Shown: piece by piece, positions 1 through 64,000 of the stretch
How the letters are laid out: every line of letters starts with the position of its first letter
How positions within the stretch are numbered: position 1 is the first letter of the stretch
Virus genome (UHGV): UHGV-1451962
DNA: 64,000 nt
DNA from: a virus
Strand: one strand, 5' to 3'
Program-made: the position numbers and the translations under genes
Notes under the pieces: generated by a model
Seen by the model: only the letters and a program-made list of their open reading frames with translations
What the model was told of the DNA's origin: nothing
Databases searched by the model: none

Positions 1-65
1 CCTTAGAAGTTATTTTTTCAATGGAAATAAAGAAGATTAAGGGGAAGGAGTTTACGAATTAAAGA

Positions 66-170
66 GATGTTTTATTAAAATATATTTTAAAATAGAGAAA
101 AAAATAATCTAAAATATAGATGTTTTATTAAAATATATTTTAAAATAGAGAAGTTTTATTAAAATAGAGA
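66..170. repeat. direct repeats, 33-bp unit x2 plus truncated third copy
   Basis: 'gatgttttattaaaatatattttaaaatagaga' at 66-98 and 119-151; partial copy 'agttttattaaaatagaga' at 152-170. Confidence 0.85.
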
Positions 171-200
171 AGTGCTCTGCGCAACACTTGTCTACCCATT

Positions 201-266
201 ATCATCTTCAATTCTCATTTATCATCTTCAATTCTCATTTATCATCTTCAATTCTCATTTATCATT
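201..266. repeat. tandem 20-bp repeat, ~3.3 copies (iteron-like)
   Basis: 'atcatcttcaattctcattt' at 201-220, 221-240, 241-260, then partial 'atcatt'. Confidence 0.9.
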
Positions 267-272
267 ATTCCC

Positions 273-300
273 CTGTAAAAGGGGTTATCCCCTTTTACAG
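273..300 (-). terminator. stem-loop at 3' end of the 295..843 gene (possible terminator)
   Basis: perfect 12-bp stem ctgtaaaagggg/ccccttttacag with 4-nt loop; no clean U-tract, so function uncertain. Confidence 0.3.
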
Positions 301-843
301 TAGAGAGTTCAAAAACTTATTAATTCTTTCTGCATCATCATCAATCTTGTTACTAAAAGCCTTAGCAACAGAGAAAAGCTTATTCACCTTATCCAATTCC
401 TTAGTCATGCTTTCAGCCAAAAGATTGATACTATCATCATCAAGACTAATCTCATCAAGCATAGGACGCATAGCAGGAGCAATCTGATAAAGACCCTCAA
501 TCAAAAGAATAATAAAATCCTCAGTAGTAATCTTACCATTACTCAAATGAACAAGAGCATTATTAATTTTTACATGCAGATTACCAAAAATGAAATCTCT
601 ATCACCTTCAACAGGAGTCTTCACCAACCAAAAACTCTTCTTCTTATTCTGCTCTGCCTTAAAAGTAGACTCCGCGGCATTGGCTCGCTCAGAGATATAC
701 TTCATAATCTCATCCATAGACTTGCCCTTGCGCAGCTCATCCATAATATAATCCTCAAACTTCATAGTAGTCTTGCAGTTACAAGAGGAGTTAAGCTCGG
801 CAGTAGAGGCGTTACAGCAATCATTAACCTTATAAGTAGACAT
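295..843 (-). CDS. hypothetical protein
   Basis: 182-aa ORF; promoter/RBS cassette immediately upstream (881-909, RBS complement of 'ttcctttcc' at ~853-861). Confidence 0.5.
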   Translation of the reverse strand: MSTYKVNDCCNASTAELNSSCNCKTTMKFEDYIMDELRKGKSMDEIMKYISERANAAESTFKAEQNKKKSFWLVKTPVEGDRDFIFGNLHVKINNALVHLSNGKITTEDFIILLIEGLYQIAPAMRPMLDEISLDDDSINLLAESMTKELDKVNKLFSVAKAFSNKIDDDAERINKFLNSLL

Positions 844-880
844 AAATTTTTAATTCCTTTCCTTTTGTTTTTCTATATAT

Positions 881-909
881 ATTATATAATAATTTTTTAA
901 TATTTTCAA
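881..909 (-). promoter_or_regulatory. sigma-A-type promoter (TTGAAA-N17-TATAAT) for the 295..843 gene
   Basis: minus-strand -35 is complement of 'tttcaa' 904-909; -10 is complement of 'attata' 881-886; 17-nt spacer. Confidence 0.5.
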
Positions 910-1016
910 TTGCGGATATAGGGGAGTAGTTATTTTGAATTTTCATTTGGAAAAAATTGGGGAATGGAACTCACAATTTCTGAAGGGAAAATTGAAAGTG
1001 AGAGAGAAAAGTTAAT

Positions 1017-1089
1017 GGAATAATAAATCGACCGAAGGTCGATTTATTATTCCTTAGTAAATAAGTCATCCGAAGGATGACTTATTTAC
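1017..1089. other. two adjacent perfect stem-loops with GAA loops
   Basis: 1017-1053: 17-bp stem ggaataataaatcgacc/ggtcgatttattattcc, loop gaa; 1057-1089: 15-bp stem gtaaataagtcatcc/ggatgacttatttac, loop gaa. Confidence 0.85.
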
Positions 1090-1124
1090 GTTATGTAAGT
1101 AGAGTGGTGAAGTAAAATAATACT

Positions 1125-1403
1125 TAAAAAATTAACCTATTTTTTCTGTATGTGGTTATATATATTGGTATACATTTTTTTGAGGTTAATTTTAAATCCA
1201 GATTTTAACGTATTATTATCAATGAGTATGAGATCTTTGCTTCTTTTTTGTACCTATGGTTGAATATAACCATATACAATTTTTTGACGCAAAAATTTTA
1301 TGTTCATTGGTAAACAGTATATTAAAGCTGATTTAAAATTAACCTCAAAAAAATGTATACCAATATATATAACCACATACAGAAAAAATAGGTTAATTTT
1401 TTA
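1125..1403. repeat. 74-bp perfect inverted repeat (arms 1125-1198 and 1330-1403) flanking a 131-bp spacer
   Basis: reverse complement of 1330-1403 equals 1125-1198 base for base (checked manually); spacer 1199-1329 is AT-rich and non-coding. Confidence 0.9.
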
Positions 1404-1495
1404 GGTTATTTTTGTTAAATCTTCCTTATCCAGAATTTATATTTTAATAGTAGAATAAAAATTCTACAAATTTTATTTTAAGGAGATTTAACAAA

Positions 1496-2128
1496 ATGAT
1501 AATTACAAGAAGAAAACTTAGTGAAAAATATTCTATATCGCATAATGTTTGGGATAGAAAACATGATGAATTAATGCTTCATCTTCAAGAATATATGGAT
1601 ATAACTGAATTCAAATCCAATAAAGGCAGATATACCTATGAAATCAAAGGCGAAATGCCTGATGTAATCCCTTCATTAAGAACTGCTCAAACTAAACAAA
1701 AGAAAAAAGATTATGAGAAGTTCACTATTACCGCTTTAGGTACTGAATTCAAACCCAATAGTAAGAGCAAAATCGCCAGAGATGCTATTGCGGATTTTGG
1801 ATATGAAAAATATAAGCATAAATCTCAACGCTTTGTGGCCGAACAATACATCAAAGAGCCATTTAATAAATATGGCATTAGCGATGGAAACCAGTATTGG
1901 TGTTTTTATTCAACCTATGAGGTTATGGATGAAACCATCGTTACTGAGTGGCGCAAAATCCTCTCTGAAGAGAAGATTGGTGAAGAAGAAGCAGCCAATG
2001 CTTTTTACCGCCAAGCGCAAGGAGAAGATATCTCTACCGAACTGCAGTTCTACAAGAACGCCATGAATAGATTTAAAGAAAAGTATAATGATATACCGGT
2101 TCTAGTTAAAAAGTGGAAGTGTAAATAA
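1496..2128 (+). CDS. hypothetical protein
   Basis: 210-aa ORF preceded by 'aaggagatttaacaaaATG'; terminator hairpin downstream at 2228-2286. Confidence 0.55.
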   Translation: MIITRRKLSEKYSISHNVWDRKHDELMLHLQEYMDITEFKSNKGRYTYEIKGEMPDVIPSLRTAQTKQKKKDYEKFTITALGTEFKPNSKSKIARDAIADFGYEKYKHKSQRFVAEQYIKEPFNKYGISDGNQYWCFYSTYEVMDETIVTEWRKILSEEKIGEEEAANAFYRQAQGEDISTELQFYKNAMNRFKEKYNDIPVLVKKWKCK

Positions 2129-2227
2129 CACTTCCACTTTCAACAAACCGAGCGGGCATATGTGTTTCTCTTTCTTTTTCCTTTTCCTTTTGTTTATATA
2201 AATATTATATAATAATTTTAATTATTA

Positions 2228-2286
2228 ATCAACTTGACTTTTATTTTTTCTTTTGTTTTTTGAAAAGTCAAGTTGATTTTTTTTTA
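2228..2286 (+). terminator. rho-independent terminator-like hairpin
   Basis: 15-bp stem atcaacttgactttt/aaaagtcaagttgat with 20-nt loop, followed by a T-run. Confidence 0.5.
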
Positions 2287-2511
2287 TACCTTAAATTTTT
2301 AAAAAGTCAAATGCGGACTTTGACTTGACAAATTAAAAAAAATTTTTTTCCGAGCGGGTGAGCCACTTTCGGGAAAAACCCCGGCCATATGAAGGGTCGC
2401 TAGAAGTCTAGAAAAATCGCCATATGCTAGTGGAAAGGGGATTTCGGGCTGTGACCACTGTCCACAGCCCGCCACTCCTTATATATAGTATACCATAAAA
2501 CCAGCCTTATG

Positions 2512-2712
2512 TCAATCGGCATTTTCACCAAAAGTAAATTTTATTTTATTACTAGGACACTTCACGCACAAATACACATCTCCATTTTCTTCTTTTTGAA
2601 TATAAAAAGTAAATAACTGGCCGGTTTCCATTCCTAGATAATCTCTTAACTTAGAAGGGATAACTAATCGACCAGTCGAGTCCAGCTTTCTGGCAAATTC
2701 AGTTTTCAACAT
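2512..2712 (-). CDS. small AbrB/SpoVT-like DNA-binding protein
   Basis: 'GRLVIPSKLRDYLGMETGQ' resembles the AbrB swapped-hairpin N-domain motif (GRVVIP..LR..LGI). Confidence 0.45.
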   Translation of the reverse strand: MLKTEFARKLDSTGRLVIPSKLRDYLGMETGQLFTFYIQKEENGDVYLCVKCPSNKIKFTFGENAD

Positions 2713-2995
2713 ATCCAGATATTTTTTTCTGATGACCTAGACGTGCGAAATTTCAACCCTAAAACGGGCCTTTCTATCTCTAAAATCTTTAAAGTAATTT
2801 ACCACTCACAAGGCATCTTAGAACAGAAATCACGCATAACACAAACTTCGCAATTATCCTACTTTAGGCAGTATTCAATAATCACCGCAAGTACCTTTAA
2901 TAATTCACAGGTCATTAGAAAAGCTCCTTTCCTTAATTTCTATATATATTATAACATAATTTTTTAGAAAAAACAAAAAAGAACTCTGAGTATTC

Positions 2996-3463
2996 TCAGA
3001 GTTCTTTAGTTTCTGTCACAAAGTATTTGGCATTGTAATCCACCAGAATTTTCTTAACTTGGCTACTCTCCATTTGTGTGGCACAATAAACATTAAAAAT
3101 TGAATATTTACCTACATTTTCAATATAATTATGCGGAATTGAGTTTAGTCTTTCGTGAAGTTGTTTTGTAAATTCACCGGGGACAGTCACCTCAATTCGC
3201 CACAATTTTTCTTTTCTTCCTTTTGCTTCCGCCCACTTAACCGCATACACGCCAACCAGATTACAGCCAAAGGTAACTAATACCTTCTGCCACAGAGGGA
3301 AATCCGCGACTGTGTAAATAAGAACTATATTATAATAACCATAGTACAGAGCAGAAATCATGCTTGCGGAAAATGGTGTACCATTAATAGTTACAATGCT
3401 TTTGATTGTCGAAAAAACCACATTGGCAATGGAGAGACCAATAAATAACAAGAGTAAAGACAA
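2996..3463 (-). CDS. hypothetical membrane protein
   Basis: 155 aa with several hydrophobic segments (LLLLFIGLSIANVVF..., ALYYGYYNIVLIYTV...). Confidence 0.45.
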   Translation of the reverse strand: MSLLLLFIGLSIANVVFSTIKSIVTINGTPFSASMISALYYGYYNIVLIYTVADFPLWQKVLVTFGCNLVGVYAVKWAEAKGRKEKLWRIEVTVPGEFTKQLHERLNSIPHNYIENVGKYSIFNVYCATQMESSQVKKILVDYNAKYFVTETKEL

Positions 3464-3652
3464 TTAAATACCCGCCTTTCTGCACATCACAAAGAACTCT
3501 TCCAGAGGAACCCAAGCCCCATCAATAGTAATCAATGGCCACCAATCTCCTTCACATTCTTTGTCATAGTCCATGAAGTAGTCATAGGCTTTCTGCAAAG
3601 AATCAAACTTCGCAAAATCGCCGTTGTAGCGGTCAGTAATTTTGATAATCAT
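3464..3652 (-). CDS. hypothetical protein
   Basis: 62-aa ORF abutting the neighbouring ORFs in the same orientation. Confidence 0.35.
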   Translation of the reverse strand: MIIKITDRYNGDFAKFDSLQKAYDYFMDYDKECEGDWWPLITIDGAWVPLEEFFVMCRKAGI

Positions 3653-4242
3653 TATTCTTCATCCTCCTTTTCCCAGCAAACAATATATTGTGAGTATTCA
3701 CCATTTGGTTTAAGAAATTGAACCTTATAGCCTGCTTCCTCAAGTATTTGAGTAATAATTTTTGTATCTTCTAGAAGATTAATAGTAGCAGCAAATTTTC
3801 CATCTTCTGCGGCACTTAGAAGATTAAACATAATTTGCCCAAGGGCTTCAGTGATTACTGTAGATCTTGCTTGTAGTGTTTTATCAAGCATCCCTTTAGC
3901 ATCCAACCAGTTCGTAGGTTTTCTAATTTCTATTTCTACCTTCCTTTCTCTATGGAAGAGGGCTTTTCGGCCCTCTTCTTCTTCCATAACTACACCAGCA
4001 AGAATTAAAGTGTTGCAGATGCACTGCCAAGCATAAAGACCCATATTTTGGGGAATGGCTTCCCAAATCTCAGGCCGCAACTTCTTCAGGCCAGTTAGAA
4101 GCATACCGCCCCAGTCGCCACCGCAAGCAACGCACTTGTCCAAAAACTGGCCAAAGGTAATGTTTAACGGCTCACAGCTATCAATAGCTTCAAGAACATC
4201 CTCACCCCAGTTCTTTGCGATGAAGTCTCTGCGTTCATTCAT
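3652..4242 (-). CDS. hypothetical protein
   Basis: 196-aa ORF; promoter/RBS cassette upstream at ~4250-4300. Confidence 0.5.
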   Translation of the reverse strand: MNERRDFIAKNWGEDVLEAIDSCEPLNITFGQFLDKCVACGGDWGGMLLTGLKKLRPEIWEAIPQNMGLYAWQCICNTLILAGVVMEEEEGRKALFHRERKVEIEIRKPTNWLDAKGMLDKTLQARSTVITEALGQIMFNLLSAAEDGKFAATINLLEDTKIITQILEEAGYKVQFLKPNGEYSQYIVCWEKEDEE

Positions 4243-4560
4243 ACTATCAACCTCTTTCCTTAATTTCTGTATTCATTATAGCATCTTTGCCCTGGTTTGT
4301 CAAGACCTTTTTTATTTTTTTTGAAATTTTTAAATCCCCTTTCCTTTTGTGATTATATAATAACATAATTTTGGGAAAATGTCAATAAGTAAAATTGTAC
4401 AAATCAAAAGCAGAAAAATTGTGGAAAATGTATATTGACACGAATTCGGGCCACATCCACCAAGCGCGGCCCGTCGAGTTTTGTTATTGCTTTACTTTTG
4501 CTTATAACAAGTATAGGGATAAAAAAAGGATAGTGGCTATTAACCACTATCCTTTAATAA

Positions 4561-4812
4561 TCAAACATCTTCAATTACGATATTTTCGCCGATCTCTGCT
4601 AAGTTTTGCAAAATATCTGACGCTTCTCCCACTTTTGCGGCATCAATGGTTTCGTATTTGCCAATATAACTATTAGCAGACATCACCTCCCAAATTTGAT
4701 TAAGAATGTCAGAGGCTTGCTCAAGACGATCAATTTCTTCTTGGGATAAGCGAACCTCGCATTGCTTTTCAATAACAATCATGTTCTCTTCCTCCTTATA
4801 GTTCGATCTCAT
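4561..4812 (-). CDS. hypothetical protein
   Basis: 83-aa acidic ORF. Confidence 0.4.
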   Translation of the reverse strand: MRSNYKEEENMIVIEKQCEVRLSQEEIDRLEQASDILNQIWEVMSANSYIGKYETIDAAKVGEASDILQNLAEIGENIVIEDV

Positions 4813-5140
4813 AGGTTTTGCGGATAGTAACCTTTACTTTCTTGGGTTTTTGTTTACAGCAAAATCTGTCATTGCGGACAAATTCGCCGATAGAAGATTC
4901 CTGCCATGCTGCACGATTCTTATCCTCATATCGCAAAGTCGAATACTTAGACAAAGGCAGATGCCAATCATAGACAAACTTAGCGGATTTCGGCATAGTA
5001 AACTTAGGTGAACGCTTATAATTTCTGGTATGCTCTTGCTGTCTCCGGGCTAAATCATTAGTAGTGCCTATTTTGAGAATGTAGTTGCCTTCTACATCAA
5101 AATAGTGACCTACATACAAATACTCTTTCTTTTGTTGCAT
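4796..5140 (-). CDS. hypothetical protein
   Basis: 114-aa ORF. Confidence 0.45.
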   Translation of the reverse strand: MQQKKEYLYVGHYFDVEGNYILKIGTTNDLARRQQEHTRNYKRSPKFTMPKSAKFVYDWHLPLSKYSTLRYEDKNRAAWQESSIGEFVRNDRFCCKQKPKKVKVTIRKTYEIEL

Positions 5141-5197
5141 TTACATCACCTTTTTCGTCAAAATTAGCTCTTTTTTAAGTGAAAAGGGCCAAAAACT

Positions 5198-5587
5198 TTA
5201 CTTTTTGGCCCTTTTCTGAACTAAAGTCAACTCAAAGGCGTTATTATCAACAGAAAAAGCAATCTGTCGCTCAGGATTTGCAATTTTTACATCACAAATC
5301 CCCAAAGATTCAAGAAAACCTGCAAGTTCCGCAATCAAATTTGCTTTAGTGGGGTTCTCTTTTCTTTCTCTTTTAATAGGGGTCTTGCGGTCATGCTTCT
5401 TAGTATGTTGCCCGGTAATAGTATACTTCTTTGCTACCTTTTGTTGTTCCTCGGTCAAATCCCATTCATGCGGGATGCCTTTATCAACCTCGCAGTCTGC
5501 CTTATAGATTTCTACTGCTTTTTCATAACTGCACTTGATGCCAGCTTGGATTCTTGCGATTGCTTCTTTTGCTTTGTCCAAAAACAT
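5198..5587 (-). CDS. hypothetical basic protein, paralog of 9346..9708
   Basis: shares spaced motifs with the 9346..9708 product (D.G...L.EEQ.KV.KK ... NPER.I ... F..TL). Confidence 0.5.
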   Translation of the reverse strand: MFLDKAKEAIARIQAGIKCSYEKAVEIYKADCEVDKGIPHEWDLTEEQQKVAKKYTITGQHTKKHDRKTPIKRERKENPTKANLIAELAGFLESLGICDVKIANPERQIAFSVDNNAFELTLVQKRAKK

Positions 5588-5611
5588 ACCTCCCCTCTAG
5601 GGAAGAGGGCC

Positions 5612-6034
5612 TTAGCCCTCTTCCTCTTCTACCACGGCCTGCGCCTTGTAGAAATGGGCAATACCCTTGTGGGTATCCTTGTAAGCAATACCCTCAGAGA
5701 CAAGAGCCTTGCACATAGGGGCGATACGCTGGGGAGTCAAATCTTCCAGTTCAGGAATGGCCTTGCGGAGCATTGCAATGGTCATACCATCTTCGGTCAA
5801 CTGCTCGGCAATCAGAGCCTTAAAATGCTCATTCTCAGTCTGGCGGGCAGTCTGCTTGCGGGAATTAGAACCCTTCTTAGCATCCAGCAGGCGAATTTCA
5901 TTGGAGAGGAAATCGGTCAGACCCTCAAAGTCAAAACCTTCGTCCTCACGGCCTTCGCACAGTTCCACCAGCTCAATCAGAGACTGGAAACGCTCACGCT
6001 TAGTAATTCTCTTGTTAGTATTTTCCATAAACAC
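5612..6034 (-). CDS. hypothetical protein, paralog of 9768..10124
   Basis: C-terminal region 'TARQTENEHFKALIAEQL...IPELEDLTPQRIAPMCKALVSEGIAYKDTHKGIAHFY' parallels 'TATQTENARLIEVIADTL...IPELNGFTPQKVGPMLKKLVETGRATRDTNKGKAYY'. Confidence 0.5.
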   Translation of the reverse strand: MFMENTNKRITKRERFQSLIELVELCEGREDEGFDFEGLTDFLSNEIRLLDAKKGSNSRKQTARQTENEHFKALIAEQLTEDGMTIAMLRKAIPELEDLTPQRIAPMCKALVSEGIAYKDTHKGIAHFYKAQAVVEEEEG

Positions 6035-6369
6035 CTATCTCGCTTTTGGTTTTTAAGAGTTTGTCCTTCTCTTGATTACATGCTTATTATAGCATGTTTC
6101 TTGGGGTTTGTCAAGAGGTTTCGCAAACTTTTCACAAGATTTACGGCTTCCAGAGCATGTTGGGCAATAACAATTACCACATGATATAAGACTTACCACT
6201 TGATGTATTTCGTTTACTTCCTATACTTTCTCACAGGTCGGCCGCCCTAGGATTTCTTGGGCTACTTCCTCCTGACATTATTTATTATATCAGATTTCAC
6301 CCAAATTGCAATAGGCAAATTGTACAAAAAGCGGGATTTTCCTCAAATAAATTTTGTGCAGTTTAACTC

Positions 6370-6398
6370 TTGACAAATTTTGTGCCGCGTGGTATAAT
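6370..6398 (+). promoter_or_regulatory. near-consensus promoter on the plus strand, opposite to the surrounding genes
   Basis: TTGACA 6370-6375, 17-nt spacer, TGgTATAAT with TATAAT at 6393-6398. Confidence 0.5.
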
Positions 6399-6404
6399 TG
6401 AAAT

Positions 6405-6513
6405 TTCGGCGCTCCACAGTCGTGGGCGCCGCGCCATTGTATCATAAAGCTGCGGTTTTGTCAATAGGCAAAATGTACAAAAAAATGAGGGAAAAATCCC
6501 TCATTTCCTTTTC
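6405..6513 (+). ncRNA. candidate small RNA / antisense transcript
   Basis: downstream of promoter 6370-6398: GC-rich hairpin 'cggcgctccacagtcgtgggcgccg', no credible ORF, then hairpin 'atgagggaaaaatccctcat' (6486-6505) followed by a T-rich stretch. Confidence 0.25.
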
Positions 6514-6777
6514 CACTTTGTCAAGATCAGCTTTCAGACTGTCAAGTTCCTGCTCTTTGTCCATAGTTTTTAATTCAAGCGCAGTCTCTAAATAACGTAA
6601 GTAATTCTGATAGTCATCGGTGCTATACTCAGAAAAAGTGAACCCTTTTCCTCTGAACTTATCTCTTACACGAGTGACACTTTTATGACATTGAACACGT
6701 TCTTCATACACAGCATAACTATCAGTTCCTTTCTTAATTTCTGTATTTATTATAGCGTCTTTGCTTTGAATCGTCAA
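6442..6777 (-). CDS. doubtful ORF (true product probably shorter)
   Basis: ORF runs through its own promoter/RBS cassette (6725-6795) and uses a TTG start; first in-frame ATG is far downstream. Confidence 0.2.
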   Translation of the reverse strand: MTIQSKDAIINTEIKKGTDSYAVYEERVQCHKSVTRVRDKFRGKGFTFSEYSTDDYQNYLRYLETALELKTMDKEQELDSLKADLDKVEKEMRDFSLIFLYILPIDKTAAL

Positions 6778-6805
6778 TAGACAAATTGCACAAAGTGGAA
6801 GATTT

Positions 6806-7339
6806 TTATAACTTCATTCCATTTGTTTGAAATGCTTTAGCTACTTTATCAAAGCAATCTTCCATTTTAAGAATTTCCTGCTTCTTACTTTCTATCTGAA
6901 AAAGAAGATTTACATAAACTTCCTGAAGGTATTCCCGATACCCACTAGCATTGAAGGCGAAAGTATCTCGATAACAAATAGTAATATCACTTCTATTATA
7001 GTGGATGCCTAATTCTTCCCCACCATTAGCCGCGATCAGAGCTTCCTTTGCCGCCACCAGCAGCTCTCTGTATTCCTTATACTTCATAAGAAGCTCGCCG
7101 GCACGGTTTGTTACATAAGGAGCAGTTTCTCTGCATCTAGGCCCATTTGTATCATAGACCGGTGCTTTACCAACCACTTTGATGATATTGTGGTTGAAGA
7201 GAGTTTCCGCCTTAGAGCGTCCCTTACCACGAGCCGCATCATATTTATCAGAGGTGAAGGGTTTATCCCCGAACAGTTTAACAACCTGAGCAGCACCTTC
7301 CAGAACGCTATTGCAATTTTTGATAGAGAACATAATCAT
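6806..7339 (-). CDS. hypothetical protein
   Basis: ORF track start at 7342 is TTG; ATG at 7339 sits 5 nt after the RBS (complement of 'cctttcct'); promoter at 7366-7394. Confidence 0.55.
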   Translation of the reverse strand: MIMFSIKNCNSVLEGAAQVVKLFGDKPFTSDKYDAARGKGRSKAETLFNHNIIKVVGKAPVYDTNGPRCRETAPYVTNRAGELLMKYKEYRELLVAAKEALIAANGGEELGIHYNRSDITICYRDTFAFNASGYREYLQEVYVNLLFQIESKKQEILKMEDCFDKVAKAFQTNGMKL

Positions 7340-7365
7340 CAATTCCTTTCCTGTTTTCTGTTGTT

Positions 7366-7394
7366 ATTATATCATGCTTTTGCTTACTTGTCAA
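7366..7394 (-). promoter_or_regulatory. sigma-A-type promoter with extended -10 (TTGACA-N17-TGaTATAAT)
   Basis: -35 is complement of 'tgtcaa' 7389-7394; -10 is complement of 'attata' 7366-7371; TG at 7373-7374. Confidence 0.6.
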
Positions 7395-7611
7395 GAGATT
7401 TTATCAAATTGCTTGTATCTGTTTCAGTAAGAATTTTTTCCATCTCTTTGACAGATAAGCTGTCTACTTTTCTCTGGAAATCTTTGAGGAGTAAATCATC
7501 CCCACAGATTTCTTCCTCAATATCTACCCACTCTTTGTAAACATGGAGTAGTAAATATTCATCAGGTTCCATCAAAGAACCGCAGACAATGTAGCCATCA
7601 TCCAAAAGCAA
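7384..7611 (-). CDS. hypothetical protein
   Basis: 75-aa ORF. Confidence 0.35.
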   Translation of the reverse strand: MLLDDGYIVCGSLMEPDEYLLLHVYKEWVDIEEEICGDDLLLKDFQRKVDSLSVKEMEKILTETDTSNLIKSLDK

Positions 7612-7986
7612 ACCAGCGTGGACAACCCCTTCAAGGTCGAGAAATAATACCTACTTTGTCATTTGCAAAACTCCCTTTTGTTTTATTTTATCAGAGCGGC
7701 GCCTACTCTGACAGCTTTCTTGTTGTTTATTACTTTGGAGCAATAGAAAAAGCTAAGAAAATCTCCGCATCACTATATGGTTTTTATTTCGTTCATGTAA
7801 AACAACAGTGCAAACAAAATTCTGTAATAATTGGGTTAGCATGGCGGCGGGTGCCTGGTAATATCTATCATTCGCTTTACTCCTTTTTATTTATTTATTT
7901 GCCACTAAAACACTTTATCACCTCCCTTGACTGTACCTGTATTATATCACAGAAGAAAAGCTTTGTCAAGCCTTTTTTGCAATTTT

Positions 7987-8385
7987 TTAATCCTTAATAA
8001 GTTCTTTGGGAATAGTCCAACCAACGGCTCGGCAATAAGCAATAACCATACCAACCGCGGGAATGAAAGTGTCATTTGTTGTGGCTGTTGCTTTTCCAGT
8101 CAGGCGATGATTATTGCTGATAACTTCGCAAACAGTAGTTCTGCCCTCAATACTGAACTTTGCAGAAGTGCCATATAACATATGAGCATTGTCCTCTAAC
8201 CACTTCTGAGCAATAGAAGCCTTGCTTTCTGCGGATTGAACATACTTACGGAGAATAATTCCATCCGAACTGGTGCAAATTTCCAGTGGGTCTCCCTCCT
8301 GAATGTGCATGTTGCGGCGGATCTCCTTGGGGATGACCACCCGGCCCAGGTCGTCGATGCGGCGCACGATACCAGTAGTTTTCAT
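7987..8385 (-). CDS. AbrB-family transition-state-regulator-like DNA-binding protein
   Basis: N-terminus 'MKTTGIVRRIDDLGRVVIPKEIRRNMHIQEGDPLEI...GIILRKY' closely matches the AbrB N-domain (MKSTGIVRKVDELGRVVIPIELRRTLGI...IILKKY). Confidence 0.75.
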   Translation of the reverse strand: MKTTGIVRRIDDLGRVVIPKEIRRNMHIQEGDPLEICTSSDGIILRKYVQSAESKASIAQKWLEDNAHMLYGTSAKFSIEGRTTVCEVISNNHRLTGKATATTNDTFIPAVGMVIAYCRAVGWTIPKELIKD

Positions 8386-8452
8386 ATTTTTTTACTTCCT
8401 TTCTTTTACTGTATTTGTATTATACCATACAGTCCGGTCTTTGTCAAGCCTT

Positions 8453-9097
8453 TTATCTATCAAAACCGCTAAAATCCAAGATGATTGGGCGGTCATTTTT
8501 GTAACCAATGTTGGATTCGTGCAGGTCATTGATTCTGTTCTCAATGACAAACTCGCAAAGAGTTTTGCAAAGTCTTTTGCCATAGATAACAAGAGCCATC
8601 TTAGCCCAAAGAGGGTCTAAGTTTCTTGCATAGCGCCCATTAGGTGCCGCTTTCTTGAAACACTTGCCCATAAGCTGCGCTTTCTGGTCACTTGCGGTTT
8701 TGACCTTAGCCTTGTACTTCTTAAAGGTTTGATAGGAACAGCCACAAACCGCAAAGTCAATTTTCTCTTGCTTGATGAAGTTAATCCCATCTATCGTGCA
8801 GAAAAGCTCGGTCTTGGGGAAGAACATGCCCAAACCTGCTTTAACAGCTTTATTGTACATGTCAACCTCTTTAAGAGCTTCGTCATCAGTAAACTCATCA
8901 GGGTCAGAGTATGTCCACTTGATAACAAAGTCGGCTTTGTGAGGGATGAGACAAATTTTGCTGGAACCATAATCTATAGCGGCTTCACTTCCAAGCTTGA
9001 TTTCTCTCATTCTGCTCTGAATTTCCCAATCGGTCATGGAAGGGTCAATCCTTAACTCTTCAAGCCAATGAAGAACAGTCTGTTCCATCTTTGTCAT
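8453..9097 (-). CDS. hypothetical protein
   Basis: strong RBS (complement of 'ctcctccc' 9103-9110) precedes ATG at 9097 (MTKMEQ...); ORF track start 9166 is probably too far upstream. Confidence 0.5.
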   Translation of the reverse strand: MTKMEQTVLHWLEELRIDPSMTDWEIQSRMREIKLGSEAAIDYGSSKICLIPHKADFVIKWTYSDPDEFTDDEALKEVDMYNKAVKAGLGMFFPKTELFCTIDGINFIKQEKIDFAVCGCSYQTFKKYKAKVKTASDQKAQLMGKCFKKAAPNGRYARNLDPLWAKMALVIYGKRLCKTLCEFVIENRINDLHESNIGYKNDRPIILDFSGFDR

Positions 9098-9123
9098 GTT
9101 ATCTCCTCCCTTACTGTGATTAT

Positions 9124-9152
9124 AGTATAACACGGCAGGTCTTATTTGTCTA
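9124..9152 (-). promoter_or_regulatory. promoter (TAGACA-N17-TGtTATACT)
   Basis: read on the minus strand from 9152 down to 9124. Confidence 0.4.
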
Positions 9153-9211
9153 TTGGCGAAATGCACAAATTCGGAATTTTTGTCTGCCTAGTTTTTATGC
9201 ACTTTTGCCCA

Positions 9212-9240
9212 TTGACAAAAGTCGGATTACCTGGTATAAT
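9212..9240 (+). promoter_or_regulatory. near-consensus promoter on the plus strand, opposite to the surrounding genes
   Basis: TTGACA 9212-9217, 17-nt spacer, TGgTATAAT with TATAAT at 9235-9240. Confidence 0.5.
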
Positions 9241-9246
9241 TGAAAT

Positions 9247-9351
9247 GCGGCAGCGCTTGACCATGCGCGGGCCGCCAAACATTTACCATTGAGAAGTATT
9301 GGGCAAAAAAGAAAACCGGCCTATAAAAATAAGCCGGTTTTGTTATTATTT
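9247..9351 (+). ncRNA. candidate small RNA
   Basis: GC-rich hairpin 'gcggcagcgcttgaccatgcgcgggccgcc', no ORF, ends at bidirectional terminator hairpin 9312-9341 (aaaaccggc/gccggtttt) plus T-run. Confidence 0.25.
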
Positions 9352-9708
9352 TCTAGGAGCGCTTAATGTAATTTTGAAACGTCTTTCATTAAAAACTATC
9401 TCAATTTCTCGCTCTGGGTTATTGATGGTAGTTTCAATTTCAAGTTGTTCAAGAGATTCCGCAATAATCTCAATCAAGCGATGTTTGTCATTGTCAACCT
9501 TGCGCTGTCGGGGAGCATTCATAGTATATTTGCCTTTCTCTTTGCCGGATAACCGCATTTTCTTTTCTACTTTCTTTTGTTCATCAGTAAGTGGGAAAAG
9601 GTCTGCACCTTTATCTATTGCTTCATCATCAGCAATAACTGCCAAAGCTTGTTTTCTATCAAGGTCTAACACCTTCTGAAGATGTTTAACCCTAGCTTCA
9701 TCTATCAT
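9346..9708 (-). CDS. hypothetical basic protein, paralog of 5198..5587
   Basis: 120-aa ORF; see paralog motifs. Confidence 0.5.
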   Translation of the reverse strand: MIDEARVKHLQKVLDLDRKQALAVIADDEAIDKGADLFPLTDEQKKVEKKMRLSGKEKGKYTMNAPRQRKVDNDKHRLIEIIAESLEQLEIETTINNPEREIEIVFNERRFKITLSAPRK

Positions 9709-9732
9709 TAAACACCATCCTTTTTGAGAAAA

Positions 9733-9757
9733 TAAAGAGGGGCATTAAGCCCCTCTT
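9733..9757 (-). terminator. intergenic hairpin between 9768..10124 and 9346..9708
   Basis: stem aaagaggggc/gcccctcttt with 5-nt loop. Confidence 0.4.
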
Positions 9758-9767
9758 TATTTAATTA

Positions 9768-10124
9768 TTACACCATAGTGTAGTATGCCTTGCCCTTGTT
9801 GGTGTCACGAGTGGCTCGGCCAGTTTCAACCAGCTTCTTGAGCATGGGGCCAACCTTCTGAGGGGTAAAACCGTTCAGCTCAGGAATGGTCTTGGTAATG
9901 TCGGAAATGGTGAAAGCTTCGCCCTTGGGCAGAGTGTCAGCAATCACTTCAATCAGACGTGCGTTCTCAGTCTGAGTTGCAGTAGGCTTACCGCTACCAC
10001 GGCTCTTATTCTCCTGCTGATGAAGCAGAATCTCAATCTTGGCACGAACATCGGCAGGAATCTCGCAGTTGTCCAGAACATACTGAAGAGCGCCCTTGTT
10101 AGTAATCTTCTTCTCGTTAGTCAT
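9768..10124 (-). CDS. hypothetical protein, paralog of 5612..6034
   Basis: 118-aa ORF; see paralog motifs. Confidence 0.5.
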   Translation of the reverse strand: MTNEKKITNKGALQYVLDNCEIPADVRAKIEILLHQQENKSRGSGKPTATQTENARLIEVIADTLPKGEAFTISDITKTIPELNGFTPQKVGPMLKKLVETGRATRDTNKGKAYYTMV

Positions 10125-10233
10125 AATATCAATTCCTTTCTGTGCGGTAGGTCGCTACCCTAATTGTTAAGGAAGTGGGGAGGGTTTTCTCTCCCTCACT
10201 TCTCTTATATTATATCATTTTCCTTTTGTTTTG

Positions 10234-10941
10234 TCAAGCGGTTTTTTGATTTTCAAAAAGTTTTTTCCGCATTTTCTTCTTTTGCCGATAGCAGTAAATC
10301 ATAATCTCCCGCTCAATCCGCACATCGTCAAGACCTTTATGTTCTTCCTGAAAAGTGGGGTCTTTGATGATGAATCTATACAGATTTTCTGCTGTTGCTG
10401 AGAGTTTACCAGTTTTGGTTAAGAAACCGTGTTGTTCACAGAACCTTTTATAGGTAGGCATCTTTAGAATAACATCTCTTGCCATTTTGAGAGTATCCCA
10501 AATATCGGTACCATAGGGGAACCAATACCGATATTTACTCTTAGTAGTCCAGCGTTGAAGTAAATTCAATGCGTTCAGGTCGAATCTTGCATTGTGGGCG
10601 ACTACCTCTGTAATACCATATTCTGCCATGTCTGCAAGCATAGCTTGTCGAATCTGGTAAGTGTTAGCTATTTGTCGGATGCCCTGTCGAATATCTTCCA
10701 GATACTGGGGAATCTTTTCCGCATAATAGGCGGATTTCATAAGCTCACTTTCATCAAAGAAAATATCTCGATTAACAAAGGATTGTTCCTTGTAGATATT
10801 CCCTCTTGTATCCATAACACACCACCCGCAATCATAGACAAGAACTGAGGTCATGTCTAATCGGCCTTTTTGGTCAGTGATGGTGTTCGCTGTCTCAGTG
10901 TCCAGAAGCAGAACGTAATGTCTGCGCTTGTCAATGCTCAT
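10234..10941 (-). CDS. DnaQ-like (DEDDh) 3'-5' exonuclease
   Basis: Exo I motif 'LLLDTETAN' and Exo III motif 'VVAHNARFDLNAL'. Confidence 0.65.
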   Translation of the reverse strand: MSIDKRRHYVLLLDTETANTITDQKGRLDMTSVLVYDCGWCVMDTRGNIYKEQSFVNRDIFFDESELMKSAYYAEKIPQYLEDIRQGIRQIANTYQIRQAMLADMAEYGITEVVAHNARFDLNALNLLQRWTTKSKYRYWFPYGTDIWDTLKMARDVILKMPTYKRFCEQHGFLTKTGKLSATAENLYRFIIKDPTFQEEHKGLDDVRIEREIMIYCYRQKKKMRKKLFENQKTA

Positions 10942-10974
10942 GTTGCATCTACCTCTTCCTTAATTTCTGTACTT

Positions 10975-11003
10975 ATTATATCAGATTTTTTCTCATTTGT
11001 CAA
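10975..11003 (-). promoter_or_regulatory. sigma-A-type promoter with extended -10 (TTGACA-N17-TGaTATAAT)
   Basis: -35 is complement of 'tgtcaa' 10998-11003; -10 is complement of 'attata' 10975-10980; RBS complement of 'cctcttcc' 10953-10960. Confidence 0.6.
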
Positions 11004-11022
11004 GAACTTTTTGGCTCCCTGC

Positions 11023-11478
11023 TTAAAGCAGGGAAGCCAAGAAATCAATGATGTCACAAGTTTCAGGATTGACAGTTTCTCCCAAATGCCAACTGTCACG
11101 AACTTTCTTATTATCATCAATAAGAATTGCCTTAGATGCTTTTCTACGAACAGCATCCGCTTTAGTGGCTCCATACTTTAGACCATGAAAGTGGTCATAG
11201 GGGAAACCCCATTTCAAGAGCCAAGCCTTTTTAGCTTCTCGCACAGCCTTTGCATACTCAGGGCTGCTTTCTTTAGAAAGCCAAGTGATGATTGCAATCT
11301 CCCAACCAGCCTGTTTTAACTTGTTAATAAGCTCGTTAAGCTTATCCACGTCCCACATGGGTTTAGCTTCCAGGTAAGGGCTTGTATCTTCCTTCCGCAG
11401 CTTAGACAGCCAACCATTAACCCCATACAGGTCAGCAATAGTGCCGTCCATATCAAAAGCCAACATTTTGTCAGTCAT
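11023..11478 (-). CDS. HAD-superfamily phosphatase / nucleotidase-like protein
   Basis: HAD motif I 'FDMDGTIAD' near the N-terminus; start taken at the MTDK ATG (an in-frame TTG at ~11487 is also possible); ORF track start 11586 runs through the promoter. Confidence 0.55.
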   Translation of the reverse strand: MTDKMLAFDMDGTIADLYGVNGWLSKLRKEDTSPYLEAKPMWDVDKLNELINKLKQAGWEIAIITWLSKESSPEYAKAVREAKKAWLLKWGFPYDHFHGLKYGATKADAVRRKASKAILIDDNKKVRDSWHLGETVNPETCDIIDFLASLL

Positions 11479-11536
11479 AAGTGTCAACTTCTTTCCTTTA
11501 TTTCTATGGTAATTATACCACGGTAAGGCCCAAATG

Positions 11537-11722
11537 TCAAGCCTTAATTTCTTCAATGTCAAGAAGAATTTCACCAGTAGAATCATCTACCAAGTAATAC
11601 ATTGTAGTAGCATACTGAGCTAACCTATGAAAGAAATCCTCTGCCAATGAAAAGGAATCAAAAGGCCCGATAATTTCTTCATCGCCAACATGATAGATAG
11701 AATAAGTCTGCTTCATATGCAA
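11537..11722 (-). CDS. hypothetical protein
   Basis: 61-aa ORF. Confidence 0.3.
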   Translation of the reverse strand: MHMKQTYSIYHVGDEEIIGPFDSFSLAEDFFHRLAQYATTMYYLVDDSTGEILLDIEEIKA

Positions 11723-11731
11723 TACCTCCTA

Positions 11732-11889
11732 TCAAAAGATATGAATGAGAGTTTCATTCCCATTCTCTTCCAGATGACACTCATAGACAGAGCCTTTCTT
11801 GCGGGTTGCGTTCCGCATTGCGATACCCTTGTTATCAAAGTGTATCTGCCAACCATTGGGGAAAACTACCAGCCAGTCACGGTATTCGG
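11732..11889 (-). CDS. hypothetical small protein
   Basis: RBS (complement of 'ggcctccttttg') precedes 'MTEYRDW...'; the longer ORF-track version (to 12124) crosses promoter sequence. Confidence 0.35.
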
Positions 11890-12049
11890 TCATACTTTTG
11901 GCCTCCTTTTGTTTTCTGTAATTATTATAACAAAAATTTTTAAGAAATTCAATAATCAATTTTGATGATGTTTTGTCGCTATACTTTTTATAAACAAATG
12001 CCATTTCGGGATGAATACTTCCGGGTAAAATCACCAAACTTTCCTCTAA

Positions 12050-12115
12050 ATTTTTGTGCAATTTGCGCATTGACAGAATTTCGGCGCACACTGGGAGGTC
12101 ATGGTCGTGTGCGCG
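12050..12115 (+). other. third copy of the GC-rich hairpin element (cf. 6405-6440, 9247-9280)
   Basis: 'gaatttcggcgcacac...gtgtgcgcgccgccgc' shares the 'aatttcggcgc...gcgcc' core with the 6400 element. Confidence 0.3.
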
Positions 12116-12185
12116 CCGCCGCAATTATTATACCATACTTTTGCTTTGTTGTCAATAGATAAATTGAACAAAAAATTTTTATTTA

Positions 12186-12203
12186 TTTTTTTTTTTTTTT
12201 TTT
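12186..12203. repeat. 18-nt homopolymer T tract
   Basis: uninterrupted run of 18 T on the plus strand. Confidence 0.9.
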
Positions 12204-12250
12204 ACTGCTAGAAGCCTAGAAGTTTCATCATATAAGCATATAGCAAAAAT

Positions 12251-12273
12251 AAAAAGGGCCGCAAGGCCCTTTT
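12251..12273. terminator. bidirectional rho-independent terminator
   Basis: 'aaaaagggccgcaaggcccttttt': GC stem gggcc/ggccc, loop gcaa, flanked by A-run and T-run. Confidence 0.6.
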
Positions 12274-12570
12274 CACTTCCAAGTTTTTTCAAGTGGATTT
12301 TTGTTTATTTTACCGGAACCTTAATGGCCCACAAGCTTTCTAAACAGTCAAGCCCTATGTAAGACTCGCTCGCTTTTTCAAAAAGCTTTTTCTCCACTTC
12401 CTCCAAAGTCATGCAGAGATATTCTTCAAAGAAGTCAGGAGAAGCGTCTTTCTGTATCCTCGCAATCATCTCTTTTATTGTTGTTGCTTTGTCATAGGCT
12501 CATTACCATACTGGTCAGAAACTATAATGACGTAAGCATCTTTCTTTATAATAATCAACTCCTTTTCTTT

Positions 12571-12903
12571 TTACCACATGTCAACGTAGTGCTGTTTGTC
12601 ATTGGGATACTTGTGCTTAACAAGCGTGGCACATTCCTCATCATCGGTCGCAAGTCTGAGTTTGCTATCCACCAGAGCCACCAGCTCAGGAGCAGCTTCC
12701 TTGTAAAGAACTTCCAGCAGTTCTTTCAGAGCGCCTTTACCATAATAGCGGTAGTCCTCAGCAGTAATCTTCCAGACCATGATTTTCTCAGGGTCATAAC
12801 CGCAGTTGGGATAGTAGAGAGTCAAGTCTCCATCGTGAAGCACATAAGCGCTTTCATAGTAGGTTGCGGTGTACTGACTGTCGAATAGTTCCTTGTTAGT
12901 CAT
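12571..12903 (-). CDS. hypothetical protein
   Basis: 110-aa ORF with promoter/RBS cassette upstream. Confidence 0.55.
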   Translation of the reverse strand: MTNKELFDSQYTATYYESAYVLHDGDLTLYYPNCGYDPEKIMVWKITAEDYRYYGKGALKELLEVLYKEAAPELVALVDSKLRLATDDEECATLVKHKYPNDKQHYVDMW

Positions 12904-12934
12904 CTTTTGTTTCCCCTTTTTTTATCTTGATTAT

Positions 12935-12963
12935 ATAATACCATAATTTTGAGAAAACGTCAA
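12935..12963 (-). promoter_or_regulatory. promoter (TTGACG-N17-TATTAT)
   Basis: almost identical to the promoter upstream of 3652..4242 ('ttttcYcaaaattatgKtattatataatca'). Confidence 0.5.
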
Positions 12964-13054
12964 TAAGTAAAAATGCACAAATTAAGAATAAAAATTTGTA
13001 CAATACAAACAAAAGAAAAAGGAAGGCCGCAAAACCTTCCTTTTTCACTGCTGT

Positions 13055-13420
13055 TTAGAACAAATCTTGAAGCTGTTGAATAGCTTCATCAATATTGCAC
13101 CAGTTACCAGTGTGTTCATTGAGCACCAAGAGGGCTTCTTCTCCCGGAGTAAGAGAAGGAATTTTACAGTTGAAGCTAATGAAATAGCGCTTGAGCAATT
13201 CAACGGCTTCTTTATTACCATCGCACAAGATAGCAATAATAGGTGCAGGATTAGCTTTAAGGTTGAGCTTGACTTCGCCGAGCTTATCATACAGCTTGAA
13301 GCTATCCTCGCAACGCTTCGCCATTTCTTCCATCTCATGCAAGTTGCAGCTGTCATAGTCCTCAAAAACCTCACCGCAATACTCACAGAAGTAGACTGTC
13401 TTTTTCAACATAAAAATCAT
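13055..13420 (-). CDS. hypothetical Cys-containing (zinc-binding-like) protein
   Basis: 'CEYCGEVFEDYDSCNLHE' near the N-terminus. Confidence 0.45.
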   Translation of the reverse strand: MIFMLKKTVYFCEYCGEVFEDYDSCNLHEMEEMAKRCEDSFKLYDKLGEVKLNLKANPAPIIAILCDGNKEAVELLKRYFISFNCKIPSLTPGEEALLVLNEHTGNWCNIDEAIQQLQDLF

Positions 13421-13477
13421 CCTTTCTTTTATTATGGTCTTATTATACCACAGACTAAGCTTCTTGTCAAGACTTTT

Positions 13478-13650
13478 TTACAAACATTCAACCACTTCCC
13501 AAATCTGCTGATACTCTTCATAAGAGTTGGCGAAATCATTCTTACTGGCTTCATCGCGGCCCTCTTCTTTAATCCATTCCTTCCACTTGTCAAGGATCGC
13601 CTTGTTAGCTTTGTCCATCTTAACACCAATGATCTTCTTGATGTTCTTCA
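13478..13650 (-). CDS. hypothetical small protein
   Basis: RBS (complement of 'cccctttcctttt') precedes ATG of 'MKNIKKIIG...'; ORF track start 13726 overlaps the promoter. Confidence 0.4.
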
Positions 13651-13893
13651 TTTGTTTTATCCCCTTTCCTTTTGTAATTATATAATAACACACTTGCCGC
13701 AATAGGTCAATAGGCATACTGCACAATTCGGGATCCCAATTCTCTCTCTAAATTTAGCTATTTTGACTATTGATTTTGAGCAGACTTTGTGGTATACTGA
13801 TTCGGAAAGTTGCCTTGTAAAACGAAGACATTCGTTTATAACAAGTATGTTAAACAAAAGGAAAGAGATAAGCTAAGCTTACCTCTTCTCCTA

Positions 13894-14109
13894 TCATACT
13901 ACTTCATACTCATCATACTTCTTAGCCAAGACTAATACTTCCTGATATATCTTCTTTGGTATAATGTAAGCCCTCCAACGCAGGTCGCCATTAGGTTTGA
14001 AAGAAGTCTTTCTCCAACCAAAGAAGCATCTCCATAGAAAGCTTTTGCCCTCACAATACATTTCAATAAAATCTATCATACATTCATTGTCTATCCAGTA
14101 TTTTTTCAT
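13894..14109 (-). CDS. hypothetical protein
   Basis: 71-aa ORF. Confidence 0.35.
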   Translation of the reverse strand: MKKYWIDNECMIDFIEMYCEGKSFLWRCFFGWRKTSFKPNGDLRWRAYIIPKKIYQEVLVLAKKYDEYEVV

Positions 14110-14309
14110 ACTTCTCCAACCTCTCTTTTATTTTTAACCTTACAAAGTTCAATCTTGATTGCCTGACCATCAGGAAAGACTAAGCACTTGCGCAAACCAG
14201 AAGGAAAGCGAAACCATTGAACTTTAGCCCACTGCCAACTTTCTCCCTGGTAGTTGTTTCGCCATGTCTTAACAGGTGAGCAAGCATAGAACTCAAAAGT
14301 CTTTTTCAT
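14106..14309 (-). CDS. hypothetical protein
   Basis: 67-aa ORF overlapping the next gene start by 4 nt (coupled arrangement). Confidence 0.35.
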   Translation of the reverse strand: MKKTFEFYACSPVKTWRNNYQGESWQWAKVQWFRFPSGLRKCLVFPDGQAIKIELCKVKNKREVGEV

Positions 14310-14415
14310 TTGATCTTTCCTCCTTTTACTATCTATAGTATACCATACCTTAACCAGAATGTCAATACCTTTTTCATTTATTTATTTATAAAATAAAAAA
14401 GAAAAATGGTTCTGC

Positions 14416-14763
14416 TCATTTAAGAGCAGAACCATTCCAGAAGCCAAGAATCATGTCATCATAGACAAAACCTGGTGTAGCATTGTCATCAATAGCAATG
14501 AGAACGTCCTCACCTTTCACAAGGCCATCATCATCAATGGCGTACAGGTTGCCATCACGCATGTCTTTCAATGTCACACATCCATCATCATGAGTTGCAG
14601 TAACAGTAGCGCGAACCAGACGAACAGTATTCATACCATAGTGGATGCTGTTTGTTGCACAGTATCTGGCATTTTCAGCAGGAGTGCTAAGAGCGCAAGC
14701 AGAAGTAGTGAGAGCAGAGATAACGATTGCCAGAACAGCGATGATAGAGAAGAACTTTTTCAT
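14416..14763 (-). CDS. secreted protein / possible lipoprotein
   Basis: N-terminal signal peptide 'MKKFFSIIAVLAIVISALTTSACA' with a lipobox-like L-T-T-S-A-C. Confidence 0.5.
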   Translation of the reverse strand: MKKFFSIIAVLAIVISALTTSACALSTPAENARYCATNSIHYGMNTVRLVRATVTATHDDGCVTLKDMRDGNLYAIDDDGLVKGEDVLIAIDDNATPGFVYDDMILGFWNGSALK

Positions 14764-15104
14764 AGGTCATTGACCCCTTTCCTTAATTTCTGTATTTATT
14801 ATACCATCAAGACAGCCTTTTGTCTATTGACACATTGAACAAAAGAAAAAGAAATTAAAAGTTCTTCTTTGTGCATTTTGCTGAAGAATAATTTTGTTTA
14901 ATTCGCCTATTGACAAGACCATTTTTCTTTTGATTAATGAATAGTTGTTTACAGAAGATACTGTTTGATGGGGCCTTTGTGGGGTTAATGGATATTTACC
15001 AATGAAAGATAGTTTAATGGTTTGGCGTACTCCGGGGTAGTTTTCGGGAAAAAAATTATATTTGTTATTAAAAACCATTTGGCCTGGACACTTCTCTCTC
15101 TAAG

Positions 15105-15240
15105 TCAATTTTAAATTTAAAAAACGAATTTTTCTAAATCAATTTCAAATTTAAAAAACGACTTTCCATAAACTATTTTCAAATTTAAAAAACGAATTTT
15201 TCTAAATCAATTTTAAATTTAAAAAACGAATTTTTTAAAA
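15105..15240. repeat. 4 tandem copies of a ~34-bp repeat
   Basis: 'tcaattttaaatttaaaaaacgaatttttctaaa' at 15105-15138, 15139-15172 (variant), 15173-15206, 15207-15240. Confidence 0.85.
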
Positions 15241-15533
15241 TATATTTTTTTAGAATCAATATAATTATGAAATTTTTTATATTCTTCATAATTTTGAAAA
15301 ATATATATAGTTTTTGTTTTATAATTATAAATAAAATATTCTTTAAAAATAATATTTTTTAATGCTTTCGCCTCAATTTTATAATTACATTTGAATTCTT
15401 TTACTAATTTATTATATTTATATTTAGTAAATAATCCATTTACTAAATATTTATCTGTTTCAATTACTAAATAACTAAGTATAAGAGTTATCACAGAAAT
15501 AAATAATATTAGTACCACAAACTCCAAATACAT
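15219..15533 (-). CDS. hypothetical membrane protein
   Basis: N-terminal hydrophobic helix 'LEFVVLILFISVITLILSYLVI'. Confidence 0.4.
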   Translation of the reverse strand: MYLEFVVLILFISVITLILSYLVIETDKYLVNGLFTKYKYNKLVKEFKCNYKIEAKALKNIIFKEYFIYNYKTKTIYIFQNYEEYKKFHNYIDSKKIYFKKFVF

Positions 15534-15868
15534 TCCTTCAAAACATCAAATAAATCATTTTTTGCCGCATCTCTTTTAGCAAAATTTTCATATTCCCAAG
15601 TGTCAAGAATAATTTTACAATCTTCAATCATTCTAAAAATACACTCTTTTTCATTCAGCTTTTCGCCATTAATATTATATTTATGCTCTGTTAAATCAAT
15701 ATTAACATTAGCCTCATCATAATAGGCTTGTAAATGTTCATAAAGCCAAGCAATTAAAGAAGTATCCAAATTAAAACAATCTCTTTGGTCTAATCCCGCA
15801 TAAGTTTTTTCCGCATAAGGAAAAGGAATTTCTTTAAGATTTTTAAAATATTTATTATCCCTCATCAA
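15509..15868 (-). CDS. hypothetical protein
   Basis: 119-aa ORF. Confidence 0.4.
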   Translation of the reverse strand: MMRDNKYFKNLKEIPFPYAEKTYAGLDQRDCFNLDTSLIAWLYEHLQAYYDEANVNIDLTEHKYNINGEKLNEKECIFRMIEDCKIILDTWEYENFAKRDAAKNDLFDVLKECIWSLWY

Positions 15869-16535
15869 AACTCCCCTTTTCTATCCAAATTACATTATCT
15901 CTTTTACAAAAACAATCATTTACTTTAAAACGAATGTCTCCAGGATAAATATGACAATATCCATTGGGCCTTTTTTCTATTGCAATCGTATAATTTTTTC
16001 CTAAAAATTTTTCTATTTCTGAAATATTATTACCATCATATAAAATAGTTTCAACTACAAAAATATCTTTTCCTTCCTGAATAATATTTAAAATAACTTC
16101 TTCTAATTTTACATTTTTATTAATAGCAATAATATTTTCTTTATTTGTTGTTTCTTCAATATCTCTAATCCAATTTTCCGCAATCAAAGAAACAAAAGAA
16201 TCAGAATTAACGCCGTTTTCCCTTCTGCGGATTCTATCTAAATAAAAATCTTTGCCAAAACTTTCCAAATTGGGGTACACAACATAGTAGTTAATTCCTG
16301 CGGCTTTAAGGGCATCCCGCGCTTCTTTATGCGAACTTGTTAAAACAACACTATTTTCATTGTCTATTGATTTAATATAGTTTGCGGGAAAATCTGGGTT
16401 GCGACCTTTGGAGTGGTCATTTTTATCAATCCATGAAAAATTTGAACTATCTGAATCATAAATTTTTATATTTGAATAAATCCAATTTTGAACTGTAAAA
16501 GTTTTTCCTATTCCTGGAAAACCACATATTACCAT
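15855..16535 (-). CDS. P-loop NTPase / kinase-like protein
   Basis: Walker A 'GFPGIGKTF' at the N-terminus. Confidence 0.55.
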   Translation of the reverse strand: MVICGFPGIGKTFTVQNWIYSNIKIYDSDSSNFSWIDKNDHSKGRNPDFPANYIKSIDNENSVVLTSSHKEARDALKAAGINYYVVYPNLESFGKDFYLDRIRRRENGVNSDSFVSLIAENWIRDIEETTNKENIIAINKNVKLEEVILNIIQEGKDIFVVETILYDGNNISEIEKFLGKNYTIAIEKRPNGYCHIYPGDIRFKVNDCFCKRDNVIWIEKGSFDEG

Positions 16536-16537
16536 TT

Positions 16538-16924
16538 TTAATCCCTCAATATAACAGGTGTTAATCCTGTTTTACTTTTTGTTTTATTACTATAATAACC
16601 TTTTCTCATTAAATCAATTTTTTCATCAATAATATTTCTATCCTTCAAACAAAGAATTCCAGCTAATCTATCATTATTACTATATTCATGTGAAGATACT
16701 ACAACCTTTTTAGGTGCAGAAGATACTTTTCCTTGCGATGATAAAATTAAACTTTCTTGCAGAATACTATCACTTGACCCTAATTTAGGATTATAAGGGG
16801 TAGTATTAAATTTAATTTTATTATTGTTAGTCTGATTTAATACAATCATTTTAATCAATTCATCTCTAGCTTCATCAGATAAATTATATTTATTTGCAAA
16901 GTTTAATATATCAGTAATTGTCAT
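16538..16924 (-). CDS. hypothetical protein
   Basis: 128-aa ORF. Confidence 0.4.
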   Translation of the reverse strand: MTITDILNFANKYNLSDEARDELIKMIVLNQTNNNKIKFNTTPYNPKLGSSDSILQESLILSSQGKVSSAPKKVVVSSHEYSNNDRLAGILCLKDRNIIDEKIDLMRKGYYSNKTKSKTGLTPVILRD

Positions 16925-17141
16925 ATCAATAATCTTCCTTTAGAATCATAAATAAATTTATTATGCTTCTCAATTCTTTCATTAATTAATCTTAATTTTT
17001 CTTGCTGAATATTTTTATTGGTTTGTTCATTTATTTTTCTACTATTTCTCCCCACTCTTTAATATTATTAATTTTTCCACTACAATATAAATTCATAGTA
17101 TTAAAACACATTTTTCTAAATAAACACCAATTTTTTCTACT

Positions 17142-17714
17142 TCAGCCATAACAAAAGTACGTGGTAGACTTCCACCAACCTGTGTCAACTTTACTCACCT
17201 CATAAGTTCCTTTTCCTTGGCGAAATTGCGCTTGATAAATTACATTTTTGGGGCAATTAACTCTACCTTCAAGCGCCAATCTAGCATTATCATAACATCT
17301 TTGTGAAATTTGCGGTCTTGCAGTTACGTACCATGCGGCATACTGCCGAGGCTGCATAACAACAGCCTTAACAGTACTGGGGAATCTGGAATCTGCAACT
17401 CTATTCAAAACTACTTGCGCCACTAATTGCTGATGGCGATCCGGGCAATTACCAGCTTCATAATGAATAACAGTAGCAAGAATCCGCAAATCTTCATCGG
17501 AATAAGTTTTAGTGTTATATACTTCCCACCAAACTTCTTTAGCTCTTGTTATAATAGGGTCGCTTTCCGGCAAACCCATAGAACGTGCAGTTTCTGCGAT
17601 ATTATGCGCCTTATCTAATTGCGCTGCTTTTTCAGCAGTAGTGAAACTGCACATAGTTAAAATACAAAAAATACTTGCGGCGATGAGGCCGCATTGTCGA
17701 AACTTTCTTTTCAT
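17142..17714 (-). CDS. SleB/CwlJ-like cell-wall hydrolase (candidate endolysin)
   Basis: signal-peptide-like N-terminus plus 'VIHYEAGNCPDRHQQLVAQVVLNRVADSRFPSTVKAVVMQPRQYAAW', typical of Hydrolase_2 / SleB. Confidence 0.6.
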   Translation of the reverse strand: MKRKFRQCGLIAASIFCILTMCSFTTAEKAAQLDKAHNIAETARSMGLPESDPIITRAKEVWWEVYNTKTYSDEDLRILATVIHYEAGNCPDRHQQLVAQVVLNRVADSRFPSTVKAVVMQPRQYAAWYVTARPQISQRCYDNARLALEGRVNCPKNVIYQAQFRQGKGTYEVSKVDTGWWKSTTYFCYG

Positions 17715-17727
17715 TTATTTCTCTCCT

Positions 17728-18327
17728 TTAATTTTTGTAATAGCCGTTAGCTAAACCTAACTCAATGGCTTTATCCGCAGGAATATACCATTCAGCTTTT
17801 CTGTTAATATAATCATCTAATGTCTCTTGCTCAATAGCAGAAGTAGAAGTAATTTCTTTACAAATAATTTTTTGTAATCTTAGTGTTTCATCTAATTCCT
17901 GTTTAATGCCCGCAGTTTTATCCCAAATCCACGAAGCAATATCATGGAACATTAAAGTTGAATGTTCACCTACATATCTCTTATGACCTGCAAGATAAAT
18001 CCAAAAACCCATACTCATACTAGAACCAATAGAAATAGTATACACCGGGGTTTTACTCTGTTTAATGACATCTACTAAACTAAGTCCATCATAAACACTA
18101 CCACCAAAACAGTTAATAAAGAGTTTAATAGGTTCTCTTTTCCAATCTTTATAATCTTCTTCTTTGCAATCGTCATCATAATTAATTTTCATAATTGTCT
18201 CAATAATATTTTTAACTGATTCTGCTTTAATATCTTCGCTTAGAAAAATATTGCGGTAGGTTGGAATAGGTTTACTCATAATCTTCAAAATCCTCCTCAT
18301 TCTCTTCTTCAAAAGAAGAACTTTCAA
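17728..18327 (-). CDS. ClpP-family serine protease (possible prohead protease)
   Basis: 'FINCFGGSVYDGLSLVDVIK...PVYTISIGSSMSMGFWIYLAG...LMFHD' resembles ClpP/S14 motifs. Confidence 0.5.
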   Translation of the reverse strand: MKVLLLKKRMRRILKIMSKPIPTYRNIFLSEDIKAESVKNIIETIMKINYDDDCKEEDYKDWKREPIKLFINCFGGSVYDGLSLVDVIKQSKTPVYTISIGSSMSMGFWIYLAGHKRYVGEHSTLMFHDIASWIWDKTAGIKQELDETLRLQKIICKEITSTSAIEQETLDDYINRKAEWYIPADKAIELGLANGYYKN

Positions 18328-18697
18328 TTTCTTCTGGATAAAAATAATTTATAGAATTATCTGGATAAATAACTAAAACCATTAAAGGTTTTCCTATTAC
18401 ATTAATTAATTGATTAGGTTTGTGGAATTCTACGTCATTCGCTTGCCGCATATGAACAGCAAAAGGCTCGAATGAAGTAATTTTAGATAAATCCCAATAG
18501 TCAATTACTTTATTTCTTTGATCTTTTGTTTTTCTATAAATAATTTCTACTATATCAATTCCATAATAAAATTGCGTTCCTTGCGGAAAATCTTCTCTGA
18601 CAAAACCCTGATAAGTCATTGTTAATTCTCCTTTTGTTAAAAAGTTATTTTCTTTAATCTTTAAAATTATTATAACATTATTTTTCTGTTTTGTCAA
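18272..18697 (-). CDS. hypothetical acidic protein
   Basis: 141-aa ORF with acidic C-terminus. Confidence 0.4.
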   Translation of the reverse strand: MTKQKNNVIIILKIKENNFLTKGELTMTYQGFVREDFPQGTQFYYGIDIVEIIYRKTKDQRNKVIDYWDLSKITSFEPFAVHMRQANDVEFHKPNQLINVIGKPLMVLVIYPDNSINYFYPEEIESSSFEEENEEDFEDYE

Positions 18698-18782
18698 AAA
18701 TAATTACTTTTAATAAAACTCGCCAAAGGCGAGTTTTATTAAAAATTTTTTTTCATTTTTAATTAATATATCTAAAAATTTT

Positions 18783-18812
18783 TTGACTTTTGTAGTTGCG
18801 ATGTAGTATAAT
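18783..18812 (+). promoter_or_regulatory. promoter for the plus-strand module (TTGACT-N18-TATAAT)
   Basis: TTGACT 18783-18788, TATAAT 18807-18812, RBS 'aaaggagatg' before ATG 18847. Confidence 0.5.
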
Positions 18813-18846
18813 AATAGTATAAGATAAAGGAGATGATTATTGTAAT

Positions 18847-19893
18847 ATGATTAAATTAGATTATACATTAGAATCTCCTGAAGAGCGTAAAGAATTAGTT
18901 GAAAAAATAATCGCAGAAAACCCTGATCTAAATTCTTCTTATTTAGAAGTGCTTGCGGATTATCTAATTCTTTGTATGGAAAAACAAGAGAAAAAAGAAA
19001 AGAAAATTTTAACAGAAAATCGTTTAACTACAGTTAATAAACGTGAAACTTCTTTTGAGGGTCTTGTCAGCCAGTTAGAAAATGGCGAAGACGGCATTTA
19101 TAATTTAATTTCTGAAAATAAAAATACAATTTTTCAACCTAAAATTTCAATTACTAAAAAAGATTTAGAAAATATACCTTATTTGCAGCAATTAAGAAAT
19201 ACAATTAATGATTGGGATGCCGTCCTTAAACGCACTTCAGGTAGAGATGCGTATATTATGAAAAAGGCTTTAATAGATATGCGGAAAGATCAATATATAA
19301 TAAAGCAAGCATATCAACGTCCAATTATTTTTAATAAATTAACTCGTTCATTGAGTGGTTTTATTAAACTAGAGGATAATTCTACTATTGATGAAGATGG
19401 AGAAGTACATATTAGTGGAGTTTCATTAATGAACCCTGAAATATGTTCTGCAATTTTATGTAACTATTCACGATTAAAGCAAGATAGTTATGATAATTTT
19501 GAAGGAGATACTTGGTATTTAATTCAATCTTTTGATGAAATTAGTGAGTTAGCTTTAGCTAATTTTCCCCTATATGAAAGATTAGTTGAATATAAAATTG
19601 ATGGAAAGCAGAATATTGAAATTCAACAATTATTACAAACAGAATTTGGTATTAAACATAGTTTAGAATATATTTCTAGTTTATGGCGGAATAAAATTCC
19701 TAAGCTAATAGCGCAAGCCGCCAAAGAAGATTTTATTTTTTGGCAATATAAACTTTTAAATAAACCTTTGAAAAAATGTTCAAAGTGTGGTCAACTTAAA
19801 CCAGCTCATAATGATTTCTTTTCAAAAAATAAAACAAGTAAAGATGGTTGGTACAGTATATGTAAATGTTGTAGAAACAAGAAAAGAGGTTAA
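18847..19893 (+). CDS. hypothetical protein with C-terminal Cys cluster
   Basis: 348 aa; 'CSKCGQLKP...CKCCRNK' at the C-terminus; first gene of the plus-strand block. Confidence 0.5.
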   Translation: MIKLDYTLESPEERKELVEKIIAENPDLNSSYLEVLADYLILCMEKQEKKEKKILTENRLTTVNKRETSFEGLVSQLENGEDGIYNLISENKNTIFQPKISITKKDLENIPYLQQLRNTINDWDAVLKRTSGRDAYIMKKALIDMRKDQYIIKQAYQRPIIFNKLTRSLSGFIKLEDNSTIDEDGEVHISGVSLMNPEICSAILCNYSRLKQDSYDNFEGDTWYLIQSFDEISELALANFPLYERLVEYKIDGKQNIEIQQLLQTEFGIKHSLEYISSLWRNKIPKLIAQAAKEDFIFWQYKLLNKPLKKCSKCGQLKPAHNDFFSKNKTSKDGWYSICKCCRNKKRG

Positions 19894-19897
19894 AATT

Positions 19898-21091
19898 ATG
19901 GCAGGAGAAACAGCTTATTGTGAAAAATGTGGTCGCACTATGTCAGTTAATCAATTTTATTTGTCTAAAAATCTTGAAAAATATCCTAATGGTGGTGTGA
20001 TGAGACAGTGCAAAAAATGTCTCACCATGCACGTAGATAACTGGGATCCAGAAACTTTCAAGTGGATTTTACAAGAAATTGATGTACCATACATTGAAGA
20101 TGAGTGGAATAAAGTATTAGAAAAATATAGTGCAGACCCCAAAAAACTTACAGGTACTACTATTCTTGGGCGCTATCTTTCTAAAATGAAGTTAAAGCAA
20201 TGGAAAAATTATCATTGGAAAGATACAGAAAAACTCCAAGAAGAAAATCGGCAAGAAAAAATTAAAATAATGCAAGCTGCGGGTTTATCAGGAGAAGAGA
20301 TTGAAAAAGAACTTAAAGTAGATCATCGACCAGATAAACCGGATCTTACACGAATTTTAGATTCTAAAGGTACTGACGTTTCTTCTTCTGATTTTCCTGA
20401 AGAAGAAGATGACTTTTCTGATAAACTTACTGAGGAAGATAAAACTTATTTGCGATTAAAATGGGGTAGAGGTTATCAACCAGAAGAATGGATTAAAATG
20501 GAACAGTTGTATGAAGATATGATGGCTTCTTATGATATTCAAAGTGCTGGTCATAAAGATACTCTTATTATGATTTGCAAAGCATCTTTGAAAGCTAATC
20601 AACTTATTGATGTTAATGATGTTGAAGGATTTCAAAAAATATCTAAAGTATATGATTCACTTATGAAGAGTGGTCGTTTTACTGCTGCTCAGAATAAAGA
20701 AGCAGATGGAGAATTTATTGATTCAATCGGTGAGTTAGTTAGTATTTGTGAAAAAGATGGTTTTATTCCTAAGTATTATGTAGATCAGCCAAAAGATAAA
20801 GTTGATAGAACATTAGAAGATATTCAAAATTATACAAGACGTTTAGTTTTGGAAGAAACTAATTTGGGTAATATGATTGAAGCTTCTATGAAAGAAATTC
20901 AAAGAGATAAAGAAAGAGAAGCATTAGCAAATACAGATGAAGTAGATTCAGAAGAAACTTTTGAAAAACAATTATTCAAAGATGAAGCTGAACCTATTAA
21001 AGATGAAGATTATTTAGAATTTAAGAAAATGGAACAAAAACAGCAAGAAGAGGATGATGCTTTCTATGCTTCTCTTGAGAGAGGAGAATGA
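19898..21091 (+). CDS. hypothetical zinc-ribbon protein (terminase small subunit not excluded)
   Basis: RBS 'aagaaaagaggt' then ATG 19898 (MAGETAYCEKCG...); CxxC...CxxC; acidic C-terminal half; lies just upstream of the terminase gene. Confidence 0.45.
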   Translation: MAGETAYCEKCGRTMSVNQFYLSKNLEKYPNGGVMRQCKKCLTMHVDNWDPETFKWILQEIDVPYIEDEWNKVLEKYSADPKKLTGTTILGRYLSKMKLKQWKNYHWKDTEKLQEENRQEKIKIMQAAGLSGEEIEKELKVDHRPDKPDLTRILDSKGTDVSSSDFPEEEDDFSDKLTEEDKTYLRLKWGRGYQPEEWIKMEQLYEDMMASYDIQSAGHKDTLIMICKASLKANQLIDVNDVEGFQKISKVYDSLMKSGRFTAAQNKEADGEFIDSIGELVSICEKDGFIPKYYVDQPKDKVDRTLEDIQNYTRRLVLEETNLGNMIEASMKEIQRDKEREALANTDEVDSEETFEKQLFKDEAEPIKDEDYLEFKKMEQKQQEEDDAFYASLERGE

Positions 21092-21720
21092 TAATGGCAT
21101 TACAACAATTATTAGAATTATCTAATAATAGAAAGAAAATAGGTATTTCAGAAGAGAGAATAAGAGCTATCTTGCCTGTTGCTCGTCAATATGTTTCTTT
21201 TTGGCGAGAATATCCAGATTTATTTGTGGATTTTTTACAGGATGGAGGAGATAGTTCTCGTAAAAAACAGCTAGAATTTTACTACTATCAGCGTGTCTTC
21301 CTTAGGGCTGCGATGCGCTACAAATATGTATACATGACCTTTCCTCGAGCGTACAGTAAATCTTTCCTTTCAATTTTGGTTTTGATGTGTCGTTGTGTAC
21401 TTTATCCTGGTGCAAAATTGTTTGTTACTTCTGGCGGTAAAGAGCAGGCAGCTACAATTGTGAAAGAAAAGGTAGAAGAAATATGTAAACTTGTACCAGC
21501 CTTTAAAAAAGAAATTGATTGGGGAAGAGGACAAACTCAAATTAGTAAAGATTATTGTATATATAAATTTAAAAGTGGTAGTTATTTTGATATTGTAGCA
21601 GCTAAAGAAAGTTCACGTGGTAAACGTAGACATGGTGGACTAGTTGAGGAATGCGTTGGTGTAGATGGAACTATATTAAATGAAGTGATAATCCCTAGTT
21701 CGTGGGGCCTTATAGCGTGA
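21088..21720 (+). CDS. terL: terminase large subunit, N-terminal (ATPase) portion; 3' end is an exon/intron junction, not a true stop
   Basis: 210-aa ORF with deviant Walker-A-like 'PRAYSKS'; partner ORF 23961..24971 carries the nuclease-domain motifs; RBS 'gagaggagaa' precedes ATG 21088 and 21094. Confidence 0.5.
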   Translation: MIMALQQLLELSNNRKKIGISEERIRAILPVARQYVSFWREYPDLFVDFLQDGGDSSRKKQLEFYYYQRVFLRAAMRYKYVYMTFPRAYSKSFLSILVLMCRCVLYPGAKLFVTSGGKEQAATIVKEKVEEICKLVPAFKKEIDWGRGQTQISKDYCIYKFKSGSYFDIVAAKESSRGKRRHGGLVEECVGVDGTILNEVIIPSSWGLIA

Positions 21721-21997
21721 GCTATAAGTGAAAATGACGTGAACCTAAGAAAAAAGGGTGTGAGATTTTTATCTTGCTAACGGTAAAGAGTCAAGAATAC
21801 CGTGCTAAGCCTAGAAATAGGAAAGTGTAGAGACTAGAACTGATGAGTGTAAGTTCGTAGAATGGAGTTTATCACCATTCGAAGCGCGTCACAACTAATT
21901 TTTTTGGACAAAAGTATATATATAGCATTTTATTTAAAAATAAATTATACATAGAAGGAATTATTCCTAAAATGAATATAAAAGGAGTTTAGATAAA

Positions 21998-22717
21998 ATG
22001 TGGAAAAAAATCATTTTAAATAATACAATTACTGATTATAGCGTATCAACAGAAGGAGAAGTAAAAAAAGATACTACAAATTACTTTTTATCTCAAAGTA
22101 TACAACAAGATTATAAATTTGTTTCTTTATTAATAAATGGACAAGTGAAAAGAATGCGAGTACATAGATTAGTAGCTATGACTTTTATTCCAAATCCAGA
22201 AAATAAACCTTATGTAAATCATATTAATGGAGATAAAGGAGATAATAATGTTGAAAATCTTGAATGGGTGACGCCTTCTGAAAATACTATTCATGCAGTA
22301 AAAACTGGTTTAATGTCAAATGGAAGAAAAAGACCTGTTATTCAATATAATTTAAATGGAGAAAAAATGGCTACTTTTGAAAGTGCTTCTGAAGCTGCTA
22401 GGCAAACAGGTGGTTCTCAAAGTAAAATTACTATGTGTTGTAGAAGGCAAAGAGAAAGTGCTAATGATTATCAATGGAGATATTATGATGATTTACAAGA
22501 CGTCCAAAAAATTGAAAAAAAATTTATAACTGGAAAAAAAGTTGCACAGTGTGATGAAGAAGGAAATATATTAAATATATATCCTAGTTATAAAAAAGCT
22601 GCTGAAGCAGTTAATGGAACTTCATCTGCAATTAGTCGTGTGTGTAGTGGAACGAATGTTAGACATAAAGGTTATAAATGGAAATTAGTTGAAGAGATAG
22701 TCCAAGAAAATATATAA
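21998..22717 (+). CDS. HNH homing endonuclease
   Basis: '[24 protein letters not shown]' HNH motif; 239 aa; embedded between the terL pieces. Confidence 0.75.
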
Positions 22718-22886
22718 ATATTTTTTGACAATGAACGTTTCACGTAGATGCATGGATGGTTCTGTCCACCCTGAAGAGTCCTTAAACAAGTCACAAATAT
22801 ACGTTAATTTTTTGGTCAAAAAAGTTACAAGAGTATAAGCTAATTTTCATTATAAATAGATGATATTAATGAAAAGAGGTTTAATT

Positions 22887-23669
22887 ATGTATTTTATTTA
22901 TAAAATTGAAAATTTAAAAAATCATAAAAAGTATATAGGTTTAACAAATAATATTGCTAGATGCAGAGCGAGACATTTTACTGATTTAAAAGGTGGATAT
23001 CACGATAATAAATTTTTACAAAAAGAATTTATTAGAGATGGAATTGAGAATTTTTCATTTGAGATTGTTTATTCTGGAGATATTTCTTATGAAGAGATAA
23101 GTGAAAAAGAAAGATATTATATAAAGGAATATGATTCATATTTTAATGGATATAATCAAAATGAAGGTGGTAATTTTGGCCCTTCAAATGGTGGAAGTCA
23201 TTTAACTAAATCTGATATTTTTAATATATTAGCGGCTTTAGAGTTTATGTCTAGGCCAGGACAAATTTTAGCTAATATGTATGATATTTCTAGAACTACT
23301 GTTAGTAGAATTAAACAAGGCGTTAATCATATTGAATTTAAAAATGAATATGATAATTTACCTTTAAATCAGCGCAAAGAAATTTATAGAATTTTTTGTG
23401 AAAGTTCTAATTTTTATGAAAATAAAGTAAATTCTACAATTATAAAGAGTAAACGTAAATTGAATGAAAAACAAGTTCATTTAATTCTTTTAAATGAAGA
23501 ATTAGGAAGAATTAGACCTATTACTGATTTAACTTATAAATTTAAACTTAATAGTGATAATACTATTTATACTATTTTAAGAAAAAAAAGTTATAAAGAT
23601 TATATATATAGTTACTCTAAATTAACTCAAGAACAAAAAAATGAATTAGCGTCGGCATTAAGAAATTAA
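22887..23669 (+). CDS. GIY-YIG homing endonuclease
   Basis: N-terminal 'MYFIYKIENLKNHKKYIGLTNNIARCRARH' GIY-YIG motif; RBS 'aaaagaggt' precedes ATG 22887 (ORF track start 22860). Confidence 0.75.
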   Translation: MYFIYKIENLKNHKKYIGLTNNIARCRARHFTDLKGGYHDNKFLQKEFIRDGIENFSFEIVYSGDISYEEISEKERYYIKEYDSYFNGYNQNEGGNFGPSNGGSHLTKSDIFNILAALEFMSRPGQILANMYDISRTTVSRIKQGVNHIEFKNEYDNLPLNQRKEIYRIFCESSNFYENKVNSTIIKSKRKLNEKQVHLILLNEELGRIRPITDLTYKFKLNSDNTIYTILRKKSYKDYIYSYSKLTQEQKNELASALRN

Positions 23670-23960
23670 TGTTTGTAATCTTTTGAATTGCGGGGAAGCC
23701 TGAGATGGTAATCCGCAGCTAAGCCTTTTAAAAAAGGAAAGTTCAACGACTAGTTCTTAGGAACGTAGAGAATAAGCGTTTGATTCTCGAAGCGGAAGAC
23801 CCCTAACGTAAAGCCGAGGGTGAAGAGATAGTCTATTCTGCATAGAATATGAATATGTAGCAGTTCATTAAAGAACGTATATAATGTAGCGAATTATATA
23901 GAATAAATAAGAACAACAGCCGGTTGGAAGAATACATTTCCATACGAAAAACTTATTACT

Positions 23961-24971
23961 TTGTTAGTACGTATGGTAGTTGATCCAGGGCAAAGTATTG
24001 TTATGGGTGGTTCTTGGCGTATACCTGTGTTAGTCGGATTATTAGATTCTGATTTCTTAATTAATTTAAAGCGTGACCCCACTTTTAATGAAGCTTCTTT
24101 TGGCCGAGAGTACGAGTCGATCTGGAGTGGAACTGTCGAAGATGCTTTCTTTAATAGTGAAGTTTTTGATAGAAATAGAAAAATTCAAAAGCCAGAATAT
24201 GAATATTCTGGAAGATCGTCTGCTTCTTCTTATTATGTAGTTTCTGTGGACGTTGGACGTAAAGGTTGCGATACAGTTGCCAGCATTTTAAAGGTTATCC
24301 CGCAACCACAAGGCCCATCTATTAAATCATTAGTTAATATAGTAACTATGGAAGATGAACATTTTGAAAATCAAGCTATTATGTTGAAAAAATTATATTA
24401 TAAATATAAAGCAAAACGCTTGGTGATAGATGCGAATGGCTTAGGCATTGGACTTATTGATTATATGATAAAAGTTCAAGAAGATGATAAAACAGGTGAA
24501 TATTATCCACCTTTTGGTGTTTATAATGATGAAGAAAATTATTATAAAAAATTTAGAACTGATGATACAGAAGATGAAGCAATGTATTTGATTAAAGCAA
24601 ATGCTACAATTAACACTGAAGCTCATGCTAATCTGCAAACACAATTAAATGCTGGTAAAGTAAAATTTTTACTTGATGAACGTGAAGCAATGATGAAATT
24701 AATGGAAACTAAATTGGGCCAAGGTATGACTCCACAAGAAAGGTCAAAATATGTTATTCCATTTAGTCTAACTTCTATACTTAAAGAAGAGTTAACTAAC
24801 CTTCGAGAAGAAAACGAAGGTGTTAATATTATTCTCAAACAAGTAAATAGAAAAATTAAAAAAGATAAAGTATCTTCTTTAGAATATGGTTTATACTACA
24901 TTAAACAAGAGGAAGATAATAGACGTAAACGCAAACATTTTAAGGTAGCAGATTTGATGTTTATGAACTAA
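23961..24971 (+). CDS. terL: terminase large subunit, C-terminal (nuclease) portion; 5' boundary approximate
   Basis: RNaseH-like nuclease motifs 'YVVSVDVGRKGCDT' and 'LVIDANGLGIGLIDYM'; no ATG start or RBS. Confidence 0.55.
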   Translation: MLVRMVVDPGQSIVMGGSWRIPVLVGLLDSDFLINLKRDPTFNEASFGREYESIWSGTVEDAFFNSEVFDRNRKIQKPEYEYSGRSSASSYYVVSVDVGRKGCDTVASILKVIPQPQGPSIKSLVNIVTMEDEHFENQAIMLKKLYYKYKAKRLVIDANGLGIGLIDYMIKVQEDDKTGEYYPPFGVYNDEENYYKKFRTDDTEDEAMYLIKANATINTEAHANLQTQLNAGKVKFLLDEREAMMKLMETKLGQGMTPQERSKYVIPFSLTSILKEELTNLREENEGVNIILKQVNRKIKKDKVSSLEYGLYYIKQEEDNRRKRKHFKVADLMFMN

Positions 24972-25014
24972 GAGTAAAAACTCTTAGTTCATAAATTTAA
25001 AAGGTGGTGAAATA

Positions 25015-25371
25015 ATGAGGGCTTCAAGAGCAGAAATTAAAATTGAAGAAATTTTAAGAAATAATAATCTTAATTTTAAAGAAGAATACGAGTTTCCTGG
25101 TTTAGCAAGTTCAAATGGAAGACCTCTTAGATTTGATTTTGCTGTTTTTGATGATGATGATAATTTAGATTTTTTAATTGAATATCAAGGAAAACAGCAT
25201 TACATGCCAGTTAGTAAATTTGGTGGTAGTAGAGGATTACATCAACAGAATTATAATGATAAGCAAAAGCGTAGATTTTGTGCATTAAAAAATATAAATT
25301 TGATAGAAATTCCCTATACCGAAGAAAATTTAATCAGTTATGATTATATTATGAAAAAAGCTGGATATTAA
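25015..25371 (+). CDS. small putative endonuclease (PD-(D/E)xK-like) or free-standing homing-endonuclease-like protein
   Basis: 118 aa, 'RFDFAVFDDDDNLDFLIEYQGKQHY'; sits between terL and portal, a common homing-endonuclease site; weak call. Confidence 0.3.
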   Translation: MRASRAEIKIEEILRNNNLNFKEEYEFPGLASSNGRPLRFDFAVFDDDDNLDFLIEYQGKQHYMPVSKFGGSRGLHQQNYNDKQKRRFCALKNINLIEIPYTEENLISYDYIMKKAGY

Positions 25372-25390
25372 TAGGAGGTGAATTATTTAA

Positions 25391-27013
25391 ATGCGAGATA
25401 GACAAGTAGAAATTAAAAATAAAGGTTTTAATATGCTACACGGAAATCCTATTACTAAATCAGAATATGAAGCTCAATTTGGAAAAGATAGCGTACCAGA
25501 AGATTTTTCAAAAATTCGAGTAGGCTTAAAAACTTTAGATGATGCGGTAATGAATTTAGGTATTTATAGAAAAGTAAACCGCAATTATGGCGATAAGGCT
25601 TTTATTCTTAATGCTATTGATAAACATGATTACGAAACTTTAAGAGAAGTTTCTAAATACTTTTATGAGGCTAGTGGTATTTATCAAAGAATGTGTAAAT
25701 ATTTAGCTCTATTGTATAAATATGATTGGTTTGTTACTACTTCTTTTGTTAATAATAATCGGGCTAAAGAATCAAAAAAAGTATTAAATGATTTTATGAA
25801 AGCTTTGGATTATTTAGATAATTCTGATATTAAACGTCTTTTTGGAAATATTGCATTAGAAGTAATTAAATGTGGTTCTTACTATGGTTATATTTTAGAA
25901 TTTAGTGATAAATTTAGTATACAACAGTTACCCGCAAAGTATTGCCGCAGTAGATTTAATAGAGGTATTGATCCTGTTGTTGAATTGCATATGAGTTTTT
26001 TTAATGTTTATTTTACTGATCCGCAATATAGAATAAAAGTTTTAAAAATGTTTCCTAAAGAAATTCAAAAAGCTTATGTAGATTATGAAGAAAATAGACT
26101 TAAAGGTGACTATCCTGGAGATTCAATGGGTTGGGCAATGTTAGACCCAGATTGTACTGTAAAATTTAATTTAGGCGATAATGATTTTCCTATGTTGGTA
26201 GGAGCAATTCCTTCAATTATAGATTTAGATCAGGCGCAAGAATTAGATAGAAAAAAAACTATGCAGCAATTATTAAAAATTGTTATTCAAAAATTACCAT
26301 TAGATAAAAATGGTGATTTAATTTTTGACGTTGATGAAGCAAAAGATATACATAATAATGCGGTTGCGATGCTTCGTCGGGCAGTGGGAGTGGATGTTCT
26401 TACTACTTTTGCTGATATTGATGTTGCAGATATGCAAGATTCTAATAGTACAACTAAAACTGATGATTTAGAAAAAGTTGAACGTACTGTTTATAATAAT
26501 TTGGGTGTTTCTCAAAATCTATTTAATACAGATGGTAATTTATCTTTGGAAAAATCAATAGCCAATGATGAAGCAGTAATGAGAGATTTGATTTATCAAT
26601 ATCAAAATCTTTTAAATAGAATTGTTAAAAAGTTTAATAAAAATTCTTATAATTTTAAAGTTTGCATTTTAGAGACAACTATTTATAATTATAAAGATTT
26701 ATCCAAAATGTATAAAGAACAAACTCAAATTGGTTATTCAAAAATGTTACCGCAAATTGCTTTGGGACATTCTCAATCAAGTATTTTAGCTTCTATTCAG
26801 TTTGAGAATGATATATTGAAACTTTCTGATATTATGATTCCTCCTATGATGAGTTCTACTATGAGTAGTAAAAACCTTAATAATAATAAAGATAATAATA
26901 ATAATGCTCAGGCTAAAATACAACAACAGCAAGAAACTGGAGCTGGCAGACCTGAAAAAGCAGATGAACAGAAAAGTGATAAAACAATAGCTAATAGAGC
27001 AGCTATGAATTAA
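25391..27013 (+). CDS. portal protein (by position and size)
   Basis: 540 aa, immediately downstream of terminase, strong RBS 'aggaggtg'. Confidence 0.5.
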   Translation: MRDRQVEIKNKGFNMLHGNPITKSEYEAQFGKDSVPEDFSKIRVGLKTLDDAVMNLGIYRKVNRNYGDKAFILNAIDKHDYETLREVSKYFYEASGIYQRMCKYLALLYKYDWFVTTSFVNNNRAKESKKVLNDFMKALDYLDNSDIKRLFGNIALEVIKCGSYYGYILEFSDKFSIQQLPAKYCRSRFNRGIDPVVELHMSFFNVYFTDPQYRIKVLKMFPKEIQKAYVDYEENRLKGDYPGDSMGWAMLDPDCTVKFNLGDNDFPMLVGAIPSIIDLDQAQELDRKKTMQQLLKIVIQKLPLDKNGDLIFDVDEAKDIHNNAVAMLRRAVGVDVLTTFADIDVADMQDSNSTTKTDDLEKVERTVYNNLGVSQNLFNTDGNLSLEKSIANDEAVMRDLIYQYQNLLNRIVKKFNKNSYNFKVCILETTIYNYKDLSKMYKEQTQIGYSKMLPQIALGHSQSSILASIQFENDILKLSDIMIPPMMSSTMSSKNLNNNKDNNNNAQAKIQQQQETGAGRPEKADEQKSDKTIANRAAMN

Positions 27014-27027
27014 GGAGGAAAAATAAT

Positions 27028-28326
27028 ATGTATACAAGTATACCAATAGAAAATTCAGTCGAACTTATTAATATTCGAGAAGATAATCCTAATGTTTCTT
27101 ATTGTCAAATAAAAGTGTTATATGTGGGCGATAACCGCAATCATACTAGCATATCTAAAGAAGTAGCTTGGAAAATGGGTAGTAAATTACCTGGTTCGCC
27201 CATTGTTGGATATTATAATTTTGATTCTCAGGATTTTGAAGAGCATAATCGAGATATTCAAATTAATGATAATGGTACTTTTGCTTTAATTGATATGACT
27301 AAGCCTTATGGTTATATTGACTCACAAGCTAAGGTTTGGTTTCAAAAATTTCAAGATGCTGATGGAGTAATTAGAGAATATTTAATGACTGAAGGACAAA
27401 TTTGGACAGGTATTTATCCAGAAAGTCAAAGAATTATAGAGAAAGGTAATAATCAATCTATGGAATTAGGAAAAGTTCAAGGTTCTTGGACAGGAAGTAA
27501 CAATTCTAATGAGAGATTCTTTATTATCAATGAAGCGGTAATTGATAAACTCTGTATTTTAGGCGAAAATTTTGAACCTTGTTTTGAAGGTGCTCAAATA
27601 ATGTCAGAGTTTGCTTTAGGTCAAATTACGCAATTACGACAAAATATATATACATTACTTGATAATATAAAAGGAGGTCTGGCAAATCAAATGGCTGAGA
27701 ACAAGAATTTAAATAATGAGCCTGAGAATCAGATTGTTGAACCTGATAACTCTTATGCTAAAAATAAAGAGAACGAAGAGCCTGAGAAGAACCAGGATCA
27801 GAATAAAACTACTAATGAACCTGATGATTCTAAGAAAAATCAAAAGTCTGAGGACAATTCTGAGCAAGAAAATAAGGATGAAAATGAGGATAAGAAGAAG
27901 AAGGAATATAACTTATCTGAAATTACAGAATATGTTGAGCTAAAAGCTAAATATGATAATCTTGCTACAGATTTTGCAGTTTTAAAGAAAACAAATGAAG
28001 ATTTAACTGCTGAAATTGAGCCTTTAAGAGATTTTAAGCTTAAAGCTGACAGAAAGAGTAAGGAAGATATTATTAGTAAATTCTTTATGCTTTCTGACGA
28101 AGATAAGAAGGATGTTTCTGAAAATATTGATAAATATAGTTTAGAAGATATTGAATCTAAGTTATCTGTTATTGCTTTCCGCAAGAAAGTTAATTTTGAT
28201 TTAGATCCTGACAATGCTTCTAAAAAAGATGATTCTGCTCCTACTAGCTTTAATTTAAATAATATTGCTAAGCAGGAAGATACTAATGCTTTACCTGATT
28301 GGGTGAAAGCTGTAAAAGGAATGTAA
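27028..28326 (+). CDS. scaffold-like / prohead assembly protein
   Basis: 432 aa; globular N-terminal ~200 aa followed by a highly charged low-complexity region (EPENQ..., KKKKEY...). Confidence 0.4.
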   Translation: MYTSIPIENSVELINIREDNPNVSYCQIKVLYVGDNRNHTSISKEVAWKMGSKLPGSPIVGYYNFDSQDFEEHNRDIQINDNGTFALIDMTKPYGYIDSQAKVWFQKFQDADGVIREYLMTEGQIWTGIYPESQRIIEKGNNQSMELGKVQGSWTGSNNSNERFFIINEAVIDKLCILGENFEPCFEGAQIMSEFALGQITQLRQNIYTLLDNIKGGLANQMAENKNLNNEPENQIVEPDNSYAKNKENEEPEKNQDQNKTTNEPDDSKKNQKSEDNSEQENKDENEDKKKKEYNLSEITEYVELKAKYDNLATDFAVLKKTNEDLTAEIEPLRDFKLKADRKSKEDIISKFFMLSDEDKKDVSENIDKYSLEDIESKLSVIAFRKKVNFDLDPDNASKKDDSAPTSFNLNNIAKQEDTNALPDWVKAVKGM

Positions 28327-28343
28327 TAAGGAGGATATAACAA

Positions 28344-29006
28344 ATGGCAATTAAAAGATTAAGCGGTGCTCAGTTTGTTAAGCGTGGTTATAGCCAGGTT
28401 GAGCCTAACCATTTATCTGCTCAGCGCACTGGTCAGATTTACGCGCAGCTTCCCGCTAAGAGAGATATTGAAGTTTTGGAAAATGGCCAGTTTGTGAAGT
28501 ATGACTATGTGAATAAAGAAGTTAATTTCACTGGTAAGGGCGAATGGATGATGGTCTTTAATGAAGTTAAGACTTACAGAGACCGTGAGACTTATGAAGA
28601 TTTTGCTATGATTAAGCAGAATTATAATGCTCGTGTTTATAGTCCTGTTGGTCAGAGTAATTCTGATTTAAAACATGTGATGGATTATAGTAAGGCTGCT
28701 TTCCGTGAGGGTTCCAGCGAGGGCTTTACTTGGGATATTCCTAAGTTAAGTTATCCTCAGAATATGGCTGATGGCACTACTATGGTTCCTCGTGTTATCA
28801 AGACTAATATCGGCGATATTTATACTACCAATGGTGTTGATGAAACTAGCCTACAAGAGGGCGATGAATTAGCTCCTAACGAGAAGGGCTTTTTGGATAA
28901 GGCTTCTGCTGCTTCTGCCGGTGCTGGCGATATGAAGTGGATTGTTGTTAAGGTTTATACTTTAGCCGATAATCAGCCCGCAGTTAAATTACAGCGTATT
29001 GCTTGA
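28344..29006 (+). CDS. head protein (decoration or minor capsid candidate)
   Basis: 220 aa, strong RBS, between scaffold-like and capsid-like genes. Confidence 0.35.
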   Translation: MAIKRLSGAQFVKRGYSQVEPNHLSAQRTGQIYAQLPAKRDIEVLENGQFVKYDYVNKEVNFTGKGEWMMVFNEVKTYRDRETYEDFAMIKQNYNARVYSPVGQSNSDLKHVMDYSKAAFREGSSEGFTWDIPKLSYPQNMADGTTMVPRVIKTNIGDIYTTNGVDETSLQEGDELAPNEKGFLDKASAASAGAGDMKWIVVKVYTLADNQPAVKLQRIA

Positions 29007-29024
29007 TGAAAGGAGAAAGTGTAA

Positions 29025-30062
29025 ATGTTACAGAAGAATGATCTTTTAGCTTTAATGAAGGCTGTTGCTAAGAGTGAGCCTTCAAAGACTTATAGTTTTC
29101 AAAAAGTTTCTATGACTTATGAAGAAATGAATAATACTTTGCGTGATGAGCTAAATGCTCTTGCTGGTACTTATTCTTTATATCGTGAAAATAAGAATTT
29201 AATTTTCTCTTTATTAGAAGAGACTATGAATGAAGTTCTTCCTGTTCGTGTTTTAGAGCGCTATGGTCAATTTGCTGAGTCTAAGACTTTTAAACAGGGT
29301 GATCGTCCTGTCTTTACTCGTAAGATGGGTACCATGAGAGCTAAGCAGTTTGTTACTCGTGTTGGTCTGGCTGCCGTGTATGAAGTCTTTAAGCTTGGCC
29401 AAGAGAGCTTTGAAGTTCAGACAAGTGCTATCGGCGGAGCTGCTCAGATCGGTTTTGAGGAATTTTTGGATGGTCGTGCTGATTTTGCAGAGCTAACTAA
29501 TATTATTATGGAAGGCATGGATGAGCTGATTTATCGTGAGATTGCCGCGGCTTTAATGGCTTCTATTTCTCAGCTGCCTCAAGCCAATACCGTTCAGACT
29601 AATGGTTTTAATGAGGTTGGTATGGATCATTTGATTCAGACTGCTTCTGCTTATGGTAAGCCTACTATTTATTGCACTTATGAGTTCGCTGTTAAAATGA
29701 TTCCTGCTACTGGTTGGGTTTCTGATAATATGCGTGATGAAATGTGGAGCCAGGGTTATCTTGGTAATTACAAGGGTTGCCAGGTTATTGTTCTTCCTCA
29801 GTCTTTTGAGGATGAAACCAATAGCCGTAAGGTCATTGATCCTGGTTATGCTTGGGTGATTCCCGCAGGTGCAGATAGTCGTCCTGTCAAGATTGCTTTT
29901 GAGGGTGCTACTCATGTTCGTGAGCGCGAGAATGAAGATTGGTCTCGTGATATCCAGGTTTATCGTAAGGTTGGCGTGGGTGTTATGTTGACTAATAATA
30001 TTTGCTCTTATGTTGATACTACTCTTGCTGGTAAACTTGATAATAAGGTTGATCTATCTTGA
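29025..30062 (+). CDS. major capsid protein candidate
   Basis: 345 aa (typical HK97-fold size), strong RBS, followed by terminator hairpin at ~30095-30133. Confidence 0.45.
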   Translation: MLQKNDLLALMKAVAKSEPSKTYSFQKVSMTYEEMNNTLRDELNALAGTYSLYRENKNLIFSLLEETMNEVLPVRVLERYGQFAESKTFKQGDRPVFTRKMGTMRAKQFVTRVGLAAVYEVFKLGQESFEVQTSAIGGAAQIGFEEFLDGRADFAELTNIIMEGMDELIYREIAAALMASISQLPQANTVQTNGFNEVGMDHLIQTASAYGKPTIYCTYEFAVKMIPATGWVSDNMRDEMWSQGYLGNYKGCQVIVLPQSFEDETNSRKVIDPGYAWVIPAGADSRPVKIAFEGATHVRERENEDWSRDIQVYRKVGVGVMLTNNICSYVDTTLAGKLDNKVDLS

Positions 30063-30094
30063 TTATTTCTGAAAAATAAGATATAATAATAATA

Positions 30095-30133
30095 GGGGGG
30101 AAGGGGATTTTCCCTTCTTCCCTTTATTTTTTT
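30095..30133 (+). terminator. rho-independent terminator after the capsid gene
   Basis: 'ggggaaggggattttcccttcttccc' hairpin followed by 'tttatttttttg'. Confidence 0.5.
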
Positions 30134-30153
30134 GAGAAAAAGGAGAATTTATA

Positions 30154-30711
30154 ATGGAAAATTTTAATAAAGATACTATTTTACAGGTGACTAATCGTAG
30201 TAATGGTATTGTGATTTATTCTGTTCCAGATATGCATGTAAGCAGAGAGTTTAACCGCAAAGAAACTAAAAAAATTCCCTATGGTGAGCTTCTTGCTTTA
30301 GCACAGCAACCTGGAGGTAGAGAATTAATTTATAATTATTTATTTGTTCAAAATGCAGAAGCTTTAGAAAGTGCTTTAAATATTAAAGAACAACCTGAAT
30401 ATTGGTTAAAGGAAAGCGATATTCCTAAGTGGATTAACTCTTGCTCTCTTAATGAGTTCAAGGATGCTCTTGATTTTGCTCCTGAAGGAATCCTTAGTTT
30501 AATCAAGAAGTACGCAGTTGAGGTTCCTCTTAATGCCGCGGATAAAAGAGAAGCTTTAAAAGAACAGTTAAAATTTGATGTTGACAAAGCGATTATTAAT
30601 GCTTCTGTTGAAACAGAAGATGGAAAAACTGTCGCTCCTGGTCAGCAGATAGAGACAACTAAGCGTCGCTCTAATCCTACTTATAAAAAGATTGTAAAGA
30701 AAGACGAGTAA
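30154..30711 (+). CDS. hypothetical head/connector protein
   Basis: 185 aa, strong RBS. Confidence 0.4.
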   Translation: MENFNKDTILQVTNRSNGIVIYSVPDMHVSREFNRKETKKIPYGELLALAQQPGGRELIYNYLFVQNAEALESALNIKEQPEYWLKESDIPKWINSCSLNEFKDALDFAPEGILSLIKKYAVEVPLNAADKREALKEQLKFDVDKAIINASVETEDGKTVAPGQQIETTKRRSNPTYKKIVKKDE

Positions 30712-30731
30712 ATATAAAGGAGGACATTATT

Positions 30732-31226
30732 ATGTCAGATTATCCTATCATTGGGCCAAATACTACTTTTAAAGAAATTTATGATAGATTTTTTGGCAAA
30801 ATTACTGATGATATGTATGTGGAATGGACGAAAGAGGATACTGAAAAAGATGTAAAAAATATTTTAATTGACGCTATTCCTGGTTTTGAATTTCCACGTT
30901 TTCCTTTATATGATTACAATGAAGATTCTTATAATTGTCATTTAACTAGCGAGGAAATAAATATCCTTGCTATTTTAATGTATAATACTTGGCTTCAAAG
31001 ACAAGTAGCTTCTATTGAAAATACTAGGCAAAAATTTTCAGGTTCTGATTTTAAAATGACCAGTCAAGCTAATCATTTAGATAAACTTATCAAACTTAAA
31101 CAAGAAGGCGAAAGACAAGATCGCCACATGCAACGTTTATATAAACGTAGAAAAATTATTGATTCTAAGGGGTCAATTAAATCTAATTGGTCTACTCTTG
31201 CGGAGATAAGTACCTTTAATGATTAA
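30732..31226 (+). CDS. hypothetical head-tail connector protein
   Basis: 164 aa, strong RBS 'aaaggagga'. Confidence 0.4.
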   Translation: MSDYPIIGPNTTFKEIYDRFFGKITDDMYVEWTKEDTEKDVKNILIDAIPGFEFPRFPLYDYNEDSYNCHLTSEEINILAILMYNTWLQRQVASIENTRQKFSGSDFKMTSQANHLDKLIKLKQEGERQDRHMQRLYKRRKIIDSKGSIKSNWSTLAEISTFND

Positions 31227-31524
31227 TAAATATAATTTTGAGTTTGATAAAAAAGTGATTAAAGCAGACACTCACAGATTGGTTAATCAATTATGGAAAT
31301 TAATTCCAATGAGAGAAAATAATGAACCTTGGGATACACATTTATCAGTAATGATAGAAGAAATTAGTGGATTAAATGAAATATATCAAAATCAAATTGA
31401 TTTTTTAGTTTTATTATCTAAACTTGAAGGATTAAAATCTGAAGTTTGTGATGATTTTATGATATATAGAAAAACAGTTTTTCGTTGTATAGATTTATTA
31501 GTGAGGTTAATGCCTTATGAATAA
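31219..31524 (+). CDS. hypothetical protein
   Basis: 101 aa, overlapping coupled start. Confidence 0.35.
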   Translation: MINKYNFEFDKKVIKADTHRLVNQLWKLIPMRENNEPWDTHLSVMIEEISGLNEIYQNQIDFLVLLSKLEGLKSEVCDDFMIYRKTVFRCIDLLVRLMPYE

Positions 31525-32482
31525 TTTAAAATTAATGCACAAACGTCTTGAGTATTTTGGTGGGTTAAAACAAGAAGATAGAATGATAAATGATAAGTAT
31601 AGAGCTTTCTTAAAAAGTTTATTATATTCTTATCAAGGTTGTAATGTAGAATTAGTTCAAAGATATACAGATTGCTTTGAACTAGAAGAGATTCAACCGC
31701 AATATAGAGCTTTGATTAATCCTGATAAATTAAAACAAGACTATGATGATAAAGTTCTTTCTATTGATTATAAATATAATTATGATTTAGGAGATATTTT
31801 TAAGTGGGTTGGCACTGATACTAATTGGATTATTTATTTAAGAGCCTTAACAGAGGATGCTTATTTTAGAGGTGAAATTAGGCTTTGTCGCCATAAAATA
31901 AAATTTAAGGATGAAAAAGGAAATATTTGTTCTACTTGGGCGGCGATCAGAGGCCCTGTAGAAACACAAATTGAGTCTATCCAAAAAGGACAAGTTCGAA
32001 TTGATAAACCAAATTTAAGTTTAAATATTTTATTACCTAAAAATGAACAAACTTTATTTGCTTTTGATAGATATTCAGAATTTTTATTTGCTGGAAAATG
32101 CTGGCAAGTACAAGCCCCAGATTCGATTTCAATGAAGAATATTATTGAAGTTAATGCCGAAGAATATTATATTAATAAGGAAACAGATGATAAAATAGAA
32201 GAAATTAAAAATGGTTTAGTTATAGAGCCTGTTGATCCTTCTCCTGATACAACTATAAAGGGAGAAACTTTTATTAAGCCTAATATTGCTGAAATATATG
32301 AAGCCCCAGATGTGGGAGGAAAATGGAAAGTTGTTGAAAATTATCCAGTTTGTTTAATTCCTATTGATGATTTGCGGGTTAAAGTGATTTGGCAAAAATC
32401 GGTTAGTGGACAATTTACTTTAGAATGGTATAAAGACCATATTGTAGAAACAAAAACAATAGTGGTAGAATCATTATTCTAA
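31517..32482 (+). CDS. hypothetical structural protein
   Basis: 321 aa, coupled start. Confidence 0.4.
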   Translation: MNNLKLMHKRLEYFGGLKQEDRMINDKYRAFLKSLLYSYQGCNVELVQRYTDCFELEEIQPQYRALINPDKLKQDYDDKVLSIDYKYNYDLGDIFKWVGTDTNWIIYLRALTEDAYFRGEIRLCRHKIKFKDEKGNICSTWAAIRGPVETQIESIQKGQVRIDKPNLSLNILLPKNEQTLFAFDRYSEFLFAGKCWQVQAPDSISMKNIIEVNAEEYYINKETDDKIEEIKNGLVIEPVDPSPDTTIKGETFIKPNIAEIYEAPDVGGKWKVVENYPVCLIPIDDLRVKVIWQKSVSGQFTLEWYKDHIVETKTIVVESLF

Positions 32483-32501
32483 AGTTAAAGGAGAAAAAGG
32501 A

Positions 32502-33038
32502 ATGAAAAAAAATTTATATGAATTTCCAAAGTCTAGTTTTTTGGGTATGGCCAAAGATACAGCTTTGATTATAAATAAAATTTTAACCAATAAAAATATT
32601 TTAAAATTAATTTATTATACTTCTAAAGATTGGAAAGATAAACCTGATTTAAATAGTCAACAAATAAAAGAATTATTTGAAAATAAACAAATATCTAATA
32701 TACCTAAGATTACTGTTTTTCCAGATAAAGCTACTTATCTGAGAATTAGTTATGATGATTTTGTTCCGAATGATACTAATCCTTATTATAGAAATCATAT
32801 GATAGATATTAAAATTATTTGCCATTATGATTCATGGGATTTAGGAGATTTTGAGTTAAGACCTTATCGCATAGCTGGGGAGTTAGATTCTATTTTAGAT
32901 GGACAACATTTAACTGGAATTGGAGAATTACAGTTTCTTAGTGCAGAACAAATTCTCATAGATAATGAATTTGCAGGAATTAATTTAAGATATTGGGCCG
33001 TTAGAGGTAATGAAGATAAGGTTAATCCTTTGAATTAA
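32502..33038 (+). CDS. hypothetical structural protein
   Basis: 178 aa, RBS 'aaaggagaaaaagg'. Confidence 0.4.
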   Translation: MKKNLYEFPKSSFLGMAKDTALIINKILTNKNILKLIYYTSKDWKDKPDLNSQQIKELFENKQISNIPKITVFPDKATYLRISYDDFVPNDTNPYYRNHMIDIKIICHYDSWDLGDFELRPYRIAGELDSILDGQHLTGIGELQFLSAEQILIDNEFAGINLRYWAVRGNEDKVNPLN

Positions 33039-33039
33039 T

Positions 33040-33774
33040 ATGGATATTAAATTAGCATTAATGGCAGGTGTAGATATTCCTATACCTGAGTTACAAGCAA
33101 TTATTCATCAACCGCAATTAAAAGAAATTGCGAGGATGGGTGAACAAAATTTTTTTATGGCAATTCATTATTTATGTTTAAATAAAGAAGCTTTGTTAGA
33201 GGACGAAAGTCTTTTACAGAGTTTAACAAATTTTCAAGTATTGATGAAAGTTATTGAACAATCAGAAGATGCTGAGAAGAAAATAGCTTTAATAACTTTA
33301 CTTTCTCTTTTGTTTCCAGGATTTAAACCAATAATTACTCCAAAGAGCATTATTCTTAATAATTTGCAAACAAAACAAAGCATTTTGATAGATGATAATA
33401 ATTATGTTTTTTTACAAGAAATATTAAAACAAATGTTTTGTATAAGTAGTATTTTTCAGGGAGATAATGTTGTTTATAATCCTGCGAATGAAGCTGCAAA
33501 AAAAATTGCCGATAAATTAATGAAAGGCAGAAAAAGAGTTGCAGAATTAAAGGGAAAAAATCAAGAAAGCGTGTTAAGCAGATATGTTTCTATTTTAACG
33601 ATAGGGATTTCCTCTATGTCTTTAGAAAATTGTCTGGCTTTAACAATATATCAACTATTTGATTTAGTTGAAAGATATAATCTGTTTATTGAATGGGATT
33701 TAAATTTGCGGGTTAAACTTGCAGGTGGAGACCCCAAGCAAGATGCGGAAAATTGGATGAAAAACATTCATTAA
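33040..33774 (+). CDS. hypothetical structural protein
   Basis: 244 aa. Confidence 0.4.
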   Translation: MDIKLALMAGVDIPIPELQAIIHQPQLKEIARMGEQNFFMAIHYLCLNKEALLEDESLLQSLTNFQVLMKVIEQSEDAEKKIALITLLSLLFPGFKPIITPKSIILNNLQTKQSILIDDNNYVFLQEILKQMFCISSIFQGDNVVYNPANEAAKKIADKLMKGRKRVAELKGKNQESVLSRYVSILTIGISSMSLENCLALTIYQLFDLVERYNLFIEWDLNLRVKLAGGDPKQDAENWMKNIH

Positions 33775-33795
33775 TTTATAAGGAGGAAATTAAAC

Positions 33796-34737
33796 ATGAG
33801 ATTTGGTGTACGCGAAATCTGTGATGTTGTGTTGCGTGCTAAAGCAAGACAAACTCTAGGTACTCGTACTTTTTATAAGAATGAGCCTGTTCTTTATTTT
33901 GATACTTTAAAGACTTCTAGCCTAGAAGGTCAAGCTACCACAGTTTATGCTCAAGGCGGACGTGGTAACTCTAGATTAATTGCCTGGGAAGGCGAGAAGA
34001 CTCTTACATTTACAATGGAAGATGCACTGCTTTCTCCTGAAAGTTTTGCAATTCTTTCCGGTGCTGGTTTGATGGATGCTTCTGCGGAAGCCCCTATTTA
34101 TGTTCATACTACTTCTCAAGTGCAGGTTGATGCTCAAGGCAAGTTTACTGTGGATGGTAAAATTTGTTGGAATGGCGGTCGTGCACAAGAAGGAAATAAA
34201 GAAGGAACAAATTATGACTACCATAAAGAAGCAGATGTTTTCTGCATGGCTCTTGATGATGCTGGAGAGGTTAAAGTCGAGCCTTGTGTTCCTGCTTCCA
34301 TGACTTATGATGATACTAAGAAGAAAACTACTATTGTTTGTTATGCTGATGCTGAAGGTGTTGAGAAATTAGCTGAAGGTTCTGTTGTTCTTGTTGATTA
34401 TTATGTTAAGAAGATCGGCAATGCTAAGATGATTGAGATTACTCCTGATGAATTTGCTGGTAGTTATTACCTAGAAGGTTCTACTTTATTCCGTAGAGAG
34501 TCCGATGGTGTTGACATGCCTGCTGAGTTCATCATTCCTAATGGTAAGATTCAGTCTAACTTTACTTTCTCTATGGCAAGTTCTGGCGATCCTTCTACCT
34601 TTACCTTTACTATGGATGCTTTCCCTGGATATACTAAGTTTGATCCTACTAAAAAGGTTCTTGCTGCTATTCAGGTAATTGAAGATAGCACTGGTGAAGA
34701 TACCGCTTACCGCGAGAATTGTAAGGCGACTTTTTAA
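33796..34737 (+). CDS. major tail protein candidate (possibly C-terminally extended by frameshift)
   Basis: 313 aa, strong RBS 'aaggagga'; stop codon lies in a 'tttttaa' context followed by a start-less in-frame(-1) ORF. Confidence 0.4.
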   Translation: MRFGVREICDVVLRAKARQTLGTRTFYKNEPVLYFDTLKTSSLEGQATTVYAQGGRGNSRLIAWEGEKTLTFTMEDALLSPESFAILSGAGLMDASAEAPIYVHTTSQVQVDAQGKFTVDGKICWNGGRAQEGNKEGTNYDYHKEADVFCMALDDAGEVKVEPCVPASMTYDDTKKKTTIVCYADAEGVEKLAEGSVVLVDYYVKKIGNAKMIEITPDEFAGSYYLEGSTLFRRESDGVDMPAEFIIPNGKIQSNFTFSMASSGDPSTFTFTMDAFPGYTKFDPTKKVLAAIQVIEDSTGEDTAYRENCKATF

Positions 34738-35126
34738 TTACCCCAAATAGTAACGTTAAAATTAGTCAGCTAGGGAATACCTATTCTTTAGTTGGCACTG
34801 TAGATAAAACTGATATTCCCGTAGAATATCAAGGGCTATTTGGGGATATAGCAACAGAAGATACTTTAAATAAGTATGTGCTTGTTAGATTAAATAATAT
34901 TATTCCTAAAAATGGTGCTACTATTATTCAAAAGAATGAAGCTTTAAAATATTATTATAATAAAGGTGATGTTAATATCACTGAAGTTGGTGGCATTTAT
35001 ACCAAGACTAAGGAATATGATGGAACTGATTCTGATTATGCTTTGTTAATTAAGATTGGTTCTACTGCGGAAGTTACTATTAATGATACTAAATATATTA
35101 TTGATGGTTCTAAATTAACTAATTAA
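34725..35126 (+). CDS. start-less ORF in the -1 frame: candidate frameshift extension of 33796..34737
   Basis: -1 frame is open from 34725 to 35126 with no ATG or RBS; the ORF-track version (34878) needs a GTG start without RBS. Confidence 0.35.
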   Translation, partial: GDFLITPNSNVKISQLGNTYSLVGTVDKTDIPVEYQGLFGDIATEDTLNKYVLVRLNNIIPKNGATIIQKNEALKYYYNKGDVNITEVGGIYTKTKEYDGTDSDYALLIKIGSTAEVTINDTKYIIDGSKLTN

Positions 35127-35131
35127 TAAAA

Positions 35132-35169
35132 ATAGGGAAGAGTTTTACTCTTCCCTATTTTTTGTTTTA
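35132..35169 (+). terminator. rho-independent terminator
   Basis: stem atagggaagag/ctcttccctat, loop tttt, then 'ttttttgtttt'. Confidence 0.55.
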
Positions 35170-35179
35170 AGGAGAAAAT

Positions 35180-36586
35180 ATGAGTAGTGATTTTGTTTTT
35201 GAATATGATGGAACTAGTTATCCTAATATTCATAGTAAACCTGAACATTATATAGGAGGAACTTTAATTCCTTATGCTCAAACAACAAATAAAATGGCAG
35301 CTATCAAAACAAGATACTTAAATATGATGAAAGCGCAACTCGCCAGCCAACAAACAGATGCTAAAAAGAAAGCTTTTATAGAAGGTATGGAATTAGCAAA
35401 ATTTGAAAAAATGGAAAAACAAATAGAAAATAAAATTGTTGAAGAATATAATAAAGCTGCGAGCAAATTAGGAGGAAATATTGGTGGATATAATATGGGA
35501 GTTGATGGATATGTTGCAGCTTTAAAATCAGGAGATAAAGATGGAGCAATAAAATCATTAGCTCAAATAATAGCTGTTTTTCACCAAAATAAAGATGCTG
35601 TTGCTTTATATGAAATGTTAAAAGATAATCCTCAACAAATTTATTCTGATATTTCTATAAACGAATTAATTAATGTTCAAGCTTTTATGAAAGTTATTGA
35701 AGCTGCTATGAATGGAGAAAATTATCGGAATACTCTAAATTCAATTTTAACTAAACCTTCAGAAGCTTTAGCAGCTTTAATAGGAACATATGCTGAAGCA
35801 AAAAGTGATACAGAAGTAAAAGATTTATTACTTGGTACTCAATCACAAAATATTAGAGTAAGTTTTAGTGGAGAATTTAAAGAAATTCAATCTAAATCCG
35901 CGGATATTAGTTTAGGAAATTCATATTTTTCTTATAATATGGGTGGTTCACAAGGCAGTCAAGGTATTGAGCTTTATGACACTTTTGATGTAGAAACTTT
36001 TGCTACTGTAAAGACTTATAGAACCGCGGGAGGTTTGTCTTTAACAAGTTATTCTGGAAAAAATTCTTTCTTAATTCCAGCTTTACATCAATTGTATGGT
36101 GGTGGAAACTCAATTGATTATCAAATATATAATACTTTAGCTTTTAGTGCAGGGCAAGAATCAGGAGCATTGGATACTAACTTTAGAATTATTCGGCAGG
36201 ATTTAATTGCTAAATTTGCGGAAAACTTTTTAATTGGTTTTAATACGGCTGAAGCACAAAGAGTATTAGTATATAATTTTAGAGCATATCCAGTATTAAC
36301 TATATTAGCTGATATAGTTAATGATGCTAAAAATGCGGTTAGAGAAGGAAATTTATATGGTTCTTTAAGTAGTGGTGATTTATTTAGTATTTCTTTGACT
36401 AAAAGTGCTGTTGATAATAGTTGGGTTGGTCAAAAAGATATAACAAATAAAGCAAATAAAGCTGTTCGTGTAAAAAGAGCTTATAATCAAATTAATAGTA
36501 TTGCAATGCAAGGTCATATTAGTGGTAGATATGTTAGTTCTAATTTAAGAAAATATTTAACAGCGGCGAATGGAATACCTATTTAA
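35180..36586 (+). CDS. hypothetical tail protein
   Basis: 468 aa, RBS 'aaggagaaaat'. Confidence 0.4.
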   Translation: MSSDFVFEYDGTSYPNIHSKPEHYIGGTLIPYAQTTNKMAAIKTRYLNMMKAQLASQQTDAKKKAFIEGMELAKFEKMEKQIENKIVEEYNKAASKLGGNIGGYNMGVDGYVAALKSGDKDGAIKSLAQIIAVFHQNKDAVALYEMLKDNPQQIYSDISINELINVQAFMKVIEAAMNGENYRNTLNSILTKPSEALAALIGTYAEAKSDTEVKDLLLGTQSQNIRVSFSGEFKEIQSKSADISLGNSYFSYNMGGSQGSQGIELYDTFDVETFATVKTYRTAGGLSLTSYSGKNSFLIPALHQLYGGGNSIDYQIYNTLAFSAGQESGALDTNFRIIRQDLIAKFAENFLIGFNTAEAQRVLVYNFRAYPVLTILADIVNDAKNAVREGNLYGSLSSGDLFSISLTKSAVDNSWVGQKDITNKANKAVRVKRAYNQINSIAMQGHISGRYVSSNLRKYLTAANGIPI

Positions 36587-36650
36587 AATTTGCTTTTTTG
36601 TTAAATAAGTAGTATAATAAAAATAGAAATGATAAAAAGGAGATTTAAAA

Positions 36651-37199
36651 ATGTCTAAAGTTACTTTTAGTAAAATAAATATGAAAATGAAGATGAAAGA
36701 TGAATATGCGACTATTTATCTTAATCCAGAACTTGATGAGGAATTTAAAGTAGAAGTGCGTCAATATTTACCAATTGAGCAAAAGGCAGCTTTAATTACT
36801 TTTATTGCAGAAAACGCGATTGATGAAAAGACTGGTTGCTTTAGTGAAATTAGAATTGAGACTTATTTTGCTCTTGCTATTGCTAAGTATTATGCAGGAA
36901 TTGCTTTTACTGACAAGCAAATTGAAAATGCTGCTAAAATTTATGATGTATTAGAGAGTAATGGAGTTTTTACTAGAATTATGAGTGCTATTCCTGAATC
37001 TGAGTTTAACTTTTTAACTAATGCCGTTAGTAAAACTATTGCCGATATTGCAAGATTTAATAATTCTTTTGCCGGAATGTTGAATATGATCTCTGATAAT
37101 GCGGGCGGCATGGATGAACAGTTTACTGAAATTTTAGAGAAGATTAAGAATGGTGAAGGTTTAGAGACTCTTTCTGAAATTAAGAATATTGTTGGCTAA
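36651..37199 (+). CDS. tail assembly chaperone candidate
   Basis: 182-aa acidic protein directly upstream of the tape-measure gene. Confidence 0.35.
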   Translation: MSKVTFSKINMKMKMKDEYATIYLNPELDEEFKVEVRQYLPIEQKAALITFIAENAIDEKTGCFSEIRIETYFALAIAKYYAGIAFTDKQIENAAKIYDVLESNGVFTRIMSAIPESEFNFLTNAVSKTIADIARFNNSFAGMLNMISDNAGGMDEQFTEILEKIKNGEGLETLSEIKNIVG

Positions 37200-37250
37200 A
37201 TTAAGATAATATATTTCTAATAAATATTAAAATTTTATAGAGAATTTTTT

Positions 37251-37286
37251 AAAGCTCTGAGAAATTTCTCAGAGCTTTAATTTTTT
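37251..37286 (+). terminator. perfect 28-nt palindrome plus T-run
   Basis: 'aaagctctgagaaatttctcagagcttt' followed by 'aatttttt'. Confidence 0.5.
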
Positions 37287-37316
37287 ATATGCACAAAGAG
37301 TGAAAGGAGATTAATT

Positions 37317-40300
37317 ATGGCTAAAAGACTTAATTATGAAGTAGGCTTTACTGGCGATACTTCACAATTAAAAGCGTCTTTAAATGATGCTGTAAAAGCT
37401 TTACAAAAATTAGGTACTTCTTCAACTACTCAAATGACTCAGGGTATGCGGGAAGCATCTAAATCTGCATTAGAATTAGCTAATAATTTAAAAACTGCTA
37501 CTAATCAAGAAACAGGAAAATTAGATTTAGTAACTTTTAATAGAAATTTAGCTAATAGTAAGATGACCATTAGTGATTATGCTAAGCAATTATCTCAATT
37601 AGGCCCTACTGGTCAGCAAGCTTTTATGAAAGTTGCGCAAGCAGTTACTTCTGCGGAATTACCAATGAGACGTACTAATAAAGTATTGGATGAATTGTGG
37701 ACAACAATGAAAAATACTGCTCGTTGGCAATTAACCTCAAGTGCGTTGCATGGATTTATGGGAGCTTTAAATACTTGTGTTGGATATTCTAAAGCTTTAG
37801 ATAAATCTTTAAATTCTATCAGAATTGTTACTGAACAATCAGCTGAACAAATGGCTGATTTTGCAGTTCAAGCTAATAGTGCTGCAAAAAATTTAAGTAC
37901 AACAACAACAGATTATACGGATGCAGCATTGATATATTATCAACAAGGTTTAAATGACAAAGAAGTTCTTGATAGAACTGATATTACTATTAAAATGGCC
38001 AATGCCGCAAATGAAAGTGCTCAAGTAGTTTCTGACCAATTAACTGCGGTTTGGAATAACTTTTATGATGGTTCACAATCATTAGAGCATTATGCTGATG
38101 CGATGGTGGCGTTAGGTGCTGCTACTGCTTCTAGTTCAGATGAAATTGCTGGCGGCTTAGAGAAGTTTGCATCAATCGCAGACATGATTGGGTTAAGCTT
38201 TGATTATGCTGCTTCTGCTTTAGCAACAATTACTGCTACAACTCGTCAAAGCGAAGATGTTGTTGGTACTGCTTTGAAAACTATTTTTGCTCGTATTCAA
38301 GGTTTGAATTTAGGAGAGACCCTTGAAGATGGCACTGATTTAAATAAATATTCAGAAGCTTTGAGCAAAGTTGGTGTTTCAATTAAAGATTCTAATGGCG
38401 ATTTGCGTAATATGGATGCTATCTTAGATGATATAGGCGCAAAATGGGGTACTTTAACAAAAGACCAACAAGTAGCATTAGCGCAAACAGTAGCCGGCGT
38501 TCGTCAATACAACCAGTTAGTTTCTTTAATGGATAATTGGGATTTCTTTGAAGATAATTTAAAGATTGCCCAAAATTCTGAAGGTGAATTAAATAAGCAG
38601 GCTGATATTTATGCAGAATCTTGGGAGGCCGCGAGAAAAAGAGTTAAAGCTGCGGCAGAAGATATTTATGATAGCATTTTGAATCCTGAGAGCATTGTTG
38701 CTATTGATGATGTTTTAACTCCATTTTTAAGTGGAATAGCGCAAGTTGTTAATGCTTTAGGTGGATTAAAAGGTATTGCTTTAGTTGTTGGTTCTGTCCT
38801 TACTTCTGTTTATAGTGGTAAATTGGTAAATGGTTTACAAAATTTTGCTACTAATATTCAGATTATGACTGGACTTCAAGGAAAATTAACAAGAAGCTTA
38901 CAAGAACAAACCGTAACTGAAGCAGAAAATCTTGATATTATAATTGGTGGTAATCGTGCTTTAGAAACTGAAATTTCTTTGATGCGAGAAAAAGTTCAGT
39001 TACAAGGTATGATTAATAAATATACCAAGAATTATGACCAAAGTCAAATGTTACAAGTCAATCAGCGAGTAGGCGTTATTGATGCTTTGCGTCAACAAAT
39101 TATGGCTTCTGCTCAAAAACAAACTGCTTTGTTGGGTGAAGCTGAAGAATTTAAAACAACTATATTGTTAGATATAGAGCCAAAACCTGGTTGGGAAGAA
39201 AGATTTAGACAGAAAATTTTACAATTTAATACTAATATGGTTAATGGGCCATTAAAAAATCTTAATTCTGTCTTTTTATTTGATGAAAAAGATGATATAA
39301 CAAGAACTACTGAAAAAGTTACAGCAAGTATGCAAAAGTTAGCTTCTCAAGCTAGTTCTATAGAAGCAGTAAGACGAGCTTATAGCAATTTAAATATAGA
39401 TCAAAAAGAAAGTGCCGTTGTTTTACAAGAATTAATTCAAAAGACTGGTTTATGGAAAGCAGAAATGCAAAATTGGTCTACTCCTAAATTACAAGAATTT
39501 TTGAATAACTTAGGTACTCAATCAATAGAAGCTTCTAAAGGGATGCAACTTTTAAAACAAGCTTTAATGGAATTAAGTTATTCTCCTGAAGCTATTGATC
39601 AATTTATTAATTCGATAAGAAGATTAGCCGCTGAAGAACATAGTGCCGCAGAATATACAAGATTAATTAATGAAGAAATAAAAAAATTTACGAACAGTTT
39701 GCAAACTGGTAGTATTCAAAGTGAATCGGGTTGGGCAAAAACTGTTGTAAGCATGTCTAATCATCTTATGAATTTCGGAATGACTCTTTCCGCAGTTAGT
39801 AATATGGGTAAAGTTTTCAAAGAATCTATGGAAGGAAATATTACTGCGGGAGAAGCTTTCATTCAAATTATGACTAATTTGGGTATGATTTTGATGAGTG
39901 GCAGTAGCCTTTTCATGGCTTTGTCAAAATCAATGGGTGCTCTTGTTTCAGTTTATACTGGTGTAAATACTTCAGTAGCAGCTCTTACTTTTGTTACAAA
40001 ATTAAATACTGCGGCTGAAGAAGGAAATATAGCTGCAAAAATAGCTAATGTTGCAATTACAAAATTGCTTACTGTTTCAGAAGGTAGTTTAGCTGCTGCT
40101 ATGGGTATAACTATTGGCGTTTTAGCTCTTTTTGCGGCTGGAATTGTGTTTGCTGTAAAAATAATTGATGGTTTAATTGTAACTCAAAAAGAAGCCAGTC
40201 AAGCTATTGCGGATGCTACTCAAAATTATACTGATCAAAAGAGCAAATTAGATGAGTTAAATAGTTCTTTAGAGCAAACTAGACAAAAGATAGAAGAATT

Positions 40301-43300
40301 AGAATCTAAAGATTCTTTATCTCTTGTTGAACAAGATGAGCTAGCTAATTTAAAACAGCAAGAAGCTTCTTTAGAGAGACAAGCTGATCTAAGAGAGCGT
40401 ATAGTTAAAGCTAAACAAGCAGAAATGGCTTATGCTATTGCAGATAATTTTGACAAAAAATATGACAAGACTTATAAGGTAGAGCCAAAAGGTAGAACTG
40501 GTGCTGACACTTCTAATTTTAAAACACAAGAAGATTTAGATAAATGGTATAATAGTTTAAATTCTGACCAACAGGCAAAAGCATTAGACCAATATCAGAA
40601 TTGGACGCAACAGATAGCAGAAGCTACTGCTCAAATGACTTCTGAAGTAGGAGAAGATTTAGCTGAATTAGAACAAGACTATGCTAATTATTTAGGTGCT
40701 GTTGATTCTGGAGCAATTGTGGCCGATCCGTCTAAGATTGCAGATATGCAGGATAAATTAGCAGAATTAAGAAAATTAATATATCCTACTGATAATCAGT
40801 ATTATGAAATGGTTATCCGTCCGGTATTAGATGATGAATCTTTTGATGAAGTAAGAGATAAGATTTTTAGAGCTTTATCTTCTGGAGATATTAAAGGTGC
40901 TGGATTAGCCTTAACAGATGAAATGCGTTCTGCCATTGAAGCTGCTGGAATTTCTGTTGATGATTTATTTAATCAAATTGCAGAAAGAATGTCTCAGGCC
41001 AGAGAGACCATTAAATCTGAAATGGGCGGTACCGAAGAGCAATTAAATAAATTAACTGCCGAAGATTGGGATATTATTCTTACCTTGGATTTAGAAAACA
41101 TTGGTTCTTTTAGAGAATTAATGAAAGCTATTGAAAATGCTAAAAATACAGACCTTAAAGTTAAAGTAGATACTTCTGAGTTAGATGCAGCAAAAGATAA
41201 AATAGAAAGTTTAAATACTAATGAAGAGCCATTGGAAAAAGCCTTGATGTCTTATAAAGAACAAGGTTATCTTACTATGGATCAGACTTATGAATTAATT
41301 AAAGCTAACGAAGAATATGCTCAATATATTAAAAAAGTTGGAGATGAGTATGTTTTAACTACTCAATCTTTAACTGACTTTACTGAAATGGAAAAAGCTG
41401 AGAAATTGGCTTTAGACCAAGCTATTGAAGCTATGCAAAACAAAGGTAAAGTTGATAGAGATTATGCTCAGCAGTATGTTGATCTTTATAGTAGTTTAAT
41501 TGAAAGTAGTAAAAATTGGTCTGACCAAGAACGTGCAGATAGCGGAGAAAATTTTGATAAAAATACTGAAGCACTTAGAAGACAAGCTCAAGCGTTCCAA
41601 GAAGGAAAGATTAGCGCAAGTGAATATTTTGATGCAATAAATCAAAGAGTTAGTGAAACTGGGGATAATTTTGCAAAATTAAGTGATGGTATAGATGGTC
41701 TTAAAGAATCTGATTATGCAAAAACTATGATTTCCTCTACTACTGCTTTGGCTGATGGTTTTAAAGATTTAATCAGTGAAGTTGAAGCTGGCGGTACTAA
41801 TATGCAAGAGTATTATGCTGGTGCAGTTAAAGGTACTAAAGCTTTAATGAATATCACTGCTAAATCTAATAAATATATCACCAAAACAGCAGATGGTTAT
41901 AAAGTTGTTACTGATAATATTGATGATGCAACTAAAGCTACACAAGACTACAAAGATGCTCAGAAAAAAGTTCAAAATTTAAATACTTGGGAAAAACAAG
42001 TTGATCAAGCTGAAGGATTTAAAAAAGCAATAGATGATATTACTTCTTATTATGATTATTTAAAAAATTATTTAAATGATAATAATTGGCTTGAGTTACC
42101 TGATAATTTTGATACAACAACAACCAAATTTAAAAATATGTGCGATACTATGGCTGCTGATATTTGGTCTTTAAAAGATACAAATGCTGAAGCTTTTAGT
42201 GCGATTATGGCTCACATGGAAACTGAAAATGCTGGTTTTGATTCTAGTTTAATTACTTCTCAAAGTCAATTAGCTAGTGCTATGCAAGGAAATGCAACAA
42301 TAGCTTCTTCTGCTATTAATGGTCTAGCTGCTCAAAGTCAGATTAGTATTGGTACTTTATGTCAAATTGGTGGACAGTTATTACAATCTTTGGCAAGTGC
42401 TATTAGCAGTTTTAGTTATACTATTCAGGCGACTGGTGTTGTTGATAATCCTGGTGGTATTGGTTTAGGCGGAGGATTAGTCGATAAAATTGGTGCTTTA
42501 CTTACAACAGGAGGGAAAATTCCTTTTGAATGGGATATGCCTTCTGCCCATATTGATTTAACAGGTTCTGGTTCTGGTGGTTCACCTATGTTTAGCACTA
42601 CTGGTTCTGCAAGAGCGCAAAAAGTTAATGGCTCTGGTAAATCAAATTATATTCGTTCAAAAGACACTGGTGCTGCTAGCAAAGGTGAGTCATCAGGACT
42701 TTTAGAAAATATTTCTAAATTTGGTACTGCATTAGAAGAATATGGTAAACAATCTGTATTGTCTCAAGGTTTAAAAGCATTTGCCCCTTCAGGAGGAGGA
42801 ACTGGTGGTAGAACTCTTAACCCTAGTGGTATTTCTACTGATAACAATCGTCCTTCTGGTGGAGGAGGAGGAAAAGGCAAAGGTGGTAAAGGAAAAGGCG
42901 GAGGTGGTAAAGGAAAGGGAGGAAAAGGAAAAGGCGGAGGTGGTGGCTCCGGCTCAGATGATTCTCCTGAAATCGAAGATGAAGAAATTTTTGATGATAG
43001 ATACCACGATATTAATAATAGACTAGAAGAACAAAGTCAGCTACTAGATAAGATTGATACTGCTAAAGATAGAGCTTTTGGTGTTAAGAAATTAGAAAAA
43101 TATAAAGAAAAAATTGAAGCAATTAATAAAGAACAAGAATTATATAAAGAAAAATTAAAAAAGACTGAGGAATATTTAAAAGAAGATTTAACTGATTTAC
43201 AAAAGAACTTTTCTGGTGTTAAATTAAATATAGACTCTGATAGTAAAGCTTTATTAAATTATGAAGATTTAGAAAAATGGGCAATAGAAGAATATAATAA

Positions 43301-45932
43301 AGTAGTAAGAAAATATAATGCTTTAGGTTCTAAGACCGCGCAGGAATCTTTTAAAGATACTCTTGATGCTGCAAAGAAAACACTTGATTTAAGAAAAGAA
43401 ATTCTAGAGCAGTATGAAAATGATCAAAAGCAAAGAGTTGAACTTTTAGAAAATATTGCTGAAGAGGCTAGAAAGAAATTTAATGAAAAATTAAGTAGTA
43501 TTAATGCTGTTATAGAAGTTAAATTAAAGATTAAAGATTTTAAAGATACTAATAGAGAAATAGGTAAAAATGTTGTTGAAGCTTTTGGCGATGCTGTTAA
43601 TTGGGGCAAAAAACCTGGACAAATTGATTTCTTTGGTATGCAAGATAACTTAGCTAAAGCTAAAGACTTAGAAGAACATATGAATCAAATATTTAATCTT
43701 ATGTCTGAGTCTGAAGATAGTGCTGATTTTGAAAGTGTTATAGATTCTTTAGAAGATTTACATGGTAATATTGCTGATACTGTTTCTGATTTAAAAGATT
43801 GGTTAGAAAATCTTAGAGAGTATTTAACTGATGTTATTGATGCAGCAGCTGACAGATTTGCACAATTTACTGATCAATTAGACCATAATGGTACTGTATT
43901 AGATTCAGTAAAAGAATTATTAGATTTACAAGGAATAACTTATAAAACTGGTAAGAATTTTGAACTTTTACAGAAAACTATTCAAGGAAGATTGGAAACA
44001 GCTACTTCTACTGCCAAATTACAAAAGCAATGGATGGAAAAAGCTGCGGAACAATTAGCGGAAGCAGAAAAAGCTTTGGCAGGAGTTACTGAAGAAGATG
44101 CAGCTTATGATACTCTTAAAAATAATCGTGATGCTTTATTAAAACAATTTAATGAATCTCAAGAAGCTATGTTAGATGCAGCTAAAGAAGCTATGGAAAC
44201 GGCAAGAGAGTATTATACTAATGCTATTGAGAAAGCTGCTTATGATTTTGAGCAAGCTATTAGTGGCGGAATGGGTTTAGAATTATTGCAGCAAAAATAT
44301 GATAATTTAATTAGTAAAGAAGAAAGATATTTAGATAAAGTTAATGAAACATATGAAGTAAGTAAATGGAATAGACAACTTCAAAAAGCAATAGATGAAG
44401 AAACTAATGAAGCTTCTAAGAATAGATTAAAAACATTACAAAAAGAAATTGAAGTAAGACGTGAAGGTAATAAATTATCTAAATATGATTTGGATATTTT
44501 AGAAGCAAAATATCAAATGACTCTTGCTCAAAATGCTTTGGATGAAGCTCAAAATGCTAAAAATTCAGTGCGGTTAGTCCGCAATGAATCCGGCAACTGG
44601 GATTATCAATTTACAGCTGATCAGTCTAAAATTGATGAAGCTACACAAAAGTATGAAGATGCGGCAAATAACTATTACAATATAGCAAAAGACCAAGTTA
44701 AAAATATGATGGATGAAATTCTGCGATTAAAACAAGATACTTTAGACCAAATTAAAGATGTTTATGAAGATGAAAGTTTAACTGAGGAAGAACGTGGAGA
44801 AAAGATTGCAGAAATTCGTAGAAATGCAAATGATAAAATCCTTTATATTCAGCAAGAATATCAAGTATCTTTAGAAGATATGACAGATGCAGGTGGAGAG
44901 ATAATTACAGAATATGGAAATACTTATAATGATGTAATGAAAATTATGGAAATGGGTACTTCTGACTTTACTGCATATTTTGAAACTGCTCTTGATGAAA
45001 TGGAAAATGCTGCTGATAATTACAATAGCACTATGGAAGAAGTCACTGGGACTACTGGTTCAAATGTAGATGCTTTAAAACAAATTATTGATGATACTAC
45101 CAAATCTACTCAAGATTTAACTACTGCGGGTACTCAAGCCGCAGATGCTGTTTGGAAGAAAATTGAAGAAGTTCGCCAAGCTTCAGAGCAATGGTCTAAT
45201 TATGCAGCGTGTGTACGTCAAGCATTAGATACTTTGTATGAAATGTCTAACTTTGTAACTACTAGAACAGTTGCCGCTTCTGTTGGTGATATGAAAGGGT
45301 ATAATTCTAATATTGACTATTCTTCTGTTATGAATGATTATTTAAGCCAAGGTGGACAAGTTGGAGATGAAATATTTAAGAGTTTAGAATATCAAAGATA
45401 TTTGAAAATTCTTGGAGAAAATTTTGAACAAGGTAAACAGTATATTTATTCTAATGAAGATTATTATAATAAGCAAAATGATCCAGAGTTTCAGAAATGG
45501 CTAAAAGATAATGGCGGAACTGGCAAATATGAGGATTTTGTTAAGAGTCATACAATAGGTTACGCAACAGGAGGCTATACTGGTTCTTTTGATAATGAAG
45601 ATGGTAAATTAGCATTTTTACATGAGAAAGAATTAGTTTTAAATCAAGAGGATACTGAAAATATTCTTTCTGCGGTTTCCGCGGTTAGAACATTAGGGCC
45701 TAATTTGTTTAAACAAATAGAAAGAATTTTGGATAATAATATAATGGCAGGGCAAAATTTATTAAATGCTCGTATGGCTAGTTCTACTACTGTTTCTAGT
45801 GATGGGCAAATAGTTGAACAGATAGTGCATATTCAAGCTGATTTCCCTGGTGTATCCAGTGCAGCAGAAATCGAAGCAGCTCTTAATAATATTGTTAATG
45901 ATGCGGCTCAATATGCTAGTATTAGAAAATAA
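37317..45932 (+). CDS. tail tape-measure protein candidate (2871 aa)
   Basis: very long, largely alpha-helical/coiled-coil-looking sequence with hydrophobic segments and a Gly/Lys-rich repeat; positioned after chaperone-like gene and before large tail proteins. Confidence 0.55.
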   Translation: MAKRLNYEVGFTGDTSQLKASLNDAVKALQKLGTSSTTQMTQGMREASKSALELANNLKTATNQETGKLDLVTFNRNLANSKMTISDYAKQLSQLGPTGQQAFMKVAQAVTSAELPMRRTNKVLDELWTTMKNTARWQLTSSALHGFMGALNTCVGYSKALDKSLNSIRIVTEQSAEQMADFAVQANSAAKNLSTTTTDYTDAALIYYQQGLNDKEVLDRTDITIKMANAANESAQVVSDQLTAVWNNFYDGSQSLEHYADAMVALGAATASSSDEIAGGLEKFASIADMIGLSFDYAASALATITATTRQSEDVVGTALKTIFARIQGLNLGETLEDGTDLNKYSEALSKVGVSIKDSNGDLRNMDAILDDIGAKWGTLTKDQQVALAQTVAGVRQYNQLVSLMDNWDFFEDNLKIAQNSEGELNKQADIYAESWEAARKRVKAAAEDIYDSILNPESIVAIDDVLTPFLSGIAQVVNALGGLKGIALVVGSVLTSVYSGKLVNGLQNFATNIQIMTGLQGKLTRSLQEQTVTEAENLDIIIGGNRALETEISLMREKVQLQGMINKYTKNYDQSQMLQVNQRVGVIDALRQQIMASAQKQTALLGEAEEFKTTILLDIEPKPGWEERFRQKILQFNTNMVNGPLKNLNSVFLFDEKDDITRTTEKVTASMQKLASQASSIEAVRRAYSNLNIDQKESAVVLQELIQKTGLWKAEMQNWSTPKLQEFLNNLGTQSIEASKGMQLLKQALMELSYSPEAIDQFINSIRRLAAEEHSAAEYTRLINEEIKKFTNSLQTGSIQSESGWAKTVVSMSNHLMNFGMTLSAVSNMGKVFKESMEGNITAGEAFIQIMTNLGMILMSGSSLFMALSKSMGALVSVYTGVNTSVAALTFVTKLNTAAEEGNIAAKIANVAITKLLTVSEGSLAAAMGITIGVLALFAAGIVFAVKIIDGLIVTQKEASQAIADATQNYTDQKSKLDELNSSLEQTRQKIEELESKDSLSLVEQDELANLKQQEASLERQADLRERIVKAKQAEMAYAIADNFDKKYDKTYKVEPKGRTGADTSNFKTQEDLDKWYNSLNSDQQAKALDQYQNWTQQIAEATAQMTSEVGEDLAELEQDYANYLGAVDSGAIVADPSKIADMQDKLAELRKLIYPTDNQYYEMVIRPVLDDESFDEVRDKIFRALSSGDIKGAGLALTDEMRSAIEAAGISVDDLFNQIAERMSQARETIKSEMGGTEEQLNKLTAEDWDIILTLDLENIGSFRELMKAIENAKNTDLKVKVDTSELDAAKDKIESLNTNEEPLEKALMSYKEQGYLTMDQTYELIKANEEYAQYIKKVGDEYVLTTQSLTDFTEMEKAEKLALDQAIEAMQNKGKVDRDYAQQYVDLYSSLIESSKNWSDQERADSGENFDKNTEALRRQAQAFQEGKISASEYFDAINQRVSETGDNFAKLSDGIDGLKESDYAKTMISSTTALADGFKDLISEVEAGGTNMQEYYAGAVKGTKALMNITAKSNKYITKTADGYKVVTDNIDDATKATQDYKDAQKKVQNLNTWEKQVDQAEGFKKAIDDITSYYDYLKNYLNDNNWLELPDNFDTTTTKFKNMCDTMAADIWSLKDTNAEAFSAIMAHMETENAGFDSSLITSQSQLASAMQGNATIASSAINGLAAQSQISIGTLCQIGGQLLQSLASAISSFSYTIQATGVVDNPGGIGLGGGLVDKIGALLTTGGKIPFEWDMPSAHIDLTGSGSGGSPMFSTTGSARAQKVNGSGKSNYIRSKDTGAASKGESSGLLENISKFGTALEEYGKQSVLSQGLKAFAPSGGGTGGRTLNPSGISTDNNRPSGGGGGKGKGGKGKGGGGKGKGGKGKGGGGGSGSDDSPEIEDEEIFDDRYHDINNRLEEQSQLLDKIDTAKDRAFGVKKLEKYKEKIEAINKEQELYKEKLKKTEEYLKEDLTDLQKNFSGVKLNIDSDSKALLNYEDLEKWAIEEYNKVVRKYNALGSKTAQESFKDTLDAAKKTLDLRKEILEQYENDQKQRVELLENIAEEARKKFNEKLSSINAVIEVKLKIKDFKDTNREIGKNVVEAFGDAVNWGKKPGQIDFFGMQDNLAKAKDLEEHMNQIFNLMSESEDSADFESVIDSLEDLHGNIADTVSDLKDWLENLREYLTDVIDAAADRFAQFTDQLDHNGTVLDSVKELLDLQGITYKTGKNFELLQKTIQGRLETATSTAKLQKQWMEKAAEQLAEAEKALAGVTEEDAAYDTLKNNRDALLKQFNESQEAMLDAAKEAMETAREYYTNAIEKAAYDFEQAISGGMGLELLQQKYDNLISKEERYLDKVNETYEVSKWNRQLQKAIDEETNEASKNRLKTLQKEIEVRREGNKLSKYDLDILEAKYQMTLAQNALDEAQNAKNSVRLVRNESGNWDYQFTADQSKIDEATQKYEDAANNYYNIAKDQVKNMMDEILRLKQDTLDQIKDVYEDESLTEEERGEKIAEIRRNANDKILYIQQEYQVSLEDMTDAGGEIITEYGNTYNDVMKIMEMGTSDFTAYFETALDEMENAADNYNSTMEEVTGTTGSNVDALKQIIDDTTKSTQDLTTAGTQAADAVWKKIEEVRQASEQWSNYAACVRQALDTLYEMSNFVTTRTVAASVGDMKGYNSNIDYSSVMNDYLSQGGQVGDEIFKSLEYQRYLKILGENFEQGKQYIYSNEDYYNKQNDPEFQKWLKDNGGTGKYEDFVKSHTIGYATGGYTGSFDNEDGKLAFLHEKELVLNQEDTENILSAVSAVRTLGPNLFKQIERILDNNIMAGQNLLNARMASSTTVSSDGQIVEQIVHIQADFPGVSSAAEIEAALNNIVNDAAQYASIRK

Positions 45933-45936
45933 TTTA

Positions 45937-45968
45937 AAGGGGAGAATTTTTCTCCCCTTTATTTTTTT
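45937..45968 (+). terminator. rho-independent terminator
   Basis: stem aaggggaga/tctcccctt, loop atttt, then 'tatttttttg'. Confidence 0.55.
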
Positions 45969-45986
45969 GAGAGAAAGGAGTTTATA

Positions 45987-48900
45987 ATGAATAATATATC
46001 AGAGCAAATTCTTCAAGCAGCTGATATTTTAGCGCAAAAAAGATTATCCGAATTAAAATATGATATAACAGTTCAAGGCACTGTTGAGTCTTTAGTTAAT
46101 TTAAATACTGGTGAATATAAAGTTAAATATAATGGTAATATATTTTCTGCTTTTAGTAATGATTTAAAAACTACTTATAGAATTGGAGATAATATTTATA
46201 TAAAAATTCCAGAAGGAGATTTTTCTAATAAAAAATTAATTGAAAATAAAGTTACTGATAAGTCTTTAACTGAAAATAATTTAAATGAGCTAGAAAATTC
46301 TGTTTCTCCTGTTGGGCCTACTTTTGATGTTTTTTATAATTATGACAAAATAAAAGAATATGGGGTAGTTGCAGGAGCACCCAAAGATGATAAATTGTCT
46401 ATTACAGAGATTTTCAACAGAGAAACTGTAAGTAATTTTTCCGATATTCCTTTTTTACAATATGCTAATAAATATGAATATATTAAAATTCAGGCCGATT
46501 TTTTAACACTCTTTAGTGATATTCATTCTGAGGGAAATTATGGCTTAGAATTGGCATTTTCATCTAATGGAGAAGATGTTTTTTATAGACTTGATGTTTC
46601 AAATTTTAATGGTAGTCCTTATTCTTTTAATACTTATAGCACGCAATCAGTTACTGTAAAAATACAAACAAAATTTTTAACTGGTTTAAAAAGTATTAAG
46701 TTATTTGAAGAAGGATTTCAATACGATAAATATTTATCTAATGGTGAATATATTTATTTAGATAAAGCAACAGGCAAAGAATTAATACATGATAATGAAA
46801 CCAATGAATATTATTATTTAAATGATAATAATGAAAAAATAATTGTAAATCAAGAGAATAGAATAGAAAAAATAAATGATAAATCACCGAATATTTTTGT
46901 TAAAAATATTCAAGTACAGTATGTAGAAGTAAAAAATTTAATAGACAATCTATATTATTTAAGAATTAAAACACCTAATGGTCAAATGTTTACAGACCAA
47001 ATAGATGAAATTACTTTACAAGGACAATTAATTTACAATGGCAATTCAGTTTTAACAGAAAAGAATAGTACCTGTTATTGGTATGAAAGAGATTATTCTG
47101 TGATGATAGGTGATGAGGCCTATGATAAAAATGTTGGTTTTGGATGGCGACCAATTTCCGCAAATTTTGATACTCTTGTTTTAAAAGATGAAGATGTGGT
47201 ATATAAAAAAGTATTAAAATTAATGGTAGTTTATTCTGATAATGTTGTAATGTCTGAAGAGATAGTTATTAGTAATTATAATACTGATTATAATTGTTGG
47301 CTAGAGCAATTAACTGTTGGAGATACTATTGATTTACATATTAAAAATAATAGAGATGAAGATGAATTAGTCGGTGATTGGTATTTATCTTTACCTGATG
47401 GAAGTTATCAAGAGGTACCTAATGGTAAACAAAAATCTGAAATAGAAGTTAAGCAATATCTTTTATATTCTGCTGTAACTTTTTATTGTAGTATTTATGA
47501 TAAAGATAGAAAAAATATTATTGCCACTGAAGAATATACAATCACTAATACTGAATCACAAGAAGATTTAAGTATAAAGTATATTGGAGAAGATTCTTTT
47601 AGATATGATTCTAATGGTGATATTACTATTGAGGATTCTGAAAAAGAACGTACTATTGAATGTCAATTTGCCTGGAAAGATGGAGTCGGCACTTCTTATG
47701 ATATGACATGGTATAGTCCAGATGGGAGTTTATTAACAACAGGTGAAAGAGTTAATCCTGTTGATTCAATGATAGAAAATCTCTGGGTTGACAAATATAA
47801 TATTTTGCATTATACTATTAAACAGAAGTATAAAATAAATTTTAACAATAATACTATTCAAATTAAAGTTACTACTTTAGACCAAAAGGAATATATTTTT
47901 AATAAAGAAATTCTTTTTGTTAAAGATGGTGATCAAGGTACTAATGGTACTACTTATATCGCAGCTATTCGTCCTTGTGATGATAATGGTATTAAATTAA
48001 GTGGTTTACAGCCTTTGGTTTTTAATCCTTTAACCAAAGAGCTTTTAGATGAACAAGAAAGGATTAGAAATGATAATACTCTTTCTAATGAAGAAAAAAT
48101 AAAACAAATTTTAGAAGTTAGAAAAAGAGGATGGAATACTTTAAAGTTAAGAGTGTATGTTTATAAAGATGGAGAATTAATCAATAATTTAAATGGTAAT
48201 AAATATACTATTAAATATGAATGGTCTGGGACAAATATAAAATTACCTGAAGCAGAAACTGATGATGAATATATTAGCATTTCCGGCAATAGTGATCCAG
48301 TTATAAACTTTTATTCTACTTCTGATAAATATGAATTTTATATAAAAATTAAAATAACTGTTAGAGAAAAAGCAGGAGATTCTACTGTTTATCTTTATTC
48401 TATTTATCCTATTGATGTTGCAGTTAATGGTTTTGAATATAATAGAGTTGACATAAATGAAATTCCTTCTTATATTAAATATAATTCTTCTGGTTTAAAT
48501 CCTTCTTTTTATAGTAATGCTTTAAAATATACTTTTGATGAAATAGATCAAACTAAATTAGTAGAATCATTAAATAAAGATATTTTAGTAATTGAAGATA
48601 AACAACAAAAGGAATCTGAAATTATAGATAGATATTTAGTACCTTCTTCTAATTTTATTTTTGAAAGAGATTCAGATAAAAATAATAGTAGTATTGGTAT
48701 TTTAAAATGCCCCGACCCGCAATATAATACTAGATATTTATTACACTCTATTGTTATGTATCTTGATACATATGGCAATGAAGCTATTAATGGCTGGGAT
48801 GGAACACAGTTAGATATAGATAACAAAGGCCAATATGTTTTTGCCCCGCAGGTTGGTGCAGGTACTAAAAATGAACAAAATCAATTTACCGGCGTTGTTA

Positions 48901-50306
48901 TGGGTAAAGATAGCGGGCAGAAAAAAATTGGTTTATATGGTTATCAAAATGGTATTACTACTTTTGGTTTAATGCAAGATGGTTCTGCATTTTTTGGTGC
49001 TTCTACTAGCGGAAGAATTAATATTGATGGAACAAAAGCAAATATTTATGGCGGTTTAACAGAAAATGGCGCAAATAGTATGAAATTAACTTTATCTGAT
49101 ATGCGGATGACTGGTAGTACAAAAGCTATTAATATTAATGATTCAAAAGGTGAATCTGCTTTTTATGTAACTTATAATGGTTATATGTATGCTAATAATG
49201 TTAAAATAAAAGGTAATGTTGAAGCAACCACTTTAACAGCAACTAAAAGCGGCAAGATAGCTGATTTTACTATTGATTCAACTGGATTAAGAGGAGGTTC
49301 AATTACTTGTAGAAATTTAGTTGCTAACACTGATGGAGAAATTGCTGGTTGGAAAATTACTGGGCAAAGTTTAAAAAGTCCTAACGCTTCAGTAAATCAG
49401 CCTTCTGAGGCGGGAGGAGTGCCAACTTGGACAGGCACTACTTTAAATAGTAGTGGACAAATTTATACTCAGAAATTATATGCAAGTGGTGGAGATATTG
49501 GTGGCTGGCAGATTAATTCTACTAATTTATACGGAAGTGCTGAAGGAAAATTTCAAAGTATTACTTATGATGATGAAGGTAATATGAGTGTATCTGAAAT
49601 AACAGGTATTAAATTTACTGAATTACAAAAAGGCGGCCAGATTAAAACCAATACAGTACAAATTTTTAGTGATCCACAAGCTGAAGGACAAATAGGGAAT
49701 TATATTGGATATATGGGTCTTGTCTACGGAAGCACTACCAGTAAAGATACTACATATAACATAGGTATATATAGTCTTACTGGTGCTCGTCTTGAAGCTA
49801 AAGGAGATATAGCAATAGCCGCAGGAAAAGGTAGTATTTGGATGCATGGTAATATAATGGCGAGAAAAGGTTTTTATTGTGGAAATAGTTCTAATATTGA
49901 TAATTTAGATAAAAAATTTCTTGTTGAAAATAGAATTATTAGACTGGGTGCAGAGACAGATGCTGACCAATTGTATATTAGAAGTTCTTGGTTAGTTTTA
50001 AAAGATGATGGAATGTCTATTAAAAAGCCTACAACAATTACAAAAGATGTAACAATTTCTGCTAATCAAAAATTAAGTTTGTCTGGAAATGGTTATATTT
50101 CAACTCCAACTATACAGACTGATAAAATTCAACCAGTGGGTAAAGAGACTGGTACAATAACAGTGAGTGGAACTATGAGCGGTAGTTTTAAGGGTAGTCT
50201 TTCTACATCAAGTGGTTATTATTATAATAGTAGTGGAGCTTACACAAAACTTTTAGCAGGTAGTATAATAGATGATAGTATTAAAGTTTTTGCTAAATTT
50301 TCGTGA
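45987..50306 (+). CDS. large tail/baseplate protein (1439 aa)
   Basis: follows the tape-measure gene; beta-rich repeats such as 'GWKITGQSLKSP' and 'GWQINSTNLYGS'. Confidence 0.45.
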   Translation: MNNISEQILQAADILAQKRLSELKYDITVQGTVESLVNLNTGEYKVKYNGNIFSAFSNDLKTTYRIGDNIYIKIPEGDFSNKKLIENKVTDKSLTENNLNELENSVSPVGPTFDVFYNYDKIKEYGVVAGAPKDDKLSITEIFNRETVSNFSDIPFLQYANKYEYIKIQADFLTLFSDIHSEGNYGLELAFSSNGEDVFYRLDVSNFNGSPYSFNTYSTQSVTVKIQTKFLTGLKSIKLFEEGFQYDKYLSNGEYIYLDKATGKELIHDNETNEYYYLNDNNEKIIVNQENRIEKINDKSPNIFVKNIQVQYVEVKNLIDNLYYLRIKTPNGQMFTDQIDEITLQGQLIYNGNSVLTEKNSTCYWYERDYSVMIGDEAYDKNVGFGWRPISANFDTLVLKDEDVVYKKVLKLMVVYSDNVVMSEEIVISNYNTDYNCWLEQLTVGDTIDLHIKNNRDEDELVGDWYLSLPDGSYQEVPNGKQKSEIEVKQYLLYSAVTFYCSIYDKDRKNIIATEEYTITNTESQEDLSIKYIGEDSFRYDSNGDITIEDSEKERTIECQFAWKDGVGTSYDMTWYSPDGSLLTTGERVNPVDSMIENLWVDKYNILHYTIKQKYKINFNNNTIQIKVTTLDQKEYIFNKEILFVKDGDQGTNGTTYIAAIRPCDDNGIKLSGLQPLVFNPLTKELLDEQERIRNDNTLSNEEKIKQILEVRKRGWNTLKLRVYVYKDGELINNLNGNKYTIKYEWSGTNIKLPEAETDDEYISISGNSDPVINFYSTSDKYEFYIKIKITVREKAGDSTVYLYSIYPIDVAVNGFEYNRVDINEIPSYIKYNSSGLNPSFYSNALKYTFDEIDQTKLVESLNKDILVIEDKQQKESEIIDRYLVPSSNFIFERDSDKNNSSIGILKCPDPQYNTRYLLHSIVMYLDTYGNEAINGWDGTQLDIDNKGQYVFAPQVGAGTKNEQNQFTGVVMGKDSGQKKIGLYGYQNGITTFGLMQDGSAFFGASTSGRINIDGTKANIYGGLTENGANSMKLTLSDMRMTGSTKAININDSKGESAFYVTYNGYMYANNVKIKGNVEATTLTATKSGKIADFTIDSTGLRGGSITCRNLVANTDGEIAGWKITGQSLKSPNASVNQPSEAGGVPTWTGTTLNSSGQIYTQKLYASGGDIGGWQINSTNLYGSAEGKFQSITYDDEGNMSVSEITGIKFTELQKGGQIKTNTVQIFSDPQAEGQIGNYIGYMGLVYGSTTSKDTTYNIGIYSLTGARLEAKGDIAIAAGKGSIWMHGNIMARKGFYCGNSSNIDNLDKKFLVENRIIRLGAETDADQLYIRSSWLVLKDDGMSIKKPTTITKDVTISANQKLSLSGNGYISTPTIQTDKIQPVGKETGTITVSGTMSGSFKGSLSTSSGYYYNSSGAYTKLLAGSIIDDSIKVFAKFS

Positions 50307-50324
50307 GAAAAAGGAGATAATAAA

Positions 50325-50684
50325 ATGACATTATTAAATGATGAAATTTATGGTTTATATGAAGCATTATATGAATTAAAAGAAAAAAATGAAATTTCTT
50401 TACCAGTTACTTTAGCTTATCAATTAGTTAGAAATATGCAAAAGTTAGAACCTTTGTATATGGCTATTGAAGAAGCTAGAAGAAATTTATTTAAAGTTTA
50501 TGTAGATGAAAATGATATTATACCAACTAATAAAATGAATGAAGTAAATCAAAAGCTTAGAGAATTAGGAATGATAAAAGAAGAGCTTGATTTATATATG
50601 GTTAGATTAAAGGATATATCATATATTAATTTACCTATTGATATTGTAAGAAAATTAATGCCAATTATTAAAGAGGACGATTAA
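50325..50684 (+). CDS. hypothetical protein
   Basis: 119 aa, RBS 'aaaaggagataat'; palindromic terminator 50671-50703 overlaps the stop. Confidence 0.4.
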   Translation: MTLLNDEIYGLYEALYELKEKNEISLPVTLAYQLVRNMQKLEPLYMAIEEARRNLFKVYVDENDIIPTNKMNEVNQKLRELGMIKEELDLYMVRLKDISYINLPIDIVRKLMPIIKEDD

Positions 50685-50779
50685 TCGTCCTCTTTTTCTT
50701 TTTATTGGACAAGGATAGTTCATATTTTAAATTAAAAAATTAAAATAAATAGATAAATGAGATAAAGGAGTGTGATTTT

Positions 50780-53506
50780 TTGGCAACTGGTATTTTTCCT
50801 CCATTGATAAATAGTTCGCAGCCTGCTTTTACTTATGATGTTTCTGACTATATTATTTATTTTACATTACCTGATTTGATGTCTTTAAGTAGTATAAAAC
50901 ATATTCAAATTAGATTAGTAAAACAAACTAATAACAGAACAATAGTAAATACTTCTATTTATCCAGATGGAATTATTTATAAATCGAAAGATGAAATTGG
51001 TCAAAAAGGCTCACAATATACTATTTCTATAAATTTACAAGATTTAGAATCTGGGTGGAGTGCTGGAGAATTATATAAGGTACAATTACGTTTTGGAATA
51101 AATACACTTTATAATTCAATATCAGATTTTGCTAATTGGAAAAAACAGCAAATAGAAAAAAGTGCATTTTCTGAATGGTCAACAGTTATGGCAATAAAGG
51201 CTATTAATGAACCAGTAATTGAAATAAAAAATGCTACTTCTGTGAAAGAAAGCGTTCAATCAGCAAAAAATCTTGAAACTTCTTTAACGCCACTGATTAT
51301 AGGAGCTTGCAATTTTGTTACAAGTAATAGAGAATCAGTAGATAAATATAAATTTATTTTATATAATTCACATGGTAATAAAATTGAAGATAGTGGTTGG
51401 TTACAACATAATGCTTCCGCAGATAATACAGATTCACATCGTTTTTCTACTGTTTTAGAAAATGGACAAGATTATAGTGTTATTTATCAAATTGTTTCAA
51501 TAAATGGCTATGAAATTAGTTCTGCACGATATAATTTTCAGGTAAGAGAGACATATTTAAGTCAATTAGTTGGAGTAACCCTTAATGTTGATGATTCAGA
51601 TATTTCATGTATAGAAAATGCTTGTTTAAAGATATATATAAATTCTGATTCTCCTTTAAGTGGTAACTATGTATTAATTAGAACTTCTGAAAAAAGTAAT
51701 TATACAATATGGGAAGATTTAAGTTATTTCTTATATTCTAACCATACTTTTGTTAATGAATTAATTTATACTGATTATACTATTGAAAATGGCATTAAAT
51801 ATAAATATGCTTTTCAACAAGAAAATAGTGCAAGATTGCGGACTTCTCCTTTATTTGAAATTGATAAGCCTGCCAGAGGAATTAATTTTGAACATAGTTA
51901 TTTATATAAAGATGGAGTTCAATTAAAATTAGAATATAACTTTGAGTTATCTAGTTTTAAACATAGTGTCTTAGAGTCAAAGAGTGATACATTGGGTTCT
52001 AAATATCCTACTATTTTCCGCAATGGTCATGCTTATTATGCAGAATTTCCTGTTTCAGGATTAATTTCTTTTCACATGGATGATGATAATACTTTTTTTG
52101 AACTTAAAAGAGATGGGTATTATTATAAAAATAAGTTGATTATTCCTTTTGATAATATTGAAGATACAAAAATAGATACTAATCTAACACATAGTAATAT
52201 TTTTATTGAAAAAATTTTTAGAGATAAAGTAGAAGAATTTTTAAATGATGGAAGTAGTAAATTATATAAATCTGCGACAGAAGGAAATATTATTATAAAT
52301 TTAATGAATATTTCTTTAAGTCCTGAAAAAACATTAAGTAGAATGATTTACAAATTTTCTGCTACTGCTTATGAAGTTGCGGATTTTAATTTAAGTAATT
52401 TAAATAATTTAAATATTATTGATATAGGTAATTTTGAAGAATTTTCTGCTGAAGAAACTGTAGATTTATTTGGTCAATTAAGTGGAATGTATATTGGCAC
52501 TTTAAGTTTAAATAATAACTTAAATACTGATAGACCCACAAGTATTATAAATAACAATACTAAAGAAAATCTTTTAGAAAAAATAAAAGAACAAGTTGAA
52601 TATAATGTTGGCGGTGGTTATAGATATAAATTTAATAATTTAACTTCAATTTGGGTAGAACAATATCCTGTATTAACTTTTGAAGCTGAATTAAGAGAAT
52701 TAAATGCGGAACGCGCAGATTTGGCGCATCAAGGATTATCAACAAAAGAAGTTGATGAAAAAATCGCTGAATATAATAAGTTAATTAATTTTATAACTAC
52801 TGAACAAACTTATCCTTTAATTACATTAGTTATTAATGGTAAAGATTTTTCTTTAGGCAAGAATAAAGTTTTTGTTTTACAAGATGTTTTTGATAATTTA
52901 TCTAATATCTATTTAAAATACAGTGGCCCTATTATTATAAATTATACTTGTAAAGTTACACAAGTGGAAGATATTTCTAAAACAGTTCAAGCTATTGAAA
53001 CTTCTTTAGTATGGGGTCAATTAGCTGGAATTTTTACTTCTACTGATAAAACTTTATTGAGTTATAACTTTAGATATAATGATATAAAGCAATATCAAAT
53101 TCCTGATATAAATGGGGATTATGATAATATTAATTTTGATTTATTTAAATCTGAGAATATTTTTGATATTGTTAAAGAAAAAAGTAGATTCCAAATAGAA
53201 GAAATTTATGATATAGAAAATGGTTTTTCTAATTATGATAAAGATACTGATACTTGGGATAATGGAACTATTTTTTATAATTTTACTGATATATTATCTA
53301 TGGAAATTGAAGCAGACCAAGGTAGTGTATTATTACTTGATAATAATGATGGTTCAACTACTCAAATTACGATTGGTACAACTGAAAAATATGTTTTGAA
53401 CCCTTCTGATACTTTAATAAAAGGTATTCGCTTTGAAAAACCTACTTATGCAATTATAAATTATAAATGTGCTACAATGCAAACTACTAAAAATGTTGGT
53501 GGATAA
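50780..53506 (+). CDS. large tail protein (908 aa)
   Basis: TTG start 9 nt after RBS 'aaaggag'. Confidence 0.4.
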   Translation: MATGIFPPLINSSQPAFTYDVSDYIIYFTLPDLMSLSSIKHIQIRLVKQTNNRTIVNTSIYPDGIIYKSKDEIGQKGSQYTISINLQDLESGWSAGELYKVQLRFGINTLYNSISDFANWKKQQIEKSAFSEWSTVMAIKAINEPVIEIKNATSVKESVQSAKNLETSLTPLIIGACNFVTSNRESVDKYKFILYNSHGNKIEDSGWLQHNASADNTDSHRFSTVLENGQDYSVIYQIVSINGYEISSARYNFQVRETYLSQLVGVTLNVDDSDISCIENACLKIYINSDSPLSGNYVLIRTSEKSNYTIWEDLSYFLYSNHTFVNELIYTDYTIENGIKYKYAFQQENSARLRTSPLFEIDKPARGINFEHSYLYKDGVQLKLEYNFELSSFKHSVLESKSDTLGSKYPTIFRNGHAYYAEFPVSGLISFHMDDDNTFFELKRDGYYYKNKLIIPFDNIEDTKIDTNLTHSNIFIEKIFRDKVEEFLNDGSSKLYKSATEGNIIINLMNISLSPEKTLSRMIYKFSATAYEVADFNLSNLNNLNIIDIGNFEEFSAEETVDLFGQLSGMYIGTLSLNNNLNTDRPTSIINNNTKENLLEKIKEQVEYNVGGGYRYKFNNLTSIWVEQYPVLTFEAELRELNAERADLAHQGLSTKEVDEKIAEYNKLINFITTEQTYPLITLVINGKDFSLGKNKVFVLQDVFDNLSNIYLKYSGPIIINYTCKVTQVEDISKTVQAIETSLVWGQLAGIFTSTDKTLLSYNFRYNDIKQYQIPDINGDYDNINFDLFKSENIFDIVKEKSRFQIEEIYDIENGFSNYDKDTDTWDNGTIFYNFTDILSMEIEADQGSVLLLDNNDGSTTQITIGTTEKYVLNPSDTLIKGIRFEKPTYAIINYKCATMQTTKNVGG

Positions 53507-53520
53507 AGAGGAGGAAGAAT

Positions 53521-55416
53521 ATGTTTGAATATCTTAAAGACTATGATTTTTTAAACAAGTTAGATAAATTGCGAGTTCGCGTTCAATATGCGAAACTTAT
53601 TCTTCTTTCTTTTGATGAAAAACCTATTAAAGAAATTCAAGGTAATATTACTGCCGGTTCATTGTCAATTAATGGTTCTTCCGCAATTAGAAGAACTATT
53701 AGCTTAACTATGTTAGCTAATTTAAATAATAATGATTTAACAAATTTAGATAATGATATTTCTTTAAATAAAAAAATTAAAATTTTAATTGGATATAATA
53801 ATCCTTTAAGAGAATATCAAAAATATGGAGAAATTATTTGGTTTCCTTGCGGGGTTTTTTTGGTTTCTACTGCTAGTATTACTAGAGCAACTGGTGGTTG
53901 GACTATCAGTATTTCTGGTAAAGATAAAATGGTAATGTTAGATGGCAGTGTAGGTGGAATGCTACCTGCTTCTGTTACTTTCCATGAATCATATGTGTAT
54001 AATAAGGATAAAACAGAAGCAGTAGTTAATTATCCTACTATTTACCAAATTATTCAAGAAACAGTTAATCATTGGGGAGAAGAGCCAATAAATAATATTT
54101 TTATTACAGATTTAGAGGAAACCGCAAAACTTTTAGTAAAATATATTGGAGAGCAACCTATATATCTAAGTAATAATTATTCTAGTTTAAGTTATACTCC
54201 TGGAGATACTTATCCTTATATGTTTATAAATGGGCAAGATATTGGATATAAAGAAACAGATTTTACTTATCCTGGAGAATTGATTTTAAAAGCTGGCGAT
54301 AGTGTAGTTACTTTATTAAATAAGATTTGCGATACTTTAGGTAATTTTGAATTTTTTTATGATATAGATGGACGTTTTATTTTTCAAGAAAAGAAAAATT
54401 ATTTAAATACTGGAAGTCCGCTATTAGATTTAAATATTGAAGATTATGTACAGAATTATTCAAATACAAAATATGCTTATAGTTTAACTGATTTAGATAA
54501 TATTACTTCTCTTGCTATTGCTCCAAAATATGATGAAATTAAAAATGATTTTATTGTATGGGGAAAAAGAAAAACAACAGATGGTGCAGAAATAGATATT
54601 CGTTATCATTTAGCTATTGATGCTAAACCAATTCTTAATTATTGTTTACAATATATGTGGGCTATTTATGAAAATGAAGTTTTATTAAGATACGAATTTA
54701 CTTATATAAATAATCCTCCTGTTAATGGTAAATTAATAGCTAGTCCTTGTAAAGAATGGCGAGAAGAATTATATAGACAAGCTTTAATTGCTTCCTTAAA
54801 TAATTTAACAAATAGTAATTATGATATGGAACTATTAGCTGAATGGCGTAATTTATATGACCCTGAAAATGCAGATTGGAAAGTAACAGATAATTGGAAT
54901 CCAAAAGTTTATTCTGACCCTAGAAATTTAAATTATTGGCTAGATTTTATAGATACTGGTACAGCAATTGGTAAATACTCAGTCAATATGATTGGACGTC
55001 GCACAAAAGTTATTAATAGTTCTGAAGTAACTTGTATATATAATACAGAAGTTCCTGATGTTATTTTTATGACCCAAGAACAATGGGAAAATGTAGAAAA
55101 AAGAAAATATTATGATTCTATTGGTCAAAAATATTTTAGAATTACTGATAATTATAAATCTATTTTTGCTAGTAGTTCTACTGGTTCTAGTGCTTTTGAT
55201 CAAATTCGAGAATTATTATATCAAAATTTAAGTTATAATACTCAAGTCACTATACAAGGAGTACCCAAGTATTATTTAGAACCAAATAATATTATTTATA
55301 TAGAAGATATGGAAAGTAATATTATAGGAAATTATGCGATTTCTCAAATTACTTTACCTTTAACTTATTCAGGCACAATGTCAATTACAGCTACAGAAGT
55401 GCTAACTAGAGTATAA
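53521..55416 (+). CDS. tail/baseplate protein (631 aa)
   Basis: strong RBS 'agaggaggaag'. Confidence 0.4.
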   Translation: MFEYLKDYDFLNKLDKLRVRVQYAKLILLSFDEKPIKEIQGNITAGSLSINGSSAIRRTISLTMLANLNNNDLTNLDNDISLNKKIKILIGYNNPLREYQKYGEIIWFPCGVFLVSTASITRATGGWTISISGKDKMVMLDGSVGGMLPASVTFHESYVYNKDKTEAVVNYPTIYQIIQETVNHWGEEPINNIFITDLEETAKLLVKYIGEQPIYLSNNYSSLSYTPGDTYPYMFINGQDIGYKETDFTYPGELILKAGDSVVTLLNKICDTLGNFEFFYDIDGRFIFQEKKNYLNTGSPLLDLNIEDYVQNYSNTKYAYSLTDLDNITSLAIAPKYDEIKNDFIVWGKRKTTDGAEIDIRYHLAIDAKPILNYCLQYMWAIYENEVLLRYEFTYINNPPVNGKLIASPCKEWREELYRQALIASLNNLTNSNYDMELLAEWRNLYDPENADWKVTDNWNPKVYSDPRNLNYWLDFIDTGTAIGKYSVNMIGRRTKVINSSEVTCIYNTEVPDVIFMTQEQWENVEKRKYYDSIGQKYFRITDNYKSIFASSSTGSSAFDQIRELLYQNLSYNTQVTIQGVPKYYLEPNNIIYIEDMESNIIGNYAISQITLPLTYSGTMSITATEVLTRV

Positions 55417-55431
55417 GGAGGAATAAATTAA

Positions 55432-56040
55432 ATGGCGAATGTTGGTCAGATAATTTATAATTTAGAAGATTATAATTCTAGTGGCGGATATATTTCTACA
55501 GCTAATGGCAATACTACTCAAACTATTACTTCTGCTACTGATCCAGATTATGAAACTAATAAAATAGATATTTTTACTCGTAATCTAGTAGAAATTTATG
55601 CAAGTAAACAATTTTCTAAAGTAGGAATACAGGCTCCTCCTGGTACTAAATTAGTAATGAATACTAATAAAAATATTATGATAGGCCGCACAGGAGTTTA
55701 TGAGTTGGATGAAGATATTGCTATTACTGGATTATATTTTCTTCGCCCTAAAAATTACATATTAGATACTGAAACAACAGAAAAAAATCTTTCAGATGGT
55801 AAGAAAAAATTAGAAGCTGCGGAAACAGCTCGAAAAGTTTCTATGGCAGAGCTTGAAAAAAAATATCCTGAACATAATAATGCTTATTGGGCTGAATATA
55901 ATCAGATTCAGGCTGTGTATGATGAAGCTTACCGAGTGGCATTAGCGCAATATAATACTGGTATTAATGGTGTGTATAAACTTGACGCAGAAAATCCATA
56001 TAAAGATTTATATAATGTAATTATAGATTTTATTTATTAA
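55432..56040 (+). CDS. hypothetical tail protein
   Basis: 202 aa, RBS 'aaggaggaat'. Confidence 0.4.
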   Translation: MANVGQIIYNLEDYNSSGGYISTANGNTTQTITSATDPDYETNKIDIFTRNLVEIYASKQFSKVGIQAPPGTKLVMNTNKNIMIGRTGVYELDEDIAITGLYFLRPKNYILDTETTEKNLSDGKKKLEAAETARKVSMAELEKKYPEHNNAYWAEYNQIQAVYDEAYRVALAQYNTGINGVYKLDAENPYKDLYNVIIDFIY

Positions 56041-56053
56041 GGAGGTGCTATAA

Positions 56054-58243
56054 TTGTTTAGTTTTTATGGTGGACAGCAAGGAAAAAACTTTGAGATAAA
56101 ACAAATATTTAAAAATAAAGTTGCTATGGTAGCCGATTTAGACAAAAGATGGCAATCTCCTATTGGAGTTGGAGAAATTGTAATGATTTCTTATGGCCTA
56201 CCTGGTGGAACTCCTGAACAACGAGCAATTTATGATGCTAATAAAAATGTAGATACCGCAAAATATAAAAGAGCTTATAACTCTACTCTTTGGCAAAAAA
56301 TTTTTACTGAAGAAGAACATGCGGGAGAAGAACCAATTAGAGGGATAGAAATTTTATATTTGTCAGACAAAAATTATGGTCTTGGTTATAAATTAATTAC
56401 TTCTTTAACTGGTGAAACTCCTAGAATTAAAATTATTTTGCCATCTACTGTTCTTAATGCAGACCAAGAACCAACAGTAGATGTAGATAATAACGATACA
56501 GATTTCCCTTCGGTTTTATTCAGTTTGCCACAAAGTCAAGTAATGGTTATGGCAGATTTAATTACCAAAAAACCTGGCGAAACTGTTATTCCTACATTAA
56601 ATTATAATGAAGATGATATTAATCATCCTATTATTACTTTTACTTTACCAGAGATGTGGGAATTTGAAATTGGAAATATTGAATATATTTCTGCGGATTC
56701 TGAGCCAAGGGCAACGATTACTTTGGACGAAGATAAACAAACAAAAAAATTGAATATGTGGTTGCCTAAAGGTTATGATTTTGCTCCTATTGATTTTAGC
56801 ACTTTAGAACCAGGTCAAACACCTGAATGTTCTTTGACCTATGATAATGACCACATAGTAACAATTCATTTAAAGATTCCACGCTCACAAAAATTCCGCA
56901 CTGATGTTATTACTAATCATTTAGCTCCTGCGGAATTACCAACAGTTGAAATCTCTGCTGATCCCGATAATCCGCAGTTTACTTTTAATTTGCCAGAATC
57001 AGCAGAATTTTTTTATGGAGATTTATTAGGACAATCAAAAGATATAACTTATTCTTTAGGTACTATTGTTCCTAACGCGAAGGTAGGAGATTATTATATA
57101 AATAAAGATACTGGTTTTATTTATTATATTAGTCAGATTACTGAAACTTCTACTACTTTTGTTTATTGTGCTTGTTTGGCTGGTAAAACTCCTGAAGTAC
57201 AAACTGATATAAAAGATCCGTTTACTGAATCAGGAGAAAGAGTAGACGTTAGTGTTGAGTCTAGTTATAAAGACCCTATTGAAAAAACTGGCCCTATTCA
57301 TAAATTTATTTTTCCAACAATTCCAAATATTACTTCTACTTATGAAGATGTTGGTTCCGCGGATCAAGGAACAGTAGAAAAAAGTATTGTTGGTACTGAT
57401 ACTATTAATTTTAAATTTATACTACCTAGCGGCGCACGTTGGTTTGTCGGCGATGAAGTGAATGATAATAAATTAAATACTGTTATTGAAGGCGCTCAAA
57501 ATGGAGACTATTACCTTTATTCTGTTGATGATATGACAGATGATTTTAGAGGTAATATATATTTATTTAATGGTACAGCTTGGACTAAAACCGATAAAAA
57601 CATAGAAGGCCCAGTTGGTAAAGCTCTTAATATTAAAAATTCATATACTTTCACTGAAGCAGATGGTGTTGATACACTTGAAAATATTGGAAATAAATTA
57701 AAAGCTTATTATCCTAATGGTATAAGTTCAGATGAAATTTTACAAGTGACTTATTCTTCTGTTGAAAATGGTGATACTGCATATTGGTATTATTATACAA
57801 ATAATACTTGGGGAAGAGCGCAATTAACTGGTGGTGTAGCCAGCTTATTACAAGATAAGTATGATATAGATAATAGCACTAATAAAACATATACAGCTAA
57901 TTATATTAATAATTTAATTGTTAATGAAATTTTAGCCGCGGATTTAGAGCGAAAAACCTATACCGCAAAAGCTATTAATGAGAAAAATGAAGCATTACAA
58001 ACAAAAATAAATGAAGTTGCAGCTTTAATCAGTGATGAACCTGCTGATAAAACAAAAGGTACTTACACTGCTAAAGTAATAGATAATTTAATTACTACTG
58101 TCGGCAATAGAATTAATTCCAATCCAGTAGATAAAGATAAAGAAACATATAATGCTAAAACTTTGGATACAAAAATAGAAGAAATTATTACCCAAATTAA
58201 TAGTATTAATACATGGGGTAGAATTTCAGATTTATTAAACTAA
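56054..58243 (+). CDS. tail fibre-like protein (729 aa)
   Basis: C-terminal repeats 'TYTANYINNL / TYTAKAINEK / TYTAKVIDNL / TYNAKTLDTK'; TTG start after RBS 'aaggaggtg'. Confidence 0.45.
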   Translation: MFSFYGGQQGKNFEIKQIFKNKVAMVADLDKRWQSPIGVGEIVMISYGLPGGTPEQRAIYDANKNVDTAKYKRAYNSTLWQKIFTEEEHAGEEPIRGIEILYLSDKNYGLGYKLITSLTGETPRIKIILPSTVLNADQEPTVDVDNNDTDFPSVLFSLPQSQVMVMADLITKKPGETVIPTLNYNEDDINHPIITFTLPEMWEFEIGNIEYISADSEPRATITLDEDKQTKKLNMWLPKGYDFAPIDFSTLEPGQTPECSLTYDNDHIVTIHLKIPRSQKFRTDVITNHLAPAELPTVEISADPDNPQFTFNLPESAEFFYGDLLGQSKDITYSLGTIVPNAKVGDYYINKDTGFIYYISQITETSTTFVYCACLAGKTPEVQTDIKDPFTESGERVDVSVESSYKDPIEKTGPIHKFIFPTIPNITSTYEDVGSADQGTVEKSIVGTDTINFKFILPSGARWFVGDEVNDNKLNTVIEGAQNGDYYLYSVDDMTDDFRGNIYLFNGTAWTKTDKNIEGPVGKALNIKNSYTFTEADGVDTLENIGNKLKAYYPNGISSDEILQVTYSSVENGDTAYWYYYTNNTWGRAQLTGGVASLLQDKYDIDNSTNKTYTANYINNLIVNEILAADLERKTYTAKAINEKNEALQTKINEVAALISDEPADKTKGTYTAKVIDNLITTVGNRINSNPVDKDKETYNAKTLDTKIEEIITQINSINTWGRISDLLN

Positions 58244-58262
58244 AGAATAAGATATTCTTTTC

Positions 58263-58297
58263 TAAGGGGAAGATTTTATTCTTCCCCTTATGTTTTA
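58263..58297 (+). terminator. rho-independent terminator
   Basis: stem taaggggaaga/tcttcccctta, then 'tgttttat'. Confidence 0.5.
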
Positions 58298-58313
58298 TAT
58301 AAGGAGGAAAATT

Positions 58314-58916
58314 ATGGCTTTATTTAAAGTTTTTTATGGAACAGAAGCTGAGATGAATCAAGTCGCAGTAAAAGAGTCTTATGCTTATATCCTAGAAGAG
58401 AATGATTGTATGTATGTCGATTTTAATAATGCTAGACATAAATTAAATGCGGGATATGCAGAAAAACTTCGGAAATTTAATGCGGCTGGAGCAGTTGAAA
58501 TAGAAATTGATCCAGAAGAATTGGTTTTAAATTCTGATATTATTGATATAGAACATGGTGGCACTGGTGGCAAAACTGCGGCTGAAGCAAGAACTAATTT
58601 AGATGTTTATAGTAAAACAGAAGTAAGCGATAATATTAAAACTGCTACTGATAAGGTCACTTCTAAGGCTTATCCTGCTACATTGTCCGTAGGAGCTTGG
58701 ACATTAGATGGAGAAGTTTATAAAATGTCTTATTTAATTGAAACTTTGAAGTGTGGTGCTGATGGTACGGTTCCGCCAATTATTACTTACACCAACAATT
58801 TAGAAGAATATTCTAAAATTGAAAAGGCTACTGCTACTCCTGGTTTTGGAGTTACTTTCGAGATAAAAGAAAAACCTACTGATAGTATAGGTATTATTAT
58901 TGTAGATAATTGTTAA
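58314..58916 (+). CDS. hypothetical protein (last plus-strand gene)
   Basis: RBS 'aaggaggaaaatt' precedes ATG 58314 (MALFKVF...); ORF track start 58290 is upstream of the RBS. Confidence 0.45.
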   Translation: MALFKVFYGTEAEMNQVAVKESYAYILEENDCMYVDFNNARHKLNAGYAEKLRKFNAAGAVEIEIDPEELVLNSDIIDIEHGGTGGKTAAEARTNLDVYSKTEVSDNIKTATDKVTSKAYPATLSVGAWTLDGEVYKMSYLIETLKCGADGTVPPIITYTNNLEEYSKIEKATATPGFGVTFEIKEKPTDSIGIIIVDNC

Positions 58917-58927
58917 TAAAAATAAAA

Positions 58928-58965
58928 TGGGTAAGAGCTAAATGCTCTTACCCATTTTTTTGTTT
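58928..58965. terminator. bidirectional terminator between convergent genes
   Basis: stem tgggtaagagc/gctcttaccca, loop taaat, T-run on plus strand and A/T-run on minus. Confidence 0.55.
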
Positions 58966-59402
58966 TATATAATATGATAATAAGGTTTTTCTTCATCAAA
59001 GATTTTCCATCTAAGAAAATCATCTAAAATAATTCCTATTAGACCTAGAATAAACCAAAGACAACTAAAAGATAAACATATTTGTCCTTTATAATTAAAA
59101 GGTAAATGTGAATAATCCCAAATATTAAGTTGTAATTGAATGTTTAAAATATATCCAAATAAAAATTCTAAACTTGTTATAATTGCGGTTCCAATTAATC
59201 CTTGAGCCAATAAAGACCAATTCCAAGGAATATTTTCATTTAAGCTACCTAAAATTAAAAAAGATAAACCGCCTAAGATAAACATTGACCAATGAGTATT
59301 TCCTGAATGTATATATGTTTTGTAAACAAATTCAATTAACCAGTAAATACTTCCGCCAATCAAAAATAATATAGAATTTCTAAAAAAAGAATTAATTTTC
59401 AT
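58965..59402 (-). CDS. multi-pass membrane protein (holin-like or other)
   Basis: 145 aa with about 4 hydrophobic helices. Confidence 0.4.
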   Translation of the reverse strand: MKINSFFRNSILFLIGGSIYWLIEFVYKTYIHSGNTHWSMFILGGLSFLILGSLNENIPWNWSLLAQGLIGTAIITSLEFLFGYILNIQLQLNIWDYSHLPFNYKGQICLSFSCLWFILGLIGIILDDFLRWKIFDEEKPYYHII

Positions 59403-60051
59403 ATTTTAATTCTATGGCTTTAATTTCCTTATAATTTTTAGCAGTATAAATTTGTGTTTTATATTGTTGCATTTTTTTATAATAAGGATAAACAAAATCA
59501 GAAATAGCTAAAGCTAAAGCAGTCAAATTTTCAACTGTCCAAGATGTACATTCTTCTTGGCGAGCATGCCATTCTAATCTAGGATTCTCTGCTCCAGCCT
59601 GAACTGCCATAGAATATTGATTCATATTTAGGCTAATTTCTGATTGATCTTCTTCTGTAACTCCATATTGCTTTCCATCAATCCAAGTCAAAGGATTATT
59701 AATGAGGAAATTAGCGAAAGCTTTTTTATTTTCTTCTTGTTTCATTTTTTGATATTCTTCTAAAGAATAGTAATATGTTAATTCATTTTTTTCATTATCA
59801 TATTTATAAAAATTAGGTTCATAATCTTCTGGAATATTACCATCAAAAGATAAGATTCTTACTGCATCAATAGAACCTGTCATATCTGAATTAGCCAAAA
59901 TGAAATGGCTATTGCAATCTGAGCCTATTACTCCTGTAGCTTCACCTTCCGAGCAAGCAATGACAATACTTGGGTTGGATTGTAATTTGATGTAGCGGAT
60001 TTCCGCAAGGATATCGACTACTATATTTTCTCTATTGATTAATAAATACAT
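59392..60051 (-). CDS. hypothetical protein downstream of the DGR reverse transcriptase
   Basis: 219-aa ORF whose start overlaps the RT stop. Confidence 0.4.
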   Translation of the reverse strand: MYLLINRENIVVDILAEIRYIKLQSNPSIVIACSEGEATGVIGSDCNSHFILANSDMTGSIDAVRILSFDGNIPEDYEPNFYKYDNEKNELTYYYSLEEYQKMKQEENKKAFANFLINNPLTWIDGKQYGVTEEDQSEISLNMNQYSMAVQAGAENPRLEWHARQEECTSWTVENLTALALAISDFVYPYYKKMQQYKTQIYTAKNYKEIKAIELKYEN

Positions 60052-61307
60052 TATAATATTTCAACTCCTTTAAATAATGAATGGAAATAATTATCAAGAT
60101 TTTGTATAATATAAAAAGTAGTACCTTTATTTATATGTTCTCTAAAACCTCGATATGATTCTTGAATTTCTATATCAGTTATTTTACCTTGTAGCCAAAG
60201 TTGGTGCATTTTTCTCATTTTTCTATATTGTCGCTTTATTTTCTTTTTAAATGGAGTTTGAATAATTTTATTCGTATTAGTTAAATAAAAATCCCATTTT
60301 AAATATTTAAATGGATTATGTTTATCCGAACGTCTTTTATGAGGATAATTATTTTTATCTAGTTTTATTGGACTAATTTTAATTATTTTAGTTTTTCTTT
60401 TGTTACATTTTAAATGTATTTTATTTAATTCATTTTCAATTTTATTAAGACATTCTTTTAAATAATCTTTGTCATTATGCAAAATATAAATATCGTCCAT
60501 ATAACGTCCATAATATTTTAAATGCAAATGCTCTTTTGCATAATGGTCAATTCCATTTAATGCCAATAAAGCTAATAATTGAGATGCTTGACTACCTAAA
60601 CCTAAACTTTTATGATTAAATTCATAATAAGTACAATTTTTATAAAATTGTTTAGGATAAATTATCTTATATTTTTGTTTTTTGATGATATAGTATTGTT
60701 TATTAGGAATAGGAACTGTATCTTTTGTGACTGAAAAACAAAAGGTATCAATAATATAATCAATTAATTTAAATACTCGTTTTTCTTTAATATAATGTTT
60801 TGCCATTTGCTTTAAAGAATTATGGTCTATTGAATCAAAAAATTTTTGAATATCAATTCTTAAACCATAAAAAGATTTTCCTAAACCATATGTTCTGTGC
60901 GCTGCTTGTAAATGTTTACGCACTTCTAGCAAAGCAAAATCAATTCCTTTTCCTTTTAATGTAGCACAATTATCATAAATAAATTTTGGAGTTAGTTCTG
61001 GAATAAGAACTTGCGAACATAATGTATTTTGTGCCAATCTGTCATAAATATGGCACGCTCTTATATCTCTGGGTTTGCCCCGCTCAATTATACTAAAACT
61101 GTTAAAAACTAATTGTTCATAACTGTCATTTTCTAATTGTTCTTTAAGCGTTAAGATGTTATTTAATCTATTTTCTTCAAAATTAACTGTACTATCTTTC
61201 CATCTTACGTTTCGGCAAATAGAATAAGAAGAATCATAAAAAGCGTCAAAATTACAAAAACGCTGGAAAAGATTTTCTTCTATAAAAAATTCTCCTTTTT
61301 TTATCAT
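60051..61307 (-). CDS. DGR reverse transcriptase
   Basis: RT motif 5 'YGRYMDD' and 'LGLGSQ' (SQ motif typical of DGR RTs); sits next to TR/VR repeats showing adenine-specific mismatches. Confidence 0.85.
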   Translation of the reverse strand: MIKKGEFFIEENLFQRFCNFDAFYDSSYSICRNVRWKDSTVNFEENRLNNILTLKEQLENDSYEQLVFNSFSIIERGKPRDIRACHIYDRLAQNTLCSQVLIPELTPKFIYDNCATLKGKGIDFALLEVRKHLQAAHRTYGLGKSFYGLRIDIQKFFDSIDHNSLKQMAKHYIKEKRVFKLIDYIIDTFCFSVTKDTVPIPNKQYYIIKKQKYKIIYPKQFYKNCTYYEFNHKSLGLGSQASQLLALLALNGIDHYAKEHLHLKYYGRYMDDIYILHNDKDYLKECLNKIENELNKIHLKCNKRKTKIIKISPIKLDKNNYPHKRRSDKHNPFKYLKWDFYLTNTNKIIQTPFKKKIKRQYRKMRKMHQLWLQGKITDIEIQESYRGFREHINKGTTFYIIQNLDNYFHSLFKGVEIL

Positions 61308-61584
61308 GCGGTGCTAGATTGTGTGCTCTGACACGCACATCCGCAATCTTAATTAATTATCTGTATAGATAAAAGGTTAAATTCTCCTTAAATGAAAGCT
61401 ATCTATTATAATCTAAGTCTTTTATTTAATATTTCCTCTCCTTCTTGGTTTTAAAACCAATGCGTCCAGAAAATACCAAAATAGATGAGTTATAACATAG
61501 GTTATAATTTTCTGGGGTAACACTTAGTCGTCTCAGTCGATGTCGCCTGCGGCTCCATCACCAGAGACAGTTAGAGTTCTCATC

Positions 61585-61693
61585 TAATCGGGCGCGAGGT
61601 AATTGTTGTTGTTGTAGTTGGTATTGTTCGCATTACCATCAGAGTTGACATTGCACACATTGTTCGTGTTGTTCGAGTTGTAGTAGCGAGACC
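61585..61693 (-). repeat. DGR template repeat (TR)
   Basis: aligns to 62383-62491 at constant offset 798; in coding (minus) sense it reads GSRYYNSNNTNNVCNVNSDGNANNTNYNNNNYLAP, with 17 AAC/AAT codons. Confidence 0.85.
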
Positions 61694-61726
61694 CGCGATA
61701 TTTTAGAATTTAACCAAATAAAAAAA

Positions 61727-62191
61727 TTATTTGTATCGCTGAGAATAAATTAGATTATCTCTATTTATTCTATCAAGAAGATTTTGTTTTAATTTGTAAG
61801 TAAGTTTAGCAACATATTTGAAAGATTTATTTTTCTTTTTATTATTTAACCCATATTCATAAATACATAAATCTAATTGCCTTAAAATTGAATCACAATA
61901 TCTTATTGATTTATTAAAGTAATCTGCTCTTTCAACTAAAGTTTTTTTATTTTTTAGATTGATTAAACTAGCAGAGAAAGCATATCCATGTGCGTTTTTG
62001 GCACATTTTAAAATATCTGCACCAAAAGCTGAATAATAGTATGGATTACCAAGAATACCTGGTTTAATATGAGAACCATCATCTAATTCTTGATATGGAC
62101 GAACTAAAATTAATACTTGATGGACTAACTTTCTTGCATCATTTAAATAATCATTTTTAGATTGATGCCTATCTTTTTTTCTTACTGACAA
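61727..62191 (-). CDS. avd: DGR accessory protein (Avd-like) candidate
   Basis: 154-aa basic protein between target gene and TR (canonical avd position); TTG start preceded by strong RBS 'aaaggagg'; assignment by position, not motif. Confidence 0.45.
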   Translation of the reverse strand: MSVRKKDRHQSKNDYLNDARKLVHQVLILVRPYQELDDGSHIKPGILGNPYYYSAFGADILKCAKNAHGYAFSASLINLKNKKTLVERADYFNKSIRYCDSILRQLDLCIYEYGLNNKKKNKSFKYVAKLTYKLKQNLLDRINRDNLIYSQRYK

Positions 62192-62315
62192 ATTAAAAAC
62201 CTCCTTTAAATAACGTACAAGAAATATTATACCAGAAAATTTTTAAAAAGTCAAAGAAAAAAAATTTTTAGAAAAAATTTTTTTCCCAGAAAAGGTGAAA
62301 GCATTTTTATACTAT

Positions 62316-62341
62316 GGCATTGGCCCTTTTGGGCCAATGCC
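62316..62341 (-). other. perfect hairpin 41 bp downstream of VR
   Basis: 11-bp stem ggcattggccc/gggccaatgcc, 4-nt loop. Confidence 0.7.
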
Positions 62342-62369
62342 AATATAACCTTACTGTATAACTTTACAG

Positions 62370-63998
62370 TTATCCAATAACGAAAGCGGGCGCGAGGTAA
62401 CGGTAGTTGGCGTAGTAGGTAAAGTCCGCACCACCATCAGAGTCGACACGGCACACATAGCCCGTGTAGTCCGAGTAGTAGTTGCGAGACCGCTCCCAAT
62501 ACCATTTGGAATCTCCTGAACTGTTACCATTAGCATCTTGAATGTTTTTTATACGGGAGCTGTCACTTGTGTAATAATCATAAGCAGCATTATATCCTTT
62601 AGTACATTCTGCATTGGAAACAGTAGAATTAGCAGTGCTGATTGGAGAATAACTATCTAATCCCATTTCTCTCTCAGAAGGAATCCAAACAGTTTCGTTA
62701 TTATAACTAACATTAGCACTTCTATTATCATCCCAATTATCGCAAGTACCTTTAGATACTGTTTTTATAGATGCTTTAGCAGCACAAGCATTATAAAAAT
62801 TTTGACAATAACTTCTAGCATTAGAACCAATCCATTGTGCGCTATTATCACCAAAAGTAGTCATATTCGGCAAGAGATAAACACTATGAAAAGCTAAAGT
62901 TTTATCTCCATCTTTGTCATAGCCAATACAACGCATTGTAACAGCATTTGCTCCTAAAACATTAGTAGATAAATTCATCTTTTTAGTTTTACCAACTAAA
63001 GCTTGACGTTCTGAAGCAGAAGAATTGTTAAGCCAAGACTTTAAGCCAGCCCACCAAGAAGCATCTCCCGCAGCACTCTCATTTCCCCAAGTCCAATATG
63101 TAGCAGTAGCAGTAATTTTTTTATTCGCGGGAGTTGTATAATTGGTACTGGCTGCTATTGATACAGTAATAGTAGCAGTTCCCGCGGTTGTACCATTGCC
63201 TTTAATGGTAATTGTTTTACCGCTTACTGTTGCTGAAGCCACATTAGAATTAGTAGAAGTTACAGAAATTGTACCAGTAGAATTAGTGGTCACAGTAACT
63301 TTTACACCAGTAGAATAATTAGATGCGTCAATAGAAACAGTAGAAGTGCTTAGACTTAATGTTCCTGTTGCTTTTTGAATAGACCAATCAACATTTTTCG
63401 CGGTTGTTGTCTTATCAGGCCATCTGTAATTATTTTTAGGAGTAAAAGTAGCTGTATATTTTCCTGCATTAATTCCCGATGTAGTTCCTCCAATAGTCAT
63501 GTAACTTGTATTATAATTTGACCAATTTGGACTTTGCGAATTGGCGTTATAAGTTAAAGTTCCAGTTTGAGAAGGAATAGGAACTGTTTTTCTTTCTACT
63601 GTTACAGAAAAAGTAGTAGTTTTAGTAATACTATTTTCTGTATAAGAAACAGTAATTGTTTGAGTACCAACTGTATTTAAAACAGAAGGTGAAGTTGTCC
63701 AACCAGAAACAGTAGCGGTTTTACCATCAGAATAAGTGGCAGTAACAGACATTCCGGCAGATTCAAATGTCTCGCCATATTCATAAATTGTCTTAGTTGG
63801 TTTTGTGCTTGTGATGCTGGTTAGTGCATGGATAACAGTAACTGCTTGCTCGGCGGTACAAGTAACTCCTCCTTCAGAGTAAGTAATAGTAACTTTAGTT
63901 ACTCCATCAGTTAAAGGAGAAGGTGTTACAGTATATCCAGTTACCGCAGTAGAAGAAACAACAATATTATCAATGGCATAATTGGCAGTTATAACCAT
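62370..63998 (-). CDS. DGR target (variable) protein with Ig-like repeats; N-terminus probably beyond the window
   Basis: Big_2-like segments (e.g. 'GTISVTSTNSNVASATVSGKTITIKGNGTTAGTATITVSIAAS'); C-terminal 40 residues encoded by VR; stop TAA is complement of 62370-62372. Confidence 0.8.
   Translation of the reverse strand: MVITANYAIDNIVVSSTAVTGYTVTPSPLTDGVTKVTITYSEGGVTCTAEQAVTVIHALTSITSTKPTKTIYEYGETFESAGMSVTATYSDGKTATVSGWTTSPSVLNTVGTQTITVSYTENSITKTTTFSVTVERKTVPIPSQTGTLTYNANSQSPNWSNYNTSYMTIGGTTSGINAGKYTATFTPKNNYRWPDKTTTAKNVDWSIQKATGTLSLSTSTVSIDASNYSTGVKVTVTTNSTGTISVTSTNSNVASATVSGKTITIKGNGTTAGTATITVSIAASTNYTTPANKKITATATYWTWGNESAAGDASWWAGLKSWLNNSSASERQALVGKTKKMNLSTNVLGANAVTMRCIGYDKDGDKTLAFHSVYLLPNMTTFGDNSAQWIGSNARSYCQNFYNACAAKASIKTVSKGTCDNWDDNRSANVSYNNETVWIPSEREMGLDSYSPISTANSTVSNAECTKGYNAAYDYYTSDSSRIKNIQDANGNSSGDSKWYWERSRNYYSDYTGYVCRVDSDGGADFTYYANYRYLAPAFVIG
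62383..62491 (-). repeat. DGR variable repeat (VR) at the 3' end of the target gene
   Basis: 109-bp match to TR with 23 mismatches, 22 at TR adenines (coding sense); encodes '...SRNYYSDYTGYVCRVDSDGGADFTYYANYRYLAP' followed by 'AFVIG' and the stop. Confidence 0.85.
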
Positions 63999-64000
63999 TC

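Follow-up and report, generated by a model that had tools for sequence, protein, structure and literature searches.

The virus genome UHGV-1451962 carries, directly upstream of the -35 hexamer of many early promoters, a conserved sequence of about 22 nt, which the initial annotation took for a palindromic operator or activator site with two AbrB-like proteins as candidate binders. What this box does at a promoter, and which protein might read it, was examined in a 64,000-nt stretch of that genome (the window) and in related phage and host loci.

A conserved box adjoins the -35 hexamer of about half of the early promoters

All nine sites listed in the initial annotation are present, each to within a few bases, and four more boxes were found on the plus strand of the window (Table 1). 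The claim that many early promoters carry the box holds for 13 of about 27, that is about half, and does not extend to all of them. The box has the consensus TTTGTGCAWTTT, or in a longer form 5'-(A)AWTTTTGTGCAWTTTGMCTA-3', and runs up to the -35 hexamer. Its most conserved positions (G, T, R, C, A) carry nearly 2 bits each; position 5 is mostly G, and position 8 is A or T equally often. The family consensus, TTTGTGCA(A/T)TTT, is asymmetric, with G4, G/A6 and C7 of TTTGTGCA among the most conserved columns. The palindrome TTGTACAA emphasized at first is thus a minority form, and the orientation of the box to the promoter is fixed.

With up to three mismatches allowed, the 22-mer matches the window six times (0.01 expected), and the core TTTGTDCAWTT matches 12 times (1.34 expected), a count reached in 0 of 100 shuffles; nine of these 12 matches fall within 4.4-14.9 kb. 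A blind count of 6-mers in the 30 nt upstream of 27 window promoters (448 words tested) ranked TGTGCA, TTGTGC and TGCCTA highest (p 5e-8 to 9e-7), TGTGCA being the most enriched (p 5e-8). Because the 22-mer, the core and the 6-mers are all enriched, motif discovery, the check that the initial annotation had proposed, yields more than the -35 and -10 hexamers.

Several boxes occur in compound arrangements. The P4385 box lies 82 bp upstream of the box-less P4303, the two promoters standing in tandem, and P12963 has a second core (TTGTACAA) about 25 bp further upstream, near 12996-13003. A GGGATCCC centre is common to the P13710 box and the divergent, degenerate P13770(+). The predicted product of P6370(+) is an RNA of about 100 nt with a GC hairpin at its start; that of P9212(+), also about 100 nt, has a 5' GC hairpin and an end at a bidirectional terminator near 9310-9343.

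Table 1 Boxes, associated hairpin and candidate binding proteins in the window
Feature	Position	Strand	Remarks
Degenerate box (TTTGGTGAAAATGCCGA) and -35 of P2515	2510-2532	-	GC hairpin 2443-2470 comes next
Second, short AbrB/MraZ-like ORF, 66 aa	2512-2712	-	
Box and -35 of P4385	4380-4403	-	TTTGTACAATTTTACTTATTGACA; TTTGTACAATTTTACTTA followed by TTGACA, core 17 bp from -35
Box and weak -35 (TTGCAA, 16-nt spacer, TGATATAAT) of P6311	6306-6328	-	TTTGTACAATTTGCCTATTGCAA
Box and -35 of P6370(+)	6352-6375	+	Consensus promoter; faces P6464(-)
GC-rich hairpin between facing P6370(+) and P6464(-)	6405-6431		5' end of both transcripts; z -5.9 for plus-strand RNA
Box and -35 of P6464(-)	6459-6481	-	T-run of box also U-tract of terminator 6485-6505
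Box and -35 (TTGACG) of P6777	6772-6794	-	
AbrB/SpoVT-like protein, 132 aa	7987-8385	-	Expressed from box-less P8447; binder proposed initially
Box and weak -35 (TAGACA) of P9152	9147-9169	-	ATTCCGAA precedes; drives ORF 8453-9097
Variant box (TTATGCA, 17 bp from -35) and -35 of P9212(+)	9192-9217	+	
Small basic protein (p120), no recognised fold	9346-9708	-	Paralogue 5198-5587
Winged-helix protein	9768-10124	-	Paralogue 5612-6034; alternative phage-encoded candidate binder
Box and TTGACA without -10	12053-12075	+	Abuts GC hairpin; same layout recurs in relatives
Box (TTGTTCA variant) and -35 of P12155	12150-12172	-	Consensus promoter; leader is GC hairpin 12083-12118
Box and -35 (TTGACG) of P12963	12958-12981	-	
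Extended box GGGATCCCGAATTGTGCAGTATGCCTA and -35 (TTGACC) of P13710	13705-13737	-	
Degenerate box copy	13745-13775	+	
Box (TTGTTCA) and weak -35 (TAGACA) of P14826	14821-14843	-	
Two tandem cores (TTTGTGCATTT, then TTTGTTTAATT 25 bp on), TTGACA and poor -10 (ATTAAT)	14868-14915	+	

Two promoter classes in the early region

Matches to a sigma-A type promoter (TTGACA, 17 bp, (TGn)TATAAT) number 66 in the window against 23 expected and are concentrated in 2.5-18.7 kb; the early promoters of the window follow this sigma-A (sigma-70 type) pattern. Among promoters of protein genes, 11 of the 12 without a box combine an A-tract with a perfect -35, and six of the seven with a box have an imperfect one (perfect -35, 11/12 versus 1/7; Fisher p 0.0017). 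Four box promoters drive GC-rich hairpin RNAs. Judged by these features, the box marks a second class of promoter, and both the enrichment and the promoter catalogue support the initial proposal of a cis-regulatory element that is attached to the -35 and coordinates a subset of early promoters.

The box is kept across a large phage family

An exact match to the box and -35 occurs in at least 119 IMG/VR loci, 88 of which, among the matches listed, have proteins in common with the window. A set unselected for the box, comprising 79 loci and 1.5 Mb, was fetched by homology of the exonuclease protein alone. In these loci the core lies 16 bp from the -35 in 127 cases, 17 bp in 21, 26 bp in 30, 27 bp in 10 and 37 bp in 8. 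Forward cores at these distances always have one orientation, and reverse cores are nearly confined to 38-40 and 48-50 bp, distances at which each is the box of a divergent partner promoter. Exonuclease identity among box-bearing phages is only 25-68%, and the box is nearly invariant while spacers and flanks have diverged; the complete genome of phAss-1 has 6-7 boxes in its early region. The conservation first noticed within a single sequence holds across a very large phage family, in the IMG/VR and the homology-selected loci, and the box is best read as an upstream promoter element of these phages, an extensive group of uncultured siphophages of gut Clostridia that are related to phAss-1.

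The hexamer difference seen in the window recurs in the 79 loci. The -35 is perfect at 50% of promoters with a box and 75% of those without (p 9e-9), and at 30% versus 78% when only promoters followed by a ribosome-binding site are counted (p 2e-20); for a perfect -10 the figures are 43% and 73% (p 3.5e-12). An A-tract adjoins the -35 at 53% of box-less promoters, at 12% of those with a box at 16 bp and at 60-82% of those with a box at 26/27 bp, and at 16/17 bp the A-tract is replaced by the box. The box is associated with GC-hairpin RNAs (odds ratio 5.7, p 4e-22), and some relatives have a plain T-tract or A-tract in its place at equivalent hairpin promoters. Boxes also occur as inverted pairs, whose spacing is fixed at 23 or 33 bp.

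The box in a bacterial acpP promoter

In the acpP-PPTase-fba promoter of 16 Clostridia/Oscillospiraceae MAGs, a box stands 16 bp from the -35. When acpP loci were fetched without reference to the box, all six with an ACP at least 72% identical retained TTGTGCA or TTGTTTA despite diverged flanks; the core lay at 16 bp in four of these six, and cores at 49-60 bp occurred in others. The box was absent from all 37 more distant acpP loci, many of which have an A-tract and TTGACA instead, and across 229 kb of host loci the core was uncommon at promoters other than this one. The host evidence comes mainly from one operon in one clade of uncultured Clostridia. The presence of the box in a chromosomal promoter of this clade speaks against an operator used by phages only. 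Because it is kept there in the same position, any factor that binds it is most likely host-encoded.

Candidate readers of the box

Three points are inferred: binding of the box by a protein, activation as its effect, and a host origin of that protein. Taken as a whole, this reading of the box as a positively acting, helix-phased upstream promoter element, with a binding protein that is probably host-encoded, has in our estimate about an even chance of being correct. A DNA-binding protein would occupy the box on the same helix face as RNA polymerase, with the core centred at about -48, or upstream of that by one or two turns of the helix, and would recruit or stabilise the polymerase much as a class I activator site or UP element does. 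The phage would thereby run two promoter types, one for protein genes, in which the -35 and -10 hexamers are imperfect, and one, very strong, for small GC-hairpin RNAs. On the sequence statistics, activation or recruitment is the more likely effect of the box. Against activation, the box-bearing hairpin-RNA promoters should need no activator because their -35, -10 and extended -10 are already perfect, and some boxes with TTGACA and no -10 adjoin terminator hairpins and lie downstream of a promoter that points at them. These last boxes could act as roadblocks or operators, and the inverted box pairs resemble operators in their arrangement.

A phage-encoded regulator, made from box-less immediate-early promoters, is a less probable reader that we consider only tentatively. 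It would turn weak box promoters on as a delayed-early class, turn strong hairpin-RNA promoters off, or do both. A phage protein of this kind is p4 of phi29, which activates a weak promoter and represses strong ones, and one upstream site type at weak and very strong promoters could likewise give opposite outcomes here; the sites of p4, itself phage-encoded, differ from the box in being inverted repeats centred further upstream. The candidates are the duplicated winged-helix protein and its partner p120 (Table 1). Their expression is driven by consensus promoters that lack the box (P10237 and P6114), both gene pairs adjoin box clusters, and the weak core hexamers at box promoters are consistent with a delayed-early class. 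The winged-helix family, whose C-terminal 65 residues model as an ArsR/PadR/MarR-like winged helix, is found in 78 of the 79 loci, but it is also found in phage EF1, which has no box. The p120 family is found in 75 of the 79; phAss-1 carries two copies of it in the early region where its boxes lie, and none was found in 40 kb of EF1. The number of boxes, however, is not tracked by the presence of any candidate within +/-10 kb. Chromosomal acpP promoters also keep the box, which a host would not do with the binding site of a phage protein.

Rather unlikely, in our view, is a reading without a separate factor, in which the box is a UP element variant specific to this lineage and makes direct contact with the alpha-CTD of the host polymerase or with sigma region 4. 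UP elements are alpha-CTD binding sites at -38 to -59, and their consensus was reportedly given by Estrem et al. in 1999 as AAAWWTWTTTTNNNAAA. The location agrees, since a core starting 16 or 17 bp upstream of the -35 places the box at about -37 to -57, exactly in the UP-element window. The A/T-rich flanks (AAATTTTT...CAATTT) overlay the UP consensus, the orientation is fixed, relatives swap the box with A-tracts and T-tracts at equivalent promoters, and shifts of the box by 10 and 21 bp in the upstream direction, each a whole number of helical turns, also occur, as the flexible tether of the alpha-CTDs would permit. A pure A/T-tract UP element of the AAAWWTWTTTTNNNAAA type is nevertheless incompatible with the conserved G4, G/A6 and C7. 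The almost invariant GT(G/A)CA core, with its G and C positions, has the information content typical of a transcription factor that reads the major groove, whereas the alpha-CTD makes minor-groove contacts with A/T tracts. In addition, ordinary A-tract promoters are in use in these phages and hosts as well, and the box is confined to a promoter subset and one host clade, being rare in hosts and not general at strong promoters.

Binding of the box as an operator by the two AbrB/SpoVT-like proteins, the initial proposal, is very improbable. In the longer ORF the N-domain is genuinely of the SpoVT/AbrB type (E 4e-17 to 2ro5), its promoter has no box, and AbrB-like genes are common in the family; only 44-54 of the 79 loci, however, have one within +/-10 kb, and 17-23 loci with at least three boxes have none in that range. 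Profile HMMs of both ORFs found no match in the complete phAss-1 genome even at E<=10, yet this phage keeps consensus boxes, so a cognate AbrB-type protein is not encoded wherever the box is used. The AbrB consensus is a TGGNA-type motif; the box is asymmetric, lacks such a motif and is present in a host chromosome.

We find it scarcely credible that the box has no function in initiation, being a passenger of duplicated promoter cassettes or mattering as RNA through pairing of the read-through and antisense transcripts that contain it: P4385 and P12963 are paralogous cassettes with a common spacer and leader, and the P6370(+) RNA includes the antisense of the P6464 box, but the P9212(+) RNA has no antisense box, the box is nearly invariant across diverged phages, its fixed orientation and the strict phasing of 16/26/37 bp to the -35 are properties of a promoter at the DNA level, and the host acpP promoter conserves it.

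Comparison with other known systems

Class I activator sites, for example those of CRP at -61.5/-72.5, and the marbox of MarA/SoxS, an asymmetric monomer site, resemble the box in helical-face dependence (16/26/37 bp) and weak core promoter elements, and the marbox also in orientation dependence. The box differs in lacking two-fold 5-N6-5 symmetry and any match to the marbox consensus beyond GCAC. A symmetric CRP/FNR-type site (5-N6-5 or 5-N4-5), for which orientation would not matter, was rejected, since TTTGTGCAWTTT is asymmetric and forward cores occur only at 16/17/26/27/37 bp. The T4 MotA box, centred near -30, replaces the -35 hexamer; box promoters all keep a TTGACA-like -35 and a 17-bp spacer, which rules out a middle promoter of this type.

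Spo0A 0A boxes (consensus 5'-TGTCGAA-3') occur in early promoter regions of the Bacillus phages phi29 and Nf, one of them at promoter A2b, 26-27 bp upstream of its -35, and in phi29 the Spo0A sites repress (PMC2731898). Both elements are 7-bp asymmetric sites within phage early promoter regions, for a host factor in the case of 0A and putatively so for the box; the A2b position matches the 26/27 class, tandem copies about one helical turn apart are possible, and the flanks are alike (TTTGT..AA). The central two bases, however, are swapped, CG in 0A against GC, AC or TC in the box (TGTGCAA/TGTACAA/TGTTCAA), so the box departs from the 0A consensus. TTGTCGA is not enriched, with 163 occurrences versus 845 of TTGTGCA in 1.5 Mb of relatives and 2 versus 7 in the early region of the window. 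Whereas the phi29 sites repress, the box statistics suggest activation.

If the box-binding protein is host-encoded, a subset of early transcription in these phages would be coupled to a host regulator.

Two classes of early promoter

The window is part of an uncultured siphophage. Among named phages, phAss-1, known from metagenomes, is nearest to it (38% identity in the portal), and the EF1 group of Enterococcus phages is more distantly related; a megablast of the region against GenBank phages returned a single 100-bp match only. Terminase, portal, capsid and tail proteins and a 2871-aa tape measure are encoded on the + strand from 18.8 kb to ~59 kb, and a block of small early genes occupies the - strand at 2.4-15 kb, with a G+C content of 38-42% in contrast to 26-33% in the remaining phage. 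The host of phAss-1 is predicted as Clostridia (Eubacteriales), and the paper describing that phage contains no promoter analysis (PMC10607447).

Near-consensus sigma-A promoters of the form TTGACA-17-TGnTATAAT are abundant in the window (66 matches vs 23 expected), mostly at 2.5-18.7 kb. The early promoters sort into two classes, distinguished by the presence or absence of a conserved box (core TTTGTDCAWTT/TTGTGCA) upstream of the -35. Eleven of the 12 box-less promoters of protein-coding genes carry an A-tract (AAAAAGGY), which looks like a proximal UP subsite, abutting a perfect TTGACA, and most of the 11 have a perfect TATAAT in the same spacing and extended -10 form; the leader ACAGAAATTAAGGAAAGG is common to many of them. 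At the 13 box sites of the window, the core lies 16 or 17 bp upstream of the -35. A perfect -35 was found at only 1/7 box promoters of protein genes, compared with 11/12 box-less promoters (Fisher p 0.0017).

The nine box sites named in the initial annotation were all recovered, each within a few bases, together with four sites in the opposite direction and two degenerate copies. The core TTTGTDCAWTT occurs 12 times in the window (1.34 expected), nine of these within 4.4-14.9 kb. A blind count of words in the 30 nt upstream of the -35 at 27 promoters was led by TGTGCA, TTGTGC and TGCCTA (p 5e-8 to 9e-7), and enrichment therefore extends beyond the -35 and -10 hexamers, the point on which the initial annotation had been staked. 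CCGAAATTT was not enriched in the window as a separate motif (12 vs 29 expected). The observation of the box was thus right, and it is stronger than could be seen from the window sequence alone.

Promoters, box sites and neighbouring features of the window
Feature	Position	Strand	Description
A-tract promoters	4303, 6114, 7394, 7969, 8447, 10237, 11003, 11540, 13470, 14365, 18697	-	
P11952	11952		twelfth box-less protein-coding promoter; weak -35 (TTGAAT)
Protein-gene box promoters (7)	4385, 6311, 6777, 9152, 12963, 13710, 14826		1-2 hexamer mismatches each
Hairpin box promoters (4)	6370, 9212	+	perfect or near-perfect; GC-rich hairpin immediately after
	6464, 12155	-	as for 6370 and 9212
Further box sites, opposite direction	6352-6375, 9192-9217 (boxes of promoters 6370 and 9212)		
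	12053-12075		box and TTGACA without -10; abuts hairpin
	14868-14915		tandem cores; poor -10
Hairpin modules	2440-2532, 6350-6512, 9192-9346, 12053-12172		box, promoter and GC-rich hairpin; often a second box promoter facing the first
T run	12181-12204		~22 T residues, directly upstream of the P12155 box
MraZ/MazE-like ORF	2512-2712		short
AbrB-like ORF	7987-8385		genuine SpoVT/AbrB N-domain (E 4e-17)
Winged-helix and p120 cassette	5198-6034, 9346-10124	-	two genes, duplicated; winged-helix gene first
Tandem repeat	15099-15239		34-bp unit TCTAAATCAATTTTAAATTTAAAAAACGAATTTT, 4.2 copies; border of 40% G+C early block and 30% G+C DNA; could be an iteron set or origin
Protease and hydrolase	17142-18288	-	beside early block; ClpP-like protease (PF00574, E 9e-23), cell-wall hydrolase (PF07486)
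Putative terminase region (by position)	21088-21720, 23961-24971		ORFs kept in phAss-1, upstream of portal gene; separated by ORF 21998-22717 and GIY-YIG endonuclease ORF 22860-23669, which suggests a split or intron-invaded gene
Reverse transcriptase region	60051-63998	-	reverse transcriptase (PF00078, E 7e-15), small ORF 61727-62191, Ig-like domain (Big_3) protein; looks like a diversity-generating retroelement

The box in phage relatives

The exact pattern TTTGTRCAWTTTNNCTATTGAC was found in at least 119 IMG/VR loci, and 88 of the 119 listed encode homologues of window proteins. BLAST of the box plus promoter string matched phAss-1 and fecal contigs only. The complete phAss-1 genome contains 6-7 boxes, all in the early region at 126.7-133 kb, one of them a perfect TTTGTGCATTTTGCCTATTGACA. 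Neither of two cultured relatives has the box (40 kb of Enterococcus phage EF1 and the whole genome of Enterocloster phage PMBT24 were examined), and no laboratory system was therefore found.

To obtain relatives without selecting on the box, we fetched 79 loci (1.5 Mb) with a profile of the early exonuclease, which detects at least 566 relatives in IMG/VR; a search with a single protein had yielded only one relative, so that the profile was needed. Among the 1358 promoters of these loci, 223 have the core, and its distance to the -35 was 16 (127 promoters), 17 (21), 26 (30), 27 (10) or 37 bp (8), forming a 10-bp ladder with the orientation always the same. Reverse cores were almost confined to 38-40 and 48-50 bp, where they are the boxes of divergent partner promoters; inverted box pairs favour a spacing of 23 or 33 bp.

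The contrast in hexamer quality recurred in the 79 loci. A perfect -35 was present at 50% of non-hairpin promoters with a box vs 75% of those without (p 9e-9), and, where the promoter is followed by a ribosome-binding site, at 30% vs 78% (p 2e-20); for a perfect -10 the values with and without a box were 43% and 73% (p 3.5e-12). An A-tract adjoins the -35 at 53% of box-less promoters, 12% of those with a box at 16 bp and 60-82% of those with a box at 26 or 27 bp. The box at 16 or 17 bp thus replaces the A-tract, and one turn further out both coexist.

The initial annotation had described the box as containing a palindrome, and this was wrong. The family consensus is TTTGTGCA(A/T)TTT, and within TTGTNCAA base 5 is mostly G and base 8 is A or T, so the consensus is asymmetric. 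Readings as a TTGTACAA palindrome or a CRP/FNR-like dimer site were rejected on the same ground.

The box in host chromosomes

Ninety loci matched the box pattern in 596 Gb of prokaryotic genomes. Phage-like contigs that had been binned into gut or rumen MAGs account for 51 of them. In another 16, all from Clostridia/Oscillospiraceae MAGs and on contigs as long as 244 kb, the match is the promoter of a chromosomal operon of acpP, phosphopantetheinyl transferase and fructose-bisphosphate aldolase genes. Since these 16 loci had been selected by the pattern, further acpP loci were fetched from metagenomes by protein similarity only. Where the ACP was at least 72% identical to the clade, the core, as TTGTGCA or TTGTTTA, was kept in 6/6 loci, although the flanks had diverged; four of them have it at 16 bp, and in others it lies at 49-60 bp, once in tandem. 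It was found in 0/37 more distant acpP loci, many of which have an A-tract and TTGACA.

Elsewhere in the chromosomes, matches were found ahead of rimM, nrdD, a lipoprotein gene and, as tandem cores, the gene for a hydrogenase subunit; the core was uncommon at the remaining promoters across 229 kb of these host loci. The nrdD matches (L139, L152) overlap a sequence resembling the NrdR-box consensus; this sequence may account for those two matches, and an NrdR reading of the box was dropped. Phased ATTTTG repeats lie upstream of the box in acpP promoters that have the phage box (L123, L127, L151, L161, L294-L299 and others), and three host loci (L174, L175, L199) have a further core in the promoter region of a neighbouring xerC-like gene.

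Hairpin modules

In the 79 loci the box is strongly associated with promoters that make GC-hairpin RNAs (odds ratio 5.7, p 4e-22), and in a few relatives a plain T-tract or A-tract takes its place at the same hairpin promoters. In the window, the promoters at 6370 and 6464 face one another across a single hairpin; among the relatives, 69/177 hairpin promoters face another promoter. The gap between the -10 elements of facing promoters is 28-38 nt in relatives, and two polymerases could therefore not sit on both at once. The RNAs predicted from the modules are 40-100 nt long and begin with a GC hairpin (fold z -5.9, -3.5 and -3.9), and their stems vary in sequence among module copies with pairing preserved. 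Neither Rfam families (at gathering thresholds) nor tRNA genes were found in the window or in 18 host loci.

At 12053-12075 and in relatives such as L226-L236 and L249-L255, AAAACTCGG and the hairpin come straight after the box and TTGACA, and a -10 is lacking. This layout was probably selected, since it recurs in divergent relatives; read from the opposite side, 12053-12075 is a hairpin and U-tract terminator followed by a reversed box. The convergent-promoter/GC-hairpin module attached to the box merits separate study.

Candidate readers of the box

The AbrB-like proteins proposed as binders in the initial annotation are probably not the readers. Profile HMMs of both families detected no AbrB-like ORF, even at E<=10, in the complete, box-bearing phAss-1 genome, and only 44-54 of the 79 loci encode one; the box is not tied to AbrB. 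The winged-helix family is present in 78/79 loci and also in the box-less phage EF1, and the C-terminal half of its structural model resembles ArsR/PadR/MarR domains. The small basic protein p120, for which no structural neighbour was found, is present in 75/79 loci and in two copies in phAss-1. Across the 79 loci, box number was uncorrelated with the presence of any early protein within +/-10 kb, including these two.

Discussion

By its features, the box would be an upstream activating element: its orientation is fixed, it directly precedes the -35 or is set further back by whole helical turns, the proximal box excludes the A-tract, and weak -35 and -10 hexamers accompany it. A protein bound to the box and sharing a helix face with RNA polymerase would aid polymerase binding. 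We infer protein binding, a positive effect and a host-encoded factor alike; the last is favoured because the box is kept at a host housekeeping promoter, that of acpP. What stands of the initial interpretation is a regulatory site coordinating a subset of promoters.

One alternative is direct contact with the polymerase alpha-CTD, as at an UP element. The box lies in the same part of the promoter, and the UP consensus can be laid over its A/T flanks, but its invariant GT(G/A)CA core contrasts with the A/T-only composition that defines UP elements, and its G/C positions are so rich in information that a sequence-specific transcription factor is the likelier reader. The box also resembles the Spo0A 0A boxes (TGTCGAA), host-factor sites in the early promoter regions of phi29 and Nf, of which one is found 26-27 bp ahead of a -35 (PMC2731898). 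In our box, however, the central two bases are swapped, and a canonical Spo0A box was rejected, the canonical word not being enriched (163 vs 845 for TTGTGCA). An inverted repeat of box and -35 was rejected because weak promoters do not retain the ACA of the -35, an alternative -35 because no -10 lies at the right distance, and a MotA box because the -35 is retained at box promoters.

Upstream activation in its simple form does not fit the hairpin-RNA promoters, which already have perfect core elements, or the hairpin-adjoining boxes without a -10. There the same bound protein could hold polymerase or block read-through; p4 of phi29 both activates and represses.

We consider it possible, if rather doubtful, that in uncultured gut and rumen Clostridia of the Oscillospirales type the box is recognised by a global transcription factor not yet described (or contacted by polymerase in a lineage-specific manner), and that a very large phage family copied it, tying part of the early programme to host physiology. 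That part would include the convergent promoter pairs, which transcribe toward a common GC hairpin and make 40-100-nt RNAs. If so, the arrangement would parallel that between Spo0A and phi29, with another factor and another sign, and the box-promoter-hairpin-promoter-box modules would represent a novel type of regulatory phage RNA or of switch by promoter competition.

As an upstream promoter element or transcription-factor site, the box is of a kind already known; its reach, over hundreds of uncultured gut phages and a host promoter, is unusual. No description of the motif was found in the searchable literature, where full-text matches to motif strings were unrelated papers only. To our knowledge, almost nothing is known of transcriptional organisation in gut and rumen Clostridia or in the abundant uncultured phages that infect them. 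The present analysis supplies a precise, testable element of 12-20 bp, the rules for its placement (a distance of 16, 26 or 37 bp to the -35 and a single orientation) and two promoter classes separable by sequence alone in hundreds of phage genomes. Its chromosomal counterpart at the acpP promoter is a starting point for identifying the reader. Should this prove to be a host regulator, the motif would be a sequence-only clue to the host lineage of these phages, and a strong, possibly regulated promoter part would become available for Clostridia that are genetically intractable.

Follow-up and report, generated by a model that had tools for sequence, protein, structure and literature searches.

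What could a perfect promoter be doing on the strand opposite to every gene around it, when it has no credible gene of its own to transcribe? Two loci in the window, that is, the whole stretch of 64,000 nucleotides analysed here, raise this question. The window belongs to a siphovirus-like phage of ~30% GC overall, in which a portal gene (25391-27013), a 2871-aa tape-measure protein and a sigma-factor-like gene at 18847 are recognizable. Small minus-strand genes occupy 2-18.7 kb, an AbrB-like protein is encoded at 7987-8385, and the late genes run on the plus strand from 18.8 kb, the late region having its own promoter at 18783. When positions 1-20000 were scanned for consensus promoters, 13 sites matched TTGACA-N17-TGnTATAAT perfectly (12/12); 11 lie on the minus strand, and the only two on the plus strand, starting at 6370 and 9212, are indeed those that a first-pass annotation of the sequence had described as perfect promoters pointing against their neighbours. 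Since these matches are perfect and a perfect match of 14 bases is expected by chance only ~1e-4 times per 20 kb, the two plus-strand promoters are non-random.

Several other features of the window were recorded alongside. Over the early region at 4000-14000, where the elements described below lie, GC content is 38-42%, and over most other parts it is 26-33%. The nearest named relative by portal protein is the gut phage Phass-1 (OQ749652.1, 38% identity), which is placed in the "Caudoviricetes code 15 clade"; the ORFs of the window are long and intact under the standard code, and it carries no tRNA genes. Near its start are three copies of a 25-30-nt repeat (58-171) and a perfect 20-nt unit present three times (199-265), and these repeats at 58-265 may mark a genome end, a packaging site or an origin. 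An 84-nt inverted repeat follows at 1115-1198/1330-1413, its arms 95% complementary and separated by 131 nt, and five tandem iteron-like AT-rich units of 34 nt (..TCTAAATCAATTTNAAATTTAAAAAACGA..) lie between early genes at 15094-15263. At the other end, a diversity-generating retroelement occupies 60051-63998 on the minus strand, with a reverse transcriptase at 60051-61307, a template repeat at 61586-61693 and a variable repeat at 62384-62491; the repeats are 80% identical, differ almost exclusively at adenines of the template repeat, and the variable one forms the 3′ end of a Big_3-domain ORF (62370-63998).

The two plus-strand promoters, referred to here as P+, are each followed by TGAAAT and, 8-9 nt on, a GC hairpin (Table 1), as had been noticed, and the predicted plus-strand RNAs fold much better than shuffled sequences (z = -5.4 for copy 1 and -3.0 for copy 2). 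In copy 1 the hairpin starts 8 nt past the -10 box of P+ and 4 nt past that of a minus-strand promoter, P-(a), which faces P+ from the other side. The first-pass annotation missed this promoter, and with it the face-to-face arrangement, in which the predicted start sites are ~24 nt apart and flank the hairpin. A promoter scan revealed no usable facing minus promoter at copy 2, where GCC-AAAC comes directly after the hairpin. Behind P+, back-to-back with it, stands the minus-strand promoter of the next cassette, P-(b), with 58 bp between the -35 boxes in copy 1 and 59 bp from the -35 box of P+ in copy 2, where it has the conserved upstream motif TTTGTGCATTTCGCCAA. A second promoter class in the window shares an upstream motif, TTTGTRCAnTTTGCCTA-TTGACA, at 6306-6335, 6459-6484, 6770-6796, 9147-9169, 12150-12175 and other sites; in relatives the motif is lengthened by TTCCCGA. 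The hexamers of this class are usually below consensus, and the promoters may therefore depend on an activator.

Table 1. Predicted elements of the five module copies in the window (P+, plus-strand promoter of the module; P-(a), minus-strand promoter facing the hairpin; P-(b), minus-strand promoter of the next cassette)
Feature	Position	Strand	Description
P-(b), copy 1	6284..6311	-	next cassette promoter; TTGCAA-16-TATAAT, 10/12
P+, copy 1	6370..6398	+	TTGACA-N17-TGgTATAAT, 12/12; antisense to every neighbouring gene
GC hairpin, copy 1	6407..6431		6+4 bp, 1 bulge; CGGCGC-T-CCAC-AGTC-GTGG-GCGCCG
P-(a), copy 1	6436..6464	-	TTGACA-N17-TGaTACAAT, 11/12; faces P+ across the hairpin
Terminator of upstream minus-strand gene, copy 1	6479..6510	-	intrinsic; T7 run on minus strand
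P-(b), copy 2	9124..9152	-	TAGACA-17-TATACT, 10/12; drives gene 8453-9097
P+, copy 2	9212..9240	+	perfect extended -10 promoter
GC hairpin, copy 2	9247..9275		5+4 bp; GCGGC-A-GCGC-ttgaccat-GCGC-GG-GCCGC
Terminator of minus-strand gene 9346-9708, copy 2	9312..9341	-	minus-strand tail CTTTTTT
Copy 3 ("type 2")	12070..12125		plus TTGACA 12070-12075 fused to GAATTTC and hairpin 12082-12118
P-(a), copy 3	12127..12155	-	perfect promoter facing copy 3; predicted transcript starts at the hairpin
Hairpin relic	2446..2470		ATTTC-GGGCTGTG...CACAGCCC-GCC; same orientation, without plus promoter
Type 2 hairpin relic	4435..4472		TTGACA-cGAATTC-GGGCC...GGCCC; -10 on neither side

The terminator-like hairpins that had been assigned to the ends of the two plus-strand transcripts are present, but they are mainly minus-strand terminators, with their T-runs on the minus strand. 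Their plus-strand tails, ATTTCCTTTTCC in copy 1 and GTTATTATTTT in copy 2, are moderately T-rich, and that of copy 1 makes its terminator partly bidirectional. In the window, copies 1 and 2 probably give RNAs of ~105-110 nt that end at such partly bidirectional terminators. The minus-strand ORF 6442-6777 runs through its own terminator hairpin (6510-6479), and meets its first stop codon in frame, a TGA, at the TG of the extended -10 belonging to the promoter at 6464..6436; either the terminator shortens the message before the stop, or the element has replaced the original gene end. A small Cys-rich minus-strand ORF (6053-6199; ..CGNCYCPTCSGSRKSCEKF..) downstream of the promoter at 6311..6284 is a candidate gene; it extends across the promoter that follows, and tblastn gave a weak match in one related locus, L159. 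On the plus strand, copies 1 and 2 contain only TTG-started ORFs of 25-65 aa with no ribosome-binding site, and the view that no credible ORF is present can be upheld. A 51-aa minus-strand ORF across copy 1 (6290-6445) was rejected as a gene, because hairpin lengths in the family vary out of frame; its tblastn matches are due to conservation of the DNA motif. Likewise, the variation of hairpin length in steps that are not multiples of three indicates that the element is not coding.

The third GC hairpin that had been proposed proved to be real, with the qualification that it has no plus-strand -10 and is predicted to be transcribed from the minus strand. In this copy the plus-strand TTGACA is fused straight onto the GAATTTC-hairpin, so that the spacer and the -10 are absent. 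A run of ~19-25 T's lies nearby on the plus strand (12181-12205), between a terminator at 12250-12275 and the promoter at 12155. A covariance model of the family, described below, matches copy 1 (6390-6451; 56.1 bits, E = 2.7e-11) and copy 2 (9232-9292; 52.6 bits, E = 1.7e-10) and gives 12.4 bits for copy 3. It also adds two relics to the three copies first counted, one matched at 2441-2489 (16.1 bits) with an adjoining minus promoter at 2515..2487, the other, with its hairpin at 4448-4472, matched at 4443-4491 (12.6 bits). The window therefore has five copies, all in one orientation and all inside 2.4-12.2 kb; three of the five have no P+, yet hairpin and orientation are kept. In type 2 variants, found at 4435-4472 and 12070-12118 of the window and in five other loci (L108, L141, L149, L158 and L162), TTGACA stands 7 nt before the hairpin, exactly where TATAAT usually is. 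The identical absence of 23 bp in three unrelated type 2 sequences makes independent deletions seem unlikely.

A first pattern built from the window copies led to related elements in viral contigs, which were examined as pieces of up to 14 kb. One pattern, ATGCACAAAWTYGGGAAA, was too strict, returning only a single locus (L004) as a family member, and a scan of genome contigs for the promoter plus TGAAAT gave 104 matches that were mostly ordinary promoters, the three family members among them all lying on contigs that resemble mis-binned phage. A second viral pattern, in which the -35, the -10 and part of the spacer were the sole constraints, identified 51 viral loci, and nearly all matches were followed by (G/T)GAAWTTC and a GC hairpin. 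The covariance model (R1), built from these relatives and used at a cut-off of E <= 1e-4, found 96 copies, 68 of them distinct, at 50 loci on 42 phage contigs of 20-400 kb, many of 100-200 kb; copies within any one locus are all co-oriented, and the densest locus, L135, has seven copies in 7 kb. In an independent scan of metagenomes, with nothing constrained after GGAAWTT, at least 115 unique sequences were obtained, and at least 101 of these 115, among the matches listed, show, 6-11 nt past the -10, the start of a perfect GC stem 6-16 bp long. The same distance holds in 48 unique viral elements, and it emerged from patterns that left the hairpin region unconstrained. The sequences of the hairpins are extremely diverse, at least 98 different ones occurring in the 101 metagenome elements among the matches listed.

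Homologues of window early genes (2996-3463, 5198-5587, 5612-6034, 10234-10941 and 11023-11586) are common to the window and the other loci, so the phages that carry the family look like one broad clade. The genes convergent to P+ are varied, with 35 clusters among 69 proteins, and the element follows members of the family of window gene 9346-9708 in eight loci. Among isolated phages, megablast and blastn detected no relative of the region and no typical element, and the first 50 kb of Phass-1 contain no element. An Rfam scan had been suggested as a check. No family of Rfam 15 matched the window at the gathering threshold, a permissive scan of 5900-12400 gave only sub-threshold matches at chance level, and in eight other loci with ~30 copies the only match was a tRNA. 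By these sequence comparisons, the two window promoters are true members of a large, previously undescribed family of big gut and rumen phages.

Covariation, the other check that had been suggested, gave a clear outcome. RNAalifold on the raw MAFFT alignment returned no structure, owing to register shifts, a problem solved by aligning with the covariance model. In that alignment all 11 modelled pairs change on both sides, and the covariation score is 0.36 as against 0.15 for shuffled alignments (0 of 500 reach 0.36) and at most 0.16 with slid partners. The core stems comprise 376 Watson-Crick, one GU and no AC pairs in the viral set, and at least 911, 2 and 14, respectively, among the metagenome matches listed, so that in both sets at least 98% of pairs are Watson-Crick. 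Which strand folds is a separate matter: in a wobble-pair test that included a terminator control, the asymmetry between GU and AC was inconsistent, the excess of AC in the metagenome matches listed contrasting with one GU against no AC in the viral set, and folds of the whole region showing the opposite. From wobble pairs, the plus strand cannot be singled out as the one that folds. Past the hairpin comes GCC-AAAA when the plus strand is read and GGAAWTTC when the minus strand is; neither strand has the U-tract of an intrinsic terminator there. Conservation around the hairpin is limited to the flanks GGAAWTTC and GCC, with no conserved sequence in stem or loop; the spacer of P+, AAATTGCTGG, is conserved in the family.

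The geometry of the module is equally regular. Gene orientation was judged by purine skew, the purine fraction in the window being 0.45 on the non-coding and 0.555 on the coding strand; a crude longest-ORF test was uninformative. The P+ strand is purine-poor in 43 of 44 downstream and 37 of 40 upstream viral flanks and, among the metagenome matches listed, in at least 84 of 86 and 87 of 91, respectively. P+ is thus antisense in ~92-98% of flanks, over at least ~150 unique members among the matches listed, and in one locus oriented by a homologous gene (L009) all four copies are antisense. The next hairpin downstream is preceded by an A-run in 38 of 45 viral cases and at least 46 of 64 metagenome cases among the matches listed, and followed by a T-run on the P+ strand in only 11 of 45 and at least 9 of 64, which identifies it as the terminator of the opposite-strand gene; it lies a median 78-104 nt past the -10 of P+ (viral set and metagenome matches listed). 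The rarity of T-runs on the P+ strand means that for most members the length of the P+ RNA is undefined, and it makes a discrete small RNA of ~110 nt unlikely as a trait of the whole family. The proposal of small antisense RNAs thus stands in part: the units are non-coding, promoter-driven, opposite to early genes and aimed at a 3′ end and terminator, while a discrete small RNA seems not to hold for the family. On the other side of P+, the nearest divergent promoter is 58-60 bp away in 26 of 37 viral cases and 57-60 bp away in at least 47 of 66 metagenome cases among the matches listed, and a minor class at 45-48 bp corresponds to one helical turn less. A conserved 27-nt motif, TWGGCAAAATGCACAAAWTYGGGAAA, lies between the two promoters beside the divergent one, and the unit is in effect half of a rigid bidirectional promoter. 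In at least 21 of 100 members among the matches listed, there is also a facing gene-sense promoter with its -10 2-5 nt after the hairpin.

What, then, might such a unit do? Placed as it is between co-oriented early-gene cassettes, it is best read, tentatively and short of being probable, as a unit of cis-antisense or insulating transcription whose hairpin stabilizes the RNA at the 5′ end. P+ is a consensus promoter of the host sigma-A type, on the strand opposite the genes, from which host RNA polymerase may be expected to fire strongly. Transcription is predicted to start 0-3 nt ahead of a perfectly paired, sequence-variable GC hairpin, and one can presume that a hairpin at the very 5′ end would shield the RNA from 5′-end-dependent decay of the RNase J1 or RppH type. 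P+ and the promoter of the following cassette stand back-to-back, their -35 boxes a fixed 57-60 bp (or 45-48 bp) apart, and P+ points head-on at the intrinsic terminator of the previous cassette. Its RNA would have complementarity to that terminator, to the 3′ end of the mRNA before it and to any read-through transcript. The RNA, together with head-on polymerase traffic, could limit or destabilize sense transcripts crossing the cassette boundary, an effect resembling that of lambda OOP or that of an insulator guarding the next promoter. In copy 1 the palindrome might cap the facing minus-strand transcript as well. Against this reading it can be said that most members have no T-run to end the P+ RNA, that strong antisense transcription reaching into the upstream gene would carry a cost, that wobble pairs do not favour the plus strand as the folded one, that P+ has been lost from three of the window's five copies, and that a gene-sense promoter accompanies the hairpin in the fraction of listed members given above.

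If the proposed action is true, a large uncultured clade orders its early genes by a repeated, phased module of promoter, antisense promoter and hairpin, and such a module would amount to a natural insulator or antisense regulator, compact and with clear rules of geometry. It would account for strong non-coding promoters that confuse the annotation of such genomes, serve as a signature for the clade and its early regions, and offer parts for synthetic biology in Firmicutes. The architecture is conserved and readily testable by mapping of 5′ and 3′ RNA ends. A bolder version, which we consider unlikely, is a genome-wide, dedicated system of "antisense capping" in a clade of gut and rumen phages with genomes of 100-200 kb, in which a hairpin-capped head-on unit closes each early cassette in phase with the promoter that follows. 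Early genes would thereby be insulated, timed or shut off in a new way, with a possible double role as an early-to-late switch, and copying at the DNA level might maintain palindromes that are hypervariable yet perfectly complementary.

The hairpin could also work in the gene-sense RNA or in both strands, as a shared 5′ cap or stabilizer, or as a processing or antitermination site, for transcripts from P-(a) or read-through transcripts, with P+ being secondary. In favour of this, the hairpins at 2446-2470 and 12082-12118 keep a minus promoter only, and that at 4448-4472 keeps no promoter, yet orientation and flanks are retained in all three; the gene-sense promoters in the listed metagenome members point the same way. 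Stems so nearly free of wobble are equally good on either strand, and the AC pairs in the listed matches would place more wobble on the gene-sense strand, although these 14 cases include a recurring loop subfamily (ACC..GGC) and are thus not independent. It speaks against such a role that the facing promoter is absent in ~80% of members among the matches listed, that the constant distance of 6-11 nt is measured to the -10 of P+, that the densest locus has seven copies with P+ and none with P-(a), and that the element has no conserved boxA/boxB-like or put-like sequence; we hold it to be unlikely, though not far-fetched. Another possibility, distinctly unlikely in our view, is that the DNA or the act of transcription matters rather than the RNA, either through a phased bidirectional promoter partner (polymerase recruitment, supercoiling, operators) or through the palindrome as a cruciform or protein site. 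The rigid spacing of 57-60 or 45-48 bp, one helical turn apart, the conservation of both the 27-nt motif and the P+ spacer, and the near-perfect complementarity of the arms across at least 98 different sequences among the matches listed all fit with this. Palindromes vary inside one genome, however, which argues against a common DNA-binding protein, consensus promoters need no help from supercoiling, and the placement of the hairpin exactly at the transcript start would be left unexplained. Lagging-strand priming was judged unlikely because the copies cluster in the early region only.

The repetition of the module up to seven times in 7 kb between small variable genes, and the diversity of the adjoining genes, recall a mobile promoter-terminator cassette of the PeSL (promoter-early stem-loop) kind, that is, a recombination site shuffling early-gene cassettes between phages; in addition, window 6300-6350 resembles a degenerate duplicate of 6455-6500, the two flanking copy 1. 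But the promoter is antisense, unlike in PeSLs, some gene-element adjacencies are kept across eight loci, and in a crude test 24 of 315 internal BLAST end points between related loci fell within 50 nt of an element as against 20.8 +/- 4.4 for random positions; this explanation seems improbable. Less plausible yet is a read-through or antitermination switch, in which a put-like hairpin would make polymerase resistant to terminators and the P+ transcripts would silence early genes in antisense while feeding late transcription. P+ is co-oriented with the structural genes of the window, the reversed terminators mostly have no T-runs, and the RNA structure is promoter-proximal, as it is in put or nut systems; the single variable hairpin, however, is not the conserved two-stem put fold, boxA plus boxB is not present, there are many copies 1 kb apart, and the late region has its own promoter as well as a sigma-factor gene. 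A trans-acting decoy RNA, as had also been suggested, whether an RNA anti-CRISPR mimicking a solitary repeat or a sponge titrating a host RNase or RNA-binding protein, we regard as highly improbable. It would suit a strong promoter and a small structured RNA with no ORF in an accessory and early region, and Racrs have been described as solitary repeats driven by a promoter (PMC10651486). Yet hairpins differ between copies of one phage, seven different ones occurring in the seven-copy locus and at least 98 among the 101 metagenome matches listed, which makes a sequence-specific decoy unlikely; one host has few repeat types, and an RNA anti-CRISPR would come in one or few types per phage. It was on account of this hairpin diversity that a CRISPR-repeat mimic was rejected. 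The loop is not conserved, flank conservation being limited as described, and a trans-acting RNA would have no need of strict antisense placement. The sequence TGGTATAATTGAAAT resembles what we take to be the end of a type I-C repeat, presumably by coincidence.

Of the readings weighed, we continue with the cis-antisense or insulating unit, and its place among known systems may now be considered. Face-to-face promoter switches operate in phages P2 and 186, and similarly copy 1 and ~20% of the family, among the matches listed, have facing promoters with overlapping 5′ ends. Here, though, the overlap is only ~25-35 nt, is a palindrome, and neither transcript encodes a regulator. The antitoxin RNAs of type I toxin-antitoxin loci in Bacillus subtilis prophages are 3′-overlapping cis-antisense RNAs. 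In phage lambda, oop overlaps cII by 52 bases and exerts 3′-overlapping antisense control (PMC5869508). Like OOP, the module is predicted to give a non-coding transcript from its own promoter, convergent to a gene and complementary to the 3′ end and terminator of that gene; the convergence of the promoter is seen directly, and the overlap follows by geometry from predicted RNA ends. Unlike OOP, it occurs up to seven times per genome beside many unrelated genes and not at a single locus, has a GC hairpin at its 5′ terminus and a fixed spacing to the promoter of the next gene, usually lacks a proper terminator of its own, and shares no sequence homology with it.

PeSLs of T4-like phages are composite motifs between small variable early genes (PMC4122927), and the module shares with them a conserved promoter and stem-loop motif repeated between such genes. 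A PeSL promoter reads in the same direction as the genes, which the stem-loop terminates, whereas here P+ is antisense, the hairpin stands at the transcript start with no T-run after it on either strand, and the crude test gave no breakpoint enrichment. In phiKMV-like Pseudomonas phages, a conserved antisense promoter in the early region has been proposed to block transcription (PMC10914365), and a conserved promoter against all genes, acting as a barrier into early genes, is what is proposed here too; theirs is a single promoter for the phage RNA polymerase, while in the present family multiple host-type consensus promoters are combined with a hairpin and a divergent partner. The 5′-terminal stem-loops of ermC, the aprE leader, papA and ompA are established mRNA stabilizers (literature listed in PMC3997798); they resemble the module in that a stable hairpin lies only a few nucleotides from the (here predicted) 5′ end, and differ in preceding a coding sequence, the module having no downstream ORF. 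We found no description of the phased, multi-copy composite module, or of its wide distribution, in Rfam, among isolated phages or in the literature retrieved; cis-antisense transcription and a 5′ hairpin, its ingredients, are of a known kind.

Follow-up and report, generated by a model that had tools for sequence, protein, structure and literature searches.

In the early region of an uncultured gut phage, a run of 18 consecutive T residues proved to be a true hot spot of slippage and a site at which assemblies break. The run is a poly(dA:dT) simple-sequence repeat located in the AT-rich, non-coding DNA that forms the spacer of a terminator/promoter cassette, and it is an ordinary slippage-prone homopolymer of a well-known kind, placed upstream of a promoter. 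On balance, we consider it probable that this slippage-prone repeat belongs to a loosely constrained promoter-upstream spacer, where it may also serve as a far-upstream A-tract with a modest, graded effect.

A Single Long A/T Run

The tract occupies positions 12186-12203 of the window, i.e., the entire stretch of 64,000 nt that was analyzed, and is bordered by A12185 and A12204; it reads T18 on the plus strand (...AAAAAATTTTTATTTA-T18-ACTGCTAGAAGCC...) and A18 on the transcribed (minus) strand. A homopolymer census of the 64-kb window identified it as the sole A/T run longer than 9, the runner-up having a length of 9. A mononucleotide run this long is far beyond compositional expectation, with ∼1e-4 (independent-base model) or ∼9e-4 (first-order Markov model) T runs of 18 or more expected per window. 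The first-pass annotation had reported an 18-nt poly(T) here, which proved exact in length and position. As the same tract and flanks recur in independent ENA and Logan assemblies, the tract was not created by one assembly.

The Tract Changes Length in Place

Relatives were gathered by looking up exact matches to proteins of the window and to homologues of the 53-aa protein encoded downstream of the tract (the look-up with the 235-aa protein encoded further downstream gave no additional contig). This gave contigs of the same species of phage from 25 samples of gut or wastewater origin, 25 being an upper bound on independence as some ENA and Logan contigs may share samples. The 18 contigs that span the site carry A runs of 6, 8, 8, 9, 9, 10, 11, 15, 18 (four contigs), 19 (three contigs), 20 (two contigs), and 27, lengths that in short-read assemblies are uncertain by 1-2 bases. 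Three more contigs start within the run (two with at least 19 A and one with at least 25 A), and five more end at most ∼55 nt from it, which brings the contigs that break in or near the tract to 8 out of 25. The contig ends fall at differing depths within the run, and long contigs cross it.

Length polymorphism between conserved flanks, as expected of a hypermutable simple-sequence repeat, is thus found here with a range of 6 to 27 in the 18 spanning contigs. Two contigs (L012 and L013) show no mismatch to a third (L018) over 1000 nt of flank, yet A18 stands against at least A25. In a relative that is 86% identical (L021), the flanks are conserved on both sides and the run is only A6. Long runs occur in all three haplogroups that are ∼96-97% identical to the window (at least 18, or 27), with A27 and at least 19 in the "TACCTA" haplogroup, and 18-20 in the "TATCTA" haplogroup. 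The neighboring T run varies between 5 and 8 among relatives and the copy number of the TAAA(T) unit is also variable, with no pattern of compensation between A-run and T-run lengths seen among the relatives. Two control A6 runs, at 10247 and 10266, have a length of 6 in all of the 11-13 relatives that could be scored. Since the same flanks are kept with differing lengths while the control runs are stable, the tract is real and its length has changed in place. It mutates far faster than point substitutions build up. The annotation's description of the tract as slippage-prone and as a common site of assembly error is therefore borne out on both counts, by the differing tracts between identical flanks beside invariant A6 controls, and by the 8 of 25 contigs that stop in the tract or at most ∼55 nt away.

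Searches further afield did not extend this sampling. Exact-pattern scans for the tract flanks in IMG/VR and JGI metagenomes returned 0 matches, with a pattern that does match the retrieved loci, and a search of IMG/VR for related loci with the 110-aa upstream protein found no relatives. The search with the 151-aa protein encoded downstream of the tract yielded seven distant loci (53-66% amino-acid identity) in which gene order is different, and no orthologous spacer was found in these seven.

The Tract Lies Within a Terminator/Promoter Cassette

The features surrounding the tract are listed in Table 1. The first-pass annotation had the tract flanked by a terminator on one side and a conserved promoter box on the other, a layout that we recover (hairpin at ∼12246-12279, promoter P12155, box at 12150-12175). 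It had further proposed that the tract might modulate read-through or promoter spacing. As to spacing, only the distance between far-upstream DNA and the promoter could change; the core -35/-10 spacing is unaffected, since the tract, ∼30 nt upstream of the -35, is not part of the -35/-10 spacer and sits beyond the upstream edge of the canonical UP-element window.

Table 1. Features of the cassette around the poly(T) tract, in order of minus-strand transcription. Positions refer to the window; for numbering relative to P12155, the start site was set 7 nt past the -10.
Feature	Position	Strand	Description
Upstream 54-aa ORF	12305..12469	-	C-terminal remnant of an 88-aa gene
Intrinsic terminator	∼12246..12279	-	AAAAGGGCC-UUGC-GGCCCUUUU and U-rich tail; core GGGCC-TTGC-GGCCC with A and T runs on either side
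Conserved 41-nt block, terminator to tract	12204..12244	-	GCTATATGCTTATATGATGAAAC-TTCTAGGCTTCTAG-CAGT
Homopolymer	12186..12203	-	T18 on plus strand, A18 on transcribed strand; ∼-66 to -83 of P12155
Rest of compound A/T repeat	12170..12185	-	TAAAT-A5-T6; ∼-50 to -65
Repeated promoter box, 25 nt	12150..12175	-	TTTTTTGTTCAATTTATCTA+TTGACA (also written TTTTTGTNCAATTTNNCTA+TTGACA); contains the -35 (12155..12150)
Perfect promoter P12155	12127..12155	-	Sigma-A/sigma-70-type TTGACA-17-TATAAT with extended -10 TG; predicted start ∼12120-12122
GC-rich hairpin	12082..12118	-	Heads the predicted P12155 transcript (5' end); GCCGAAATT comes next
Inverted box copy	12051..12075	+	Decayed reverse-oriented promoter, -10 missing
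Second promoter	11924..11952	-	TTGAAT-17-TATAAT with TG, directly before the first gene
First downstream gene	11732..11893	-	53-aa ORFan with a strong AAGGAGG ribosome-binding site

The terminator closes the upstream gene cassette. The 121-nt stretch that contains its hairpin folds with a z-score of -4.0, and its loop is inverted (GCAA) in some relatives. Depending on the strain, the gene upstream encodes 88, 85, 73, or 116 aa, or is absent, and the sequences become homologous again from the terminator on. A 13-nt deletion relative to L012 frameshifts the 88-aa gene (12470-12560, minus strand) in this genome, as it does in contig L008. The tract starts 43 nt past the terminator hairpin, or 47 nt past its GC core. 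The 41-nt block lying in between is ∼85% retained in the relative with 86% identity, and between 40 and 70 nt separate it from the -35, depending on the relative. Its direct repeat, TTCTAGGCTTCTAG (motif TTCTAGRCTTCTAG, 12208-12221, minus strand), has its only other exact copy at 2400-2413. Both copies (minus strand) have an A-run/T-run and a promoter downstream and CATATG-like repeats nearby, and may represent a protein-binding site.

The promoter box (TTTTTGTRCAATTTGCCTA) abuts the 5' side of the -35 TTGACA in a subset of the early promoters. At least 11 copies are present in the early region in both orientations (span 2500-15000; e.g., 6306-6330, 6459-6483, 12051-12075, 12150-12174, and 14891-14915), versus ∼0.75 expected at the same mismatch level, and the box may be a candidate operator for an early regulator. 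Five related GC-rich hairpins are encoded on the minus strand (2440-2478, 4443-4478, 6399-6435, 9245-9280, and 12082-12118), each followed by GCC(C)GAAAT and positioned at the head of an early gene cassette; none of the five has an Rfam match. An alignment revealed a compensatory A-T to G-C change in the hairpin at 12082-12118 in relatives, and this structure is thus probably selected. The 232-nt leader as a whole folds no better than shuffled sequences (z = -0.23), and we therefore do not claim any large structured RNA. Downstream of the 53-aa ORFan, genes follow for a 59-aa ORFan, a HAD-like protein of 151 aa, and an exonuclease-like protein of 235 aa, the majority with a promoter of their own. 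The genes flanking the cassette have no significant Pfam match, the 151-aa protein scoring below the curated cutoff.

An Early Module in a Large Gut Phage

The window belongs to a large, uncultured, siphovirus-like gut phage of Firmicute type. The sign of its GC skew flips at ∼18-19 kb; 2.3-18.7 kb constitutes a minus-strand early-type module, and from 25 kb on the plus strand encodes large ORFs, with a portal protein (phrog_2739) among other proteins of virion size. This portal protein shares 38% identity with its counterpart in phAss-1, an uncultured phage of the human gut, and ∼30% with those of large Enterococcus phages, and is not T4-related. The predicted hosts of phAss-1 are Clostridia, and its group, which comprises the nearest described relatives, recodes TAG as Gln and carries suppressor tRNAs (PMC10607447). 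In the whole window, long ORFs are intact under the standard code and a search for tRNA genes found none, so that recoding is not evident. An Rfam search of the window (gathering and E-value thresholds) gave nothing credible; a "Phe_leader" match (29.5 bits versus a cutoff of 55) was discarded, its score coming from the T run. Megablast of positions 9000-15000 against phage and plasmid collections gave no match.

Composition delimits the early module as a sharp domain within one phage genome, with a G+C content of about 40% (∼38-42%) at 2.3-14.8 kb versus about 29% (∼26-33%) elsewhere, i.e., in the structural/late part. The module holds 83 promoter-like sites where 42 are expected and 25 terminator-like sites where 9.6 are expected. 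About 18-19 promoters deviate at no more than one position from TTGACA-17-TATAAT with the extended -10 TG (TTGACA-17-TGnTATAAT), and these mostly precede small ORFs without significant family match.

Several other elements of the window deserve mention. Two perfect plus-strand promoters (12/12, with TG) at 6370-6515 and 9212-9345 oppose the minus-strand early transcription, each heading a unit of promoter, GC hairpin, and bidirectional terminator (∼110 and ∼100 nt, z = -5.7 and -3.4, respectively); both units are candidates for small antisense RNAs. The unit at 6370 is head-on to P(-)6464, with predicted starts only ∼25 nt apart. A 132-aa early protein (7987-8385, minus strand) with an N-terminal AbrB/MazE/SpoVT-type domain (...GIVRRIDDLGRVVIPKEIRR...; PF04014, precomputed on the identical gene of contig L027) is a candidate for a DNA-binding regulator that acts on the early promoters. 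A 34-nt tandem repeat (15099-15239, 4.2 copies) lies upstream of the early module, and its length differs between the window and L008, a contig that is otherwise 99.98% identical. The far end of the window (60051-63998, minus strand) carries a complete diversity-generating retroelement, with a reverse transcriptase gene (60051..61307; PF00078, phrog_1423) and 108-nt template (61586-61693) and variable (62384-62491) repeats that are 80% identical, nearly all of the mismatches pairing an A of the template with any base in the variable repeat. The latter forms the C-terminus of a 542-aa Big_3-domain protein (62370..63998).

Similarity to Known Systems

UP elements and upstream A-tracts stimulate sigma-70/sigma-A promoters through contacts with the alpha-CTDs of RNA polymerase. 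The Escherichia coli UP consensus, NNAAAWWTWTTTTNNAAAANNN, is AT-rich at -40 to -60 (quoted in PMC4081817). Compared to this E. coli consensus by eye, the region from -59 to -38 of P12155 agrees at 10 of the 15 specified positions (9/11 in the distal and 1/4 in the proximal part). As in UP elements, AT-rich DNA is found upstream of the -35 of a strong promoter, with A5T6 (-50 to -60) accounting for the 9/11 of the distal subsite, and several other early promoters of the phage carry AAAAAAGGC ahead of the -35 (-46 to -38). A-rich DNA is found just ahead of the strong promoters of this phage in general, with A at ∼-41 in 13 of 19 (region ∼-41 to -46) and A runs of up to 8, and in distant relatives A/T runs of 9 are situated directly upstream of consensus promoters in three of five cases. 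Unlike UP elements, A18 is located outside the canonical -40 to -60 window; it is a homopolymer without phasing, and relatives can do without it (A6).

A long A/T homopolymer upstream of a -35 is also known from sabA of Helicobacter pylori, where a promoter-proximal T-tract that varies from T5 to T28 between strains by slipped-strand mispairing acts as a rheostat (Aberg et al., 2014; PMC4081817). The phage tract shares with it the position upstream of the -35, the variability between strains (A6-A27 here), and the nearby UP-like AT-rich DNA. However, in sabA the tract is directly next to the -35, and how it affects expression and the binding of RNA polymerase has been measured (PMC4081817), whereas the phage tract is neither adjacent to nor inside the core promoter but ∼30 nt further upstream, beside a perfect consensus promoter.

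The cassette as a whole resembles the PeSLs, the promoter/stem-loop cassettes of T4-type phages (Arbiol et al., 2010, PMC2839356; Comeau et al., 2014, PMC4122927). Both combine a repeated terminator stem-loop, an AT-rich region, and a strong sigma-70-like early promoter that flank small ORFans in a plastic region, and in both the gene content upstream of the cassette varies between strains with the junction at the terminator. Repeated promoter/terminator units and gene-replacement junctions are thus present in a phage that is not a T4-type myovirus. It is in contrast of a Firmicute-type, siphovirus-like lineage with another host, and its cassettes contain an extra conserved box and a GC hairpin after the promoter. 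As its portal protein shows it to be unrelated to T4, the likeness to PeSL is one in the way of working and not of family membership. Hypermutable poly-G tracts are found in genes of Campylobacter phages, where they switch reading frames. These are likewise phage-borne homopolymers with length heterogeneity at the population level, but they reside in coding genes, and the tract presented here is intergenic.

Alternative Explanations

Polymerase, basecalling, or assembler errors could in principle have produced the run or its variation, as the contigs breaking at or near it might suggest, and the lengths of 18, 19, and 20 differ within the error range of short-read assembly. Differences of 1-2 bases are possibly such errors, but the classes of 6, 8-11, 15, 18-20, and 27 cannot be; they are accompanied by changes in TAAAT copy number and by SNPs in the flanks, and identical flanks were obtained via several pipelines and studies (ENA scaffolds, MEGAHIT k-mer, SPAdes NODE, and Logan contigs), which renders an artefact extremely improbable. 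The breaking contigs, together with the reverse transcriptase encoded by the phage, might also point to the poly(A) tail left as a scar by a mobile or retro-element, or to a physical genome end. Yet this reverse transcriptase is part of a typical diversity-generating retroelement that has its own template and variable repeats, and relatives share both flanks of the tract and differ only in run length, with neither an inserted unit nor a target-site duplication. The contig ends lie at varied depths in the run with no sharp terminus, and long contigs pass through, such that we give next to no credence to either origin. It is also very improbable that the tract controls termination or read-through, whether as the U/A tract of the neighboring terminator or by making read-through transcripts pause or slip. 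Long A/T runs can cause RNA polymerase to slip, and the tract is downstream of the terminator on the minus strand; however, the hairpin, 43 nt away, has a U-rich tail of its own, and relatives with A6 keep the same terminator. On the plus strand the run precedes the hairpin and no promoter faces it, the inverted box having lost its -10, and in this non-coding region there is no reading frame for transcript slippage to change. We also rejected an assignment as the U-tract of an intrinsic terminator, i.e., a T run 0-2 nt after the hairpin, as the run is A on the transcribed strand and at the distance given above.

The main rival, possible but unlikely, is that of an adaptive rheostat, or contingency locus, in which slippage would alter both distance and rotation between far-upstream DNA and the promoter, thereby tuning the early operon; the far-upstream DNA would be the conserved ATATG/TTCTAG direct-repeat block or a factor bound there. 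Extreme polymorphism concentrated at one site, with stable flanks and control runs, is consistent with such a locus, and so are the long runs that arose in more than one haplogroup ("TACCTA" and "TATCTA"), the conserved direct-repeat block just upstream with the second exact copy of TTCTAGRCTTCTAG at 2400-2413, and the precedent of sabA in H. pylori (PMC4081817). Raw lengths of the spacer moreover bunch near 40, 49-50, 59-61, and 70, which hints at helical phasing and might be confirmed with more genomes. The values entering the phase test (40, 42, 49, 49, 49/50, 56, 59-61, 63, and 70) however include 42, 56, and 63, which are off this pattern, and the periodicity is not significant once related contigs are collapsed into lineages (Rayleigh-type test, best R = 0.53, simulated p ∼0.17). 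Furthermore, the ∼30 nt between tract and -35 set it apart from the sabA tract, which adjoins the -35, P12155 already matches the consensus perfectly, and the first gene is preceded by a further promoter of its own. The more specific version, by which A(n)-TAAAT-A5-T(n) would be a phage contingency locus that generates subpopulations with differing P12155 strength through a re-phased direct-repeat site, appears distinctly improbable to us.

A Probable Loosely Constrained Spacer Upstream of an Early Promoter

Since lengths from 6 to 27 are tolerated and helical periodicity is not significant, a loosely constrained spacer or far-upstream A-tract is the most likely explanation. Replication slippage, i.e., slipped-strand mispairing, would lengthen and shorten the A run, whose length would be only loosely constrained because the tract lies outside the core promoter and any ORF. 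Its main role would accordingly be that of a variable spacer, and it might be regarded as an over-grown part of the AT-rich promoter-upstream region of this phage. The tract may in addition act as a far-upstream A-tract that prolongs the UP-like A5T6 and offers a narrow minor groove to the alpha-CTDs of RNA polymerase, with an effect on P12155 that would be at most modest and graded, as opposed to an on/off switch. Any effect on expression is probably modest, given that the promoter is already a perfect consensus and that most downstream genes have their own promoters. Two observations run against a mere spacer: the presence of long runs in all three ∼96-97% haplogroups could mean that they are favored and not neutral, and the variation of the neighboring T run (T5-8) next to constant A6 runs elsewhere may indicate a spacer under diversifying selection.

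Implications

Spacer lengths that differ by up to 30 nt are tolerated in the AT-rich upstream part of this phage's early-promoter cassette. In short-read assemblies of this gut phage group, the tract constitutes a reproducible break point and a site of length errors, and it could be used as a fast-evolving marker for strain tracking. To our knowledge, promoter-level rheostats have so far been described in bacteria and not in phages. If the tract were a contingency locus, P12155, the structured leader RNA, and the ORFans behind it would fire at varied strengths, and if its length does tune transcription, it would be a rare case of promoter-level simple-sequence variation in a phage.

Follow-up and report, generated by a model that had tools for sequence, protein, structure and literature searches.

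Two mobile group I introns bearing homing endonuclease genes very probably divide a large-terminase gene of an SPbeta-like gut phage into three exons

In the window, the whole 64,000-nt stretch of phage DNA analysed here, two pieces of an apparent large-terminase gene (terL) lie apart with two endonuclease genes between them, raising the question of how one complete TerL protein could be made from this locus. The preliminary description had read ORF 21088-21720 as the N-terminal part of a terminase and ORF 23961-24971 as its C-terminal part lacking a start codon, and had proposed that the gene is interrupted by one or two group I introns encoding homing endonucleases, perhaps leaving a short exon in the middle. 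Each element that it listed was found at the coordinates it gave. We put the probability at about 90% that terL consists of three exons split by two mobile group I introns, each with its own homing endonuclease gene. All features described below lie on the plus strand.

The phage is an SPbeta-like gut phage of ~137 kb. The match of ORF 21088-21720 to YonF-type large terminases covered their N-terminal part and ended at residue 203, in line with the preliminary reading; homologs of the split gene carry the GenBank names TerL/YonF, and the gene order is YonG-like, terL, portal (phrog_2739), YonD-like and YonB-like. Pfam, NCBIfam and PDB sequence searches with TerL gave no match, and its AF2 model was poor (pLDDT 47), for which terminase nuclease domains and RuvC were the closest folds, none of them at E <= 0.001. 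The homologs' GenBank names, the synteny and the weak fold matches suggest that the protein is TerL.

Exon 1 (E1, 21088-21696) has 203 codons, encodes the N-terminal part of the ATPase up to ...NEVIIP and has T as its last base. Its boundary lies at residue 203, where tblastn matches to TerL/YonF homologs end; the final seven codons and the stop of ORF 21088-21720 are intron 1 sequence. A second ATG at 21094 may be an alternative to the start at 21088. The suspected middle exon is present as exon 2 (E2, 22728-22804; 77 nt, ...TMNVSRRCMDGSVHPEESLNKSQIYV), which aligns to a conserved segment found in all uninterrupted homologs compared. Exon 3 (E3, 23912-24971) comprises 352 codons and a stop, running from ATPase motif III (TTAG) onward and including the nuclease domain; its homologous reading frame opens at 23912, upstream of ORF 23961-24971. 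The predicted ligated junctions are ...ATAATCCCT joined to ACAATGAAC... for E1 and E2, and ...ATATACGT joined to AACAACAGC... for E2 and E3. Joining all three exons gave an in-frame TerL of 581 aa that aligned gap-free over both junctions with uninterrupted TerL homologs (identity 61%, 48% and 48%), indicating that the pieces are contiguous parts of one TerL.

Intron-less relatives are consistent with this product. The uninterrupted proteins P0001-P0007 are 99-100% identical to the predicted spliced TerL, and the intron-less alleles of two near-identical phages (L250 and L251) have a CDS of 1746 nt, the same length as spliced terL, with flanks 94-98% identical to those of the intron-bearing window and L263. 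Junction 1 is the same as in the intron-less allele, and at junction 2 there is a single, synonymous base difference; over the whole spliced gene 60 of 62 differences are synonymous, including six of six in E2, and a cluster of substitutions beside the intron 2 site was not significant (p about 0.14). The alleles show intron presence/absence polymorphism at the same site in close relatives, as expected of a mobile intron, and purifying selection on the spliced terL frame.

It could be argued that the endonuclease genes are free-standing insertions and that terL is a fractured gene whose separately translated products assemble with no RNA splicing involved, since public gene calls list fragments of 208 aa and 332 aa as separate genes and PHROGs has distinct N-terminal and C-terminal families. 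We regard this as extremely improbable, given that E2 and E3 have neither a start codon nor an RBS, that the 26 conserved residues of E2 would go missing, that structured ribozyme cores with canonical splice-site features lie beside each endonuclease gene, and that the boundaries match the intron-less allele to the base.

Intron 1 (21697-22727; 1031 nt) is subgroup IA-like with P7.1/P7.2 and ends in G22727 (omega-G). Its 5' core (21697-21901), based on a structure model, the MFE fold and RNAalifold, carries the internal guide sequence (IGS) TGGGG (21703-07), P2 (21709-28), P3 (5' strand 21736-41, 3' strand 21885-90), two extra hairpins (21744-57 and 21760-77), P4 (21780-803), P6 (21804-26), the 5' strand of P7 (21832-36), P7.1 (21837-56), P7.2 (21860-80) and the 5' strand of P8 (21892-901). 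The 3' core (22682-22727) comprises the 3' strand of P8 (22682-91), J8/7 (22692-97), the 3' strand of P7, TAGTC (22698-702), and P9 with the terminal G (22703-27); here GAAGAGATAGTC is identical in the same element of intron 2. The MFE fold of the 5' core had z = -2.46, and RNAalifold independently found the intron 1 helices. In the family model of 70 pairs, 96.3% of cells were paired versus 38-45% in slid controls, with 37 compensatory pairs and with covariation of P8 and P9; 0 of 500 shuffles and none of the slid controls came near. At the 5' splice site the U21696.G21704 wobble was invariant in seven of seven sequences, while exon position -4 covaried with the guide sequence by a C-G to G-C swap. 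Two oddities relative to the RF00028 consensus were observed, namely two covarying hairpins between P3 and P4, inserted ahead of J3/4, and an almost absent P5.

Scanning with RF00028 detected intron 2 but failed for intron 1, which scored 11.4 bits on contiguous window DNA (21686-21945), below the RF00028 gathering cut-off of 50 bits. This low score arises because the model cannot bridge the 780 nt to the 3' core, which is contained in the end of the HNH ORF; comparative analysis was therefore needed. In phage EF1, the ORF-less intron 1 homolog that occupies the same site reached 52.1 bits, above the gathering score, and intron 1 belongs to a family of introns specific for this site, some of which lack an ORF.

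Intron 2 (22805-23911; 1107 nt) is also subgroup IA-like and ends in G23911 (omega-G). Its ribozyme core (23644-23911) was defined by the RF00028 match and a covariation model. The 3' strand of P1 with the IGS, AATTAGCGT (23644-52), pairs with 22801-09 across the GIY-YIG ORF, and is followed by P2 (23656-71), P3 (23679-85 with 23793-99), P4-P5 (23688-718), P6 (23724-37), P7 (23748-52 with 23829-33), P7.1 (23753-64), P7.2 (23768-88), P8 (23801-20), P9 (23834-49), P9.1 (23851-66) and P9.2 (23878-900). The match to RF00028 covered the full model (positions 1-253) at 80.6 bits (E = 2.8e-20), and an evalue scan of the whole window with RF00028 gave 76.9 bits. A default Rfam scan at gathering cut-offs over the whole window gave no match at all and missed intron 2, so the check as suggested could give a false negative. 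The intron 2 family model, which includes the P1 spanning the GIY-YIG ORF, has 73 pairs with 95.8% of cells paired versus 38-46% in controls, and 32 compensatory pairs. The U22804.G23649 wobble at the 5' splice site was invariant, and the guide pairing covaried at exon positions -2 (G-C or A-U) and -4 (A-U or U-A). The P10 pairing, read from the sequence, was weak.

In both introns, P7.1 and P7.2 between P7 and P3', the hallmark of subgroup IA, covary in their families, and the P1-P9 structure including the P3/P7 pseudoknot is backed by covariation; P7 itself is invariant in both families and therefore uninformative in this respect. Structure, covariation and the intron-less alleles together indicate two group I introns. 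Neither outcome that the preliminary description named as refuting its proposal occurred, since a group I model match was obtained and both terL pieces aligned to one and the same TerL. Like group I introns, inteins and group II introns are found within conserved phage genes, and either may bring along HNH or other endonucleases (cf. PMC2677866, PMC12350094). An intein is refuted by the stop that the terL frame meets 24 nt into intron 1 and by endonuclease ORFs that are separate, not fused in frame and have their own RBS, a group II intron has against it that neither a reverse transcriptase nor a group II Rfam match was found, and the positive group I match with covariation speaks against both, leaving them a negligible probability.

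The two endonuclease genes were confirmed by Pfam. The HNH gene (21998-22717; 239 aa, I-HmuI-like) lies in the P8 loop of intron 1 behind the Shine-Dalgarno sequence AAGGAG. Its protein matched HNH_3 at 39.8 bits (cut-off 24.8), NUMOD1 at 42.3 (22.8) and I-HmuI_NUMOD-like at 31.7 (27), as well as I-HmuI in PDB 1U3E (E = 3e-12), and orthologs of 246 aa occupy the same place in three relatives (L163, L189 and L193). The last ~35 nt of the ORF encode P8', J8/7, P7' and part of P9, and the conserved C-terminus ...WKxVxxIVQ is co-encoded with these elements. Its domains and intron location mark the protein as a putative homing endonuclease of the I-HmuI type. The GIY-YIG gene (22887-23669; 260 aa, I-TevI-like) lies in the P1 loop of intron 2, has a Shine-Dalgarno sequence, and overlaps at its 3' end the P1 3' strand/IGS and P2. 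Its protein matched PF01541 (34.8 bits, cut-off 22.6), the I-TevI catalytic domain (PDB 1LN0/1MK0, E = 5e-11) and PHROG homing endonuclease families; an ortholog in L129 has the same Met start, and one of the 25 members of its 90% cluster is named 'group I intron endonuclease' by IMG. No solved relative was found for the C-terminal DNA-binding region. The catalytic domain and the intron location suggest a homing endonuclease of the I-TevI type. The segments flanking the endonuclease genes, described earlier as GC-rich, indeed had GC contents of 0.40 and 0.37, compared with 0.29 and 0.23 in the ORFs and 0.32 in the window. A U-run/GGNC/A-run motif stands upstream of both endonuclease genes, which are otherwise unrelated.

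Both endonuclease ORFs overlap core helices, and translation could therefore interfere with folding. This overlap, together with the failure of RF00028 to pick up intron 1, would fit one or both introns being decayed, non-splicing remnants, which would make terL a pseudogene and the phage or its assembly defective. We consider this very improbable: in the window copies of both introns no core helix is broken and all fit the covariation models, the exon differences are almost all synonymous, the same intron-bearing arrangement recurs on other ~137-kb contigs, and terL is essential for packaging in tailed phages.

We propose that terL with both introns would be transcribed as one pre-mRNA, in which each intron would adopt the ribozyme fold of subgroup IA, with helices P1-P9, P7.1 and P7.2. 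Exogenous guanosine would attack after the exon-terminal U, held in a U.G wobble with the internal guide sequence, and the freed exon would then attack after the terminal G of the intron; removal of both introns would join E1, E2 and E3 into an mRNA for the 581-aa TerL. The endonucleases would be made from their own ribosome-binding sites, the HNH enzyme from L8 of intron 1 and the GIY-YIG enzyme from L1 of intron 2. If an intron-less relative infected the same cell, each enzyme would cleave or nick the unoccupied site, and repair templated by the genome with the intron would insert a copy of it (homing). The best explanation is that the two introns are independent of each other as mobile elements; we infer catalytic splicing, the activity and specificity of the endonucleases, and homing in this phage.

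A variant of this scheme is that splicing needs a protein cofactor or mainly skips E2, so that the introns would regulate the amount of functional TerL. Some introns of Bastillevirinae are spliced only in vivo, and one terL there shows dominant skipping of an internal exon (PMC11878797); in the present locus the P5 of intron 1 is minimal and both ORFs overlap core elements. We think this variant unlikely, given that nothing in the sequence requires a cofactor and that joining E1 to E3 shifts the frame and reaches a stop at residue 226, so no active TerL would result from it.

At the same sites, relatives range from an intact endonuclease ORF through a broken one (L237) and a 15-codon relic (L149) to ORF-less introns (L215, EF1-A and L097), covering every stage of the homing-endonuclease life cycle; ORF-less homologs of intron 2 occur at its terL site in L097, L086 and L103. 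Related TerL genes have ~10 recurring interruption positions, with up to four or five in one gene. Taken jointly, one may tentatively speculate, with considerable doubt, that the YonF-type terL of SPbeta-like gut phages is an unusually dense group I intron hotspot, that the intron 1 lineage is an undescribed structural variant of subgroup IA, and that the U-run/GGNC/A-run motif might be a common expression signal or cassette boundary.

For annotation, public gene calls and GenBank records (L263, phage EF1) show this arrangement as two or three fragments labelled 'hypothetical protein' where a single essential TerL belongs, and PHROGs splits this TerL family into N-terminal and C-terminal halves; the exact junctions correct this. 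As to method, introns with an endonuclease ORF in P8 are invisible to RF00028; given that the default scan also missed an 80-bit intron, phage introns are probably under-counted. Moreover, the pair of alleles with and without introns in near-identical phages, with two endonuclease classes 77 nt apart, offers a ready system for work on homing, on competition between introns and on marker exclusion in gut phages.

The selfish element type is well documented and familiar, and the underlying phenomenon is well known. The terL genes of Bastillevirinae Bacillus phages contain two or three IA-type group I introns, mostly with the ribozyme interrupted by a loop encoding an HNH or GIY-YIG homing nuclease, as well as small internal exons, and their splicing was demonstrated both in vitro and in vivo (Nucleic Acids Res 2025, PMC11878797). 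Given that TerL genes with several group I introns have been published, the kind of element described here is already known. Our locus shares with them the split terL, the IA introns, the HNH/GIY-YIG genes in loops and, as predicted here, a small internal exon, but the TerL family differs (phrog_675 there; YonF-type, phrog_15503/24618 and no Pfam match here), as do the lineage, here an uncultured ~137-kb SPbeta-like gut siphophage, and the insertion sites. The terL of Enterococcus phages EF1/EF5 (MF001358, MF001361) is of the same TerL family (48% identity) and has an ORF-less intron homologous to intron 1 at its exact site, a second IA intron four codons from the intron 2 site (RF00028 87.9 bits) and a third intron with an HNH gene; unlike intron 1 and intron 2, their two counterparts in EF1 have no endonuclease genes, and the GenBank records of EF1/EF5 give the pieces as hypothetical proteins with no spliced terL. 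Intron 1 resembles the I-HmuI system of phage SPO1 in having an HNH + NUMOD endonuclease in a subgroup IA phage intron, whereas the host gene is DNA polymerase there and terL here, and here the 3' end of the ORF also serves as P8'-J8/7-P7'-P9. Similarly, intron 2 resembles the td intron of phage T4 with I-TevI, in which a GIY-YIG catalytic domain is encoded within an IA-type phage intron with P7.1 and P7.2; in T4 the td ORF loops out from the P6 region, whereas the ORF here lies in the P1 loop, with its end overlapping the guide sequence and P2.

The terL region contains four ORFs on the + strand, at 21088-21720, 21998-22717, 22860/22887-23669 and 23961-24971. The first ORF matched the N-terminal ~200 residues of proteins named 'terminase large subunit' or YonF from large siphophages of Enterococcus, Geobacillus, Bacillus, Brevibacillus and Lactococcus, and the homology ended at residue 203. 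An HNH_3, NUMOD1 and I-HmuI-NUMOD protein is encoded by the second ORF, and a GIY-YIG protein by the third; GC content was 0.37-0.40 in the non-coding segments versus 0.23-0.29 in these endonuclease ORFs. The four ORFs, the two endonuclease genes and their GC-richer flanks had been accurately described from the sequence alone. By comparison with an uninterrupted 591-aa homolog (MT836163, L002), ~26 residues were found to be absent between the two terL ORFs; these are encoded at 22728-22804, where the short middle exon that had been suspected between the endonuclease genes is indeed present. The model thus comprises E1 (21088-21696), intron 1 (21697-22727), the mini-exon E2 (22728-22804), intron 2 (22805-23911) and E3 (23912-24971), all on the + strand. 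Joining E1, E2 and E3 gave an in-frame product of 581 aa with the predicted ligated exon junctions ATAATCCCT/ACAATGAAC and ATATACGT/AACAACAGC. The predicted spliced TerL aligned with three uninterrupted homologs with no gaps over both junctions (identities of 61%, 48% and 48%), the pieces matching as contiguous parts of one TerL. Skipping of E2 would shift the frame and lead to a stop at residue 226, and therefore both introns must come out precisely.

A protein search of public assemblies, in which the family numbers ~7,800 members, identified uninterrupted proteins of 579-581 aa that were 99-100% identical to the predicted spliced TerL. Two intron-less loci that encode such proteins, L250 and L251 from two sequencing runs, belong to the same phage type as the window, with 94-98% identical flanks, an unchanged gene order and a terL CDS of exactly 1746 nt. 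Junction 1 matched these alleles base for base and junction 2 differed by one synonymous base, which shows that the predicted junctions are right, the intron-less alleles being the decisive test. Moving the intron 2 junction by 1 nt would give the intron-less sequence exactly; this placement was rejected, as it would make A the last base of the intron and have the splice-site U pairing with A rather than G. The junctions of the homologs accord with the chosen position. Between the spliced terL and the intron-less allele, 60 of the 62 differences, including all six in the mini-exon, were synonymous in the spliced frame, indicating purifying selection on the interrupted gene. A single phage lineage is thus polymorphic for the presence of the introns. 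Other ~137-kb contigs share the intron-bearing arrangement, annotated there as separate genes. In a search for a co-conversion signature, the densest substitution cluster adjoined the intron 2 site, without reaching significance (p about 0.14).

The proposed Rfam check was borne out for intron 2 in a permissive scan, but not in the default one or for intron 1. In the permissive scan, the group I intron model RF00028 gave a full-length match at 23618-23854 (80.6 bits, E = 2.8e-20; gathering score 50), and a match of 76.9 bits was obtained on the whole window. The default gathering scan of the full window (1-64000) returned no match despite this 80-bit intron, which is a false negative of the filter and is relevant to pipeline design. 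Homologs of intron 2 at the same terL position are of two kinds. Those without an ORF (L097, L086 and L103) are 263 nt long with a simple P1 hairpin, ACAU/UAG-CAA-UUAGUGU, and those with one (L129, L125 and L093) carry the GIY-YIG cassette precisely in the loop of that hairpin; accordingly, P1 in the window was assigned to 22801-22809 with 23644-23652, spanning the ORF. In a six-sequence alignment, a model of 73 pairs, covering P1-P9.2 and the P7 pseudoknot, had 95.8% of cells paired, compared with 38-46% in slid controls, and 32 compensatory pairs. The splice-site U.G was invariant, with covariation between the guide sequence and exon positions -2 and -4. The TTAG of terminase motif III begins directly 3' of this intron.

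For intron 1, RF00028 scored an unusable 11.4 bits on the 5' part alone, because the 3' core sits inside the HNH ORF, in its final ~35 nt, and comparative analysis was used instead. P8' (22682-91) lies inside the end of the ORF, followed by J8/7 and P7' (22691-22702, GAAGAGATAGTC), identical to intron 2, and P9 extends to G22727; the HNH ORF thus sits in L8. Viral contigs searched by pattern and by BLAST yielded an intron 1 family at exactly the same terL codon position, with an intact HNH ORF in L163, L189 and L193, a broken ORF in L237, and no ORF in L215 and Enterococcus phage EF1. With RF00028, this EF1 intron scored 52.1 bits, above the gathering score. The P8 loop of another member, L149 (~12373-12335), holds a 15-codon relic ORF, MITWKIVEDIVQEDI and a stop, in which the N-terminus of the HNH endonuclease runs directly into its C-terminus and the stretch doubling as P8'-P7' is retained; this relic is an intermediate stage of endonuclease gene decay. 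From the ORF-trimmed alignment, RNAalifold independently recovered P1, P2, P3, P4, P6, P7.1, P7.2, P8 and P9, together with two additional hairpins that lie between P3 and P4. These hairpins, at 21744-21777 between P3 and J3/4 (helices 4-5), covary across the family, coincide with a nearly absent P5 and lie outside the RF00028 consensus. For P3, GACGUG/CGCGUC, with covariation at 4 of 7 pairs, was chosen and the alternative CUUGCU/AGCGCG rejected. With P7 added, the model of 70 pairs had 96.3% of cells paired (38-45% in controls) and 37 compensatory pairs; none of 500 shuffles reached the observed values. U21696, the last base of the 5' exon, forms an invariant pair with G21704. By their predicted P7.1 and P7.2, both introns are assigned to subgroup IA, with no finer class.

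Among solved structures, the only relative of the HNH protein was I-HmuI (1U3E, E = 3e-12); the GIY-YIG protein matched the I-TevI catalytic domain (E = 5e-11). Both genes are preceded by Shine-Dalgarno sequences and overlap ribozyme helices at their 3' ends, a known variant (PMC3984707). The TTTTTGGNCAAAA motif lies upstream of both genes; TTTTTGG[A/T/G]CAAAA (a U-run, GGNC and an A-run) has its only exact matches in the window at 21901-21913 and 22809-22821, 75-95 nt upstream of these two unrelated ORFs. It also occurs in L129, L093 and L237, including the ORF-deleted intron of L237, and is possibly a hairpin or expression signal. A scan for sigma-70 promoters and terminators gave nothing above shuffle expectation, and no tRNA genes were found in the window (1-64000).

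Searches with TerL of Pfam, NCBIfam and PDB (phmmer and profiles) found nothing. AlphaFold2, run on a 27-sequence alignment of 72-100% identity, gave a poor model (mean pLDDT 47), whose best Foldseek matches were terminase nuclease domains (G20c, T4 and RB49 gp17, SPP1, Sf6, HCMV) and RuvC; none was significant, and they are only suggestive. The probable TerL identity comes from GenBank homolog names, the Walker-type and motif III (TTAG) sequences recognisable by direct reading of the protein, and synteny, the gene order being YonG-like, terL, a 118-aa ORF, portal (phrog_2739), YonD-like and YonB-like. The 118-aa ORF (25015-25371) matches only the C-terminal part of the 'homing endonuclease' families phrog_9084 and phrog_559 and is kept in the intron-less L002, L250 and L251; it could represent an independent nuclease-like domain, or what is left of a free-standing endonuclease.

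Most close IMG/VR relatives (75 of 80) are uninterrupted. Over all loci fetched, frame interruptions of terL fall at ~10 recurring positions (residues ~88, ~120, 183/184, 203/204, 229/230, ~234, ~240, ~296, 347/348 and 406), only some of them verified as group I introns, with up to 4-5 in single genes. Interrupted relatives include L086/L103, L215, L237, L093, L129, L076 and L080-L083, and L237 and L093 carry a further intron-1-type core ~10 codons past the intron 2 site. The relatives derive from metagenomes of animal guts, and their binning, with Bacillota and other MAGs, is inconsistent. In-frame TAG codons were observed within otherwise conserved terL exons of L215 and L080, and these phages may read TAG as a sense codon.

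Taken together, the RF00028 match, the covariation and the intron-less alleles establish that group I introns with homing endonuclease genes split terL, as the preliminary description had correctly interpreted. Splicing and homing are predicted here to follow the standard mobile group I intron mechanism. Searched by megablast against deposited phages, the region gave only a 99-nt HNH match, and the intron 1 family occurs among them only in EF1/EF5, unannotated. The EF1 terL (L132, MF001358, 1432-4540), and likewise that of EF5, has three group I introns, scoring 52.1, 87.9 and 39.4+22.6 bits with RF00028 in EF1, where GenBank annotates the gene as three hypothetical proteins and an HNH gene. 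Terminases are recognised intron targets (PMC3984707), and two or three IA-type introns with endonuclease-bearing loops and small internal exons were reported in 2025 in Bastillevirinae terL, with splicing demonstrated (PMC11878797). The terL described here belongs to a different TerL family and a different phage lineage, and it therefore adds to a known kind of multi-intron terL.
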